DNA of 55,019 bases from a virus (taxonomy: Duplodnaviria > Caudoviricetes): positions 1-55,019 of the IMG/VR virus record IMGVR_UViG_3300046323_000133; one strand, written 5' to 3'. The notes below the pieces were generated by a model. The model ran no database searches. It was not told the DNA's origin and was given only the letters and a program-made list of their open reading frames with translations. Made by a program: the position numbers and the translations under genes. This document shows, one piece after another, positions 1-55,019 of the stretch; position 1 is the first letter of the stretch; each line of letters begins with the position of its first letter.

Positions 1-127
1 AAGAGCAGGAGAACAAGAAATACTTACAATCTCGTCAGCAGCTTTTTCTTTTATAGAATTTATACCGTTAATCCATAATTCATCTTTTACTTTAGATTTG
101 TAAGATTCTAGAGATATAGACATTCTA
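1..127. repeat. Terminal direct repeat copy 1 (identical to 54893-55019); probably assembler overlap of a circular contig
   Basis: Exact 127-nt match to the last 127 nt; 127 is a common assembler k-mer size; the repeat lies inside a CDS that reads through the junction. Confidence 0.95.
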
Positions 128-588
128 TTAGCGTTTACTTGCTCCATAGCTCTTACCATTCCTTTGTAAAAGTCTAATCTAGATTCTAGTTCTCCATTTT
201 CAAACTGTCCTTCTACGCCTCCATACGCTCTGTGAAACATGAGCACTCCTGTTTCTATGATATTACGTTTACCTGGTAACGCTTCTACAATCGCAGAACC
301 CATAGAGGCTGCAAATAATGTGACTGTTTCTAGATTTTTAACTGTTTTGGCAAATTCAATAAAAGTAAGTCCAGCATCAATAGAGCCTCCTGGAGTGTCT
401 AATACTAAATAAATAGTATAATCCTTAGAGCCTCTTTTAGCCACTTTAGACGCTAAATCTAATTGCGCTTTAGTAACTGTTTGGTCACTAATTTCATTTC
501 TAATTAATACTATATTATCTTCTGTTAATTCTATATTTTTAGAAAATACAGTTCCACAAAATAACATTATTGCTAAGAACACCTTCAT
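1..588 (-). CDS. ClpP-like serine protease with N-terminal signal-peptide-like segment, 5' part (continues across the origin into 54892-54728; about 250 aa in total)
   Basis: Manual translation from ATG 588: MKVFLAIMLFCGTVFSKNIEL...YLVLDTPGGSIDAG...FAASMGSAI...LMFHRAYGG; in frame with the 54728..55015 ORF through the repeat; this part is absent from the ORF track. Confidence 0.85.
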   Translation of the reverse strand, partial: MKVFLAIMLFCGTVFSKNIELTEDNIVLIRNEISDQTVTKAQLDLASKVAKRGSKDYTIYLVLDTPGGSIDAGLTFIEFAKTVKNLETVTLFAASMGSAIVEALPGKRNIIETGVLMFHRAYGGVEGQFENGELESRLDFYKGMVRAMEQVNANRMSISLESYKSKVKDELWINGINSIKEKAADEIVSISCSPAL

Positions 589-590
589 AC

Positions 591-782
591 TTACTCGCTT
601 TTCTGCACCGTAGTGCTGTTTTGTTTTGATTTCTCTTCAAGCAATGCCTGAATTTGAAATTGTGCTAAAGTTAATCGAACATAAAAGTCTGCTGCTTGTC
701 GTACCAACTCATTCTTAGATAGGTCTTTAAGTTGATTTTTAAACTCTCTTAAAGCTGCTACCATTTTTACATCTTGACTCAT
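591..782 (-). CDS. Small helical hypothetical protein between the two ClpP genes
   Basis: 63 aa, start overlaps the upstream stop codon. Confidence 0.7.
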   Translation of the reverse strand: MSQDVKMVAALREFKNQLKDLSKNELVRQAADFYVRLTLAQFQIQALLEEKSKQNSTTVQKSE

Positions 783-1369
783 TAAAATATCTCCTTGGCT
801 ACGCCTAATTTTACTACTTGTTCAGCTGTTAAAAAAACATCCTTCTTAGAGTGTAACATTTTCTTCCAAAAATTGCTACTTTTCTTACTATTTTCTTGTA
901 AAAACTCACAATACATTTTTTCTTCACGGTTTAAGCTGTTAATTACATTTACTATAGAGTGGACTGGTCCTTCTATGCCCACAGAAGCTTGATGAAACAT
1001 GAATTCACAATATTTTGAAACAGCACGCTCTTCCCCTGCAGCAAAAATCATAGTGGCTGCAGACATAATAGCTCCATAAGCTTCTGTTCTTATAACACAT
1101 GGAGATTTTTTAATTCTAGCAACAATAGCCCAAGCATCGTATATAGAACCTCCGCAGCTATTAATTTTAATAGTTATAGGAGCTAAATCGGGACCTGCAT
1201 CTCGTTCTAATAGATTTAATTTCGCATCTATTTCTTGAAAAGAGTGATGGTCTATATCTTTATTTATACAAAATGTTCTATTAACGCAGTCAATACCGTA
1301 GTCCAGCATCAAATCATTTTGCATGTTCCATATATGGACAGCTAGTTCTTGTACATTTTTTTCAGACAT
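782..1369 (-). CDS. clpP: ClpP-family protease (peptidase S14), cytoplasmic type
   Basis: ITIKINSCGGS, YGAIMSAA (Ser), FMFHQAS (His), KKDVFLTAEQVVKLG (Asp); GGAG RBS. Confidence 0.9.
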   Translation of the reverse strand: MSEKNVQELAVHIWNMQNDLMLDYGIDCVNRTFCINKDIDHHSFQEIDAKLNLLERDAGPDLAPITIKINSCGGSIYDAWAIVARIKKSPCVIRTEAYGAIMSAATMIFAAGEERAVSKYCEFMFHQASVGIEGPVHSIVNVINSLNREEKMYCEFLQENSKKSSNFWKKMLHSKKDVFLTAEQVVKLGVAKEIF

Positions 1370-1377
1370 AGAAGCTC

Positions 1378-1815
1378 CTACTTAACTGTGTTCATTAATA
1401 TGTATGGATGGTATATTAGGTTAAACTTTTCATCGTTTCTGTCACCTATAACAGTTTGATGGGTGTAGCATCCTAAAACTCCGAAATCATGGTTAGTTTC
1501 TTCTAACATACGTCTAGCTAATCCTAATTTACGGTATATATTTTTTACATATATGTAATGTAGAACAAACTGTCCTTGTATACGTTCAAAGACGCAGTAT
1601 CCATATATTATTCTAGGGTCTTCTGAGTTACAGCAGATTATAACGGTACTTGTCTTTAGTAATCTTTCAATGACATCGTGTTGATTAGTATAATAAATAC
1701 TATTATCTACATTGTTACATAGAGTTCCTGCTCTAAAAGATTTTAACCAGCTGCTGAATAAGAAAGCTGTATCTTCTTCTAAAAATGGTCGCATAATAAT
1801 AGGCAAACTAGTCAT
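1378..1815 (-). CDS. GNAT-family acetyltransferase
   Basis: LHYIYVKNIYRKLGLARRML acetyl-CoA motif A; start adjusted to ATG 1815 with GGAG upstream. Confidence 0.75.
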   Translation of the reverse strand: MTSLPIIMRPFLEEDTAFLFSSWLKSFRAGTLCNNVDNSIYYTNQHDVIERLLKTSTVIICCNSEDPRIIYGYCVFERIQGQFVLHYIYVKNIYRKLGLARRMLEETNHDFGVLGCYTHQTVIGDRNDEKFNLIYHPYILMNTVK

Positions 1816-2065
1816 TTGAAATCTCCATTTCTTCTTCGTCCTCATCCCATTTTAGAGATACGCTAACTCTTAATGCACTTCCTAAGTATTGTAAGGCATC
1901 GTGTTCGGAAATTCCACAAGAGATAGCTAAATTCTCATAAGGGATATCTACTTTAAATTGATAATTAGTCTTTTTTAATGTTGCCATGGTTATGGCGTAT
2001 TGAAGCATATTTAATGCTGAATATTCAGATACTTCGGCTGTTGAAGGCCTTATTATTTCACTCAT
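1808..2065 (-). CDS. Hypothetical protein
   Basis: ORF with AGGAG RBS in a tightly packed operon. Confidence 0.65.
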   Translation of the reverse strand: MSEIIRPSTAEVSEYSALNMLQYAITMATLKKTNYQFKVDIPYENLAISCGISEHDALQYLGSALRVSVSLKWDEDEEEMEISND

Positions 2066-2091
2066 ATATCAGTTGCTCCTATACTAGAGCT

Positions 2092-2412
2092 TTATGGTTT
2101 TTTAGATTTCTCGTGATATAGCTGCAAAAGCTCTTGTTCGGACATATTTTTTAAAGCATCGTCCAATCCGTCGTGCTTATCTTGTTCACGTTCTTCTCTA
2201 CTTATATCACATATAGACTGGACCAAAGTCCTCAAAGATTTTATTTGTTCTTGGTCTAAAGAATATCCTGTATTTGATTTTACTCTTAAAATCTGTATCT
2301 GGTCGTTTAATATACTGAGCGCGTCTGAAAGAGCAGAAGCTGTATTAGTTTCTCTTACTACTGCTGAGTTTACAGGACGTCTTTGCAGTCCTGCAGGTAT
2401 TAGTTTAGCCAT
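2092..2412 (-). CDS. Hypothetical helical protein; weak candidate for terminase small subunit
   Basis: Helical, with a C-terminal MSEQELLQL segment; a few genes upstream of TerL on the circle; function is inference only. Confidence 0.4.
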   Translation of the reverse strand: MAKLIPAGLQRRPVNSAVVRETNTASALSDALSILNDQIQILRVKSNTGYSLDQEQIKSLRTLVQSICDISREEREQDKHDGLDDALKNMSEQELLQLYHEKSKKP

Positions 2413-2641
2413 TTTTAACCTCATATACAGTTACAAATCCTTCATTATCTGCTATATATATTTTATTACTAGGGCAGCTTATATCACATACTACTTTATA
2501 ATGTATGGTGCTATCCATATCATTACACACTCTTACAATTTCATCAAAACTGTCAAAAGAGCACAGTATAGAGTTGCGTACTTTATCTAAAGTAAACACT
2601 TGTATATTTTCACTAACTTGTTCTGTACTCCAACTGTTCAT
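2405..2641 (-). CDS. Hypothetical protein
   Basis: Operon packing. Confidence 0.55.
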   Translation of the reverse strand: MNSWSTEQVSENIQVFTLDKVRNSILCSFDSFDEIVRVCNDMDSTIHYKVVCDISCPSNKIYIADNEGFVTVYEVKNG

Positions 2642-2773
2642 AATAATCTCAATTCAAGTTTTAGTTCTTGTTTGGCTTTTTCTACTTGAATATTAAGCTC
2701 CTTATTAAAATCTAATAGTTTTTTTAGGTCTTTAGTTTTATTATAACAGTTAGAATCATGTTTTGCATGTATA

Positions 2774-3049
2774 TTAATACTGAATAGTAAACTTAACAGT
2801 AACATTTTCACTGGATACCTCCGTTATAAGGTTATTTGATAGCTTTAACACTGCTTTTTTGCCCATAACCACTGACATAACAGGAAATACATACATAATT
2901 ACGGCTTTTGGCATTAACTGTATGGCATTTTCATAATATACACTGCTATTTCGCACTATTTCAGGGTTATAGTAAGCATATGTGTTCAAAGTGCTAGTAC
3001 ATCCTGTGTTATTTATACATGCAAAGGCTAAAACGACCTCTTGAATCAT
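2774..3049 (-). CDS. Hypothetical protein with hydrophobic segments
   Basis: ATGA overlap with the upstream gene. Confidence 0.55.
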   Translation of the reverse strand: MIQEVVLAFACINNTGCTSTLNTYAYYNPEIVRNSSVYYENAIQLMPKAVIMYVFPVMSVVMGKKAVLKLSNNLITEVSSENVTVKFTIQY

Positions 3050-3258
3050 ACAGGCTCTCTTATTCCGCAGATTTTACACGTTCTATCACTCTGCAGCAGT
3101 CCTAGATACGTTTCCCAGTCATGATAACATTGATGTTTGTGAATATTTGTAGGTATAATCTCGGGTACCTCTACTAAAGACTGGTATTTTATGATATTTC
3201 CATACTTATCTAAGCCTTCAACCCATTTTATAGCAAATAAACCTTTAATTTCTTTCAT
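3046..3258 (-). CDS. Small Cys/His (Zn-ribbon-like) protein
   Basis: CYHDW...CKICG; directly downstream of a sigma54-type motif. Confidence 0.6.
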   Translation of the reverse strand: MKEIKGLFAIKWVEGLDKYGNIIKYQSLVEVPEIIPTNIHKHQCYHDWETYLGLLQSDRTCKICGIREPV

Positions 3259-3269
3259 GTTTAACTGTG

Positions 3270-3289
3270 TTGCAGATTTTATGCCGGTC
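3270..3289 (-). promoter_or_regulatory. sigma54-type -24/-12 promoter
   Basis: GACCGGCATAAAATCTGCAA (GG-N10-GC), intergenic; 19/20 identical to 14397-14416. Confidence 0.7.
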
Positions 3290-3326
3290 CAAATCGTTTA
3301 TTCTGTATTAGAATATGGAATATTGT

Positions 3327-3698
3327 TTAAGTTTTAAGCAAATGCCAAGCATTTTTGTACAGCAAGTATTTTTTAGTAGGTCTAAAAGCGTTTGTTTTAA
3401 TTAATTTGGATGGGATAATATAATAGTCTGAAGATTTATAGTCATAAAATACAAAAAAGTGTATAGTTTTTACCCATTTTGGATTGTAGTTTATAGTAAA
3501 AGTAGGATAGGCTATTCCTTTTTCAAAATAACGAGAAGATTTAACTTGTATTTTGAGTAGAGACTTACTATTATCGATTATAAAGTCATAAGGTACATTA
3601 TCTGAATGTGGAAAACATACAACTAGTCCGTGCTTACAGCATTCAGCTGCAAATAATAGCTCTGCACGTTCTCCAGATGACTTTGAGCTTAATTTCAT
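3327..3698 (-). CDS. PD-(D/E)XK homing-type endonuclease (PDDEXK_5 / I-Ssp6803I-like)
   Basis: SGERAE...PYDFII...KIQVKS. Confidence 0.8.
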   Translation of the reverse strand: MKLSSKSSGERAELLFAAECCKHGLVVCFPHSDNVPYDFIIDNSKSLLKIQVKSSRYFEKGIAYPTFTINYNPKWVKTIHFFVFYDYKSSDYYIIPSKLIKTNAFRPTKKYLLYKNAWHLLKT

Positions 3699-4435
3699 AA
3701 AGCCTTATACGCTTCTACGCAAATTTCTCCCATACCAGGTATAGTATTGTCTGCAGAACCGTTGTTATAATAGTTTAACATGTTTGGAATAGCTTTATCA
3801 TACTTTTTAAACAGTTTGGTAGCTATGTAAGAAGATATAGTTGGTAATTTACGCTTAGCAACTTGTAAATACGTTAAAGTTTTAACATCGGTATCCCAAG
3901 TATTTACTTTGTTTAGCCAAACTACGTCTAGTATATGAGCTAAATCTATAACTGTTAATACTGGGTATAAAATCCATAAATTAAATCCTCTAATCCAAAG
4001 TCCAATTTCATTTATACCAGGAATGTCAGGAGTCTTTGAAATCCAGCCGTCGCTCTCTAGCGTATTAAAATGCATAAGCTTATTATACTGCCAGCGCGCA
4101 CGCCAAATTTGCCATAATAAATCAGTTCGGTTCCACATAATCATAGAAGCTTGTAACATAGCTGATTGGTCTCTACTAAATGTTTCGTAGCGAGAGTACC
4201 ACTTAGTTGGGTCTGGATGTCGAACGTAAAATCCTTGGGGCAGTTCAATGGGACGCAACTTACGAATAGTTTCGGTGTATCCTACTAGAGTATCAGTGCC
4301 TAGAGCTGATAAGCAGGTATATAGTACGCCACAATTATGAGCATTATCTCCGGAGTCTCCACTTAGTGTTTTTAACATGCCATAATTGTCAAAAGTACTT
4401 TCTATATTTTCTACTAGCTGTTGTATATTACTCAT
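3695..4435 (-). CDS. Hypothetical protein (possibly an enzyme)
   Basis: 246-aa ORF with conserved-looking GDSGD, RHPDP..W and SRDQ segments; no family assigned. Confidence 0.7.
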   Translation of the reverse strand: MSNIQQLVENIESTFDNYGMLKTLSGDSGDNAHNCGVLYTCLSALGTDTLVGYTETIRKLRPIELPQGFYVRHPDPTKWYSRYETFSRDQSAMLQASMIMWNRTDLLWQIWRARWQYNKLMHFNTLESDGWISKTPDIPGINEIGLWIRGFNLWILYPVLTVIDLAHILDVVWLNKVNTWDTDVKTLTYLQVAKRKLPTISSYIATKLFKKYDKAIPNMLNYYNNGSADNTIPGMGEICVEAYKAL

Positions 4436-4911
4436 TATGTCTCCTGTGTAAATAGTAAATAAACTAAATGCGCCTCTTCTTCTGTTCCGTATGAGCCTAA
4501 ATAGTTATTGATTCTAACACCTTTGACTTGTATTCCAGCTTGGGCTACGTACCTGTTATACTTTGTTTTTAAGGTTCCTGGAAGTTTGCCTTCTCTATGT
4601 ACTTTGTAATTTTGATTATTTTCTCTGCAAGTAGCTTCTCTTAAGTTTTCTATTCTATTATCAGACTTGTTACCATTTATATGGTCTATTATAGAAGGCA
4701 TATATCCGTATACAAAATACCAAGCCATTCTGTGAGCTTTGTAGCTCTTATTTTTAAATTTTAATATAGTGTAACCGCTTCTTTTTTGAAAAGAGCCTGC
4801 TTTTGTTCCTATTGTACACCTAGAGTATACGCTAAATTTTTTTTGAAAAAAGAAGTTTCCACAACTCTCATTATAGTGTAAGTATTCTTTTATGTCTTCT
4901 AGTCCACTCAT
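4435..4911 (-). CDS. HNH homing endonuclease with AP2-like C-terminus
   Basis: YKAHRMAW...IDHINGNKSDNRIENLREAT..EN; YLGSYGTEEEA. Confidence 0.9.
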   Translation of the reverse strand: MSGLEDIKEYLHYNESCGNFFFQKKFSVYSRCTIGTKAGSFQKRSGYTILKFKNKSYKAHRMAWYFVYGYMPSIIDHINGNKSDNRIENLREATCRENNQNYKVHREGKLPGTLKTKYNRYVAQAGIQVKGVRINNYLGSYGTEEEAHLVYLLFTQET

Positions 4912-4913
4912 GT

Positions 4914-5198
4914 TTAAAATTTCTCCACTTTAACTGTTACTTTTTTGCCGTTCTTTAATACTTTTATGTAAGCTGTTTCTCCAAGGTCTACAGATATGTC
5001 TCTAATATATGTCAGTCCGTCGACAATTACAATATTTTTATGTGTATAGTCATAGCACCACAAAGTTTCATTTTTAATAATCATTTTGATACCTGTCCAA
5101 TAGGTCTTCAACACATCTTTTATAACCAAATATCTATAAATTATAGCAATTTTTACTTTGGTCCAAAAAGGAGTTTTAGATACGTAATAAATTTCCAT
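4914..5198 (-). CDS. Hypothetical protein
   Basis: AGGAG RBS. Confidence 0.6.
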   Translation of the reverse strand: MEIYYVSKTPFWTKVKIAIIYRYLVIKDVLKTYWTGIKMIIKNETLWCYDYTHKNIVIVDGLTYIRDISVDLGETAYIKVLKNGKKVTVKVEKF

Positions 5199-5211
5199 GT
5201 TGCTCCTAAAT

Positions 5212-5232
5212 AAAAAGGCCGCTTACGGCGGC
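5212..5232 (-). terminator. Rho-independent terminator after the PA14 lipoprotein gene
   Basis: GCCGC-CGTAA-GCGGC-CTTTTTATTT on the - strand. Confidence 0.65.
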
Positions 5233-5295
5233 TAGTCGTTAACATTACTAATTAAGCACGACTCGAACGTGTACACTGTAGCCCTGTTAAATAAC

Positions 5296-6024
5296 TTACA
5301 TATTAAATAATAAACTACCTGGAACGTCTTGTAAAGCACTAACTCCAGAGCTTGTTACACCTTGAATTTGTAGTTTTAAAGCAATTTGAGTTAACGGTCC
5401 TTGGTAGTACAAAATATTAATCTTGTTTAAGCCTTTATACAGTAAAGTAGGAGCAGAAGAGCCCCAAGTAGGAGGCTGCAATACATCCATGTTAATTAAA
5501 GTTACGCTATTAATTGCTAAACGTGCATTGTCATCAGATAACAGTTTAAAGTTATACATATTTGATACTGGAATGTTAATGTAGCCATCGCAGTCTAGAG
5601 CATAATCTTCTGTTCCAATTAAGGCTTGTTCTTGAGCTGTAAATTTAGGAAAGCCGTTTGCTGCTAAACTATCCCCTATGTTGAACAGTTCTATGACCTT
5701 GGTAAATTTTGGGGTAGCGGAAGCTAAAATGCTAATCAGGCCGTTGTTACGGTTTACAACATTTGAATCGTATACAGAGCACTTTAAGCCTTTTTGTAAT
5801 AATAGATTTTGACCAGGTGCCCCTGTGGCCCCTACATTTCCTTGAGCTCCAGTAGCTCCTGCTTGTCCATTTTGTACATAAGTAGTAGTGCCATCTTCAC
5901 ATTTAATAGCTGCTCCAGAACTGGTTTGAACTGTTGTACAGTTAGTTCCATTTTTGGGCGCATCTGTAAAAGTTGTACGAGCACAGCCTGTTAGTAGCAC
6001 AAGACCTAAGATGAACAGTTTCAT
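5296..6024 (-). CDS. Lipoprotein with a short collagen-like repeat and a PA14-like domain
   Basis: Lipobox LLTG-C; (GXY)7 GQAGATGAQGNVGATGAPGQN; PA14-like motifs YALDCDGYINIP, FKLLSDDNARLAIN, YYQG. Confidence 0.8.
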   Translation of the reverse strand: MKLFILGLVLLTGCARTTFTDAPKNGTNCTTVQTSSGAAIKCEDGTTTYVQNGQAGATGAQGNVGATGAPGQNLLLQKGLKCSVYDSNVVNRNNGLISILASATPKFTKVIELFNIGDSLAANGFPKFTAQEQALIGTEDYALDCDGYINIPVSNMYNFKLLSDDNARLAINSVTLINMDVLQPPTWGSSAPTLLYKGLNKINILYYQGPLTQIALKLQIQGVTSSGVSALQDVPGSLLFNM

Positions 6025-6062
6025 GAAATCTCCTTTGTTAGTTTAGTTTGTATACAGGTTAT

Positions 6063-6079
6063 AGCACATTGAGTGCCAA
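6063..6079 (-). promoter_or_regulatory. sigma54-type promoter
   Basis: TTGGCACTCAATGTGCT, about 40 nt upstream of ATG 6024, which has an AAGGAG RBS. Confidence 0.7.
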
Positions 6080-6705
6080 ATCTAAGTAAGTTATATGTCT
6101 TTTGAGCATGTAAATATGACCATAAATTGCACATTTGTATCGGTTTATATATACAGTGTGACTTTTAAACAACACTGCTTAAATAAATGTTAAAATTTGC
6201 CAGTCAGCTGTGTATACGTAGTGATACGATTCGCCTACGTCTATTAAGAACATGCCGTTTACCATGCAGGGTTGTCCGACCAAATCTTTTTTAGCGTTGT
6301 ATACGGAATAACAGAATTTTACTTTATTAATAGCCACCTTGTGTTGCTCCAAAGTATGTGAATAGGCAAAGTTGCATGTTAATCTCCTGTATGTAAATTA
6401 TGTATAAATGCTTAGAAAAGTCCTGCTAAAATGTACGCCGGATGCCAGAACAGTAAATCAATATCTCTAGTTAATAATCCTACTACAAAAATTAATGGAC
6501 ATGTAAATATGAAGGTTATTGTAGCGACTGTTAGTGTGTCTAGTACATAATACTTCATACTACTCCTTTAAACTGTTTCTAATTGTTATATCTACTGCTA
6601 AAACTATTGCGCAAGCTAAATTTATCAGAGCAGTTCCTTTGTCAATGTCTATTAAGAATAGTGCAAACCATAGATTAACTGCTAGTAATATGTATCGCCA
6701 ATACA

Positions 6706-7119
6706 TTATTCTTCCGTATCCATAGGTATGCTGATTTCTACTGTATCTATGAACTGTACTACTGTATACCCCAACTCTTTTAATTTTTTTATAATTAGTT
6801 TATGTGGCATAGGATACTCGATGATTCCGCCGTCTGTAATAACCTGCTTGATAATTTCTTGTACTTCTACAGCTTGTAAGGCTTCAATTTCTTTTATAGC
6901 TTGAGAAGCAGTTAACAGTTTGCTACTAGGTTTAGCAGTTTGAACTGTTGCTGGAGTAGCCTGCCAGGACTGTTCAATCTGTTGGATTTTTTCAGGTGTA
7001 ACTCTTTCTTCATTTATAAATGCTGCTATATCGTCATTGTTATATACGTACTGGTCAGCTTTTGCGCGTGTATCAAAGCTTGCTAAGACTATTCCGTTGT
7101 CATCATAAACTGTATACAT
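6706..7119 (-). CDS. Hypothetical protein
   Basis: AAGGAG RBS. Confidence 0.65.
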   Translation of the reverse strand: MYTVYDDNGIVLASFDTRAKADQYVYNNDDIAAFINEERVTPEKIQQIEQSWQATPATVQTAKPSSKLLTASQAIKEIEALQAVEVQEIIKQVITDGGIIEYPMPHKLIIKKLKELGYTVVQFIDTVEISIPMDTEE

Positions 7120-7139
7120 TAAAGCTCCTTTATTCTTAA

Positions 7140-7433
7140 TTACTTTTTGCTTAATTCTACTTCTAATTCTAATATACGCGCAGACAAAAGTCCAGTAATA
7201 TCTTTTATTCTCATTTTTCTAAATAATCTAGTTTTGTGAAAGCGAATAGTCTTGTCAGTAATATTTAAGGCTTTAGAAATATCCAAATTCTTTGCACCTT
7301 TGTACAACAGTTCTCTGACTTCAAATTCCCGTGGAGATATGAAATAGGGGCCGGGAGAATATCCAGGAGGTAATATTTGATACCTTGGTTTACTTTCTTT
7401 TACTTGAACTTTATTTATTCCTGTAGGCAACAT
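7140..7433 (-). CDS. Stand-alone LuxR/GerE-type HTH regulator
   Basis: ISPREFEVRELLYKGAKNLDISKALNITDKTIRFHKTRLFRKM. Confidence 0.85.
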   Translation of the reverse strand: MLPTGINKVQVKESKPRYQILPPGYSPGPYFISPREFEVRELLYKGAKNLDISKALNITDKTIRFHKTRLFRKMRIKDITGLLSARILELEVELSKK

Positions 7434-7666
7434 TAGTTTGAACCTTTTTCTGCGGCTTCACATGCTTTTAATAACTGTTGTGCATCATATATTGCTTGTT
7501 CTGAAAGTCTTTTTATATCAAATAGTACTGTTTCAGGATTTTCATCTCTTACTCTAAGATAGTGTAATAAGAACTGCGTACTTATATATTCTAACTTTGA
7601 CATACCTCTCTCGATGCCCATGCCAGTGCGACCTGGAAAAGCTTGCTTAGTTTTATTGTTACTCAT
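7433..7666 (-). CDS. Small phage protein with AFP...GMSKLEY motif
   Basis: QAFP..GMSKLEY..AIYDAQQLL resembles a common small phage protein type. Confidence 0.6.
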   Translation of the reverse strand: MSNNKTKQAFPGRTGMGIERGMSKLEYISTQFLLHYLRVRDENPETVLFDIKRLSEQAIYDAQQLLKACEAAEKGSN

Positions 7667-8304
7667 GTTAAGTCTCCTTGTTTATTCGGTATAAAGTCTT
7701 TGTATTGTTTTAATATTTCTTTAGCATATTTAATTTTATCAATAACTCTTTGTCCTGCCGGTTGGTATGAAGACCATAGTTCCAGATTTTCCAGCCTATT
7801 ATCAGTCCTGTCTCCATTAAGATGATGTACTGTTTCATATTTTTTTAAAGCTCTGTCTAAATATCTCATCATTATCAATCTATGTTCAGGTATAGAATAC
7901 CATCTAGACTTTGTCCTTCCAAATCTATTTAAATCGGCATCGGTCATTTTAACAATTTTATATCCATTATTATCTATAGTGTATCTATTTAAAGCCCTTA
8001 GTCTATGGCTCAATATTTTTACACCATTTCTTTTTAATAACATCTTTACGGCATTATAACTTATTTTATATCTATTAGCTATTTGCAATATGGTCTTGTT
8101 GCTATTATATTGTTCTATAATTTGTCTTTTAAATCTATCTGCTACATAGTTTGTATTTCTTGGTACACCATGTTTGGATAATATTCTACTTATAGTATCT
8201 CTACATACTTTATACTTCTTTGCTATTTTTTGTTGTGACATAAAGTTTTTATAGTCTTTTACTATTTTTCTCTCTGTATTATAGCCTATACCCGCAATAA
8301 TCAC
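7663..8304 (-). CDS. HNH endonuclease with tandem N-terminal HTH repeats
   Basis: Two IAxxYxxxxxxxxxxL repeats; EHRLIM...VHHLNGDRTDNRLENLELW. Confidence 0.85.
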   Translation of the reverse strand: MIIAGIGYNTERKIVKDYKNFMSQQKIAKKYKVCRDTISRILSKHGVPRNTNYVADRFKRQIIEQYNSNKTILQIANRYKISYNAVKMLLKRNGVKILSHRLRALNRYTIDNNGYKIVKMTDADLNRFGRTKSRWYSIPEHRLIMMRYLDRALKKYETVHHLNGDRTDNRLENLELWSSYQPAGQRVIDKIKYAKEILKQYKDFIPNKQGDLT

Positions 8305-8307
8305 GAT

Positions 8308-8508
8308 TCACTCCTTATTATTCTTATTACGTTTCCAGGCTGTAAAGTCTTTTAAGTTACCGTGCAGCCTTGACTCTTCAACTGTTTGTCCTGTAAATTT
8401 ATATGTCTTATGTTTAGAACGGCTATTACTTATCATACGTATACGCTGCTCTTTTGCTCTTACGGCTTCTGCTATGCTTCTATATTCTTTAGACATTATA
8501 TCCCCCAA
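8308..8508 (-). CDS. Hypothetical basic protein
   Basis: Operon packing. Confidence 0.5.
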   Translation of the reverse strand: MGDIMSKEYRSIAEAVRAKEQRIRMISNSRSKHKTYKFTGQTVEESRLHGNLKDFTAWKRNKNNKE

Positions 8509-8835
8509 TTAGTGTAAGTATGTATCGTACTCAGACGCCTTGTCAAGTTCTTCTAAGAATTCAGGGTCTGCATGTTTAGCTAAAAGCTTTTCTGCATTGT
8601 CTGAGAAAAAGTTGTCGATAGCGTCGTTAGCGGCTTCTATCATTTTAGCCTGTTGGTCGTGTGAGTAGTTACGCATATCTATTTCAAAGTCCATGCCAGA
8701 TTCGTCAATGCCTATTAGTCTTATATCATTAGCGATGAAGTCGTAGTCGGGACCTGGTAACTGTTCGACTTCTACTGTAAAATCTACAAAGGTGTCTGCG
8801 TCTATTTGTACTGAGTATGTTGTTTCGTCGTTCAT
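8509..8835 (-). CDS. Acidic hypothetical protein
   Basis: 108 aa, very Asp/Glu-rich, strong AAGGAG RBS. Confidence 0.7.
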   Translation of the reverse strand: MNDETTYSVQIDADTFVDFTVEVEQLPGPDYDFIANDIRLIGIDESGMDFEIDMRNYSHDQQAKMIEAANDAIDNFFSDNAEKLLAKHADPEFLEELDKASEYDTYLH

Positions 8836-8840
8836 AATCT

Positions 8841-8861
8841 CTCCTTGGTTAAAGGTACATA
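8841..8861 (-). repeat. 21-bp inverted repeat, left arm (contains the RBS of 8509..8835)
   Basis: Reverse complement TATGTACCTTTAACCAAGGAG is identical to 10621-10641. Confidence 0.9.
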
Positions 8862-8865
8862 AAGA

Positions 8866-8891
8866 AGGACTCAGACCTTGAGTCTTTTATT
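8866..8891. terminator. Hairpin; possible bidirectional terminator or attenuator
   Basis: GACTCA-GACCT-TGAGTC flanked by AAAGAAG and TTTTATT. Confidence 0.5.
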
Positions 8892-8967
8892 CATCCATGT
8901 TTATTAGTAGGCTAGCAGTAAAAATATTATTAGAATAATTATCATTGTCATGTTATATTTGTTATAT

Positions 8968-8984
8968 TGCATAGTTTGTGCCTG
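8968..8984 (-). promoter_or_regulatory. sigma54-type promoter
   Basis: CAGGCACAAACTATGCA (GG-N10-GC). Confidence 0.65.
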
Positions 8985-9105
8985 GGTTTTAGAGGCTATA
9001 AAGGACTTGAAGTACAGTAAGCGTTTAAGCTTTAAACACCTGTTAGCGTAAAATGTCACTTTTAGTTCTTAAAAAGCTACGTATTGTGTTGAGACGCTTA
9101 AGGTC

Positions 9106-9122
9106 TTGGCCTGTACTTTGCA
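9106..9122 (+). promoter_or_regulatory. sigma54-type motif, antisense to the local genes
   Basis: TTGGCCTGTACTTTGCA (GG-N10-GC). Confidence 0.5.
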
Positions 9123-9214
9123 TAATTAAATGGTGTGCCAGGTTTAAAAGACTAAACGTACCACAATGTAGTACAATCGTACCAAAGTTGTGAACGTAAG
9201 CGTACGCGACAGCG

Positions 9215-9231
9215 TGCAAGAAGTGTGCCTA
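9215..9231 (-). promoter_or_regulatory. sigma54-type promoter
   Basis: TAGGCACACTTCTTGCA, near consensus. Confidence 0.7.
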
Positions 9232-9254
9232 TTTACTAGCAGGTCTTTAAAGCT

Positions 9255-9271
9255 TGCAAGTTTAATGCCAG
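9255..9271 (-). promoter_or_regulatory. sigma54-type promoter
   Basis: CTGGCATTAAACTTGCA, near consensus. Confidence 0.7.
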
Positions 9272-9272
9272 T

Positions 9273-9974
9273 CTAATACTTCGCTTCTTTGTGTTTTAAA
9301 TTAACTGATAGTCCTAGGGGGCCTAACACGCTATTATAATACTCATGAGTACCTTTACAGTCTAAGCCTAGTAGGCCAAAGATTTCTAAGTCTTTAGGGC
9401 GTAGTTCGCCTTGAGGGCTTGTAACGTGCCAAAGCCAGCAGTGGTTTAGGATGCGTCTAATCTTGTTGTACGCCCAGTAATGGGACTTATAGAGCTGTAA
9501 CGGCTTAAAAGCGTTAGGTATTTCTACATTAGGATACAGTTTACAGAAGGCGGCTAAATCTCCAGTGTTCGCAAGGGCTGATATATCTCTGTATTCTGCT
9601 TGTTCTATGTAGCAGTTTAATAAAAATAAACAGTTAGTGTACGACTTACCGTACTTGTGCCTAGCTGCTCTTGAATTCATGTAGTAATTTATATAGGTTT
9701 GAACGTAACTGATAGCCTCTGAAGGGTCGTGCTGGTACTCAAAGGACTTAAAGTTCTTAGTGCCACGTAAAAAAGGCGAAGAAAGTCCAGGCAGACAGTC
9801 CGAAAAGGACTCAATGTCAGCATGTCCCGATTTTTGCAATTTAAGTTGCCACTCACGAAATATCTTATTAACTTGCTCAAGTGTGTATCCAGGGGGTATG
9901 TAGTACCCAGCGCCTTCATAGTGCGTTCTAGCTCCTGAAACGGTCGAATTAGGTTGTTTTTGTCTTTTAGCCAT
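9273..9974 (-). CDS. Hypothetical protein, possible regulator; probably leaderless
   Basis: 233 aa; sigma70 promoter ends 6 nt before the ATG; no SD sequence. Confidence 0.7.
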   Translation of the reverse strand: MAKRQKQPNSTVSGARTHYEGAGYYIPPGYTLEQVNKIFREWQLKLQKSGHADIESFSDCLPGLSSPFLRGTKNFKSFEYQHDPSEAISYVQTYINYYMNSRAARHKYGKSYTNCLFLLNCYIEQAEYRDISALANTGDLAAFCKLYPNVEIPNAFKPLQLYKSHYWAYNKIRRILNHCWLWHVTSPQGELRPKDLEIFGLLGLDCKGTHEYYNSVLGPLGLSVNLKHKEAKY

Positions 9975-9980
9975 GTAGTA

Positions 9981-10009
9981 AGCATAGCAGCTGTATATTT
10001 GATAGTCAA
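9981..10009 (-). promoter_or_regulatory. sigma70-type promoter
   Basis: TTGACT-17-TATGCT with extended -10 TG. Confidence 0.65.
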
Positions 10010-10012
10010 GTG

Positions 10013-10192
10013 TTAATTAAATAGTTCTGCTCTATCTATTAATAATCTAGCTAAATCTTGGTTGATTTGAACTACTTTCTGGTTTAATTTAGTATATAGT
10101 CTATTATGAACTATATACACTTTTAGTCCATATCTATTATAGATAAGTCCTTTATCATATTTTTTAAACTTATAGCTGTAATTAAATAACAT
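10013..10192 (-). CDS. Small hypothetical protein (59 aa, below track cutoff)
   Basis: MLFNYSYKFKKYDKGL...AELFN; TAATG coupling to the upstream ORF. Confidence 0.55.
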   Translation of the reverse strand: MLFNYSYKFKKYDKGLIYNRYGLKVYIVHNRLYTKLNQKVVQINQDLARLLIDRAELFN

Positions 10193-10356
10193 TATGCAGC
10201 CTTTATATTATTTAATTGAGCTGTTAATAACTCTATAATCAAATCTTTAATATTAGCTCTTTGGTTTAGTAGTTCTAGTCTTTCAACATTGTTATCACAT
10301 TTCAACAGTAACTGGGCATTTATACTTAACTCTCTTTGTAAGATAACTATGCACAT
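10192..10356 (-). CDS. Small hypothetical protein (54 aa, below track cutoff)
   Basis: AAAGGAG RBS; MCIVILQRELS...NIKAA. Confidence 0.55.
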   Translation of the reverse strand: MCIVILQRELSINAQLLLKCDNNVERLELLNQRANIKDLIIELLTAQLNNIKAA

Positions 10357-10450
10357 GCTAACTCCTTTATAAGCTATACATTAACTGAGTGGTTATCTAG
10401 TCTGGAAAGAAAAGTATCGACTCAATTGTTGTATATTATATATATATAGC

Positions 10451-10467
10451 TGCAATAGCTTTGCCAG
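10451..10467 (-). promoter_or_regulatory. sigma54-type promoter heading the leftward arm
   Basis: CTGGCAAAGCTATTGCA. Confidence 0.7.
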
Positions 10468-10586
10468 GTTATGAGCAGTATATGCCATTTAACAGCTTAA
10501 ACCAGTAAACAGTAACAATTTACGGCACACAGCGGTTAAAGCTTATACATGTAAGGACTGTCTAAAGGTCTAGGTTGCTGATGAAG

Positions 10587-10603
10587 TAGGTATGTAGTGT
10601 GCA
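10587..10603 (+). promoter_or_regulatory. sigma54-type promoter heading the rightward arm
   Basis: TAGGTATGTAGTGTGCA (GG-N10-GC), 45 nt before ATG 10647. Confidence 0.55.
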
Positions 10604-10620
10604 ATAGTATTAATAGAGAC

Positions 10621-10641
10621 TATGTACCTTTAACCAAGGAG
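10621..10641 (+). repeat. 21-bp inverted repeat, right arm (contains the RBS of the SLT gene)
   Basis: TATGTACCTTTAACCAAGGAG. Confidence 0.9.
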
Positions 10642-10646
10642 TTCAC

Positions 10647-11195
10647 ATGAAAAGACTTATATTAGCTGCTTTTACAATATGGATATTAATAGTTATTATA
10701 GTATTAGACAAGGTTAACGAGACTTCTAAACTTGGGCCTATTAAAGACTATGTAGAAACTGTCAATGGAGACGGAACTGGTTCTATAGAATTTATAGATA
10801 AGGTAGCTCCAAAGTACAAGCTATTAAACAGATATATAGATGAGGCGGCTATAAAGCATAATGTAGACCCTAGCTTGCTTAACTGTATATTCCATGTAGA
10901 ATCTACGCATACTTTAGATGCTGTAAGTAAAACTGGAGACTATGGTATTGGTCAAATAAATATACGCTCTTGGAAGAAGTTTAGTCCAGATAGGCTATTA
11001 ACAGACCTCCAGTACTCCATAAACGCTTCAGCAGAGGTTCTAAGTTTCTATAAACAATTAGCAGCACAAGACGAGCCAACAACATGGCCTTGTCGCTATA
11101 ACGTTGGAGGCGCTTCATTAACTAAAGGAACTGTTGGGGCGCGCTGCGTCCATTACATGTCCAAATTGAACAGTTGTTTGCAATCTAAAAACTAA
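10647..11195 (+). CDS. Lytic transglycosylase (SLT domain) with N-terminal membrane anchor
   Basis: IDEAAIKHNVDPSLL..IFHVES, GDYGIGQIN, RYN motifs; hydrophobic residues 4-21. Confidence 0.85.
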   Translation: MKRLILAAFTIWILIVIIVLDKVNETSKLGPIKDYVETVNGDGTGSIEFIDKVAPKYKLLNRYIDEAAIKHNVDPSLLNCIFHVESTHTLDAVSKTGDYGIGQINIRSWKKFSPDRLLTDLQYSINASAEVLSFYKQLAAQDEPTTWPCRYNVGGASLTKGTVGARCVHYMSKLNSCLQSKN

Positions 11196-11196
11196 T

Positions 11197-11628
11197 TGTG
11201 CCGGACCTACTGGCGCAGTGTGCCACTTTAAAAAACGAAGTGGCGCACCACTATCCTTAATGATATCATATACTTGGAAGCCCGTGCGCCAGTGTGCCAC
11301 TAAAAAGACACTTCAGACGCCATTTTCGTATATGGCTATGTGCCCAAATCTACCACAATAGAACTGACACTCAGCTCGCATATACTCGTTTTAAGAAAAA
11401 ATATTTTCCGGATTGTCAAAACACTGGCACACTGGCACACTTTGATTATAACTGTTATATAATATATAAAAGAGAATATAGAAGACTTAATAGTACTAAA
11501 AGTCCTAAATACCTAATATTGTTAACTAAATACCAAATTACTAAAAGTGGCGCAATAGTGGCGCACGGACTGGCACACTGGCACACGGAAGGGCTTAAAG
11601 TGCGCCAGCGACTCCAAATAGTGTGCCG
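11197..11628. repeat. TGGCRCA heptamer array around an AT-rich core; candidate replication origin or regulatory array
   Basis: 12 perfect copies at 11211, 11219, 11241, 11285, 11293, 11425, 11433, 11548, 11559, 11571, 11579 and 11601, plus 3 near copies, in both orientations; AT-rich segment 11441-11546. Confidence 0.85.
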
Positions 11629-11731
11629 GTCCATTAGTTTAGTGCGACAATAAAATAGTGACGTTTTAGGCTGACACTCGACTACTTCTTAAACAGTTTA
11701 CCCGACCCAAATAGAGTATAAATGAACTAAA

Positions 11732-11748
11732 CTGGCCTGCAAAGTGCA
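11732..11748 (+). promoter_or_regulatory. sigma54-type promoter
   Basis: CTGGCCTGCAAAGTGCA upstream of the 11860 operon. Confidence 0.6.
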
Positions 11749-11859
11749 TCAAGTCTTATACTTACTTAAACACTGCATAAACTTTACTTATGTTAAGTAT
11801 TAAAGAAGCTTAATCGGGTCTACAAAGATTAACCGATTTACAAACTAAAAAGGACTAAC

Positions 11860-12081
11860 ATGATTACAAAACAGTTCTACATCAATCAGTTCACAGGTTA
11901 CGCACAAGAAGTAACTGGGTTGTCCTTAGACGAGTTGGAGTCCTTAGTTGGCCGTTACAAGCGTAATAGTATCAGAGAAGGACAATTGAGAGGCGAGCTG
12001 CTTATTTTTGTGGACAATTCAATTAAAATCCGTCATGCTTTTACTAAGAAAGTCCTTTGGACAGGAGAGATTTATGAGTAA
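11860..12081 (+). CDS. Hypothetical protein
   Basis: AAGGA RBS. Confidence 0.65.
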   Translation: MITKQFYINQFTGYAQEVTGLSLDELESLVGRYKRNSIREGQLRGELLIFVDNSIKIRHAFTKKVLWTGEIYE

Positions 12082-12451
12082 TTTAAAGCAACCTAAATTT
12101 AAATTTGGCGATAAACTAATCCTACCTGAAAGCAGAAGAGGGCCTCCACATAACTCTTTACCCTATTTTGAAGTGCTCAATATAAAATATGCTGATATAT
12201 TTGATGCATATGTGTACATAGGAATTGATAATCGCAACTATATATATGAATCAGATGCAGAACTATTTGTAGAGCCGCCCCGTACTAAAAAAGTCTACCA
12301 GTTTATTTACAAAACAGATGGACGGCCTCCTTTAATGGGGGATAGACTATGCGACAATCAAGAACAATTTAGAGAATACTTGCTTGAGTTTAATAACGTA
12401 TCTACTATAGAATATATTGAAATTGCAAACACTTTTGAAGTACCGGAGTAG
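12074..12451 (+). CDS. Hypothetical protein
   Basis: Start adjusted to ATG 12074 (AGGAG RBS). Confidence 0.65.
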   Translation: MSNLKQPKFKFGDKLILPESRRGPPHNSLPYFEVLNIKYADIFDAYVYIGIDNRNYIYESDAELFVEPPRTKKVYQFIYKTDGRPPLMGDRLCDNQEQFREYLLEFNNVSTIEYIEIANTFEVPE

Positions 12452-12453
12452 GT

Positions 12454-12711
12454 ATGCAAGACTCTATTCATCAACAAAACGAAGAGTTGAAACTCTTAAG
12501 AAAGTATATAGCTAGCCTAGAAACAAGAATTACTATACTACTAGAAGGATTAGATAATGTATATAAAGAAACACACAAAGCCCGACTAGCCTTCATCGAA
12601 CCTATAGCTAAAGAGGATTGTAAGCATGAGCCAATCGAAAGCGTAATGATAGGACACATTTGCATGTACTGCGGAGTTAAACTGCAAGCCACATGGACGG
12701 AGAAGAAATGA
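12454..12711 (+). CDS. Coiled-coil and Zn-ribbon-like hypothetical protein
   Basis: CKHE...CMYCG. Confidence 0.6.
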   Translation: MQDSIHQQNEELKLLRKYIASLETRITILLEGLDNVYKETHKARLAFIEPIAKEDCKHEPIESVMIGHICMYCGVKLQATWTEKK

Positions 12712-13073
12712 TTAAAGCAAAAGAGCTTTGGGTAACAACAGACTTAACAGAAGTTGCATTTTCTGATGGAAAAAAAGCAGGATTAGCTTTCATTGAAAAA
12801 CACGAAGACGAGGACTGTTTTAAAGTCATTGAATTTTCGGCTTATGAACAGCTTAAAGATGAGCACGAAAAAATACTTGCTGAGAATATGTATGGGCTTA
12901 TTAATCAAATTAAACTTAGGGATGTTGAACTTGAAAAGCTTAAAAAGGATAATGAAATACTTATTGAGACTCTGAAGGAATACAAAGGAATCAAAGTTAA
13001 GAAATACAAAATGTTTCCTGATGAGCTTTTTGATTTAGCAGATGAAGCGTTAAATAAAATAGGTGAGTCGTGA
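12708..13073 (+). CDS. Hypothetical protein
   Basis: ATGA overlap, GGAG RBS. Confidence 0.6.
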   Translation: MIKAKELWVTTDLTEVAFSDGKKAGLAFIEKHEDEDCFKVIEFSAYEQLKDEHEKILAENMYGLINQIKLRDVELEKLKKDNEILIETLKEYKGIKVKKYKMFPDELFDLADEALNKIGES

Positions 13074-13206
13074 AAGTAAAAGATTGGTTATTGCTTCCAT
13101 TCATGAATCCTTTATTTTTTATTATTACTTTTCTTTTAATATGTATTTTATTTAGATTGGATATTTTTAATGAGACGCTTTAAAAACAAAATAGGAGTTA
13201 TATAAC

Positions 13207-13398
13207 ATGAAAGTATACATAGTACATTTAGAAACAGAAGATTACGATGATTATTATAGAGTTTTTAAAAACAAACCTACTGCTAAACAAATATCAAGTT
13301 TTAAGAAAGAAGTATATAAAAAATACTATTCGTCCGAATCGGAAGATGGCTTACTATACATTAAAAATATATTAGAAGAAGAAGTTGTGGAGAACTAG
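13207..13398 (+). CDS. Hypothetical protein
   Basis: AGGAG RBS. Confidence 0.6.
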   Translation: MKVYIVHLETEDYDDYYRVFKNKPTAKQISSFKKEVYKKYYSSESEDGLLYIKNILEEEVVEN

Positions 13399-13401
13399 TA
13401 C

Positions 13402-13605
13402 ATGCAAACAATAATCCTCCTTCTAGCACTAAAAGGTACTACCACCTTCAATAAAATGGACATAGCCTGCAAAGACATTACGGCTACTTGGTCCTCCTCC
13501 ACTCAACATGGCATACGTACTGGTAATACTGAGTACACTAGCATCTTTGACACATATGAAGCTTTGATGTCCGAGTTAAAAAAACATTGTCCAAGGTACT
13601 TTTAA
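13402..13605 (+). CDS. Hypothetical protein
   Basis: GGAG RBS. Confidence 0.55.
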   Translation: MQTIILLLALKGTTTFNKMDIACKDITATWSSSTQHGIRTGNTEYTSIFDTYEALMSELKKHCPRYF

Positions 13606-13625
13606 TCTATAAACAAGGAGCACAC

Positions 13626-13772
13626 ATGAGCCGCTACTTATTTTTCTCAATAATACTCGCAATTTGTTCTTTTATGTATTACAATACAGGAACCAGCAAT
13701 GGTGGATTTTTAGGATTACTCATATTTACCAGCCTAGCTGGCATATTAGAGCATATTTTTGAGTACACTTAA
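13626..13772 (+). CDS. Small two-TM membrane protein
   Basis: AAGGAG RBS; two hydrophobic segments. Confidence 0.55.
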   Translation: MSRYLFFSIILAICSFMYYNTGTSNGGFLGLLIFTSLAGILEHIFEYT

Positions 13773-13813
13773 TACTATTTGGACCGGCGTAAAATTTTAA
13801 AAAGGAATAAGGA

Positions 13814-14050
13814 ATGAATGATTTTTTAGCTGTAGCCTACATGTTTATTCAAATTGCTGGCACATGTGCTATTACGCACTACTGGCACGACGTCAGAAAA
13901 GACAGAAAGACCATCTCAATTTTAGACATTTTTATAATACTATTATTTCCACTAGTTCCGTTAGTTATGTTAGTACTATTTATAGGTATTATAATATTTA
14001 AAATATGTAAACCAGTATTAGATATAGAACTGTTTAAGCTTGACAAGTAA
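13814..14050 (+). CDS. Small membrane protein
   Basis: Long hydrophobic stretch; AAGGA RBS. Confidence 0.6.
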   Translation: MNDFLAVAYMFIQIAGTCAITHYWHDVRKDRKTISILDIFIILLFPLVPLVMLVLFIGIIIFKICKPVLDIELFKLDK

Positions 14051-14068
14051 AGTAAACTGTGGTATGAT
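14040..14068 (+). promoter_or_regulatory. sigma70-type promoter
   Basis: TTGACA-17-TATGAT with extended -10 TG. Confidence 0.7.
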
Positions 14069-14102
14069 AAATACCGGCTTACATTTTAAAAAAGAAAGAA
14101 AC

Positions 14103-14327
14103 ATGATTAAATTTATAATACTAACAGCACTAACAGCTTTACTACTACTATCAGGCAATTTACGAGCTTCAAATCTCGGATGTATCATAGAAGACCGCAT
14201 ATTATACACTGTAACCGAGAACGATGGAAACATAGTTGTGGCGCGCAATAAAGACAGTAAGAACATAGAATTGGTTATAATTAGACAGTTAAAAGACGTC
14301 TTAATAATAGACTGCTTAGCAAAGTAA
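14103..14327 (+). CDS. Small exported protein
   Basis: MIKFIILTALTALLLLSGNLRA signal peptide; flanked by its own promoter and terminator. Confidence 0.6.
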   Translation: MIKFIILTALTALLLLSGNLRASNLGCIIEDRILYTVTENDGNIVVARNKDSKNIELVIIRQLKDVLIIDCLAK

Positions 14328-14363
14328 CAATTTACGCTAACATTTGACTGAAACTTACACACT

Positions 14364-14386
14364 AACGGACCCTCAAGTCCGTTTTT
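14364..14386 (+). terminator. Rho-independent terminator
   Basis: AACGGAC-CCTCAA-GTCCGTT-TTT. Confidence 0.7.
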
Positions 14387-14396
14387 AGCGTTTTAA

Positions 14397-14416
14397 GACC
14401 GGCATAAAGTCTGCAA
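14397..14416 (+). promoter_or_regulatory. sigma54-type promoter for the replication operon
   Basis: GACCGGCATAAAGTCTGCAA; predicted +1 near 14426, GGAGG at 14430, ATG at 14439. Confidence 0.75.
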
Positions 14417-14438
14417 TAATTTAAAATATGGAGGACAT

Positions 14439-15041
14439 ATGATTATAAATGCCACTTTAATAAGTTCACTAAATGCTTGTTCAGACCGATATGATAATTA
14501 CGTATTACATTATGGTACAACAGACTATGACGTCGATACTTTTTTAGACTTAGACAATATTACTTATCAAGATAAAATATGGGTGTTAAGACGCATTATG
14601 AACGCCACACAAGCTAGAATTTTTGCAATTCTATGTGCGGATAGCGTTTTGCCTATTTTTGAATCTAAGTATCCTAATGATTACAGAGTAAGAAACTGTC
14701 TTAACTTCTTAAAATCTATAAAAGATTTAGGAAACTTAACAGAAGAAGAAAAGACTGAGCTAAAATTTCAAAGAAAAGCTGCTGCTGCTACTTACTCTGC
14801 TGATGCTGCTACTTACTCTGCTGCTGCTGCTTATGCTGATGCTGCTACTTACTCTGCTGCTGCTGCTGCTACTTACTCTGCTGCTGATGCTGCTACTTAC
14901 TCTGCTGCTGCTGCTGCTACTTACTCTGCTGCTGCTGCTGCTACTTACTCTGCTGCTGCTGCTTATGCTGCTTATGCTGATGCTAAAATACAGCAACAAA
15001 ATTTAAACTTAGAATACTTAAAACAAGCAATGAGTATTTAA
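14439..15041 (+). CDS. Imm5-like protein with Ala-rich tandem repeats
   Basis: FAILCADSVLPIFESKYPNDYRVRNCL followed by AAATYSAA repeats. Confidence 0.65.
   Translation: MIINATLISSLNACSDRYDNYVLHYGTTDYDVDTFLDLDNITYQDKIWVLRRIMNATQARIFAILCADSVLPIFESKYPNDYRVRNCLNFLKSIKDLGNLTEEEKTELKFQRKAAAATYSADAATYSAAAAYADAATYSAAAAATYSAADAATYSAAAAATYSAAAAATYSAAAAYAAYADAKIQQQNLNLEYLKQAMSI
14778..14984. repeat. Low-complexity tandem repeat: GCT runs with ACTTACTCT or TATGCT spacers
   Basis: Seven GCTACTTACTCTGCT units separated by variable GCT/GAT triplets. Confidence 0.9.
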
Positions 15042-15872
15042 ATGTACAAAACACAACTAGAACACATATTCCAAAATGAACAGTTTATATTTACTGGGGA
15101 CGAATATTACTTACTACCTATAGACCGTTCAGCTTTCTTCTGCATTAATCCTGTTAAAAATTTAGACAATCGTCAATTAGAAAACTTATCAAACTTACAG
15201 AACTTCCTCATAGAATTTGACGAAGCATCTTATGAACAACAGTTCAAATCTATTGCGCAAATAGAAGCTTCTGGATTAAATATTGCTAGTGCAGTATTTT
15301 CAGGTTCTAAAAGTATACACCTAATATTTAGCATGGCCGAAACTCTTCAATTAGATTATAAGACAGCTTGGTTAGCCCTAGCCTCAGAAGTTCGCAGTAT
15401 AACAGGACTAACAGCAGACGCACAATGTAAAAATGCAAATAGGCTTAGCAGACTTGCAGGATTTGTGCGCCCAGATACTGGAAAAGTTCAAGAGCTGCTG
15501 CACCTTGGAGGCTTCATCAAGAATGATAAACTAATGGAATTAGTGGACCGGCATAAAATTAAGCACGCTGTAACTCAAACAACAGTTAGCCAAGACCCTA
15601 CCATGAGCGTTGAGAAGTTTGAATTAATACTAATAAAGAGGCAAAACGGACTCTACTCAAAAATAGCTAGAGTAGACGAATGGGCAGGAAGTGTAGGAAT
15701 GTATAAAGAACTATTTAACATTACCTGCTGGGCTATAGACGCTACAGGAGTTCCAGAAAGTACCTTCAAACAGTTTGCGCAAAATAAAATATTTCCTGCG
15801 CTATTAGAAGCCGGTTACCCAATAAACAAACTTGACAAGCCTATTGATAATGCTTACACTTATAAAACATAA
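15042..15872 (+). CDS. AEP-superfamily primase / primase-polymerase
   Basis: FLIEFD, FSGSKSIH, DAQCKNANRLSRLAG; adjacent to the helicase gene. Confidence 0.75.
   Translation: MYKTQLEHIFQNEQFIFTGDEYYLLPIDRSAFFCINPVKNLDNRQLENLSNLQNFLIEFDEASYEQQFKSIAQIEASGLNIASAVFSGSKSIHLIFSMAETLQLDYKTAWLALASEVRSITGLTADAQCKNANRLSRLAGFVRPDTGKVQELLHLGGFIKNDKLMELVDRHKIKHAVTQTTVSQDPTMSVEKFELILIKRQNGLYSKIARVDEWAGSVGMYKELFNITCWAIDATGVPESTFKQFAQNKIFPALLEAGYPINKLDKPIDNAYTYKT
15832..15860 (+). promoter_or_regulatory. sigma70-type promoter upstream of the helicase gene
   Basis: TTGACA-17-TACACT. Confidence 0.5.
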
Positions 15873-15884
15873 ACAAGGGGCAAC

Positions 15885-17291
15885 ATGTACACTTCAGATT
15901 TTATACTAGACGAATTAATAGTCGGATGTAGAAACGGCTTAAAATTTGACAAAATAGTACATAATTTTATAAATAATGACAAAAAGCCTGTACCACACGA
16001 CATGGTTGATAAAGTTAAAAAAATGTTTGAAGAAGAGAAAAAGCGCTTTAATAATTTTAACTACACACAACAAGTATTAGACTTAGAATTTATATTAGAT
16101 ATTACTACTGGAGAGTACCATTTAGTAGACATATTTACTAAAGAAACTACTCCTATTAAAATTGCAGCTGTCGAAAACGCTTTTAATAAAGGAGCATTTC
16201 AGCGTATAAAAGAAAGAAAACTTTACAGCGTATTCCTAGGGTGGAACCCAGATGAAAATGTTTTCAAATACAAGGAGTCTTTAGTGGAGTCTATAAATTT
16301 ATACAAACCTGCAAAGTGGCAACTACCATATTTCTTTGAAGGTGTAGAGGTTCCAAATACCCCTATGCCTAAAGTATATGTAGATTTTTTCAAACACTTA
16401 ACAGGAAATGAACTGTCTTTAGATTACCTAATGGCTTTTACAGCTGCGACGGTACAAAGAGGGTTTAAGCCGCAGAATTATTGCGTACTTACTGGAATAC
16501 AAGGAACTGGTAAAGGCGTTTATTTCCAAATCATGCAGCAGTTATTAGACCCAGCCAACACAGGATATACAGAAGCTGTTAAAATAATTGATTCAAAATT
16601 TAATGCTTTTGCTAGAAACAAAAAGTTGATTTTTATAGACGAATTAAAGATTAAAAGCCCTGGAGAAGAAGATATATTAAAACCGTTTGTAAATGATACA
16701 ATTGCTATTGAAGCTAAAGGAGTAGATTCTCTATCAGTTAAGAATTATGCATCTCTTTTAATAGCATCTAATGACGTTGGAGAAATGAGAATTAGCACCG
16801 AAGACAGACGATTTTGCTTTGTGGACCCAGGAAATATAAAATTAGCAGACTATGTAAACAACTTAAAAAATGGACATAATGTTTCCAGCTACATTAAAAA
16901 AGTTTTATTAGACCCAGAAAATATAAAACAATTTGGAGAATTTTTACTTAATTATAAGTACGATGAAAACTTACTAATTGATATGCTAGAATCAGATACT
17001 CGTAGAACTTTAAAAGAAGAAACAGCATCTGACTGGGTAACCTCTTTACTTGCTAATGTGTGTCCTAAAAATAAGGGTAAAAAGCTTAAATTAGGCGATG
17101 TTCAAGAACAGCTTATGGAAGTTACCAATTCTAGTAAAGTACCAGGACGACGTCAATGGGTTAAAATATCTAAGGACTACCCTGGATACTTTGAAGTTAT
17201 TAGAATTAAAGAAACTAACGGAGAACAAAATTATTACATACAATTTGCAACTACAGAAAATATGCCCACTTACCTAAAGGAATCAAAATGA
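15885..17291 (+). CDS. SF3/D5-like helicase (DUF5906, NrS-1 type)
   Basis: Walker A GIQGTGKG, SKFN, Walker B IFIDE, IEAKG, ASN, DRRF. Confidence 0.85.
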   Translation: MYTSDFILDELIVGCRNGLKFDKIVHNFINNDKKPVPHDMVDKVKKMFEEEKKRFNNFNYTQQVLDLEFILDITTGEYHLVDIFTKETTPIKIAAVENAFNKGAFQRIKERKLYSVFLGWNPDENVFKYKESLVESINLYKPAKWQLPYFFEGVEVPNTPMPKVYVDFFKHLTGNELSLDYLMAFTAATVQRGFKPQNYCVLTGIQGTGKGVYFQIMQQLLDPANTGYTEAVKIIDSKFNAFARNKKLIFIDELKIKSPGEEDILKPFVNDTIAIEAKGVDSLSVKNYASLLIASNDVGEMRISTEDRRFCFVDPGNIKLADYVNNLKNGHNVSSYIKKVLLDPENIKQFGEFLLNYKYDENLLIDMLESDTRRTLKEETASDWVTSLLANVCPKNKGKKLKLGDVQEQLMEVTNSSKVPGRRQWVKISKDYPGYFEVIRIKETNGEQNYYIQFATTENMPTYLKESK

Positions 17292-18127
17292 AACTAGTTA
17301 CTAAAGAGCCTAAAATACTACAAGATGGTTTAAATGATTGCGACAACTCTGATTACCATGCAGATAGAAAGTATCTAAGTAGTAGCGTTTTAAAAGCTGT
17401 ATACAAGTCTTTAGACATTTACTATAATGAATACATCTTAGGTAATAAAAGAGAAATTAGTACTAGCACCCAGTCTGCATTTGACCTAGGTTCATTGGTA
17501 CACAGCTACATATTAGAACCAGACAAAACTTTAAATGACTTTGCTTTTTTTACGGGATTCAGAAAAGCAGGTAAAGAGTATGAGGATTTTTTAGCAGCTC
17601 AAAATACTGGAAAGACTGTTGTAAGCAGCGCTCAGAAGCAGCAAGCAGAGGCCATGATTGAATCTTTTAAGACTTGTGACGCGGCAAAAAATTTAATTAG
17701 TAATGGATTTGCAGAGCAGACAATTTGTGGAACTCTTAAAGGAGTCCCTATAAAAGTACGCTTTGACTGGATTAACGTAGAAGATGGATACATAGCAGAT
17801 GTAAAAACTACTAGCTATCCATCAGAAAAAGAAAGCTTTAAAATGACAGTAGACGGATTAATGTACCACTTAAGTGCCGCTCTATATTGTGCAATGGCTG
17901 AGCAGTATTATGGAAAAAAGTTTGACTTCTACTTTATTGTTCTTAGTAAAAAAGACAGAACCACAGATGTATTTAAAATGAGTGAAGAAACTATGCAGGC
18001 CGGTATAGATGTTATGAATACAGCTCTCATGAAATATAAAAAAGCAAAAGAAATAAATGTCTGGACAGAACTAACAGAACCAGCTAAAGTATTAAAAGAC
18101 GTAGACTATATAATCCAGGAGATTTAA
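17288..18127 (+). CDS. RecE/exonuclease VIII-like PD-(D/E)XK nuclease (DUF3799 type)
   Basis: YHAD..LSSS.LK, GSLVHSYILEP, KVRFD, DVKTT, YHLSAALY. Confidence 0.85.
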   Translation: MKLVTKEPKILQDGLNDCDNSDYHADRKYLSSSVLKAVYKSLDIYYNEYILGNKREISTSTQSAFDLGSLVHSYILEPDKTLNDFAFFTGFRKAGKEYEDFLAAQNTGKTVVSSAQKQQAEAMIESFKTCDAAKNLISNGFAEQTICGTLKGVPIKVRFDWINVEDGYIADVKTTSYPSEKESFKMTVDGLMYHLSAALYCAMAEQYYGKKFDFYFIVLSKKDRTTDVFKMSEETMQAGIDVMNTALMKYKKAKEINVWTELTEPAKVLKDVDYIIQEI

Positions 18128-18258
18128 ATGACTGAAGAACAAATCAAAATAATTATTGGCAATATTATATATGAAAGCATGTTAAAATTTGGTATTGATA
18201 AAATGGACCAAGTTTCAGAGATAGTCTACGCAGAACTTAAGAGTAAAGATTTAATATA

Positions 18259-18450
18259 ATGGACACTACAATAAATGTACAATTTGACCTTTTACAAAGA
18301 TTAAAATATTATGAATCTGCTTATAATAGTAGCATCAGACTATTAAAAGCTATGCAATCTGGCTCTGAAGGACAAATACATTTATTTAGTGCTGCCAAAT
18401 ACTACAAAGAGAAGATAAACAGTATAAGAAAGGAATTACAATTAGTATGA
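18259..18450 (+). CDS. Hypothetical protein
   Basis: Translationally coupled ORF. Confidence 0.55.
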   Translation: MDTTINVQFDLLQRLKYYESAYNSSIRLLKAMQSGSEGQIHLFSAAKYYKEKINSIRKELQLV

Positions 18451-18854
18451 GTAAAAATATTGACCAGTATTTAACAGAATGCATACCAGACACTTTAACA
18501 ATTGAAAAATTTAAGACGGAAGCAAAATCTGCATTAGGACACAGAGATAATAAACAAAAGACACGCTGGAGAAATGTACCCTTATTTCTGTTTGAAGATG
18601 TAATTAAGGTAGGACAGTTCGGAGAAACAAAATATGCTACTTACAACTATCTAAAAGGATTAGGACTAAACGATACTTTAGATGCTCTTAAACGACACTT
18701 AGTTAAATTTGAATCTCCATATGAATCTGATAATGATGAAGAGTCTTTACAAAATCATTTAGCTCATGTGGCATGGAATGCAATAGTAGCTCTTCACATG
18801 TTAAAAACCCGTCCAGAATTAGACGACCGATACAAGCTACCAACCAAGGAGTAA
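18447..18854 (+). CDS. dATP/dGTP diphosphohydrolase-like protein (DUF5664)
   Basis: FGETKYATYNYLKG, DALKRHL, DEESLQNHLAHVAWNA. Confidence 0.8.
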   Translation: MSKNIDQYLTECIPDTLTIEKFKTEAKSALGHRDNKQKTRWRNVPLFLFEDVIKVGQFGETKYATYNYLKGLGLNDTLDALKRHLVKFESPYESDNDEESLQNHLAHVAWNAIVALHMLKTRPELDDRYKLPTKE

Positions 18855-18856
18855 AT

Positions 18857-19048
18857 ATGAACTTTACAAATATAGAAGCTTCAGCAACTTTATTACTAAA
18901 CGAATTAGAATATGCAATAATAAATGGAGCTAATATTCCTGCAAATGTAATTTTACAAATGAATCAGTTAAAAATAGTTTTAGAAGATGAAAATATAAAG
19001 CTAGCCAAAGACTTAGAAGAGATGTACAATAGAAGTAAATTATTTTAA
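18857..19048 (+). CDS. Hypothetical protein
   Basis: AAGGAG RBS before ATG 18857. Confidence 0.55.
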   Translation: MNFTNIEASATLLLNELEYAIINGANIPANVILQMNQLKIVLEDENIKLAKDLEEMYNRSKLF

Positions 19049-19111
19049 TTAATAGTAGTGCATATAGCACGACTTAAACAGACGTTTTGATACGTCAGAA
19101 AAGAGCAACAC

Positions 19112-19489
19112 ATGGCAAAAGAAACAGTATTTAAGAAGCAAGAGAAAGCTACGGCAGCAGGAACAACTTACATTAAGGCAAAAGAACTTAATGATAACAA
19201 AATTAAAGGAGTTATTGCAGAAGGAATTTTTGTAGGAACAGTACCTAATAATTTTGACGAGACTCCAGACAAGTCTAAGCCTAATATTAAAATTGAATTA
19301 GCTAAACCAGATTTAAATGGTAATAAGGAAGTTATTTTAAATGCAGCTGGAAATCTTAATGCACAGTTCAGAAGTGTGTCTGTAGGAACTCCAGTTCAAG
19401 TACAATACTTAGGCATGGAAAAAATTACTAGCAAAGACCCGCGTAAAAACGGAAAATCTACTCATCAATTTGAAGTTTTAGTAGGATAA
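19112..19489 (+). CDS. Putative single-stranded DNA-binding (OB-fold-like) protein
   Basis: Beta-rich pattern EGIFVG...VGTPVQVQYLG...HQFEV in the replication module; inference. Confidence 0.5.
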   Translation: MAKETVFKKQEKATAAGTTYIKAKELNDNKIKGVIAEGIFVGTVPNNFDETPDKSKPNIKIELAKPDLNGNKEVILNAAGNLNAQFRSVSVGTPVQVQYLGMEKITSKDPRKNGKSTHQFEVLVG

Positions 19490-19508
19490 TATAAATAGGA
19501 GCCATACA

Positions 19509-19961
19509 ATGATAAGCAAAAAAGAACTTACAATGGGAAGAGACGTACAGTTTAAAGCTGAATATACAAAAGAAATTGACAACAATTTAAATGTTCTCTT
19601 ACAGAAGATAAATGTAGTTCGCTCAAAGTATGGCAAACCTATGACAGTAAGTAGTGGATGGAGGCCATCGGCTATTAATTCAGGAACTCCTGGAGCAGCT
19701 AAGGCCTCTAAACACTTATCAGGTTTAGCAGTAGATATAAAAGATACAGATAACAGCTTATGGAACTGGACAATAGCAAATTTAGATTTGATTCAAGAAT
19801 TAGGACTATATTTAGAAGACCGAAGATTTACAGGTACTTGGGTACATTTTCAGATTGGAGCACCTAAGTCCGGAAAACGTATATTCAAACCTTCAACAGC
19901 TCCTATGCCACACCCAGACCTATGGGATGGAAAATACGATATAAAGTACGACAAGGTATAG
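19509..19961 (+). CDS. Peptidase M15-family Zn peptidase (probable endolysin)
   Basis: SSGWR..N, SKHLSGLAVD (HxxxxxxD), WVH. Confidence 0.85.
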   Translation: MISKKELTMGRDVQFKAEYTKEIDNNLNVLLQKINVVRSKYGKPMTVSSGWRPSAINSGTPGAAKASKHLSGLAVDIKDTDNSLWNWTIANLDLIQELGLYLEDRRFTGTWVHFQIGAPKSGKRIFKPSTAPMPHPDLWDGKYDIKYDKV

Positions 19962-19962
19962 C

Positions 19963-20202
19963 ATGAATATTTTAAAACAGTTAAAACAATATAAAGCAAT
20001 TTCAACTACTATAAAAGATTTAGAGTCGCGTATAGTAGATTTAGAAAATAAAATGAAATATCCCAAATTAGCACAAAGATTAAATGATACTGGACTTGGA
20101 GGAAGATATAAGAGTAAACTAGATACTCTATTACAACTTCGTTACAAAATGGAGTGTGAGAGTCGATTATTAAGACTACTAGTATTTTTAAACTTAGCAT
20201 AG
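19963..20202 (+). CDS. Hypothetical coiled-coil protein
   Basis: Operon packing. Confidence 0.55.
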   Translation: MNILKQLKQYKAISTTIKDLESRIVDLENKMKYPKLAQRLNDTGLGGRYKSKLDTLLQLRYKMECESRLLRLLVFLNLA

Positions 20203-20211
20203 GAGATAATC

Positions 20212-20784
20212 TTGTCTATTTCAGATGAAAAATGGGAACAAATAAGAGCTAAATGGGCAACTCAAACTGAAAAAAATACCGAAAAAGAATTTAAAAAAGA
20301 TTTAAAAAGAGGACATCAAGGAGAACATACTTTCTTTCAACTGTTTCAATCCTCAGTTACACATCTAGACGGACGTAATGCAGATTTTGAAATCAATAAA
20401 ACTGGCGAAACAATTGAGCTGAAGACAGATTATTACGACCATAGTCTAACTGAAAATTTCTTCATGGAGCGCTACTCCTACGACGATAAACCAGGAGGAC
20501 CTTGGCAGTCGGTTTCAAAGAAAATAGATTATTACATTTACTACTACCCGTCTCATAATGAGCTGTATATATTTAATGCAGAACAGTTAGTGAGACGTTT
20601 AGACCGTATCATGAAAAATGAAAAGCTTGTAAGTGTTAAAAATAAAGGCTACACTACAAGAGGTTATAAAGTTAAGCGCTCTTTAATTGAAGAGTTGTGT
20701 TTAAATTTTGAAGACATTGGACTAGTAGAAAGTAAAGGTAAAGATGATAGTAAGACAAAAAGAACATATAAACCTAGTACTTAA
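20212..20784 (+). CDS. PD-(D/E)XK-like nuclease
   Basis: GHQGE, ADF, IELKTD; TTG start with AGGAG. Confidence 0.65.
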   Translation: MSISDEKWEQIRAKWATQTEKNTEKEFKKDLKRGHQGEHTFFQLFQSSVTHLDGRNADFEINKTGETIELKTDYYDHSLTENFFMERYSYDDKPGGPWQSVSKKIDYYIYYYPSHNELYIFNAEQLVRRLDRIMKNEKLVSVKNKGYTTRGYKVKRSLIEELCLNFEDIGLVESKGKDDSKTKRTYKPST

Positions 20785-22981
20785 TATGTTGAAAAGTTCT
20801 TTATATTGGTCTTGGGATATCGAGTCCACAGGGCTTAATGTAAGAAAAGACAAAACTATAGGATTTGGTTCTTGTAATCCTTTAAATCTCAATCAATACT
20901 TTTATATAATTACTAAAGAATGGGTAGATAATCAGCTAGTAGAACTACTTACTTTAGAAGATGTAAAACCAGTTTTAGACGCTCTTAAAACCAAAAGATT
21001 AATAACATTCAATGGTTCATACGATACGCGATTAACATACCATTATCATAAGTCTAATTTAATAGATTCTATATATTGTGACGTTATGTTGCTAGTACAC
21101 ACTTGTGATGAAAATAGAATATCATATAAAATGAAAGACATTGCAGAAGACGCTTTTGGCAGTAGTGCTAAAGATTCTCAAAAAGATATGTTGGAGTCTA
21201 TAAAAGCTAATGGAGGAACAGATAAAGAATATTATAAAGCCGATTCTAATTTAATGGCATTGTACGGCATTCAAGATAATATATTAACTTGTAAACTGTT
21301 TAATCACTATAATCGCATACTAAAAGCTGAAGGCCTTGAAAAATTCTTTTATGAAGATGAAGTTATGCCTCTTTACAGACTTGTAACCATACCTATGGAG
21401 TTAAAGGGAGTACCTCTAGATTTACCTTTAATGCATCAATGCTTAACAGATATTAGGACAGACATGGACAAGCTACATACAGACATACAAGCAGCTATAG
21501 AGCCGCATTTAACTGATTTTAAAGCCTGGTACTTAAATAAAGAATATCCTGGAATACAGTTATCTGGGCAGTTTTTAGAAGCTTTATGCGCCATTATTGC
21601 GCCATCAAACTGGCCTAAAACTAAAGCCGGTACCCATAGTTTCTCAAAGACCGCGTTTAAAAAGCTGCCAGAGCTATTAGAGACAGATTTGTGGGCATAT
21701 CAGCAAGGAAATAAGCGCATAAGTAAAGAGCTAGCTGATAGTGTACGTTTAAAGCTGTTTCAAGATTCCGGAGAACAGTTCATGTTTAACATACTGTCTA
21801 AGCATCATTTAAAGAAGTTATTTTTTGAAGAGTTGGGAGAAACTCCAAGTTCTACAACAGATAAAGGGAATCCTCAAGTAGAAGATGATTTTTTAGAACA
21901 AATGGCACAAAAATATGAATGGGTAAAGTGGCTACGTACTTACAACAAATTAACTAAGATTAAATCTACATATATTGAACGCTTTTTAGATAAGCAAGAA
22001 GATGGTATTTTTTACCCTTCATACTTTATGCATAAAACAACATCGGGCAGATTTTCTGGAGATTTACAACAATTACCCCGTATTAAAACTCTAGAAGATG
22101 AAAATGACCCGATTTTTTTAAAACATAACAATAACATTAGAAATTTTTTCATTTCAGGAGAGGGTAAGAAATTAGTAGACGCCGATTACAGTTCACTAGA
22201 AGTTGTTGTGTTCGCAGATGATGCACAGGATGAGGCCCTACTAGACGTTATCAATAAAGGATATGACTTGTATTCACAAGTTGCTATTAACGTTCATGGA
22301 TTAACGGAGTATTCAGCAGATAAAAAAGCTGCTAACTTTTTAAAGAAGCATAAGCCAGAATTACGTCAACAAGCTAAGGCATTCGCTCTAGGATTTAGAT
22401 ATAATTTGCAACCATATAAACTTAGTCAAGATTTAGGAATAAGTGAGGCTGAAGCTACACGCCTACAAAAAGGATACTTCAAATCATATCCTAGACTAAA
22501 AGAACGTATGGATGAAATTATTGAATCGGCTAAAAAGAATGGGTATGTAGTTTCTAAAGCTGGTAGAGTTAGAAGATTAACAAACTTGGTGGACCGGTAT
22601 AAAAAATATGGTGAGGTGTTGTTTAACTCTTTAGACCTTTGGAAGGAATACCACGAGAGACACAATGATTATAATCGCATGAAGCAGATTGCAAAAGAGT
22701 GTAGAGGGGCTGTTAATAACAGTTTAAATTTCCCAATTCAATCGTTTGCGGCGTCTATAGTCAGTAGAGCTTCTATTGAGATTGCAAAAGAGTTAAAGAG
22801 TAGGGGACTACAGTCTTATATATGCATGAGCACTCACGATGAGCTGTGTTTATTAAGCCCAGACAATGAGGTGGCAGAAGCTTCTTTAATTTTACGAGAC
22901 AAAATGGAGAATACAACAAAATTATCGGTACCTTTAGAGGCTGAGCCAATAGTAGGAGTGAGATATGGAGATGTTAAGTAA
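20744..22981 (+). CDS. polA: DNA polymerase, family A, with 3'-5' exonuclease
   Basis: DIESTGL, FNGSYD, TTSGRFS, ADYSSLE, RQQAKAFALGFRY, NFPIQS, THDEL. Confidence 0.95.
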   Translation: MIVRQKEHINLVLNMLKSSLYWSWDIESTGLNVRKDKTIGFGSCNPLNLNQYFYIITKEWVDNQLVELLTLEDVKPVLDALKTKRLITFNGSYDTRLTYHYHKSNLIDSIYCDVMLLVHTCDENRISYKMKDIAEDAFGSSAKDSQKDMLESIKANGGTDKEYYKADSNLMALYGIQDNILTCKLFNHYNRILKAEGLEKFFYEDEVMPLYRLVTIPMELKGVPLDLPLMHQCLTDIRTDMDKLHTDIQAAIEPHLTDFKAWYLNKEYPGIQLSGQFLEALCAIIAPSNWPKTKAGTHSFSKTAFKKLPELLETDLWAYQQGNKRISKELADSVRLKLFQDSGEQFMFNILSKHHLKKLFFEELGETPSSTTDKGNPQVEDDFLEQMAQKYEWVKWLRTYNKLTKIKSTYIERFLDKQEDGIFYPSYFMHKTTSGRFSGDLQQLPRIKTLEDENDPIFLKHNNNIRNFFISGEGKKLVDADYSSLEVVVFADDAQDEALLDVINKGYDLYSQVAINVHGLTEYSADKKAANFLKKHKPELRQQAKAFALGFRYNLQPYKLSQDLGISEAEATRLQKGYFKSYPRLKERMDEIIESAKKNGYVVSKAGRVRRLTNLVDRYKKYGEVLFNSLDLWKEYHERHNDYNRMKQIAKECRGAVNNSLNFPIQSFAASIVSRASIEIAKELKSRGLQSYICMSTHDELCLLSPDNEVAEASLILRDKMENTTKLSVPLEAEPIVGVRYGDVK

Positions 22982-23453
22982 GGTTTGTAATAAATGTAAA
23001 AAGGAAAAGAACAAAAACCAGTATAATAACGATAAAACAAACAAAGATGGTTTGGAATACTCTTGCCGAGACTGTAGAGGAACAAGAAGAAGACAGCTAT
23101 ATTTGGAGAACCATGAAAAAAATAAAGTAAAAAGCAAAATAAAATCTAAAAATTTCAGAATGACTAGGAAAGAGTATTGTAGAAATTACGATTTAAAAAG
23201 ACATTACGGGATAACCTCTGAAGATTTTGATAATATGCTAAAAGAGCAGAATGGTGTATGTAAAATTTGCTCAAGAGAAAATCCTACCGGTAAACACAAT
23301 AGATTTCACGTTGACCATTGTCATGAGACTAGTAAAGTTAGAGGTCTTCTATGTAGTCCTTGTAATTTAGGATTAGGAGCTTTCGGAGATAATACTGAAG
23401 TGTTGACAGAAGCCATAAAATATCTTAAACTGAGTAAAGGAGAAAATATATGA
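22965..23453 (+). CDS. Endonuclease VII-family nuclease
   Basis: QNGVCKIC...VDHCHETSKVRGLLCSPCNLGLG. Confidence 0.9.
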   Translation: MEMLSKVCNKCKKEKNKNQYNNDKTNKDGLEYSCRDCRGTRRRQLYLENHEKNKVKSKIKSKNFRMTRKEYCRNYDLKRHYGITSEDFDNMLKEQNGVCKICSRENPTGKHNRFHVDHCHETSKVRGLLCSPCNLGLGAFGDNTEVLTEAIKYLKLSKGENI

Positions 23454-23851
23454 AAAATACTATAATCGCACTAATCGTAGGCTTATTATTAGGAGGAGGC
23501 TTAGGCACCTTCTTATTTCCTCAGATTAAAACTAAAGAAGTTCAAGTAGAAAAAGAGGTTGTAGTAAAAGATATTGTAACAGTCACAAAAGTAATCACTA
23601 AACCAGATGGCACTAAAGAAGAGGTCACTACCACTACTGACAAAACTAAAGAGAATAAACAGATTACTAGCACTAAAACAGTTGCAAAAGCTAACTGGCA
23701 TGTTAGCGCATCTGCAAAGTCAAAAATCGACAAGCTGCAAATAGATATTTACACAGTTCAAGTAGAAAAGAGAATTATTGGCGACTTATTCTTAGGAGTA
23801 ACAGGGTCAACTGACAAAACAGTTGGTTTAACTATAGGACTTGAATTTTAA
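23450..23851 (+). CDS. Envelope protein with N-terminal TM and C-terminal amphipathic beta-strands; spanin candidate
   Basis: Hydrophobic residues 5-23; Thr/Lys/Val-rich linker; C-terminus VGLTIGLEF. Confidence 0.55.
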   Translation: MKNTIIALIVGLLLGGGLGTFLFPQIKTKEVQVEKEVVVKDIVTVTKVITKPDGTKEEVTTTTDKTKENKQITSTKTVAKANWHVSASAKSKIDKLQIDIYTVQVEKRIIGDLFLGVTGSTDKTVGLTIGLEF

Positions 23852-23852
23852 T

Positions 23853-24020
23853 ATGGAACTTCTATATATGATAGGAAATAAAGGCCTTATATCTTTTAGA
23901 GTTATATAAGGAACAAATATTGTAAAAGTGTATGGAGATTCAGATGTCACTAGTATAACAATATTAGAATTGGAATATTTAATTAGACAAGAAGATGTAT
24001 AATTTATAGGAGAGGTTTAG
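23853..24020 (+). pseudogene. Possible decayed small ORF with two in-frame TAA stops
   Basis: An ATG..TAG frame fills the gap between neighbouring genes almost exactly; TAA at 23907 and 24000. Confidence 0.35.
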
Positions 24021-24021
24021 T

Positions 24022-24366
24022 ATGTTAGGTTTATCAGTTAATATAGTAGAAGAAACAGTCGAACTATTTAGACAAAGTAAGGCTCCTGTTAAGCTTGAAA
24101 ACTACAAGAGATATCAAGAGGACTGGGTTAAATTCTATGATGCTGTAATGGCCAAATACGCTTTAGACATGGAAAAAGTACACAATCTACTTGAAAAGGG
24201 AGAAAAACGCTTAATTAAAAAGTGGAATAAAAAGGTAGAAATTCCATATCCTAAAACTGTGTCAGAAATGAATGAACTGCTAGAAGAATACATGGTACCT
24301 ATCATGTTTGCTCAAACAGCTGACAAATCTAGGATAGTAGGCGTCATTATGGACGAATATTCTTAG
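24022..24366 (+). CDS. Hypothetical protein
   Basis: GAGG RBS; last gene of the + arm. Confidence 0.65.
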   Translation: MLGLSVNIVEETVELFRQSKAPVKLENYKRYQEDWVKFYDAVMAKYALDMEKVHNLLEKGEKRLIKKWNKKVEIPYPKTVSEMNELLEEYMVPIMFAQTADKSRIVGVIMDEYS

Positions 24367-24808
24367 GAAGCTTTTTTACACATATAGTTATATTAGTTTT
24401 AAAGTCCTTAGCTGGACTTTTTTTCGTTACAAGCATAGTGATAAATTTATCATCAACATTTAAATTATCACATTGATACGCACCGGTTCCATTAAAATTT
24501 GGAGTAAATACTACATCTAATAAAGTTTTAGTTATATTTCCAACGTCCATAGATTGAGCGCTAATCTGCTTATCTTTATTAAAAAATTTGGGAGTATAAT
24601 AATCTACAAATACAGTAAAACAGTGTTTAGAAGGGTCAAAAGCCAACCTTAATTCGGACATAGCAGCTTTATTAATTGGGTGATTTAATTGTCTACAAAG
24701 CTCTGCTATCCATTTTTTAGTAGCAGCATTGTATCCTAGTCTTTTGTCATTATAATAGGCAGAGTTTAAAGAGGTCGCTTGAATATCTAATTTTATTGTT
24801 TGCTTCAT
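24347..24808 (-). CDS. RusA-like Holliday junction resolvase
   Basis: SLN..Y, DVGNITKTLLD, DDKFI. Confidence 0.7.
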   Translation of the reverse strand: MKQTIKLDIQATSLNSAYYNDKRLGYNAATKKWIAELCRQLNHPINKAAMSELRLAFDPSKHCFTVFVDYYTPKFFNKDKQISAQSMDVGNITKTLLDVVFTPNFNGTGAYQCDNLNVDDKFITMLVTKKSPAKDFKTNITICVKKLPKNIRP

Positions 24809-24826
24809 ACTAGAAGCTTATGGTTT

Positions 24827-25069
24827 TTACGGTTTAAAATATTGAACAACGCCTACAACTGAAGCGCAAAATAGTATAAATCCAATAATACCGTAAGTAG
24901 CGTACATAAACTTATTTAAAGGAGAGACTTGCTCTTCCAACAGCTCAGTTCTAGCCATATGCAGTTTCAAATTCTGTTCCTGTAGAATAAGAACTTTTTC
25001 CATATCGTCCATACGCTCATCTAGTACGTCTAGCTTATCTGTTATGTATAAAAACTCACTTTTTTTCAA
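24827..25069 (-). CDS. Coiled-coil protein with C-terminal TM (lysis-associated candidate)
   Basis: Heptad N-terminus, single TM, next to a holin-like gene. Confidence 0.55.
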   Translation of the reverse strand: MKKSEFLYITDKLDVLDERMDDMEKVLILQEQNLKLHMARTELLEEQVSPLNKFMYATYGIIGFILFCASVVGVVQYFKP

Positions 25070-25298
25070 TGTCAGCCTCTAATTCAGTTTTACCTTCAAA
25101 GTTTTTTTGTACAACTTTAGCGCCTAAACCAAATCCTAGAAACGTGCTGCATAAACCAATTAATTGGTTTAAATCTACTTTTGTCCACATACCGTAAACA
25201 GCAATACTACAAGCAGTCAACACGCAAATAAGACTTAAAAATCTTGTCATGCTTACATTACTACTCTCGGCTAATAAATTAAGAAAAAATTGTTTCAT
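25056..25298 (-). CDS. Holin-like two-TM protein
   Basis: SMTRF before TM1, two TMs, charged C-terminal tail. Confidence 0.6.
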   Translation of the reverse strand: MKQFFLNLLAESSNVSMTRFLSLICVLTACSIAVYGMWTKVDLNQLIGLCSTFLGFGLGAKVVQKNFEGKTELEADIEKK

Positions 25299-25792
25299 TT
25301 TGGTTTCAATCCGTTGTTATGTAAAATGGTGTCTAGGTCGCTAGGAGTTACATAGTCTAAATTATCTGGTACTTTTATTCCTAATATTCTACATACTATA
25401 GCTGCAAATTCACTACATATAAAATACTTATCTGCATTGTATTTTTTAATTTCAAATTTTAGAAGCTTTTTTATAGCTATTAGAAATATTTGCATTTTAG
25501 AGTAAATGCTACCTAGTTTAGAGCCTATAAAAGTTAGTGCTAATTTAAACTGAGCGTCTGTAATGGCCAACTCATACTCTTTAATAACTATATTAGATTG
25601 TATAAAATGCTCTAAAGGCACTTCATTTACAAAACCATGAGAAGCTTGAGCTACCATGTGACACTGTTTTTCTTCTGAGAAGTAAGTTATATAGGCGTGA
25701 CTATAATCTCTTTTTTCAGCTATTTGTATAGCAGTGCTGCCTATTTTAAATATGCTTTTTGACTTTGAAAATCCAACTGTAATCTTTTTCAT
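25295..25792 (-). CDS. Permuted papain-like (NlpC/P60, YiiX-type) enzyme
   Basis: YSHAYI (His) precedes FICSEF (Cys); VTPSDL. Confidence 0.75.
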   Translation of the reverse strand: MKKITVGFSKSKSIFKIGSTAIQIAEKRDYSHAYITYFSEEKQCHMVAQASHGFVNEVPLEHFIQSNIVIKEYELAITDAQFKLALTFIGSKLGSIYSKMQIFLIAIKKLLKFEIKKYNADKYFICSEFAAIVCRILGIKVPDNLDYVTPSDLDTILHNNGLKPK

Positions 25793-26166
25793 AAAGTAGC
25801 CGCAAATATAAATAATTGGTCTATTTGAGATTCGGTTAATCCTAATACTGGTCCCATAGAAGCGATTAAAGGATTATTTCTTTGAAACTCTACGGAATAT
25901 TCCCATGTTACTTTAGCTATTGATTTATTAGGTTCGGGTAAAGCTGCTATAGCGTTTTCTATAGTATCTAAAGATATTCCCGAAGCAATAAGAGCGATTC
26001 TTATTTGACGCGGAGTAACAATTTTTGGAACAGTGTTTGTAACAACAGAGTTTACAACTCCATTAAAGTCATTTCTCACCAACTGCTTTTGTTCTTCACT
26101 TAAATTTAATATTTGCTCTTCCAACTGTTCAATCGTTTCACAAAATATACCATTAATTGTCATCAT
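25789..26166 (-). CDS. Tail-fibre-associated small protein
   Basis: VTPRQIRIAL...WEYSVEFQR...GLTESQIDQLF; immediately downstream of a fibre gene. Confidence 0.65.
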   Translation of the reverse strand: MMTINGIFCETIEQLEEQILNLSEEQKQLVRNDFNGVVNSVVTNTVPKIVTPRQIRIALIASGISLDTIENAIAALPEPNKSIAKVTWEYSVEFQRNNPLIASMGPVLGLTESQIDQLFIFAATL

Positions 26167-28370
26167 TATACACCTACTTTTCTAATAATTAGCATAGAAT
26201 CGGGTCTAATAGAACTGCCAACTCCATTATTTTCAGAACGTAATTGAACAGAAATAGTGCCTGCTGTAGATATTCTAAATACTCCCACGCCTAAAACTGG
26301 AAAATTAGTATTAGCTGCAACAACACTTGCCGAGATTATATTATCTGCAGTAGATATTTGAGAGTAATTATAATCTTTATCCGTACCTGCTACAGCTTGA
26401 GATAGTGCCCAGTTGATACATAAAGTAGAGAACGCCGCAGTACCATTTACTAATCTTAAACCTACTCCGTTTGTTGTTGCTGTAGATTGCATTATGCCTT
26501 TTAGCGTAAGCTCATAAAGACCTGTTTCTAAACTTCCGGTAGTAAATGCTGTAATATTAGCATATGCGTTACTTGTTGTGGTTTGAATTGCTGTAGTTAA
26601 AAGCTGACACTCAAATGTCCAGTAAGTACCATTGTAGGTACATAAACATTGTTGGCTAGTGTCGTAAACAATAAGACCAGGAGCAGGTGACGCTATTGCT
26701 AGCCGTTGTGTAGCTGTCATACGTGGGGGTAGGAAACCTTGAGTAGTAGAGTCGATTTGCAACTTTGATGACGCTACAGGAGTTTGCGCCCCTATACCCA
26801 TTTGGTCTAAGAAATAAGACTGTCCGCTAACTGCCATACTTCTACCTGTCCCACCATATTTTATATTATATTGTGTTCCAGGGTCCGGGTCCGTATATCC
26901 ACCTATGCCAAATCTTGTCTCTCCATCACTGTTAAAAATAATTGTTCCACCACTAAAATCTTGAGTGCCCGTAATCACATTACCGCCAACTAAGTTTGCT
27001 TTTCCATCTAAAGCAGTTTGCGTAGCAGTACTAATAGGCTTATTTGCGTCTGATGTATTGTTTACATTTCCCAAACCTACTTGAGCCGCTGTAGTATTGT
27101 GGGGATTTGAAGTGTTAGCAATATGAGAATCAATTTGAGCGTGAGTATTTGTTCCAATATTAGTTAATAAAGTATGGTCTGTTACTCCAGAAGAAACTGT
27201 AGCAGGTGCCCAGGCAGTACCATTCCATTGAGCAACTTGTCCAGTTGTAGCAGCTGATTGACTTAATGTTGATAAAGCTTGAGTGCCTGTGTGATTAGTT
27301 CTATTTCTATTATTCGTATCTCTTGTGTTTAATTGCGAAGGTGTTTCATATCCATTAGGATTAGAAGCATCGTATTTTAAATTAAGTGCAGTTTGCGTCG
27401 CTGTACTTACTGGCTTATTAGCATCAGAAGTATTATCGACGTTATTAATAGCCAACATAGTCTTAACTTGGGATACAGTTAAATCTAGAGGGTCTGCAAC
27501 ACTTCCAGTATTATTGCCTTTAATAGTATTAGCGCCCATATCTGCTAGTTTTGGATTTGTAACAGCATTAGATAATATTCTATTAGTTACAATTGAATCA
27601 TCAGCTATTTTTAAACTAGTGACTTGACCGTCTTGAATTTTAGCAGAGGTAATCGCATTATTATCAATATCAGCATTTGCTACAGTGTTCTTAGTAGCTA
27701 AAGCACCAAGTCCTGTAATTGTTCCAACGGCTTGAGTACCTGTGTGATTAGCTCTGTCTCTGTCAGCTGTTGATGCCGCATTTACAGTAGAAGTCACTTG
27801 AGCCGCTGTTTGATATCCAGAAGGATTTGATGAATCGTATTTTAAATTTAAAGCTGATTGAGTAGCATTTGAAATAGGTTTATTTAAGTCAGAAGTATTA
27901 TCGACGTTTTGCAAATCAATATTAGTTTTAGCATTTGTCTTTTGTGTAGAGTTTAGACCTTGAGCTGCAGTATCTACTCTCAATCTATTTGTAAGACCAG
28001 TTTGCAAGCTGGTTATTTGAGAATTTTGTAATATTTGCTCTAATTGAATATCTCCTAAAGCAATATCTAAAGTATCATCAGTTTGCGTAAGCTGTACTAA
28101 AGCCGCTTGTACATTTGTAGCAGTTAAATTACCCGATGTAGTAGAAGGGATTTGAGCCGCTGTAGTAGCATGAGGATTAGCAGTATCAGCTATATGTGTA
28201 TCAATTTGAGCGTGTGTATTAGTCCCAATATCTTGTAAACTAGTATGGCTAATATTAGTCCCAGAAGTAGGACTATAATCTATTTCAATTTTTAATCTAT
28301 TATTATTAATCAGCGTATCATCAAATGTTAAAGGCTGATTACTTATGTTATTGCCACCTAATTTACTCAT
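26166..28370 (-). CDS. Tail fibre protein with internal repeats
   Basis: Three NV(D/N)NTSDxNKP repeats, two [14 protein letters not shown] repeats, two RxNHTGTQA repeats; [12 protein letters not shown]. Confidence 0.8.
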
Positions 28371-28765
28371 GAAACCTCCGCTAAACGACAGTTAAGACCT
28401 GTATTGGCACTAATCACCCAAATAGAAAGAGAGCCAGAGACGTCAAAGCCTCTTTCGCTTCCTGCAGAAACAAGAAGTCCTGTAGATGTAGTTACAGAAC
28501 TATTAAATCCAAAATATATAGACTTATTACTTAAATTTTGAAAAAGAATATGTTTTCTATTTGCTAGAATTGTTCCTCCAACTTTAAGTTCTACAGCAGT
28601 TGTTCCTACTGTAATAGCGCCATAAACCGCGCCACCCTTTAAAACGTCAGCAACAAACAGTTCGCCTGTTGCCGATGAATTTACAAAATTAGTCTCAACG
28701 CCAGAGCTGTCGCTACCGGCAATCTTAACAGTTTGAGCAGCTTCAAGACTATTTAAATCTGCCAC
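28367..28765 (-). CDS. Virion appendage/decoration protein (putative)
   Basis: Beta-rich; NRK.ILFQN.S...IYFG; located in the tail cluster. Confidence 0.6.
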
Positions 28766-28777
28766 AAATACTCCTTA

Positions 28778-29725
28778 TTATACGTATCCGCAAATAGTTG
28801 AATAAACGTCTTGAGCTTGATTGTCTCTGTTCGTTCTAACAACAATTATAGTTTGGCCAGAGGTAATAGGTAATGGATTTTGCAATTCAATACTCATATT
28901 AGTCTCTGCTGTAGAGCTAAACTGTGTAAATTTTGGAGTTCCATTAACAGAAACAACAATTTTCATTTTACCAGAACCAGAAGCTTCAATTTGTGTTAAA
29001 AAGAAGTTACCAGTAGCAGTATAAGTATGAGTAGAACTTGCTCCAGAAGCTACAGAAGCAACTGTATTAAAATCTGCAACAGAAGTACCAGCAGCAACTA
29101 TAGAAATAGAAGAGCCTGAAACATCAACTTTATCAGTTGCAAATACTAAATTACGAATATCTAAATCACTAGCAGAAACAGTAATATTTTCAAGAGCAGC
29201 TAAAGTAGTAGAGCTTAAAGAAACTTCTGAACCTGTTACATCGACTTTGTCTGTAGCAAATGCCAAATCCCTAATATCAAGGTCTGTAGCAGATACAGTT
29301 ATATTCTCTAAAGCCGCTAAAGTTGTAGCGCTTAAATTTATATCTCCTGAGATTGTTGCCGTTATATTTTCTAAAGCTGCTAAAGATGTTGAATCTAAAG
29401 TAACAGTAGAACCTGTAACATCTACTTTGTCTGTAGCAAAAGCAAGGTCTCTAATATCTAAATCGGTAGCTGAAACAGTTATGTTTTCTAAAGCCGCCAA
29501 AGTAGCAGAATCTAAAGACACTTCAGACCCAGAAACATCTACCTTATCTGTTGCAAAAACTAGATTACGAATATCTAAATCAGTTCCTGTTATTGTAGAA
29601 TTGGTATTAATACTACCATCTGACTCTACCTTTAATTGATTTACGCCTAACGAATCTACAACCTTTACGGCTACATCTCCGGCTGTCTCCGTTCTTATCG
29701 GTAAACTTGAATTATAATCTGACAT
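28778..29725 (-). CDS. Repeat-containing virion fibre protein (putative)
   Basis: Four DLDIRxLxFATDKVDVxGS units and four LAALENIT units. Confidence 0.7.
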   Translation of the reverse strand: MSDYNSSLPIRTETAGDVAVKVVDSLGVNQLKVESDGSINTNSTITGTDLDIRNLVFATDKVDVSGSEVSLDSATLAALENITVSATDLDIRDLAFATDKVDVTGSTVTLDSTSLAALENITATISGDINLSATTLAALENITVSATDLDIRDLAFATDKVDVTGSEVSLSSTTLAALENITVSASDLDIRNLVFATDKVDVSGSSISIVAAGTSVADFNTVASVASGASSTHTYTATGNFFLTQIEASGSGKMKIVVSVNGTPKFTQFSSTAETNMSIELQNPLPITSGQTIIVVRTNRDNQAQDVYSTICGYV

Positions 29726-29726
29726 A

Positions 29727-29906
29727 CTACCCCTTCATTTCTGCAATTTCTTTTTGCAATCTTAATTCTGTGATTTCTTGAGACCGTATTGCCTCTTTTA
29801 ATCTTTCTATTTCTACGAGCCTCTCCTCTATTTTGAGGTCTAACTCTTCTTTGGCTAAAATGACTCTTTTTAGCTCTACTTCTTTTTTCTTTAAATCTAA
29901 ACTCAT
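29727..29906 (-). CDS. Small coiled-coil protein
   Basis: GGAGG RBS before ATG 29906. Confidence 0.6.
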   Translation of the reverse strand: MSLDLKKKEVELKRVILAKEELDLKIEERLVEIERLKEAIRSQEITELRLQKEIAEMKG

Positions 29907-29907
29907 A

Positions 29908-30531
29908 TTATTCCTCCAAAATGAACTTTGCATTAAAATCAGCGCTGTAAGGCCTATCATGTCTAGCCCTTATTGACAGCACATCTCCTGATATAAGAGA
30001 TATACCGTTTTCAAATGAAAAAGAACAGTTTAATTGCGTCCCAAAATTAGTTCTCTGCTTATCAATAACATTTCCATTTAGAACAATCTCGTAAGCAGCT
30101 ATATTTGTTCCTGACGATTGTATTAGCTTTAGCTTAGAATTGACACTAACAGTTTTGGTTAATATCGTAACGTAAGAGCCGCTAGAAACCGCTAATATTT
30201 CATTATAATAATTTTTAACTGCAATATTAAGTTTACCGTCTATACTAGTCAGTAACCCTTCAACTCCATCTACATGTAAATCTATAGAATTTAACAATAT
30301 ACTATTAGCTTGTATTTCATTTTCTATACTATCTAATAATACAGTTTGGGCTTGTTGCTCTACTAAAGTAGAAACACCTGTAACTGCTACTGTACCATTT
30401 ACTGGTATTGGATTTCCAACATCATTTTTAACTTCTACTTCATTAGTAACGGTAATAGGACCATTAATAGTTAAAGTAGAGTTTGTAATCTCTGTTAAAT
30501 TTTTAGGTAGCTTTTTGTAAAAATTAGCCAT
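29908..30531 (-). CDS. Virion fibre-like protein (putative)
   Basis: Coiled coil plus a beta-rich C-terminus similar to that of 28778..29725. Confidence 0.6.
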   Translation of the reverse strand: MANFYKKLPKNLTEITNSTLTINGPITVTNEVEVKNDVGNPIPVNGTVAVTGVSTLVEQQAQTVLLDSIENEIQANSILLNSIDLHVDGVEGLLTSIDGKLNIAVKNYYNEILAVSSGSYVTILTKTVSVNSKLKLIQSSGTNIAAYEIVLNGNVIDKQRTNFGTQLNCSFSFENGISLISGDVLSIRARHDRPYSADFNAKFILEE

Positions 30532-30885
30532 TTACCAACCTTTGGCGTTAAAACGTAAAGTATCTAAATTAGCGTTTCCTATAACAACAACTCTAACCCA
30601 GTTATAACCTACGTCAGATACATCAAATACCCCTAAACCAGAAGCATTTAAAGCAGTCTCAGACTCTTCAACATCTGTCCAATTGACAACTTTGTAATCT
30701 TCGGGCCTAGTTGCTTCTGGATTACCTCTATCTGTAGAACATTGTAGTTTTACTATAGCAGTAGCAGTATTAAAACCTATTTGTATGCTATAAGTGCTAG
30801 TACGTCCAACAAACAGCGCTTCTGACTGCCATGTGCCAGAAATAACTGAAGGTGCATTTATAAGCGTATCATTTATAGTTCTCAT
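30532..30885 (-). CDS. Small beta-rich virion protein (putative)
   Basis: Located in the tail cluster; pattern similar to 34396..34758. Confidence 0.55.
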   Translation of the reverse strand: MRTINDTLINAPSVISGTWQSEALFVGRTSTYSIQIGFNTATAIVKLQCSTDRGNPEATRPEDYKVVNWTDVEESETALNASGLGVFDVSDVGYNWVRVVVIGNANLDTLRFNAKGW

Positions 30886-30907
30886 TGAGGCCCCTTGTTG
30901 TTAAATA

Positions 30908-33793
30908 TTAGACTTCAACAATAGTTATGTAATTGAATTTATCATCAGCAAACAAAGACGCCGCAGACCCTGAGTTCACTCGAATATCAAAATATTCTCC
31001 AGCTAAAAGACTAACAGATGTAGCCACAGCAGAAGTAGCATCAACACCGACTTCATTTATAACTTTATGAAATACTCCATTTTTATATAAATCTAAACGT
31101 CTAGATGCAGTTGAAACTCTACTTGCTCCCGTGATTGATACAGTCATAGCTCTAGGAGCTGTGAATTTCCAAGAAGCTCCAGTTGTTACGGCTCCATGAG
31201 TGTCATCGTCTTTTGTTGCATAATTTAAAATTACTACACCAGTACCTAGTGATTGCCCTGCACCTGTTTTGTATATAGCTCTAATTTTTTCACTAGCAGC
31301 AATAGTCTGAGGTGCCATTAACTTAGAAACATTAAAAAATGTTGCAATAGCATCGTTAGCCACTCCTAAAGCTCCACCACTATTTTGAAATCCAAAAACT
31401 TCTAAATAATCACCTACATTCAAATCAACTCTGAATCCTACAAACGGCTGTGCATTAATCCCAGAAGGGACATAGCTTCTACCTTCAAAAATTGACACTC
31501 CATTTTTAAGTACTCTTACTAGTCCCGTATATACTCCGGATGTGCCAAATTGTAAGCTAGCCTCTCCAAAGTAAGTACCCGTACTAACACAAACTACTCT
31601 GCTATTTACAGAATCCCAGACAAGACCCTTTGATTGAATAGTTGAATCGAAAGTTATTTTTGTAAGTGTGGCATTTGTTAGAGATTGTGATGCTCCTACT
31701 TTACCCATTCTCAAAGTTAACTCTCGACCGTCATAATTATCAGATACTCTAACACTTGAAGATTGACCTTGTATTGGAATCCCATAAGCTGTGAACGAAA
31801 CTTCTACAGATGCAGAAGCGACCTGACTACCATTTAATCTTGTCAAACCAAGGCCGGAACCGCTTGCTGCGTTAGAAAAATTAACTACAGTACTATTTTC
31901 ATTTAAAATAGAATGAAGTATTTGTCCAGATGTTCCATTATATGCCAATGTTCCATAGTTTCTATAACCAGGTAAACCCTTTATACTATCTGTCCTAAAT
32001 CCATTCGGAAGACTTATTTCTGCAATTGTTGCCGTAGTTGTACCCGCTGTAAACCGACCTTGAATATCAATCGAATCGCCATTTCTTCTGTATAAAAATT
32101 TAGAAGTAGTTATTGTTCCAAAGCCAGCTGTTGTTGGTGTATACTCTATCCAATCAGTAACCGGAGTCCCATATACATAAACTTGAGGACTAAGAAGAAT
32201 ATTGTCTAGTTTAATACTATAATCATCAACAAGAGACAGTCTATTATGCAAAATAAATCTTACAGAAGTACAGTTAGAATCAAATTGAACAGTGGCCTCA
32301 TACACATCACTAGTAGTTGACGAATTGGATAACAATTTAATATTAGAAGGTTCAACTAATTTAGAGTTAGTAATATCATAAAAAGTACAAATTACACTAC
32401 CATTATCAGGAGAAGCTCCGTTAAATCCTGGAAAAAAACCTCCTCCAGTATTGTCTACCAGGTATGCAAAAGAAATTTTTAGGGATTTTGCTCGGTATGC
32501 TAAGTCTAAAGGAATATTATCTATAGCCCACCCATTACCCTGAGCACTACCAAACGGTTTAGTCAATACATATGATTTAGTTCCAGCTAAAGGGCTTACA
32601 GAACTAATTGAAGTAGTGACAATAGGACTTCCACCAATACCATCTATAGGATATTGTACAGCACCGTCAGCATAAGGAACGAATATAGAAGAGTTAGTAG
32701 AGTCCGCGCTTCCGTTAGATATAAGATTAATAACACCTGAACTCGGAAGACTAGTCCAAGATAAATCTCCTGAAGTAGTAGAACTTAAAATTTGCCCATC
32801 TGCAGCAGGTACAGCTTCAGGCAATACATAAGCTTGAGTAGCAGCTGTGTTACTAGCTGAAAAAGAAATTTCGTTTCCAAGTGAATTAGCCCAAGATAAC
32901 AGCTTATTAGCACCGATTGTTAGTTTATTTCCAGTCCAACTAGCAATTGTACCATTTGTTGTAAAATCCGTTAGAGCACCATTGGTTAATACTAACAAAT
33001 TAGCAGCTTGATTTTGTATTTTTTGAATATTAAGAGTAGTCCAACGTCTTAATGTAGTACCTAAAGACTTAGAAACGTCAGTATCTGGGACTAAAGGCTG
33101 ATTTATACTTGTAGCAGTTAAATTTCCTAAGTCCGTATTAGCTTTTAAAGCTACTGCATCAAATACTGCATTTTGAGAAGGAGCAACATCTATAACTCCA
33201 TCTACTATAGCATCTGAAACCGTCGCAGCTTTTGCACGCGCATTAGTATAATATAAGTTTGTTACGCCTTCAGACAAGTCATCTGTAGATTTAGCTGAAA
33301 AAGCAGTATTAAATCTTGTAGCCGTATAGTACAACTTAGAACCTTCTGCAATATCATCAGTATCTAAGGTTACAGCTCCAGTTAACCCGTTAACAGAAAC
33401 TACTTCATTTGAATTAATAGATTTTTGCCAAACAGTGCCATTATACACTACCCAGTCTCCAATATTAAAACTTATAGAACCAGAACCTAAATTTTGCGAC
33501 CCAGCAACAATAACCTCATAAACATCTCCAGTATTACCAGTTCCATCAGCAAGTGTAGGCGTATTAGTAGAAGCGTTATATTGTCCTTGATATTGCATAA
33601 CTGAATTTGGCAAATTAGCTATAGGAACTTTTCCACCATTATCAAGAGGAGCATATCCATTTGCAGACCCTTTTTCAGATAGCAGTTGATAATCATTCAA
33701 ATCTGCAGACTCTGCCAAATCGGTAACATCTACTATTGTATCAAATTGTCCAGTAATCGGATTAAATATAAGTTTCTTTTTTTCTGTTGCCAT
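30908..33793 (-). CDS. Tail fibre/spike with C-terminal tandem C1q/TNF-like domains
   Basis: GYAPLD..GKVP, TDDLSEG..NLYYT repeats, LNVGDYLEV and LLAGEYFDI. Confidence 0.75.
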   Translation of the reverse strand: MATEKKKLIFNPITGQFDTIVDVTDLAESADLNDYQLLSEKGSANGYAPLDNGGKVPIANLPNSVMQYQGQYNASTNTPTLADGTGNTGDVYEVIVAGSQNLGSGSISFNIGDWVVYNGTVWQKSINSNEVVSVNGLTGAVTLDTDDIAEGSKLYYTATRFNTAFSAKSTDDLSEGVTNLYYTNARAKAATVSDAIVDGVIDVAPSQNAVFDAVALKANTDLGNLTATSINQPLVPDTDVSKSLGTTLRRWTTLNIQKIQNQAANLLVLTNGALTDFTTNGTIASWTGNKLTIGANKLLSWANSLGNEISFSASNTAATQAYVLPEAVPAADGQILSSTTSGDLSWTSLPSSGVINLISNGSADSTNSSIFVPYADGAVQYPIDGIGGSPIVTTSISSVSPLAGTKSYVLTKPFGSAQGNGWAIDNIPLDLAYRAKSLKISFAYLVDNTGGGFFPGFNGASPDNGSVICTFYDITNSKLVEPSNIKLLSNSSTTSDVYEATVQFDSNCTSVRFILHNRLSLVDDYSIKLDNILLSPQVYVYGTPVTDWIEYTPTTAGFGTITTSKFLYRRNGDSIDIQGRFTAGTTTATIAEISLPNGFRTDSIKGLPGYRNYGTLAYNGTSGQILHSILNENSTVVNFSNAASGSGLGLTRLNGSQVASASVEVSFTAYGIPIQGQSSSVRVSDNYDGRELTLRMGKVGASQSLTNATLTKITFDSTIQSKGLVWDSVNSRVVCVSTGTYFGEASLQFGTSGVYTGLVRVLKNGVSIFEGRSYVPSGINAQPFVGFRVDLNVGDYLEVFGFQNSGGALGVANDAIATFFNVSKLMAPQTIAASEKIRAIYKTGAGQSLGTGVVILNYATKDDDTHGAVTTGASWKFTAPRAMTVSITGASRVSTASRRLDLYKNGVFHKVINEVGVDATSAVATSVSLLAGEYFDIRVNSGSAASLFADDKFNYITIVEV

Positions 33794-33794
33794 G

Positions 33795-34394
33795 TTATGC
33801 CTTTGTTACTGAAGTTAAGCGATTAGAGCCATCATATCCTAAAGTTAAAGTAGCTACAGTAGTTCCAGCAGCGCCCCCATCTTTATACGTAACTGTAGAA
33901 ATATCTGTAGTCGCTCCTACATAAGTCATAGATATATAATCATGTTTAGCAGTCACAAGAGCAGCAGCTAACTTAGCATTTATAGAATCTGCATCAGCCT
34001 CTACATTGTTTAAGCTAGTATCTATAGAAGTTAAAGTAGAGTTTGCATCTACTAACTCAGCAGTTACAGAATTTAATTCAGAGTTAATATCATTAAGAGA
34101 AGTTTGGGCAGCAGCTTGATTAGTCTCAATGGCATCTACAAAACCAGCAATAGCTACTAAATCCGCTTCAATATTATCAGTATTTGCGTTTATAGCAGTT
34201 AACTGTACATTAGATGCAGCTACTAAAGCCTCTAAACCATCAGTATTAATGTTTATACTTTCAACATCTATTTCTAGATTATTAATTTCTGTTACAATAT
34301 TCTGTAATTCAGTTAATTGAGCTGTTTGTAGAGCTGAAGTAGCTAAACCCGTTTTATCTAATGTAACTGGAGGAAAAATAAAAATAGCAGCCAT
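33795..34394 (-). CDS. Coiled-coil virion protein (putative)
   Basis: Acidic heptads plus the C-terminal segment VATLTLGYDGSNRLTSVTK. Confidence 0.6.
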   Translation of the reverse strand: MAAIFIFPPVTLDKTGLATSALQTAQLTELQNIVTEINNLEIDVESININTDGLEALVAASNVQLTAINANTDNIEADLVAIAGFVDAIETNQAAAQTSLNDINSELNSVTAELVDANSTLTSIDTSLNNVEADADSINAKLAAALVTAKHDYISMTYVGATTDISTVTYKDGGAAGTTVATLTLGYDGSNRLTSVTKA

Positions 34395-34395
34395 A

Positions 34396-34758
34396 TTAAG
34401 CTCCTTTAGCTTTCATAAGTAAGTACGCAGACATAGTTCCAGAAGCTGAAGTTGGAGTCCAAATTAATCTCATTTCTTTAAATGGCAATTCATTTAGAAC
34501 TATTTGAACATCTAATTCAGCAGTTATAGTAAGTGGTGCACCGAAATTAAGGTCATACCACGCTAGCGCAGCTTGGTCTGGTCTAAAATCAACATTTCTA
34601 GCTTGAACGCTAAAAGTACCAGAAGCTGGAGCACTAAATTTTACGTGATATGAGCAAGTATCTTGATTTTCAACACTTGTTACTGGATTTTGTATTTGGG
34701 CTACTGCAGCGTTTAAAGCGTCAAAAGCTGTATGTTTTACTACGGGACGTCTAGACAT
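34396..34758 (-). CDS. Small beta-rich virion protein (putative)
   Basis: AAGGAG RBS; first gene of the appendage cluster. Confidence 0.6.
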   Translation of the reverse strand: MSRRPVVKHTAFDALNAAVAQIQNPVTSVENQDTCSYHVKFSAPASGTFSVQARNVDFRPDQAALAWYDLNFGAPLTITAELDVQIVLNELPFKEMRLIWTPTSASGTMSAYLLMKAKGA

Positions 34759-34816
34759 GAAAACTCCTTATGGGCTAGGGGTTTTTGACCCCAGTTCTAT
34801 AAGAGTATTCTTGTTT

Positions 34817-37585
34817 TTAGTCGCCTATTTCATGCTGCTCAGTGCTAGATGATAAAGAGTCTGATTTGGACATTTTCCCAACTTGACCTGGATTAAAACC
34901 AGTTGGAGCTGATTCTTGTTCAGAGTTAAAACCAGCTTGCAAAGATTGAATATTTTGAGGATTCATACTTTCATGAGATTGCATGTCTAAAAGTAGTCCT
35001 AATTGAAGCTTTTCAGAATATTTTAGTTTGGTTTCATTTTTAGAAATATACTCCATAGTCACTTGCTTCATATTGTTGTGCATTTCAGGATATATATTTT
35101 TCATGACTTCTACATGTTCACGGCTTAAAGTGCCTTTAGCAGCTTTTTGTAGCATTTCAGACGGATTGTTTATAGCATCTAAATATCTAGACATTTTAGC
35201 TGTTTCAAATCCAGAAACTTTTGGCTGCTTACCAATATCAAATATACCTACACTTTTATTACTTTTTTTAGCTTTTGACGCTATAAACTGCATAACTTGC
35301 AAATACTTAGCATCAATAGCCGCTGCTGTGTTAGGAGCATGTTCAAACATGGCTGCAGTTTGTCTATTAGACTGTTGTAGAACTCTTTCTGGGTCTGTAA
35401 CAGCTACCATAGCATTGTCTACTATGTTGTGATAAGCTTCAGACTCATCTTTTGGCTTACTTTTTTTACCATCTACATTTTTAACAGCTAATTCTGAAGA
35501 TACTAATTGACGTAAAGTAGCAGGAGCTGCAGCTTTAGTAGTCTCTTTAACACCCGTTCCAAATGCTTTTAAGGCTTTAGAAGACATTAATTTAGCTTTC
35601 TGTATAGAGCCATCTAAAGAACCCATAATTAATTTTTTTTGTACTGGAAAGGTATTGAAAGCCGCTTTTGCGGTTTTAAAAGCTAGTGCGGACGCTGGGT
35701 CTATAGCAATTCCTACAGCAACATCGTCTGCGCCTACTCTAATTCCCGAAGTTCCGAGCCCCTCTTTTGCTAAAGATTTTTGAGAATTAAACACAACTTC
35801 ATTTAACACACTATAAGACTTATTTGCAACTAATAATTGGTCTAATAAAGAGCCTTTAGTAGCTTCTGTTCCTGAAAAAGCAGCAGCTTCTCTAACTAAC
35901 TCTCTTTGTTCAGCTCTTACAACATCTAAAAGCTTTCTACGTAATAACTTTTGAGAAGCTTCAGCTTCGGTAGCTAAAGAGCCGCCTTTAGGATAAATCT
36001 TTTTTTGTAAACTAACAGCATAGTCTTGTAACTTAGTAGCACTCAGACCGTTAGAGTCTATATCTTTTTTAACAGCAGAAGCAAATTCATCAGCTAATCT
36101 AAAAAGACCTTCTCTCTCTGTACTAGATACAGCTATTCCTAATCCTTCTAAATGGTCATCAGCAGCTTTTATTAAATTAGAACTTACAGAATCTCCGCTT
36201 CTTTGAGAACCAGTTCCTATAACAGTCGCATCGGAATTCATACGTTGTTTAACAGCTTCAGCATTTATTTCATCAGCCTGTTTGTAAATATCTCGTATCT
36301 TTTGTCCTTTTTTAGAATGAGTGCTTATTATAGCCTCATCAAATTCTTTATAAGATTTAGGATTAACAGTTTCTAATATATCTTGAACTTCAGACGTTAT
36401 TAAAGAATCAAAATCAGGTCTTTTTATACGGGCTTTAGCTAATGCTGAAGGAGTTAAATCTACTAAGTTCATAGCTAATTTTTCTTTACCAATATAACTA
36501 TCTAACTTATCAGACACTAAACCTTTAGCTTTACCAAAAGTATTAGAAGCTAAATCGGACGCAGAAGGAACTAAAGCTTTTCCTAAACCTAAAGCTGCTC
36601 CAAAAGTCCCTCCAATAATAGAACCTACTCCAGCATATGCTAATAAATTTTCAGCATTAAATTCTGCAGTACCAAAAGCTTCTTCAGTAACTAAACGTCC
36701 AGCACCTTGCATTGCACCTTGAACAGCTAAATTAGCAGCTCCTGGAGCCATGTGCTCAAGACCTCCATATAACATCTTATTAGCAATAGACTTTGCTTGT
36801 GATGCAGCGTATCCAGATTTCTCTAAAGATTTACTAAACAGGTTTAAGGATTTTTCAGCAGCTTTTTCAGAAAGCATTCCAGAAGTTGTAGCGGCCTCAT
36901 CAGCCAGAGAAGCAACAGTTTTAACTTCTGCAGCACTTAGTTTTTGAGTGCTATTAGCTAATATTTTTTTAGCAATAGCTTTTTCGGCAGCAAGACCTAC
37001 AGCTTCAGAAGCAGCTATTCCTGCTCCTACTTTTGTAGCACCTTTAGCTAGTAAAGAAGTACCTCCAGAAAGAAGAGCAGGGGCAACAGTTCCTACAACC
37101 TCTCCTCCTATAGACGCTACAGTATTTGCATTTTCTAAGCCACGTAATTCGTCGCCTTCATATAAATTTGCACCTTTTAGAAACTGGTCGGAGGCTCCAA
37201 AACTTAAACCTCTAGCAGCTCCTAGCACACCTGCTTCTAAGTTTCTATCTCCATATTTTATCTCATCATTACGTAATTGAGTTTCTTCTTTAGTCTCTAG
37301 AGTATAATCTCCAGAACTTAAAACGGCCTTAATATTTTTACCTTGAACTTGACCAGTAGAACCGTCGTATTTTTTAACGTTAAACATTTCCTCAGGATTA
37401 ACAGAGTAAGAATCAGATAGTATAGCTGTACTTAAATCGGACTCATTGTCTACAGGTACTAATTGATTATTATCTGTAGCTTTTACTTGATACTTTGGAA
37501 TAGCGGCTTGTTGCTGATTTTGCTGGTCCATTAACCCAGCTTCTGCAAACGTAGGAATTTCGTTACCTTGTAAATCTTTTGCCAT
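34817..37585 (-). CDS. Internal virion / DNA ejection protein (large)
   Basis: 922 aa, Ala/Gly-rich and helical; GAARGLSFGASD; podovirus gene order. Confidence 0.65.
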   Translation of the reverse strand: MAKDLQGNEIPTFAEAGLMDQQNQQQAAIPKYQVKATDNNQLVPVDNESDLSTAILSDSYSVNPEEMFNVKKYDGSTGQVQGKNIKAVLSSGDYTLETKEETQLRNDEIKYGDRNLEAGVLGAARGLSFGASDQFLKGANLYEGDELRGLENANTVASIGGEVVGTVAPALLSGGTSLLAKGATKVGAGIAASEAVGLAAEKAIAKKILANSTQKLSAAEVKTVASLADEAATTSGMLSEKAAEKSLNLFSKSLEKSGYAASQAKSIANKMLYGGLEHMAPGAANLAVQGAMQGAGRLVTEEAFGTAEFNAENLLAYAGVGSIIGGTFGAALGLGKALVPSASDLASNTFGKAKGLVSDKLDSYIGKEKLAMNLVDLTPSALAKARIKRPDFDSLITSEVQDILETVNPKSYKEFDEAIISTHSKKGQKIRDIYKQADEINAEAVKQRMNSDATVIGTGSQRSGDSVSSNLIKAADDHLEGLGIAVSSTEREGLFRLADEFASAVKKDIDSNGLSATKLQDYAVSLQKKIYPKGGSLATEAEASQKLLRRKLLDVVRAEQRELVREAAAFSGTEATKGSLLDQLLVANKSYSVLNEVVFNSQKSLAKEGLGTSGIRVGADDVAVGIAIDPASALAFKTAKAAFNTFPVQKKLIMGSLDGSIQKAKLMSSKALKAFGTGVKETTKAAAPATLRQLVSSELAVKNVDGKKSKPKDESEAYHNIVDNAMVAVTDPERVLQQSNRQTAAMFEHAPNTAAAIDAKYLQVMQFIASKAKKSNKSVGIFDIGKQPKVSGFETAKMSRYLDAINNPSEMLQKAAKGTLSREHVEVMKNIYPEMHNNMKQVTMEYISKNETKLKYSEKLQLGLLLDMQSHESMNPQNIQSLQAGFNSEQESAPTGFNPGQVGKMSKSDSLSSSTEQHEIGD

Positions 37586-37606
37586 TTTAAATCCTTTTAT
37601 TACAGT

Positions 37607-39262
37607 TTAATTCTTTTTAACTAAAGAGTCAATATTTCCAGGCTTTTTACTATTAGGAGTAAATCCGTAATTTTCAATTTTATTATCCATTTTCTTTTCT
37701 AGATTTTTAAGAGTTTGCATTAGTCTAGCTTTAGTATTTACAATAGGACTAAGAGACGTAGGGTCCCCTGTAACTTTTTGTAATAAATCCATATCTGGAC
37801 CAGTTAAAACCCCTAATTTATAATTTTCTTCGTCTTTTAAAGTCAGCTGTAAATCGGTCATTATAGATTCTAAAGCTTGTCTATCTGTAAAATTCCATTT
37901 AGAAAGTTTATCTACTTGTGTCATAGTGTCTTTAAGTTTTCTAACTGTATCTGCCATAGGCTTAACTTTTTGAATAAAGTCTTTAGCTAGTTGTGGGTCT
38001 GTAGCCATACCATAACCTTTAACATATTTATCAGCATCTTTTCCAAAACTTTGAAGAGCCTGTTCATTACTCATATTATAATAATCTACATTTTGCATCA
38101 TTTGTTGTTTTTCAAATTGCTGAGCTTGAGCAGCTTTTAGTTGCATCTCATACTGTTCTCTTTTTTGCATAATTGCAGAACGAGCAGCATTTGCTTGAGA
38201 TTTAACAGCTAAATCAGTGGCTCCACCTTTTTTAGTTAATTCAGCATTCATTTGGTCTTGAACCATAGCTAACATTGCATTTTTTGTAGCAAGTACAGCT
38301 GACTTTTCATCTCCAAATTTTTCACGCATTTTATTTAATAAACTAGACTGGTCATCGATATTAGCTTTAGACACATTATATTTATACTGCATATTAAACT
38401 GTTGAGCAGCTACATCTTTATCAATAGCCTTTTCAATCATTTCTAAACCTATATTTTTATTAGTACCTTGAAGAGCTCCACCAATACCTCCTAAAGCAAC
38501 AGCTAATCCTGTCATAATAGAACCTTGAGTGTCTTGACGAGCTAAAAAAGCTCCTGGAATAACTTTATCTCCAGCTAAAGCTTTAAAATCTTTAATACTT
38601 TGTGTATAATCATCCATCTTATTTTGATAATTAAATTCAAAAGTTTCTTGTAATTTTTGTTGCTCATCCATTTTTTGCTGTTCGATATCTGCTTTTTTCT
38701 GAAAATACGCAGACTCTGCTACAGCTTTTTCTAAACCAGCTTTCTCAGCTTGATTTACTCCTAGCATAGCTGTTCCTAAAGAACCGCCAAACGGATTTAC
38801 AATCTTGGAAGTATCAGCTACAGTTTGAGTATTTTCTATAGGCATGTTTGCTACAGGAGGAGCAGCGATAGAATTCGCGGTTCCTTGTAAATTAGGGTCT
38901 ACAAAGGGTTTACCAGAAATTGTGCCCACTTGTTCTGGACTCAAAGGAGCTTGATTAGCTCTAGCAGCTGTATTTATAGTAGCCTGCTCCATAGCTTGAG
39001 TAACAGGAGCATTTAAAAAATCTTTAATTCCATTTTTACCATAAACATCATTAGACATTTGAACAGAATCTAGCAATGGACTTGGTATTTGAGAAAAATC
39101 AGTTGTTAAATTATTTTCAAAATTTTTAATAGGAACGTCTACTTGTGGAGCATAAGCAGTACCAGTTAAATCTGTAGCTGGTAAATTTGCAGGACTGTAG
39201 ACACCCATAGCTTTTTCTTCTGGACTTACATACGTATTACCAGTTTTAAAATCTTCAGCCAT
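37607..39262 (-). CDS. Internal virion / DNA ejection protein
   Basis: Coiled coil with a Gly-rich hydrophobic segment; LGVLTGPD; gene order. Confidence 0.6.
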   Translation of the reverse strand: MAEDFKTGNTYVSPEEKAMGVYSPANLPATDLTGTAYAPQVDVPIKNFENNLTTDFSQIPSPLLDSVQMSNDVYGKNGIKDFLNAPVTQAMEQATINTAARANQAPLSPEQVGTISGKPFVDPNLQGTANSIAAPPVANMPIENTQTVADTSKIVNPFGGSLGTAMLGVNQAEKAGLEKAVAESAYFQKKADIEQQKMDEQQKLQETFEFNYQNKMDDYTQSIKDFKALAGDKVIPGAFLARQDTQGSIMTGLAVALGGIGGALQGTNKNIGLEMIEKAIDKDVAAQQFNMQYKYNVSKANIDDQSSLLNKMREKFGDEKSAVLATKNAMLAMVQDQMNAELTKKGGATDLAVKSQANAARSAIMQKREQYEMQLKAAQAQQFEKQQMMQNVDYYNMSNEQALQSFGKDADKYVKGYGMATDPQLAKDFIQKVKPMADTVRKLKDTMTQVDKLSKWNFTDRQALESIMTDLQLTLKDEENYKLGVLTGPDMDLLQKVTGDPTSLSPIVNTKARLMQTLKNLEKKMDNKIENYGFTPNSKKPGNIDSLVKKN

Positions 39263-41128
39263 TTACGACTCCTTCTTTTTCTTAGAGTACATTTTTTCTA
39301 TTTGGGATAATCGTTCATTAAGATGAGCTTGAGAGGCTAATATAGCTCCAAAACCTTTTCCATAGTCTACGATTTTATTCCCTTGTTCATCTTCTTCAAC
39401 CATGTTTTTACCAACAGGACCAGCTTTTTCTAAATCTTGAGCCATTACAGACAACTGTCTACCTTCTCCAGCACCTTCTAAACCTTTAGCACTCTTTTTA
39501 TATTCATAAGAATTTGCTTCTAATTTATCTAAGAAAGATTTAGGATTAAATGCATTTGACTGAGCAGCTTTTTCAGACTTAATATCTTCTTTTTGATTTT
39601 CATCTGAAATACTTCTTGCTCTTGAATACATACTATTAGCAGGTACAGAGTATTGTAAATTATTATTAATAGTATCTCTCACAAAATCCATGGTTCCACG
39701 AGACTGGTCGCCAATTCCTTGAGACCGTTGATACGCTTGAGCTGCACCCCAGTCAGAAGCAGCTAATTCTTGTTTTGGAGCGTATTGAGAAGCTATAGCA
39801 CCGGCAGAACCTGTGTCGATTCCTGTGTAAAATCTGTTTAACCTAGCAGTACGTTGAGCGTCTTTTGCTAAGTTTTCTTCTGCCACTACGCTTTGTTGTG
39901 CATCGTAAGCAGCATTTTTAGCATCTTGAGCAGCTTGCCATTCTGCCATATATTGAGCATAATTCTCTCTGTCAGACCGTTTTACGTTTCCAAATATATC
40001 TCTAGTTTGTCCACGTTGAGCTCTCATACTCATGTCTAAAATCTCAGCTTGAGAAGGACCAGCAGCCCCTCTTTCTAAAGTATTTACTGAATTTTTAATA
40101 TTAGAAACATTTCCACCGCCCTTAGAAGACCTTTGAGCTTGTTGTAGCATTTCAGCAGTTATTCCTGGAGGAGGGTTAGAAGTAGGAGCAGGTGCAGGAG
40201 CTTGAGGAGCGGATGCTTGTGAGGTAGCTTGAGCAGGCTGAGCAGTTTGTGGAGCTTGCATGCCTTGAGGCTGTTGAGCCGCTTGATTTTGCATTTGTAA
40301 ATTATTCGAAGCAGGTAAATTTTCACTTTTAATTAAATCTTTTTGGCGTTCATCAGACATCATTTTCATGCTGTACGACTGTTTATTCTTTTTCATTTTT
40401 TCATCTGAGTAAGAAGTTAAATCAGTATCGGCACCTAAAGAATAGCTGTTGTTTATTTGAGCCGCTTTATTTCCAGAATCAGTTAGAGAAAGTCCAGAAG
40501 TATTCATAGGCTCTTTTACAGAATTAGAATCTGTTGCCATTTTTTGCTGTTGAGCAGCCATTTGATTTTGAGCGTCTTGTTTCTGAGCTTGTAAAGCAAA
40601 ACTAGAACCTAAACTGTTGAAACCAGCTCCTAACATATTATTAGCTTGCTGGTCCGCAGCTCTTTCAAAACCCAAATTTTGAGCAGCTATACCTGCATTC
40701 ATTTGTTGAGCTTGCATATATTTAGCTAAAGCTTGATTACGCTCTTCAGCAGCCAATATAGCAGCATTTTGAGCATTTGCTTGAGACTGTTCAGCAGCAA
40801 TCCTATTTACATTTCTAGATAGTAAACCTGGATTAACACCACGAGACGCTTTTGCTGCAGCAATCTGCTGAGCTAGAGTCTTATCATACATTTGAGCGCC
40901 TTTTAGTTCGCCAATTGTAGGAGTATTTCCTATAGATTGTTGATACAGTTTATTAACGACATCTTGTGGAACAACTGGAGGCAGCTGAGCAACAGAATCA
41001 TCTTGTTGAGAGCCTAAAATTCCACCTAATATTGCACCGCCTGCAATAGCGTAAGGATTACCTGTTTGAGCTCCAGCAGCAGCACCACTCATAGCTCCAC
41101 CCATAACATTTTTATTTTTTCGTCCCAT
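39263..41128 (-). CDS. Ejection/pilot-like protein with C-terminal peptidase S74 (intramolecular chaperone) domain
   Basis: Gly-zipper N-terminus; SDENQKEDI...YEYK...VMAQDLE...VDYG. Confidence 0.7.
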   Translation of the reverse strand: MGRKNKNVMGGAMSGAAAGAQTGNPYAIAGGAILGGILGSQQDDSVAQLPPVVPQDVVNKLYQQSIGNTPTIGELKGAQMYDKTLAQQIAAAKASRGVNPGLLSRNVNRIAAEQSQANAQNAAILAAEERNQALAKYMQAQQMNAGIAAQNLGFERAADQQANNMLGAGFNSLGSSFALQAQKQDAQNQMAAQQQKMATDSNSVKEPMNTSGLSLTDSGNKAAQINNSYSLGADTDLTSYSDEKMKKNKQSYSMKMMSDERQKDLIKSENLPASNNLQMQNQAAQQPQGMQAPQTAQPAQATSQASAPQAPAPAPTSNPPPGITAEMLQQAQRSSKGGGNVSNIKNSVNTLERGAAGPSQAEILDMSMRAQRGQTRDIFGNVKRSDRENYAQYMAEWQAAQDAKNAAYDAQQSVVAEENLAKDAQRTARLNRFYTGIDTGSAGAIASQYAPKQELAASDWGAAQAYQRSQGIGDQSRGTMDFVRDTINNNLQYSVPANSMYSRARSISDENQKEDIKSEKAAQSNAFNPKSFLDKLEANSYEYKKSAKGLEGAGEGRQLSVMAQDLEKAGPVGKNMVEEDEQGNKIVDYGKGFGAILASQAHLNERLSQIEKMYSKKKKES

Positions 41129-41159
41129 TAGTACCTCATATAAGTCTATGTGTTTTTAA

Positions 41160-41507
41160 TTAAATATTACCAATATAGTAAGTTAAGTGTCCGACTTTCT
41201 TATAAAATTGCCATCCTAGTTTCTTCATAAGCTGTTCACTATACTCATAATTAGCAGTAGTTTCGTCAACAGACCCTATCATTTTAGAATAGCCGTCGGC
41301 TTTAGCCAAATTACACAACCGTTTATACAAATTAAAAGCGGCTGTAGTACCTCTAAACTCAGGAATTATATATATTTCAGCTAAATAACAAGCTTGTAGT
41401 TCTGGATAAAAGCAGTAGGTAACAAAACCTTTTTCGTTTTCATACATTTCCATGTTATCTCTTTCTTTTAAATAAGCGGCATATTTATTCATATAAACAG
41501 TGTACAC
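41160..41507 (-). CDS. GNAT-fold virion assembly protein (T7 gp13-like position)
   Basis: EIYIIPEFRG..A, LMKKLGW; lies between nozzle and ejection genes; start uncertain. Confidence 0.65.
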   Translation of the reverse strand: MYTVYMNKYAAYLKERDNMEMYENEKGFVTYCFYPELQACYLAEIYIIPEFRGTTAAFNLYKRLCNLAKADGYSKMIGSVDETTANYEYSEQLMKKLGWQFYKKVGHLTYYIGNI

Positions 41508-41527
41508 TATCTATACACCGTTGTAAA

Positions 41528-44500
41528 CTATTTAGTTCCAAAAGACTTGTTTCCAGAAGTCTTAAATGAGCCATTTTTAACTCCTACTTCAGCCATAATA
41601 TGAGACAAGCTAAAAGATTCTCCATCTACAGTAGTTTTAAAATCTTGTAACTCAAATTGAAAGCTTTGACATTTTTGTATTTTAGGATAAACCTGCCATT
41701 GATATAAGGGAAATTCTCCTCCGTATACGCCTGTTCCATAGGTTCCAGTACCATAAGTTGAAGGATTTAAAACATCTTCTGTATTTATAGTAGTTTCTTG
41801 CTGGTAAAACGGATTAAAATCATATGCAAACTTAATTAACAGTTTATGAGCGGATTTGTAATTTCCTAAGAACATCATTTGGTAAAATCGTTCGAAGCCT
41901 TGGACTCCTGCAATTTGAATCCAAGCAGATTTAATACGCATTTTAATAAATTGACCGTTATCTTGATACTGCCCCTTAGTCTCTTTATAAACTAGCCCAT
42001 CAGCTCTTACATAGTGATAGACTCCTTTGAACTCTATAGAATCAAGGCCTCTTATATTTGTAAAAGTAGACCAGCGATTTGTATAGTAGTCGTAAACTAA
42101 TGCTTTTCCAGTTTCAGTAATTAATCTAATTTGATTAGCTGTTGATAATAAAGTAGCACTTGTAATCTTTTCATTGTTGTAAGCTTCTACACTATCTCCA
42201 ATATATTGAAGTCCAAAGTTTCTTTTCAACATATAAATGCCTTTAGAAGACTTAAACATAATACCTTCTGGATTTTCTACTAAACTATTAGCATCAATAC
42301 ATCCAGCATCAGAAGTTATATTATAAGGAGTTCTATAATCATCTTGTTGACCTAATTCGTTTGGACCTTCTCCAGTTAGCGCAAATATAGCACGTTCTTT
42401 AAAAATAATCAAATGGTCATCTACAACTGCTAAAGCTGTAGCTTTTCCACCTTTATCATCTAAAGGAATTTTAAATGCTGCATTAAATCTAACAGGCTCT
42501 CCAATACCAGTCACCTTGGAATATTGAAGAGTAAATCCATCAGAGAGTATAAGAAATGTACGAGCTTTATAAGAAGCAACGTAAGAGCTACTTAAGGCCG
42601 CATCATTTTCTAATACTCCGCCTGTAGTATATAAAGGCTCCGCATAAGCCAGTTCTTGGTCTGTAACATAATCAGTTATAGAAATAAACTTCTTATTTTT
42701 AATATTAGCGTATGAACCAGTTATAAAATCATCAGTTCCAGGAGTATTAACAGTATCTACAACTTTACTTATTTTATAAAATATAGTACCGTTGCCTTGA
42801 GTACGATATATTTCAATTTCTACATCGTTTTTAGAAGTCAAATAACAAGGTATAAAACTTAAATTAGCTAAGAATTTAGTACCAGCTGGAGTAGTAACAG
42901 ATATAGGTAAAGAAGGGCTACTTCTATGTATTTTACCAGTTCTATCTGTCCATTTATACACTATAGAATACAAGTATCTTTTAGAAGCGTCTAGGCCGTC
43001 AGAAGTGCTTGCTATCAAATCAGTTACAGGGTCAATATCTTTTGGAGCTTCAGGAATATCTAAAAACCCGTGTTCTACAACTTTATAGCCGTCATACATC
43101 TTTAATAGTCCACCACTAATATGCAAAGCCTCTCCTTGAGAAACGTCGAAGTAGTTTGAAGATTGAGAAAAGTCTGCAATTTGTTTTTTAATTACTGTAG
43201 ACGCTAAAACTTTTGAAGCGCCTGCAGGTTGTAACGAAGTTATAACGGCACTTGGTTTTGTAATAACTAGTCCATTTAAATCTACATTAGTTAAACCATT
43301 TACATAGTCAGAATTTATAAAACAGTTTTCATCAACATCATACTGTCCTAATATTTCTGTCTTAAAATCTAAAGTACTGTCTAACAAATTCTTTATTAAA
43401 TATAAAGTTCTTACAGGCTTATTGACTTCATATGCGGGGTCAATATCTCCATTTGACAGTATTCCAGAAGCTGTATATCTAGGGTCAACGTTCTTAGAAG
43501 CAAAAAAGTATACATAGCCTTCTAAACTTACAGGCTTTGATTGTAACTCTAGACCAATGTGGGCAACAGTAGGACTAAATGCTGACTGGACCCCACTATT
43601 AGTTATTATAGCTGTGCTTATAGCGCCTAGTCTAGTCTTCCAAGCTTTTACTTGTATAAAAATTATAGACTGAGTAGAGTTATTAGGGTCTTCTACAGCA
43701 GTTATAGTGTATTTACCATCATTAGCATCGTCAAGAGTGCTGGTTGCTGGTAGAGGAATAGTAGTTAACGTTACAGGCGCATGAAAAGGGGCTGTTAAGC
43801 TAAAATTAACTAGATATGTTTGAGCAAGTGTACCATCTGATTTTGTTAAAACAGTTCGTACGTTTGAACCCTCTTTAGAAATGCTTACGTTGTTTAAAAC
43901 ATAATTTGTTGCTAAACTGAATGCGGGGCTTATATCTTGATTTTCATCTATAGATTTTAACACAGTATCTAAAGCTAAGGTAGTATAAGCTATAAACACT
44001 CTATTAGAAATAGTTTGTAAGTCGTATTTAAAAGTAGACAAGCTAATGTCAGGGTCTATACTTATTCCTGAAGCTGTACTAATTTTAATATTTGAATTAG
44101 AAATAACTTTTGGATTTAAATAGTCTACTGTACTAAAGCGAAATCCTCCGCCTAAACCGTCTACAAAGTTACACATATAAGTTACTATGAACTTTGAACC
44201 ACTAAATCCTACTTTTGGAGCTAATATACTACCTCCAATAAGACTTCCAAAATCCTGAGACTTCAACTCATGTTTAGCTAATATAGTGTTTGTGATATTG
44301 TCTACTATAACTATTTGTATATTTTTATATTCAGAATATAAAGTAGGACTAGAAAGAATACCAGCTTCAATTGTTAATATCTTTTTTTCATAAGCATAAC
44401 AAGTAATGTTTTCGTACGTATATGCATTTGGATTTTCTAATATACTATTATCAGCTGAGATTTGAAGAGAAGAAGAACTGCAGAATTTAATTTCTCCTTT

Positions 44501-44788
44501 ACCCTCCCATTTTTGTTCTCCTTCAGAATAGGAGTATAAGTTAGAATTACTATATAGTAATAATTCATCTCTAAAACTAGAAACTGCAGAGCCTGTGCTA
44601 ATCGTATTTAAATCTAAATCTTTATTAGGCAAAGCTTCATAGCCAAACCGCTTTTGTATGGAACCAGGATTTGTAAATATAACATTTTCTAATTCTAAAA
44701 ATCGAGTAGGAAGAACAGTTTTTGAATCACCTTTAGTATCTATACCGTCTACTATAGGCATTGCTATCTTTTGTTTATTTAATGCCAT
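41528..44788 (-). CDS. Tail nozzle / tail tubular protein B (P22 gp10-like)
   Basis: GID.K..., LENV....GSIQKRFG N-terminus, beta-propeller-like body, gene order. Confidence 0.7.
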   Translation of the reverse strand: MALNKQKIAMPIVDGIDTKGDSKTVLPTRFLELENVIFTNPGSIQKRFGYEALPNKDLDLNTISTGSAVSSFRDELLLYSNSNLYSYSEGEQKWEGKGEIKFCSSSSLQISADNSILENPNAYTYENITCYAYEKKILTIEAGILSSPTLYSEYKNIQIVIVDNITNTILAKHELKSQDFGSLIGGSILAPKVGFSGSKFIVTYMCNFVDGLGGGFRFSTVDYLNPKVISNSNIKISTASGISIDPDISLSTFKYDLQTISNRVFIAYTTLALDTVLKSIDENQDISPAFSLATNYVLNNVSISKEGSNVRTVLTKSDGTLAQTYLVNFSLTAPFHAPVTLTTIPLPATSTLDDANDGKYTITAVEDPNNSTQSIIFIQVKAWKTRLGAISTAIITNSGVQSAFSPTVAHIGLELQSKPVSLEGYVYFFASKNVDPRYTASGILSNGDIDPAYEVNKPVRTLYLIKNLLDSTLDFKTEILGQYDVDENCFINSDYVNGLTNVDLNGLVITKPSAVITSLQPAGASKVLASTVIKKQIADFSQSSNYFDVSQGEALHISGGLLKMYDGYKVVEHGFLDIPEAPKDIDPVTDLIASTSDGLDASKRYLYSIVYKWTDRTGKIHRSSPSLPISVTTPAGTKFLANLSFIPCYLTSKNDVEIEIYRTQGNGTIFYKISKVVDTVNTPGTDDFITGSYANIKNKKFISITDYVTDQELAYAEPLYTTGGVLENDAALSSSYVASYKARTFLILSDGFTLQYSKVTGIGEPVRFNAAFKIPLDDKGGKATALAVVDDHLIIFKERAIFALTGEGPNELGQQDDYRTPYNITSDAGCIDANSLVENPEGIMFKSSKGIYMLKRNFGLQYIGDSVEAYNNEKITSATLLSTANQIRLITETGKALVYDYYTNRWSTFTNIRGLDSIEFKGVYHYVRADGLVYKETKGQYQDNGQFIKMRIKSAWIQIAGVQGFERFYQMMFLGNYKSAHKLLIKFAYDFNPFYQQETTINTEDVLNPSTYGTGTYGTGVYGGEFPLYQWQVYPKIQKCQSFQFELQDFKTTVDGESFSLSHIMAEVGVKNGSFKTSGNKSFGTK

Positions 44789-44804
44789 GTAAAATACTCC
44801 TGTA

Positions 44805-45680
44805 TTAAGTTTTAATCATTTTTAACATAACAGTAGATGGTTGCATATTATTATGAGACAACCCTCCTCCAGTAGCAACGTTTGTAGCTGTAGTACTAGT
44901 TGTAGCTACTTCGGAACCTGTAAATACAAAACCCGCATCGTCATAAGGTCCTCCGTTATTAAGATTAGATACACCTTGAGACACAAAGTGTTCATGAGGA
45001 TTTTGAGTATGATTATGACTAGGCATTTGAGGAGTAGTCAATATATGAGAAGCGGCTCCTAAAGTTTGAGCTATTGAGCGTGTAATTGTACTGTCTACAA
45101 TGTCTACATAAGTTCCAGAACCTATAGTAGTTCTACCATTTAAATTAGGAAGATTAAATGTAGTGGAGCCATCTCCTACCCCCCAGATAGTTCCAATAGA
45201 TGCAAATAAATCAGAGTATGTAGACCTAGAAACAGCCGCTCCATCACATAGTAAAAATCCAACAGGTGCTACAGGCCCAGCAAAATCTAAAACTGTTCCT
45301 GAAGGCATAAGAGGGGACGCAGGAATAACAACACTAGAAACAATACTGTTTCCATTGGTAATCTGAACTGGAACTCCGCCAGCATTTGTAAACCAAATGT
45401 TTCCATTTATAACTTGAAGCTTATTAGCATTTAAAGCGCCACTTAAAGCAGTAGGTAAATTTTGTAAGTTTAAAGATTTAGCATTTAATATAGTCTTTAA
45501 AAGTAAATCTAAATCTTGATTAATGTCTACAGCACTAATAGGTACTTTTTTACCTTTATCAGGTGTATGGTCATGGTCATCAATTAACTGTATTAGTACG
45601 TTTATAGCGTACGCCCAGTCTGGTCCTGGAGTAACAGTTGGGTCTGGTAAATTAAGTAACATATTTGGCGTAATTGACAT
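44805..45680 (-). CDS. Tail fibre protein with phage tail collar domain
   Basis: PSGTVLDFAG..APVGFLLCDGAAVSRSTYSDLFASIGT.WG.GDGSTTFNLPNL.GR; HNNMQP. Confidence 0.9.
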   Translation of the reverse strand: MSITPNMLLNLPDPTVTPGPDWAYAINVLIQLIDDHDHTPDKGKKVPISAVDINQDLDLLLKTILNAKSLNLQNLPTALSGALNANKLQVINGNIWFTNAGGVPVQITNGNSIVSSVVIPASPLMPSGTVLDFAGPVAPVGFLLCDGAAVSRSTYSDLFASIGTIWGVGDGSTTFNLPNLNGRTTIGSGTYVDIVDSTITRSIAQTLGAASHILTTPQMPSHNHTQNPHEHFVSQGVSNLNNGGPYDDAGFVFTGSEVATTSTTATNVATGGGLSHNNMQPSTVMLKMIKT

Positions 45681-45692
45681 AAAAACTCCTAT

Positions 45693-46010
45693 TTAAAATA
45701 TCCAAAGAGAAATAGTGCAAGGCACTGTAGCTTGTAAAGTCAAAAACTTAGTAACGTCGTTTCCAGTAGTTACAAGTTTTAACTGAGAAAAATTATCATT
45801 TTTACAAAGAATGTATCCTCTAAAAGAGCGATTTAGTTTATGCTCTACTAAAGTATCGGAAGTGCCTATTAGTATGTTTTCTAAATAAACACCGTCTAGA
45901 AGTATGGACCGACTTAAATTTCCAAAAGCTGTTTCTACATTAGTTTGAGCTGTAAAACTCTCTTGGTTTCCACCGGCTTGCTTTCTAAACGGTTGTGCTC
46001 TTCCTGCCAT
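45693..46010 (-). CDS. Small tail protein (putative)
   Basis: Start adjusted to ATG 46010; VEHKLNR motif. Confidence 0.55.
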   Translation of the reverse strand: MAGRAQPFRKQAGGNQESFTAQTNVETAFGNLSRSILLDGVYLENILIGTSDTLVEHKLNRSFRGYILCKNDNFSQLKLVTTGNDVTKFLTLQATVPCTISLWIF

Positions 46011-46011
46011 A

Positions 46012-46689
46012 TTAAGACCTTGTAAACCAGAAATCAGAATTTTCAGCATATATATCTGAAACTGATTCAGGTTGACCTTCATCTCTATTGTTAGCCATAG
46101 TTTCTATACGTCTTTTTAATTCTGACTTTTGCTGCATAAGGACAGAAACATCTGATTCTTCTTTTTGTAAGTATTTAATAGCAGCATCAACTATTACATA
46201 TTCAGCATAGAAATTTAAGTCTTTTAAGGTATCTGTATCTAAGACTAATTTTGGAGCTACTGGAGTATACCATAAACGTATATTGTACGCAGCTTCTGGA
46301 GCTGGGCTAAATTTTATATTGTCGCCTAACAGTCTGTAACGTATATGCGGTCCGTTAACTAGGCCCCAAGTAACATCATTATCTCTGTTACGCTCATTAA
46401 AATTAAAAGGTCTCATAGAGTACCATTTATCATTAGTTATTTGAGCGTCGACACCTTTCATTTTATAGAAATTAGCAGGTAGAGCGTAAGAATCAGTATT
46501 AGCAACTGTTGTAAAAGTAGTATCTTGAATACTGTAATCTGCAGAACCAGCTGATACTAACAAATCATGTAACTCGGCAATAGAGCCATTTATTAAAAAA
46601 TTAAGTTCGGCATCTTCTATAAAATTAGAAGCTTCTCTATCAGCTCTTTGTCTTGTTCGAAGTCTAAGCTCTACTAGTGTATGAGACAT
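46012..46689 (-). CDS. Head-tail adaptor / tail tubular protein A
   Basis: TL.ELR..TRQRAD...ELNFLIN, YALPANF, P.P...Y.I.LWY; position after MCP. Confidence 0.7.
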   Translation of the reverse strand: MSHTLVELRLRTRQRADREASNFIEDAELNFLINGSIAELHDLLVSAGSADYSIQDTTFTTVANTDSYALPANFYKMKGVDAQITNDKWYSMRPFNFNERNRDNDVTWGLVNGPHIRYRLLGDNIKFSPAPEAAYNIRLWYTPVAPKLVLDTDTLKDLNFYAEYVIVDAAIKYLQKEESDVSVLMQQKSELKRRIETMANNRDEGQPESVSDIYAENSDFWFTRS

Positions 46690-46988
46690 TAGTATCCCCC
46701 AACAGGCTTTTCTTGGTCGTCTTCTAAATTAGTAAGCTTTATTAAATCAATAATAGCAGAGGCTATAGATTTAGGATTCTTAGATTCCAAAGCAGACATA
46801 AGAGACGTAGCAGCAGCTTCTTGAGCTGTTCCTGCGTTTATATCGTCTTCTTGACTAGATAACTGTTCCATATTTTCTTCATTTTTAGCTTTTAAAGCTT
46901 CTGAACTGTTTTCAGATGTAGAAGAATCTTTTAGTTTACCTAAAATCATTGTAATATCTTGTTTTTTATCGGAATGCATTAGTCCCAT
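46689..46988 (-). CDS. Hypothetical protein
   Basis: Coupled to the adaptor gene. Confidence 0.6.
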   Translation of the reverse strand: MGLMHSDKKQDITMILGKLKDSSTSENSSEALKAKNEENMEQLSSQEDDINAGTAQEAAATSLMSALESKNPKSIASAIIDLIKLTNLEDDQEKPVGGY

Positions 46989-47022
46989 AGTACACCGCCT
47001 TTACTTAGGAGTGTACCCGTTT

Positions 47023-47430
47023 TTATTTAAAATTACTGACTATGAGCTTTGCCCACTCAATAAAATCTGTCTGAGAGAAGTCTGATTTAGCTCTATTACA
47101 TCTAAAACAACAGGTTACTACGTTACTAGTCACATATCCAAGTGAACTGTCTACCCTATCTATCCCATTATACGTTATTTCGCAGTTTTCAAATTGAACC
47201 AGTCCGCTGTCTTTTGCTGGATTTACTGTCCTATAGGGCTCTTTTTTACAATAAAAACACACTGCGTAGATAAGCTCTATGAATAGTTTATCTGAAATCT
47301 CCCAAGTCTTTCCTCTAGCATTTTTTTTCATCCTATTTTTTAGATATTTTTCAGCGGTCTCTTTGTCCGATGATTTCCTTCTTTTTACTCCTGGTCTACC
47401 TTGTCCTGTATTTTTTAGTATTGTTTTCAT
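47023..47430 (-). CDS. HNH-like endonuclease
   Basis: CFYC...NGIDRVDSSLGY...NVVTCCFRCNRAK. Confidence 0.85.
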   Translation of the reverse strand: MKTILKNTGQGRPGVKRRKSSDKETAEKYLKNRMKKNARGKTWEISDKLFIELIYAVCFYCKKEPYRTVNPAKDSGLVQFENCEITYNGIDRVDSSLGYVTSNVVTCCFRCNRAKSDFSQTDFIEWAKLIVSNFK

Positions 47431-47435
47431 AGTTC

Positions 47436-47466
47436 ATTATACCATAACAAAGCCTATATATGTCAA
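47436..47466 (-). promoter_or_regulatory. sigma70-type extended -10 promoter; probably gives a leaderless HNH transcript
   Basis: TTGACA-19-TATAAT with TGn extension, 5 nt before the ATG. Confidence 0.55.
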
Positions 47467-47517
47467 TATAGAAATAGTTAACGATTTGGTTATATTCGGT
47501 ATTTTTATAGTTTAGAC

Positions 47518-47547
47518 AAAAAAAAGACCCTGTATTTCTACAGAGCC
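47518..47547 (-). terminator. Rho-independent terminator after the major capsid gene
   Basis: GGCTCTGTA-GAAA-TACAGGGTC followed by T8. Confidence 0.85.
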
Positions 47548-47572
47548 TTTTAGTTTTATAATCTATTTAAGA

Positions 47573-48784
47573 TTAAGCAAACTTGATACGAGCGTTGTAT
47601 CCTGGAGCTCTACAGCCCATTTGAGCGTAGTAACCTACTCGGATTTCAACTGAATCTGCATTAGAATCACGTAACATCTTAAGACCGTCAGTATCTAAAA
47701 TCTTAGGAGCTTTTCCTAAAGAGTATAGTTTCCAAGTGTCTAATTGTAACATGTATCCAACGTTAGCAGGACAGTTTTGGTCTGCAAATACGTTAATAAT
47801 TCCACGCGGACCGTTAACTTCAATACCACGGAAACCAACAAAATTAGTTACTTTTAAGTCCATATATCGAACTTTAGTTCCTAATTCTTTTTCTAACTGA
47901 GCGTACTTGCTGTAAGCAATAACACAATGAGTTGGTTTAGCACCTTCACGAGCAAGTCTAGAAGCAGTGTTTATCAAAGCCTCTTCGATTGGTAAAGCAG
48001 TTGCATCGTAACGGATACCGGCTAAACGAGTAGCGTCAGAAGAACGGTTTACAGAGAAAAAGTTATCAGAAGGAGAAGGAGAAGTTGCAGGAATCCAAGC
48101 AGCTAAACCTTTAATTTTTTGGTCATAATCTCCATCAACAAAGATAAAATCTAAGTCAGCAACAGCAGGAATAGCTGTATTTAAAGGAGCATTAACAGTT
48201 ACTTGACCTAAATCACGGTCAACACCTGTCACAGTTACAGTTCCAGCTCTTACAACAGTTCCACCGTCAGTACCAGAAACTTGCAATACTTGACCAACTT
48301 CAAAATTAGTTACTGATTCAATAGATTGTAACTGGATTAAGTTAGTTGTAATATCAGTAGCTACTGCGATTTGACCAACTGTTCCAGAACCTGTACCGAA
48401 CATAGCAATAGCTAATGAACGAGCAGCAGAGTGGATAGCTCCGTCGATTTCAGTTGAAGCAGCTTCCATGAATGCATTTGCATTACCTTTTGAAGCTTCA
48501 ATTGTTTCATTGTCGATAGATGCTAAAGAATAATCTTTGCTTCTTGTCAACACGAAATCTTTTAATTGAGAATTAGATTTGTTAGCCTGTGCTTTGATAA
48601 AATTAGCAGAACGGCCTTGTGGGTTTCCGTAGATTATTGGAATTGGTAAATTTTTTCCACCGAAATCTTCCATTTTAGGTATCATAGCTAAAAGAGGATT
48701 ATCAGCATATACCATATTTTCTACAGCGTCATTTGTGTACTTTACTTTTAAAGCACTTGCGAAAGTTACTAGGTCTAAAGACAT
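47573..48784 (-). CDS. Major capsid protein
   Basis: 403 aa following portal and scaffold; highly biased codon usage; strong downstream terminator. Confidence 0.85.
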   Translation of the reverse strand: MSLDLVTFASALKVKYTNDAVENMVYADNPLLAMIPKMEDFGGKNLPIPIIYGNPQGRSANFIKAQANKSNSQLKDFVLTRSKDYSLASIDNETIEASKGNANAFMEAASTEIDGAIHSAARSLAIAMFGTGSGTVGQIAVATDITTNLIQLQSIESVTNFEVGQVLQVSGTDGGTVVRAGTVTVTGVDRDLGQVTVNAPLNTAIPAVADLDFIFVDGDYDQKIKGLAAWIPATSPSPSDNFFSVNRSSDATRLAGIRYDATALPIEEALINTASRLAREGAKPTHCVIAYSKYAQLEKELGTKVRYMDLKVTNFVGFRGIEVNGPRGIINVFADQNCPANVGYMLQLDTWKLYSLGKAPKILDTDGLKMLRDSNADSVEIRVGYYAQMGCRAPGYNARIKFA

Positions 48785-48903
48785 TTTGTGTTCCTTTGTT
48801 CGTTTTCCGAACGGTTTTTTTGACTCCGAAGAGTCTTATATATTTAATTTGTGTCTAAGCTTTAAAGGCGCTAAAACGTTATACCTTGATTAGGATTTAT
48901 GGC

Positions 48904-49794
48904 CTAGTCAACCCATCGAAGCAATTTCGCTGCTTCTTTAGTCAACTCGTCTCGACTAAGTTTGCGTTCTCCCGATACTGGTACTTCGGTAGACAGAGTA
49001 TTCGACAATGTTTGCGATGTCTGTTTTACAGATTGCTCTTCTTTTTTTGGAGCTTGTTTAGCCCGTTTTGCTTCATATGTTCTAGTAACTTGCTCATCTA
49101 AGTGCGCTTCAACCGCGTCACACGCTTCTTTATAAGATAATATTTTAATCAACTGGTCCGGTATTCCTTTTTGAACCTGTTCAGTATAGTGCTGATTCAT
49201 AACTTCATACACCATGTCTACATTATTGTAAGACTTAATAAGTTCGTAATCTTCAGACTTGTTTACAAACTCAGTTAAATCGGCCATAACGCCCTGTATA
49301 ACCTTCTCGTGTTGTTTTTTTAACTCTTCTTCTTCAGACTGTTTTTTCTTAGTTTCTTTATTTTCAAACTCTTCTCTTAAGGCTTTTAACTCAGCTCTTA
49401 AACTGTTTTCAGTCTCGGAAACTGCTTTTTTCATACGAACTTCAGGGTCTGGATTAGCATGGTCCATTAACATTTGACCAATTTCGTCAATAGAAAGTCC
49501 TTTAGATAGTAAAAAATCTAAGGCTTTGGACTTATTTGTGCTTATTTCTCTGTCTAACTCTTCATATGGAGCAAACTTTTTTCTATTTTCTTCGATTTGA
49601 GATAGTTTTTGAGCGTATTCCGTCTCTTTAGACTTAAATTTCTCATTAAACTCTTTTTCTTTTCGAGTTAAAGCAGCAAACTTAGACGCAAATTTGTCTA
49701 TATGTTCGGTATCTTTAATTTCTGGTTTTGTTATTTCCTGCGTTATAACAGGTACTTCTGATACTGCTGGCGCAGCTACTACTGAATCTGACAT
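48904..49794 (-). CDS. Scaffolding protein
   Basis: Charged coiled-coil protein between portal and MCP. Confidence 0.75.
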   Translation of the reverse strand: MSDSVVAAPAVSEVPVITQEITKPEIKDTEHIDKFASKFAALTRKEKEFNEKFKSKETEYAQKLSQIEENRKKFAPYEELDREISTNKSKALDFLLSKGLSIDEIGQMLMDHANPDPEVRMKKAVSETENSLRAELKALREEFENKETKKKQSEEEELKKQHEKVIQGVMADLTEFVNKSEDYELIKSYNNVDMVYEVMNQHYTEQVQKGIPDQLIKILSYKEACDAVEAHLDEQVTRTYEAKRAKQAPKKEEQSVKQTSQTLSNTLSTEVPVSGERKLSRDELTKEAAKLLRWVD

Positions 49795-49848
49795 AAGGAA
49801 CCCCTTTGGCTTAATAAGAGCTTAATGCTCATAAGGGTTCCGCTGTTT

Positions 49849-51690
49849 TTAAACCGCTGGTAATAAATCTGAAACGGGCATTTGGGCTGGTTGTCCAGTA
49901 GGGTCTGCTGTTATAGCCCCGTCCATTTGCTGTAAAGCTGGAGTTACAGGAGCTAAACCTTCAGGAGGAGTACTAGCTATAACCAATAGCTCATTAGCAT
50001 CTGACATCCATTGTCTAAACATTTCTAAAAGCTCTTCTGGAGCTGATTGCGATTTATACATTAGATATGCTTGTTGCATCTTCTCTATCCCATATTTTAG
50101 ATTTTGAAACGGTTCTGGACTCTGATATTCCATTTTGTCAACCATAAGCTCTATCTGTCTTTCAATATCTTCTACTCCTGAATTTTGCATGTTATAAAAA
50201 GATTTTAAATCAGGATAGTCTAAAAGCTTCATAGCATCTACTTTATTAATAAAACCTGCTTGTACCATTTCTTGTACTTCAGCCATTCTTGCACTTGGGG
50301 TACTTGATAAAGCACTAGTAGGAAATATTTGCATCATGTATTGGTCTTTTTCCATGTTTACATCTTCCCATTTAATAGTCCTAAGAAAATCAGAACCTGG
50401 GACTTTAACAGAATAGTTTTTAGTTTCTTCAGCTATGTCTTTTGCGTAATCAATCATTATTTCACAAGCATCTAAAAAGGTTTGCTCATAGCGCTTAGCA
50501 CAGGCCATAAAACGCTCAGTTTCAATTTCATTGTAGGTTCTCATAGCTTTACCGCTATTTAAACCGACAGGCTTTTGGGATTGTGCGCTTAGTTGGCTCA
50601 GTCCTATAATTTCGTAAGACCGGCTATACAATCTATCTAATTGAGAAAATAGTTCTGCAGGAATACTTCCTAAAGTGCTCCACTCAGGTTTAGTACCAGC
50701 ATACTTAATTATACCACCTATTTTATTATTTAAATGAGTAGACATGATTTTAGAACTTGCTTCTACCATAAGTTTAGGAACAGATACTAAATGCATAGAA
50801 ACTTGAATAGTTCTTAACAGTTTATTCATTTCTGTTTGAATTCCAGTCAACTGTTCTGAGATTCCTTGTCCCCAAAATCCTAAAGGCCGTTCGTTCCAGC
50901 GACTAAATACAAATGGAAAATAGTCTTTACACCATTCTTCAGAAAATAAAGTTTCATTGTTTATGCATATAGTATGAATGCCATCTTTTGATTCTGGAGA
51001 ACTTCTTAAGTGCCATGATTCTACTACTAGTAACATGTCACCATTTTTAGTGCTATTATCAGTATTCTCATTGTTCATATCTACTGCAGCGTCTATAGAG
51101 CCCTTATACTTAGGGTAGCAAGCCTTTAGAACATCTTTATTAATCCATTTAGACTGATGTAATTGTCTTGGAGCTCCGTATATAGACTCATTATTATCAA
51201 CTGTTAACTCATCAATAAACACTCGTTCTGCACATATCTTATTATCTTTTATATAAATCTTTAAAGCGCCTGTTCCAAATATACAAGCATCAGAAAATAT
51301 TCTAGGCATAAGCTCGTACAACTTAGTGCTGTAGAATTGACCCTCAGCAAATTTTGTAAGCTTTTCTGCTTTTCTTTTTAAGCTAAAATCTCCGTCGTCC
51401 GTTAAAAAGTACGGCTTAGGCTTATTTTTAGTTATTTTAGAAACAGCTGTATCAATCATAGATTGTATGACATTTAAAGTAACCCTGTTTTGAATAGAGT
51501 AGCTGCTCTCTGCTTGAGTATTGTTAAAATCAGCAATACCGTTATATTCGTAATTGCCGTATAGTCTCATATTTCTCAAATTATCTGTTTGGGTACCTAT
51601 TTGGCGTGCTTTTAACATTTTAAGATATGGAAATACCGAATTGTGAATTTCGGACTTTTTCTTCCACCAATAATAATGTGCATTATTCAT
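49849..51690 (-). CDS. Portal protein
   Basis: 613 aa after TerL; NVIQSMIDT..SKI, DACIFGTG, FPFV...GFWGQG..E.L..IQ.E.NK (P22-like portal pattern). Confidence 0.85.
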   Translation of the reverse strand: MNNAHYYWWKKKSEIHNSVFPYLKMLKARQIGTQTDNLRNMRLYGNYEYNGIADFNNTQAESSYSIQNRVTLNVIQSMIDTAVSKITKNKPKPYFLTDDGDFSLKRKAEKLTKFAEGQFYSTKLYELMPRIFSDACIFGTGALKIYIKDNKICAERVFIDELTVDNNESIYGAPRQLHQSKWINKDVLKACYPKYKGSIDAAVDMNNENTDNSTKNGDMLLVVESWHLRSSPESKDGIHTICINNETLFSEEWCKDYFPFVFSRWNERPLGFWGQGISEQLTGIQTEMNKLLRTIQVSMHLVSVPKLMVEASSKIMSTHLNNKIGGIIKYAGTKPEWSTLGSIPAELFSQLDRLYSRSYEIIGLSQLSAQSQKPVGLNSGKAMRTYNEIETERFMACAKRYEQTFLDACEIMIDYAKDIAEETKNYSVKVPGSDFLRTIKWEDVNMEKDQYMMQIFPTSALSSTPSARMAEVQEMVQAGFINKVDAMKLLDYPDLKSFYNMQNSGVEDIERQIELMVDKMEYQSPEPFQNLKYGIEKMQQAYLMYKSQSAPEELLEMFRQWMSDANELLVIASTPPEGLAPVTPALQQMDGAITADPTGQPAQMPVSDLLPAV

Positions 51691-51692
51691 GC

Positions 51693-51941
51693 TTAACTCC
51701 TGCTAGACCAGAATAAATCTTCGTCTTGCTCTTCTTTAGAGCTAACATCAGAATCTATCAAATCTTTTTGAAAAACTGTTTTTTTATCTTCATTTATAAC
51801 AGCATCTTCTATAGAAGTAAGGCTTTCTACTAGGCCCAAATCACTGATTTCAAACGAAATATCTCCTACTTTCAAGGATTTAACTTTTTCGTCTTTACAC
51901 CATTTTATAAGGGTTTGAAGCTCATTTATACTGTTTATCAT
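51693..51941 (-). CDS. Small acidic hypothetical protein
   Basis: AAGGAG RBS before ATG 51941. Confidence 0.6.
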   Translation of the reverse strand: MINSINELQTLIKWCKDEKVKSLKVGDISFEISDLGLVESLTSIEDAVINEDKKTVFQKDLIDSDVSSKEEQDEDLFWSSRS

Positions 51942-51963
51942 GCTAAGATACTCCTTGTTTTTG

Positions 51964-54492
51964 TTAGTCGTCCCAGTTTTCAACTCCAGAATCAAATATG
52001 TAGTCCATGTCCTGGTCTGTTATATTATCGTCTTCGTTAAAGTTCTTTTTGGCCTCTAAAGCCTCTATATCTCTTTGTTCTAATAAATCCATGTATTCTT
52101 GAGTATTGGTTTTAGGAGCTCTGATAGAACCTTCAGCTTCAATATAATGCTTACAATGCCTCCATGCGTACAAAACGGCATCTCCAATATCTGTATGATA
52201 AATATCGGAAACTTTTAACTTTGTAGGGTCCGAACGGTCCCATACTACTAAACTAGTATCTTCTTCAAACCTGGAGCCTTTGTATACTTTCATACGAGCT
52301 GTTCTTAAGTCATCATTCATTAGCTCAATAAACTCAAATTTTCTATGTTTTTCTGCTACTTCCATGTTTAAGCCGTGACGCTGTCTAACCTCTTCTTGGA
52401 TTTTTTTACCAAGACCTCCACCATCCATTACCATTTTTACAGGCATGTACTTGTCGTTTAAAGCTTTAATTTTAGCTATTAATACAGAAATGGTTTGCTT
52501 ATCCTGTATATCTTCTTCAATTAAATACACATTGCCATCTTGATAGTTATATCCTAATACAGCTATAGCGTCTGAATCATTCCATCCAATATCTACTCCA
52601 AATATATAGACCATGCGACCTGCTGGAGGAGCTGTAAATAGATTTTTCATAGGACTAAATTTGAATACTAGGCTATTTTCATCTTTTTCCCAGTCGCCAT
52701 ATGTCTCTCTTCTGTATGAAGGGTCATTTTCAGTAATTCCCTTTAGTTCTCTTTCTTCTTTTAGTCGAACATTTAAATCTTTAGCTGGTAAACTAAATTT
52801 ACCTTCTGGATTGTGCATATGAGGATTGTTAAAAGCATTCCATTTAAAATTAGGAATCATAGGACTTGTGCAATATTCATAAAAGGGGCCTGCTGGAACT
52901 GGTCCAGGAGTACCTGTTAATCCTAATTCTCCATTTAAATCTCGTAGTCCAGGTAACAAAATATCATTAATTAGTGTACGTAAATATGGTCTAAAAGACT
53001 GGGCCTCATCTACATAAGCTTTTCTCAGCTTTAAACCTCTGTACTTTTCAATTTCAGCTTCATCCTTTGCTCCACCACATCGTATTGTAGATTTAGTATC
53101 ATTGAAAAACATTTCTAAACGGGTCTCGTCAGTCTTAACGTTTATGCGCCACTTATCTGCTACTCTTTTTAACTCATCCCAAATAATAGAACGAGCGCTT
53201 CTTGATGTTAAAGTTAAATATAAACATAAAACATTAGATTCGGACATACAAGTATGTACAAAATCTGCTATAATTGTATTAGTATTATGAGTTATGATAC
53301 CGTTAGACAGCATATACAAATGAGTATCGTTATCCACTTCTAAATCATAGCATTCAGCTAAATATGGCTTACTTATATTAGTAAGCCCGTATCCTTGTTT
53401 TGATTTATTTCTAGATTCCAGAGACCTGTATTCTTTTTTAAATTTTTTTCTATCACATACTATATACGGGTTCAGTCGTTCCAGTAAATAGCAGGTATCT
53501 AGAGAGTTAGAAGTCCTTATGCTACATACCGGTCCATTTTTATACTTAGGACGATTATCTTTCATTAAGATACAATCTATTTGGAAAAGACAACTTATTA
53601 ACTCTTTGCAAATTTCTAAAACAGAAAGGGCTTGCATACTTATTTCAAACGACACTCTTTTCTTGTCATATCTCACACAGCCGTCTGTGTCCAATAAACC
53701 AGCTAAAAATTGCATTTGACTTTCTCTGTTCCAAGAAAATATTACATCCTTGTCTACAATTTTCTCGTGGGCATATTTATTATGTAACCAATCGCTGTAG
53801 TATGGGATATCAAAATGTTTTATATTTTTAAAGCTATATGTAAAGTTATACTGAGAGTTTTTATGCGCTGTGCCTAAAACAGTCTCTAATTTACTTATGA
53901 TGGAATAGTCATCAGAGCTGATACTGATGAAATGCTCTCTGCTACAGCCGTCTCCAATAAGAGCACCTAGTGCGTATGCGAAGGGCTCATTCTTACCACT
54001 CTTAGAGAATAGTTCGTGCTTTTTTATGGCAATAGAAGACTCTCCAATATTAGTGAGTTTTTCCAAAGTAGTTACTTTTTCAACACTGTTTTTATCTAAA
54101 AATAGAAAAGGATGTTGTTTTGTAGCAGTTACTAAAACCTTATTACCTCTTTTTATATCTACGACCGACTTTAGTCCTTTGTATACGTTATCTAATACTT
54201 TAGTTTCTGAAATGCTTCCATCTTTATTGTATCCATACACAATATCTCCAATATTAACATTTTCTATCGCTATAGAACCTCTAGAAGTTGCTACTAATGA
54301 CCCTTTTATTAGACATTTACCTGCTCTACGTGAAGTACAAGCGGACTTTATAATCTTTTTTTCTAAGGCAAAAGCCAACTGTTCTGGGAAGCAAAATTCT
54401 TCAATTTTAAACTGCAAAGCCGCTGCAGCCCTTTCGGACTCAGCGGCACGTTTTTTTAATTCTTTTAATAGTTTGGACTTAGATACTGCCAT
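51964..54492 (-). CDS. terL: Terminase large subunit containing an intein (about 498 aa after splicing)
   Basis: Walker A SRRAGK|T, Walker B AYVDEAQ, LTGTP, nuclease GVDIG..D, D..DAVLYA. Confidence 0.92.
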   Translation of the reverse strand: MAVSKSKLLKELKKRAAESERAAAALQFKIEEFCFPEQLAFALEKKIIKSACTSRRAGKCLIKGSLVATSRGSIAIENVNIGDIVYGYNKDGSISETKVLDNVYKGLKSVVDIKRGNKVLVTATKQHPFLFLDKNSVEKVTTLEKLTNIGESSIAIKKHELFSKSGKNEPFAYALGALIGDGCSREHFISISSDDYSIISKLETVLGTAHKNSQYNFTYSFKNIKHFDIPYYSDWLHNKYAHEKIVDKDVIFSWNRESQMQFLAGLLDTDGCVRYDKKRVSFEISMQALSVLEICKELISCLFQIDCILMKDNRPKYKNGPVCSIRTSNSLDTCYLLERLNPYIVCDRKKFKKEYRSLESRNKSKQGYGLTNISKPYLAECYDLEVDNDTHLYMLSNGIITHNTNTIIADFVHTCMSESNVLCLYLTLTSRSARSIIWDELKRVADKWRINVKTDETRLEMFFNDTKSTIRCGGAKDEAEIEKYRGLKLRKAYVDEAQSFRPYLRTLINDILLPGLRDLNGELGLTGTPGPVPAGPFYEYCTSPMIPNFKWNAFNNPHMHNPEGKFSLPAKDLNVRLKEERELKGITENDPSYRRETYGDWEKDENSLVFKFSPMKNLFTAPPAGRMVYIFGVDIGWNDSDAIAVLGYNYQDGNVYLIEEDIQDKQTISVLIAKIKALNDKYMPVKMVMDGGGLGKKIQEEVRQRHGLNMEVAEKHRKFEFIELMNDDLRTARMKVYKGSRFEEDTSLVVWDRSDPTKLKVSDIYHTDIGDAVLYAWRHCKHYIEAEGSIRAPKTNTQEYMDLLEQRDIEALEAKKNFNEDDNITDQDMDYIFDSGVENWDD
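53284..54315 (-). mobile_element. Intein with LAGLIDADG homing endonuclease (344 aa)
   Basis: Starts CLIKGS, block B TKQHPF, LGALIGDG and FLAGLLDTDG, block F CYDLEV, ends THN followed by T. Confidence 0.93.
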
Positions 54493-54731
54493 TATTTTTT
54501 CTTATTATCAGCAGGTGTATTGTCGTATTCAATGTACTGAATATTATTCCAAGAGGTTAATGTGCTAAGATTTCCTTTTGTAATAAGTACACCATTTTCA
54601 ACTGTTTCAATCTTAAATCCTTTAGCAGCTGATAAGTTAGGAGTCAATTCGGAAACTAAAGGTTGAACAAATGAGTGAGTTTCTCCTCCTAGTTTAACTC
54701 CTTGATAAAATTTAACTCCTAATATTTTCAT
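54492..54731 (-). CDS. Hypothetical protein
   Basis: Coupled to both the ClpP-like gene and terL. Confidence 0.65.
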   Translation of the reverse strand: MKILGVKFYQGVKLGGETHSFVQPLVSELTPNLSAAKGFKIETVENGVLITKGNLSTLTSWNNIQYIEYDNTPADNKKK

Positions 54732-55019
54732 TTCAAAACTCCTCTGTTCATTTTCTTTTTATACTCTTGATATTTTAGCTTATTTTTAGGGTCAACTACT
54801 TGTCCCATTTTGATTAGAGGACAATTATTAAACTTTACTTGAATCTCAAACATTCCCATTAGTAAAAATGACTCAATAGAACTGCTATTTAGAAGAGCAG
54901 GAGAACAAGAAATACTTACAATCTCGTCAGCAGCTTTTTCTTTTATAGAATTTATACCGTTAATCCATAATTCATCTTTTACTTTAGATTTGTAAGATTC
55001 TAGAGATATAGACATTCTA
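54728..55019 (-). CDS. ClpP-like protease, 3' part (joins 1..588)
   Basis: The 95-aa track ORF is the C-terminal continuation (KVKDELWING..KAADEIV resembles the ClpP C-terminal motif). Confidence 0.85.
   Translation of the reverse strand, partial: RMSISLESYKSKVKDELWINGINSIKEKAADEIVSISCSPALLNSSSIESFLLMGMFEIQVKFNNCPLIKMGQVVDPKNKLKYQEYKKKMNRGVLK
54893..55019. repeat. Terminal direct repeat copy 2
   Basis: Identical to 1-127. Confidence 0.95.

What the first reader, a model, noticed from the sequence alone, without database searches (positions are those of the whole stretch)
3270..14416. Apparent sigma54 (RpoN) regulon with no recognisable phage-encoded enhancer-binding protein
Seen: ten intergenic GG-N10-GC motifs at 3270(-), 6063(-), 8968(-), 9106(+), 9215(-), 9255(-), 10451(-), 10587(+), 11732(+) and 14397(+). 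Most resemble the consensus YTGGCAC-N5-TTGCW, nine of ten point in the direction of the local genes, and several sit at a suitable distance from an RBS and ATG. They head both arms, the replication operon and the gene run leading to terL/portal/MCP. Established: sigma54 holoenzyme needs an AAA+ bEBP with a GAFTGA loop, and I saw no ORF with one. Inference: the phage either ties its programme to a host bEBP or host state, or encodes a non-canonical sigma54 activator.
Basis: partly seen in the sequence, partly recalled or inferred. Interest (0 to 1): 0.85.

Follow-up and report, generated by a model that had tools for sequence, protein, structure and literature searches.

The report
Phage operons behind sigma-54-type promoters
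An uncultured 55-kb freshwater phage puts most of its operons behind DNA signals that look like promoters for the bacterial sigma-54 RNA polymerase, yet it carries no gene for the ATPase that normally switches such promoters on, so it probably depends on a host regulator or an unknown factor of its own.

Summary
All ten GG-N10-GC sites exist. GGCA-N7-TGCA is the dyad most enriched in non-coding DNA of the window in an unbiased scan, only the sigma-54 spacing is enriched, and six sites match the published consensus TGGCAC-N5-TTGCW where shuffled non-coding DNA gives 0.34.

One syntenic relative (50-90% protein identity) keeps sites before the same genes and has five tandem copies after the same orphan gene.

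New here:
- A conserved ~26-nt element lies 76-78 nt upstream of the GG at four window promoters and four in the relative.
- Two orthologous promoters keep GC-N13-ATG, which predicts a near-leaderless mRNA.
- The 233-aa orphan beside the cluster belongs to a large unannotated helix-turn-helix family. The family also occurs in relatives that lack the motif and is absent from 120 unrelated viral loci with sigma-54-like tandem sites, so it is unlikely to be the general reader of the motif.

No sigma-54 activator, AAA domain or GAFTGA loop is encoded, and none in 37 other array-bearing viral records.

Host, transcripts and rpoN dependence remain untested.

Phage YuA is a published precedent. Earlier notes of this scan report sigma-54-type sites and arrays on many other phage contigs.

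The parts
3270..3287 (-). Core -24/-12-type site (CCGGCAT-N5-CTGCAA) before the 70-aa gene that opens the run to the ClpP-like protease, terminase, portal and capsid genes. 13 nt separate the GC from the ATG and there is no SD, so the mRNA is predicted to be near-leaderless.
   Evidence: orthologous site G001 39830- has the same GC-N13-ATG
6062..6079 (-). Core site TTGGCAC-N5-GTGCTA before the PA14/collagen lipoprotein gene (5296-6024). Predicted leader of 28 nt with AAGGAG.
   Evidence: ortholog G001 42236- differs at one base of the 18-nt window, same distance
8967..8984 (-). Core site CAGGCAC-N5-ATGCAA upstream of the 108-aa gene (8509-8835). A terminator-like hairpin (8868-8884) lies in the predicted 122-nt leader.
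   Evidence: aligns with G001 45885-
9106..9123 (+). Core site TTGGCCT-N5-TTGCAT. It is the only one pointing against the local genes and faces the tandem minus-strand sites.
   Evidence: plus-strand sites also in the G001 control region at 46030+ and 46261+
9214..9231 (-). Core site TAGGCAC-N5-TTGCAC, second of two co-oriented sites 40 nt apart after the 233-aa gene.
9254..9271 (-). Core site CTGGCAT-N5-TTGCAA, immediately after the stop codon of the 233-aa gene.
   Evidence: G001 has five co-oriented copies here, 30-40 nt apart
10450..10467 (-). Core site CTGGCAA-N5-TTGCAG heading the leftward arm from the divergent region.
10587..10604 (+). Weak core site TAGGTAT-N5-GTGCAA heading the rightward arm (SLT transglycosylase gene 10647-11195). 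Predicted leader of 33 nt with AAGGAG.
   Evidence: G001 50048+ (CTGGCACG-N4-CTGCTA) before the orthologous SLT gene
11732..11749 (+). Core site CTGGCCT-N5-GTGCAT before the small-gene block that starts at 11860.
   Evidence: G001 51023+
14399..14416 (+). Core site CCGGCAT-N5-CTGCAA before the replication operon (14439 onward: primase, DUF5906 primase/helicase, PDDEXK exonuclease, PolA). Its core is near-identical to the 3270 site.
   Evidence: G001 54948+
9034..9059 (-). Conserved upstream element (13-mer GTGACATTTTACG plus about 13 nt), 77 nt upstream of the GG of the 8982- site and co-oriented with it.
10512..10537 (+). Conserved upstream element (GTAACAATTTACG...), 77 nt upstream of the GG of the 10589+ site.
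11658..11683 (+). Variant upstream element (GTGACGTTTTAGGCTGACACTCGACT), 76 nt upstream of the GG of the 11734+ site.
14324..14349 (+). Conserved upstream element (GTAACAATTTACGCTAACATTTGACT), 77 nt upstream of the GG of the 14401+ site.
   Evidence: the G001 54871+ copy differs at one base of the 26
14365..14387 (+). Hairpin ACGGAC-N6-GTCCGT followed by a T run, between the upstream element and the core site. It is terminator-like but falls below the tool's T-run threshold.
   Evidence: read; the stem arms are identical in G001, the 6-nt loop differs at two bases; not listed
9273..9974 (-). 233-aa orphan gene (P0001) in the middle of the site cluster, a member of a large unannotated phage helix-turn-helix family. 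It is a candidate phage regulator and is not shown to act on these sites.
9981..10009 (-). Sigma-70-like promoter TTGACT-17-TATGCT with TG, ending 6 nt before the ATG of the 233-aa gene (leaderless, no SD).

Best explanation
The ten sites are promoters of the -24/-12 class, read by the host RNA polymerase carrying sigma-54 (RpoN). They start most transcription units of the phage:
- both arms of the divergent control region;
- the small-gene block at 11860;
- the replication operon;
- the PA14 lipoprotein cassette;
- the long run that ends in the packaging and capsid genes.

At least four of them are built as modules. A conserved ~26-nt element sits 76-78 nt upstream of the GG, about -101 from the predicted start, which is where sigma-54 enhancers usually lie.

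The phage has no AAA+ activator of its own. Open-complex formation therefore has to come from a host enhancer-binding protein, possibly bound at the upstream element, or from a phage factor of an unknown kind.

A few sigma-70-like promoters also exist: before the 233-aa gene, at 14040+, and after the capsid gene. Entry into the programme therefore need not depend on sigma-54.

Shown here: the motif, its enrichment, its spacing specificity, its conservation at orthologous positions, the module architecture, and the absence of a bEBP.
For: 1. Enrichment and spacing specificity in the window.

2. Independent test on the relative G001 (55.6 kb; proteins 29-91% identical where matched, most 50-90%; syntenic). 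A weight matrix built only from the ten window sites finds its best G001 hits before the orthologous genes, at matching distances: the 70-aa gene, the PA14 gene, the SLT gene, the 108-aa gene and the replication operon. It also finds five tandem copies after the orthologue of the 233-aa gene. GGC-N8-TGCA occurs 13 times in G001 against 0 for the backwards control.

3. The same motif recurs where the neighbouring phage protein has diverged to 33% identity or less:
- L134;
- G007, 34 copies against 1 for the control;
- G008, 23 against 3.
Many of these copies are full matches to TGGCACG-N4-TTGC. A constant site beside fast-diverging phage proteins fits a conserved host reader.

4. Geometry:
- GC-N13-ATG without an SD is conserved at 3285- and G001 39830-, which puts the start about 12 nt after the GC.
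- The other sites leave leaders of 13-33 nt that contain the SD.

5. The upstream element sits at a fixed 76-78 nt, co-oriented, at four window promoters and four G001 promoters plus one degenerate copy. All 3 window matches of the 13-mer (0.28 expected) lie exactly 77 nt upstream of a site.

7. Precedent: development of Pseudomonas phage YuA is described as strictly dependent on host sigma-54 (passage in PMC5053324), with a sigma-54-like YuA promoter seen by ONT-cappable-seq (passage in PMC10914365).

8. The consensus TGGCAC-N5-7-TTGCT is taken from passages of PMC12316311.
Against: - There is no direct evidence that sigma-54 binds or that transcripts start here. The host is unknown, so I could not even check that it has rpoN.
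- Four of the ten sites have 3-4 mismatches to the strict consensus. 10587 has GGT instead of GGC.
- Co-oriented copies 26-40 nt apart (window, G001, G008) cannot all be occupied by polymerase at once. Together with the site pointing against the genes (9108+), they suggest that some copies do something other than start an mRNA.
- At G007 37484- the predicted start falls downstream of the SD of the gene it precedes.
- The upstream element is built of two direct repeats (my reading), whereas the NtrC-type enhancer sites I recall are inverted repeats.
- Among eight MCP relatives of at least 49 kb, five (G002-G006) and largely G009 lack the dispersed motif. The trait is therefore lineage-specific, which would also fit a phage-encoded reader.
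- The sigma-70 consensus scan is not informative either way: 95 hits against 80.6 +/- 9.7.
Confidence: 0.6

Rival explanations
1. A phage-encoded DNA-binding or sigma-like factor reads the motif and recruits host core or sigma-70 polymerase. On this view the likeness to sigma-54 promoters is convergent. The best candidate is the sigma-70-driven 233-aa helix-turn-helix orphan at 9273-9974; the GerE/LuxR protein at 7140-7433 is another.
For: - The 233-aa gene sits in the middle of the cluster and is directly followed by tandem sites in the window, in G001, in L134 (33% identical homologue) and in G008. In G007 the array lies just upstream of the homologue.
- It has its own sigma-70-like leaderless promoter.
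- Its middle part resembles sigma region 4 and transposase helix-turn-helix domains: PDB profile search E 0.0011 and 0.034, and an EGxxYRxI signature.
- TGGCA and TTGCA are direct repeats one helical turn apart, a layout that dimeric DNA-binding proteins also use (inference).
- The motif is present in only some lineages of the phage group.
Against: - Double dissociation. The family is a core early gene in 9 of the 10 related genomes, including the motif-poor G003-G006. It is absent at E <= 1e-3 from 120 unrelated viral loci (983 kb) that carry tandem sigma-54-like pairs.
- The motif stays the same while the protein drops to 16-34% identity.
- No known sigma-70-family factor uses a 5-nt gap between its two promoter elements (own knowledge).
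- No structural or family match makes the protein a sigma factor.
Confidence: 0.2
2. Sigma-54 holoenzyme does bind, but many sites, above all the tandem and face-to-face copies in 8960-9275, are not promoters. They would act as docking, sponge or roadblock sites that hold closed complexes, for example to sequester sigma-54 polymerase or to block read-through. Only a minority would start mRNAs.
For: - Co-oriented copies lie 40 nt apart in the window, 30-40 nt in G001 and 26 nt in G008. Opposed copies occur in the same gene-free stretch.
- Sigma-54 holoenzyme forms stable closed complexes without an activator, and binds widely inside genes in E. coli (abstract of PMC4591121 as shown in a search listing).
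- Tandem pairs are common in viral contigs.
- No activator gene is found in this phage or in 37 other array-bearing viral records.
Against: - The dispersed sites (3285-, 6077-, 10465-, 10589+, 11734+, 14401+) each sit singly before the first gene of a unit, in the right orientation, at promoter-like and conserved distances.
- Four sites (three of these dispersed ones and 8982- in the cluster) carry a fixed-distance upstream element. That fits initiation better than docking.
Confidence: 0.13
3. The resemblance is a chance property of non-coding DNA and the sites have no function.
For: Loose whole-window counts are only marginally above shuffles.
Against: - De novo top ranking.
- Spacing specificity.
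- Shuffles of the non-coding DNA.
- Conservation at orthologous positions in diverged intergenic DNA.
Confidence: 0.02

Closest known systems
Sigma-54-dependent transcription of Pseudomonas aeruginosa phage YuA (Ceyssens et al. 2008, J Bacteriol 190:1429). I could not read this paper; I saw it only as cited in passages of PMC5053324 and PMC10914365.
   Same: A virulent tailed phage whose programme uses host sigma-54 together with sigma-70. Sigma-54-like promoter regions lie on the phage genome.
   Different: - YuA has a cultured host and experimental support (promoter trap, rpoN dependence, cappable-seq). Here nothing is tested.
- In the passage I read, one YuA promoter is called sigma-54-like. 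Here about ten sites head most units.
- I saw no report for YuA of tandem arrays or of a fixed-distance upstream element. I could not see the original paper or any supplements.
Bacterial enhancer-dependent sigma-54 promoters. The consensus TGGCAC-N5-7-TTGCT and the need for an AAA+ bEBP are as described in PMC12316311 (passages) and in the abstract of PMC7057263 as shown in a search listing. Examples such as glnAp2 and pspA are recalled.
   Same: - GG and GC one helical turn apart with the same flanking bases.
- A start predicted about 12 nt after the GC.
- A conserved element about 100 nt upstream of the start.
   Different: - The sites are on a phage.
- No cognate activator gene lies nearby.
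- The upstream element looks like two direct repeats.
- Some copies are tandem at 26-40 nt or opposed, which I do not know from bacterial promoters.
Htm (Gp204) of Mosigvirus AV110, a phage AAA+ protein structurally similar to bEBPs but lacking GAFTGA (bioRxiv 10.64898/2026.10.06.757011, passages read).
   Same: It raises the idea that phages carry their own non-canonical modulators of sigma-54 polymerase.
   Different: - Htm is an AAA+ protein. This phage has no AAA domain at all.
- The link between Htm and sigma-54 is itself only a hypothesis of its authors.

Membership tests
Sigma-54 (-24/-12) promoters | Invariant GG and GC dinucleotides separated by 10 nt, within TGGCAC-N5-TTGCW | tested here: met
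   All ten sites have GG-N10-GC. Six have 2 mismatches or fewer to the consensus and four have 3-4. Only this spacing is enriched.
Sigma-54 (-24/-12) promoters | Located upstream of transcription units, in the direction of the genes, more often than chance | tested here: met
   Ten of ten lie in non-coding DNA and nine of ten point with the genes. Positions are conserved before orthologous genes in G001.
Sigma-54 (-24/-12) promoters | Transcription starts about 12 nt downstream of the GC | not testable with these tools
   No RNA run holds the phage. The only support is indirect: GC-N13-ATG without an SD, conserved in two phages.
Sigma-54 (-24/-12) promoters | Activity depends on rpoN, and the host encodes sigma-54 | not testable with these tools
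   - The host is unknown.
- MCP relatives sit in MAG bins of many phyla, which points to binning noise.
- The phage itself has no Sigma54_DBD.
Sigma-54 (-24/-12) promoters | Needs an AAA+ enhancer-binding protein with a GAFTGA loop, usually bound about 80-150 nt upstream | tested here: inconclusive
   - No such protein is encoded by the phage.
- A conserved element lies at about -101 at four window promoters.
- What binds that element is unknown.
Sigma-70-family sigma factors (as an identity for the 233-aa protein) | Regions 2 and 4 detectable by profile or fold | tested here: not met
   - No Pfam or PHROG family for P0001 or eight homologues. Among 106 family members, Pfam gave only scattered weak hits (6 Recombinase, single HTH domains) and PHROGs 2 single hits.
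- The fold search has no match at E <= 0.001; the model has pLDDT 62.
- There is only a weak region-4-like helix-turn-helix match, E 0.034.

The most novel reading that the evidence does not exclude
The phage activates sigma-54 polymerase without any AAA+ ATPase. In this reading a phage protein binds the conserved element 77 nt upstream of each core site and converts the closed sigma-54 complex into an open one, so the phage owns a private, ATPase-independent switch for a polymerase form that host genes cannot use without a bEBP. The sigma-70-driven 233-aa helix-turn-helix orphan, with its subfamily-specific HCWLWH/NGEL C-terminal part, is the obvious candidate. The tandem copies after its gene would then load polymerase for that switch.
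Probability: 0.07. Interest if true: 0.95.

Novelty: new variant of a known kind. Interest (0 to 1): 0.6.

Why it matters
Sigma-54 polymerase cannot start transcription without an ATP-driven activator. A lytic phage that puts replication, packaging and accessory operons behind such promoters therefore hands its timing to a host signalling protein, or has found another way to open the complex. Either would be an unusual way for a phage to sense host state.

The published precedent I could find is a single cultured phage, YuA. Here the promoter class covers most of the genome, comes with a fixed-distance upstream element, and belongs to a pattern (sigma-54-like tandem sites without any phage bEBP) that my scans found in at least 120 viral stretches.

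The system is small and gives clear targets for testing:
- about ten core sites;
- four upstream elements;
- one orphan regulator candidate.

Tried and rejected
- **Host identification.** It failed.
  - No DNA match and no MCP protein match in 50,697 phage records. The best annotated PolA match is a Flavobacterium phage at 36%.
  - SD use of 52-78% in the ten related genomes argues against a Bacteroidota-type host (the link between SD use and Bacteroidota is recalled).
  - MCP relatives in GTDB genomes sit in MAG bins of unrelated phyla. Only distant copies (41% and 35%) lie in long bacterial contigs.
  - No tRNA genes.
- **Expression.** No RNA holder is listed for window 5000-14900. The ten holders are on record as freshwater or freshwater-sediment DNA runs, four of them holding only small shares.
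- **Rfam.** No family at gathering score in the whole window.
- **233-aa protein.**
  - No Pfam or PHROG match. The Atlas gave no usable feature hit and only TM scores of 0.33 or less.
  - AlphaFold model: pLDDT 62, pTM 0.51. The PDB fold search had no match at E <= 0.001.
  - Binding to sigma-54 was tried with E. coli sigma-54 as a stand-in. The job gave no verdict: no support, and no evidence against.
- **A gene shared only by motif-bearing relatives.** BLASTP of window proteins against nine relatives found none.
- **Dispersed lineage-specific motifs in the motif-poor relatives.** Their top dyads are a 23-bp iteron array (G003) and palindromic operators in one control region (G004), not dispersed promoters.
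- **A simple shared 7-9-mer or palindrome upstream of every promoter.** Only the element at -77 held up, and only for about half of the promoters.
- **Reaching more relatives of the helix-turn-helix family with the search for related loci.** A2 found only G001 in viral contigs and one contig, L134, in metagenome contigs.
- **Literature.** Three searches on sigma-54 and phages turned up no report of phage sigma-54 regulons or site arrays beyond YuA and the Htm preprint. Ceyssens 2008 (PMC2238194) is not held. Supplements were not opened. The supplementary tables of PMC12316311 (seed matrix) and of PMC10914365 (YuA TSS list) may bear on the consensus and on the comparison with YuA.

Full report
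**What the window is.** The window is a complete IMG/VR virus record of 55,019 bp with direct terminal repeats and about 34-35% G+C.
- Genes run leftward from 10356 to 1 and, across the record ends, on through the terminase (51964-54492), portal, capsid and tail genes down to 24347.
- Genes run rightward from 10647 to 24366: SLT transglycosylase, small genes, primase, DUF5906 primase/helicase, PDDEXK exonuclease and PolA.
- No cultured phage is close.

**The observation.** All ten sites exist and all lie outside ORFs of 60 aa or more.
- GGC-N8-TGCA occurs nine times. Six copies lie in the 7.4% of the window that my ORF call leaves non-coding, and two more lie in the doubtful small ORFs of 8836-9272.
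- I ranked every 4-mer/gap/4-mer dyad by non-coding enrichment, with no prior motif. GGCA-N7-TGCA came first: 6 of 6 copies non-coding, p 1e-6.
- Varying the spacer from 3 to 14 nt shows a peak only at 8: 9 copies against 0-4.
- With the literature consensus TGGCAC-N5-TTGCW (2 mismatches or fewer, GG and GC kept) there are 12 sites, 6 of them in the 9.9% non-coding DNA. 300 dinucleotide shuffles of that DNA give 0.34 +/- 0.57, maximum 2.
- Nine of ten sites point with the genes.

**Conservation in the close relative.** One syntenic relative, G001 (55,571 bp), shares most genes at 50-90% protein identity, while its intergenic DNA has diverged.
- A weight matrix made only from the ten window sites puts its best G001 hits before the orthologues of the 70-aa gene, the PA14 gene, the SLT gene, the 108-aa gene and the replication operon.
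- The GC-to-start-codon distances are equal for the 70-aa and PA14 genes: 13 and 13 nt, 39 and 39 nt.
- G001 has 13 GGC-N8-TGCA copies against 0 for the backwards control.
- Five co-oriented copies lie 30-40 nt apart right after the orthologue of the 233-aa gene. The window has two copies there, 40 nt apart.

**Wider relatives.** The capsid protein has 160 relatives in viral contigs. I scanned ten of their records, eight of them at least 49 kb long.
- G007 (34 copies against 1 for the control) and G008 (23 against 3) carry the motif, again with dense clusters in a control region.
- G002-G006 are at background, and G009 has only a few good sites.
- Motif-poor relatives show ordinary sigma-70-type promoters, for example TTGACA-17-TATAAT in G003.

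**No activator.**
- Profile searches of the window and G001 for Sigma54_activat, Sigma54_activ_2 and AAA gave no match at E <= 1, while the control genomes matched.
- There is no Sigma54_DBD in the window.
- There is no GAFTGA-like or ELFGH-like peptide in six frames.
- Of the 80 listed loci from the tandem-pair scan (120 stretches in all), I searched the records behind 37, those whose contigs are longer than the fetched locus (about 17 kb or more). None has Sigma54_activat; 10 of the 37 are at least 90% complete.

**New architecture.**
- The 13-mer GTRACAWTTTACG has three matches in the window (0.28 expected). Each lies exactly 77 nt upstream of the GG of a site and is co-oriented with it (8982-, 10589+, 14401+).
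- The conserved stretch is about 26 nt long and reads as two direct repeats.
- A variant sits 76 nt before 11734+.
- G001 has the element 77-78 nt before 45885-, 54948+, 45539- and 51023+, and once before a degenerate core.
- The DNA between the element and the core differs among modules, so the distance itself seems to be kept.
- This places the element at about -101, the usual range of sigma-54 enhancers (own knowledge).
- At 14401+ a conserved hairpin with a T run lies between the element and the core.
- At 3285- and G001 39830- the ATG follows the GC by 13 nt with no SD, which predicts a 2-nt leader if transcription starts 12 nt after the GC.

**The 233-aa orphan.**
- It has a sigma-70-like promoter that ends 6 nt before its ATG.
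- It has 14 close homologues without any annotation.
- One 33%-identical homologue lies on contig L134 and is also followed by three tandem sites, with more sites before neighbouring genes.
- Profiles link it to homologues next to the arrays of G007 (hhalign probability 92%) and G008. They also link it to genes in G003-G006 and G009.
- A profile of 12 members finds 2,443 clusters at E <= 1e-3 among 1.84 billion representatives.
- The shared features are an N-terminal WYxKLxxxGFxDIE signature and a helix-turn-helix of the EGxxYRxI kind. The helix-turn-helix weakly matches a Mutator transposase (E 0.0011) and sigma-H region 4 (E 0.034) in the PDB.
- Pfam and PHROGs do not hold the family.
- The family is present in 9 of the 10 related genomes whether or not they have the motif. 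It is absent at E <= 1e-3 from 120 unrelated viral loci (983 kb) with tandem sigma-54-like pairs; three hits at 0.004 appear to be one protein on three related contigs.
- This double dissociation argues against the family as the general reader of the motif. A special role of the window's own subfamily is not excluded.

**Generality.** Earlier notes of this scan describe sigma-54-type promoters and site arrays on many other phage contigs, and one first-reader note covers the G001 array itself. These are unchecked AI notes. The parts I tested (the G001 array, the recurrence of arrays, the 21-bp inverted repeat) held.

**Reading.** The constant motif across strongly diverged phages, its exact sigma-54 spacing and core bases, the promoter-like placement and the enhancer-like upstream element make host sigma-54 polymerase the most likely reader (0.6).
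- A phage-encoded reader is the main rival (0.2).
- A docking or roadblock role for the tandem and opposed copies is a partial rival (0.13). It could hold together with promoter function at the single sites.
- Who activates is open: a host bEBP, possibly at the -77 element, or an unknown phage factor.
- A complex prediction of the orphan with E. coli sigma-54 gave no verdict.

**Comparison and novelty.** Use of sigma-54 by a phage is called rare but not unprecedented, with YuA as the example (passage in PMC5053324), and a sigma-54-like YuA promoter was seen by cappable-seq (passage in PMC10914365). I found no paper on phage-wide sigma-54 regulons, on tandem site arrays or on fixed-distance upstream elements in phages. 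I file this as a new variant of a known kind. Membership in the class of sigma-54 promoters is met for sequence, spacing and placement. It is untestable here for start site and rpoN dependence.

Noticed in passing
window 11197-11650: Array of TGGCRCA heptamers: 12 of the window's 21 copies lie within 500 nt (5.8 expected in the whole window). They occur as 8-nt tandem pairs and inverted pairs flanking an AT-rich core. The array looks like an iteron origin or a regulator array. None of the nine relatives has such an array (at most 3 copies per 500 nt).
   Followed up: partly
window 10621-10641 (+) and 8841-8861 (-): A perfect 21-bp inverted repeat (TATGTACCTTTAACCAAGGAG) contains the SD of the first gene on each side of the 1.8-kb control segment. 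I confirmed that the two copies are identical.
   Followed up: partly
window 18447-18854 (+): A 135-aa protein matches the N-terminal domain of dATP/dGTP diphosphohydrolase (PF18909, E 1.2e-19). From recall, this family is associated with phage DNA base-modification pathways. I did not look for a PurZ-like partner.
   Followed up: no
window 7140-7433 (-): A 97-aa protein has a GerE/LuxR helix-turn-helix (PF00196, E 4.6e-14). It is a second candidate phage regulator, with homologues in G001, G005 and G009.
   Followed up: no
window 47431-47572 (-): After the capsid gene comes a strong terminator-like hairpin, then TTGACA-19-TGgTATAAT ending 5 nt before the next ATG. This would be a second sigma-70-like promoter giving a leaderless mRNA, like the one before the 233-aa gene.
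   Followed up: no
window 8868-8884 (-): A terminator-like hairpin lies inside the predicted 122-nt leader between the 8982- site and the 108-aa gene, so this promoter may make a short RNA or be attenuated. No Rfam family matches.
   Followed up: partly
window 14425-14442 (+): A four-codon ORF (ATG GAG GAC ATA TGA) starts 13 nt after the GC of the 14401+ site, and its stop overlaps the ATG of the 200-aa gene. The same GC-N13-ATG distance occurs in G001 at 54948+.
   Followed up: no
G008 (L102, L104) 1-126 and 56982-57270: The terminal repeat of this relative holds at least five perfect 26-bp tandem units, each with a full TTGGCATGAACCTTGCAG site. Three opposed TTGGCACGCTTCTTGCA copies lie next to them.
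   Followed up: partly
G003 (L110) 47575-47706: Six tandem 23-bp repeats lie directly downstream of this relative's member of the helix-turn-helix family. The layout (gene followed by an array) is the same as in the window, but the repeat sequence is different.
   Followed up: no
window 4435-4911 (-) and 7663-8304 (-): Two HNH endonuclease genes are absent from G001 at these places. They are probably mobile homing endonucleases inserted in the early region.
   Followed up: no
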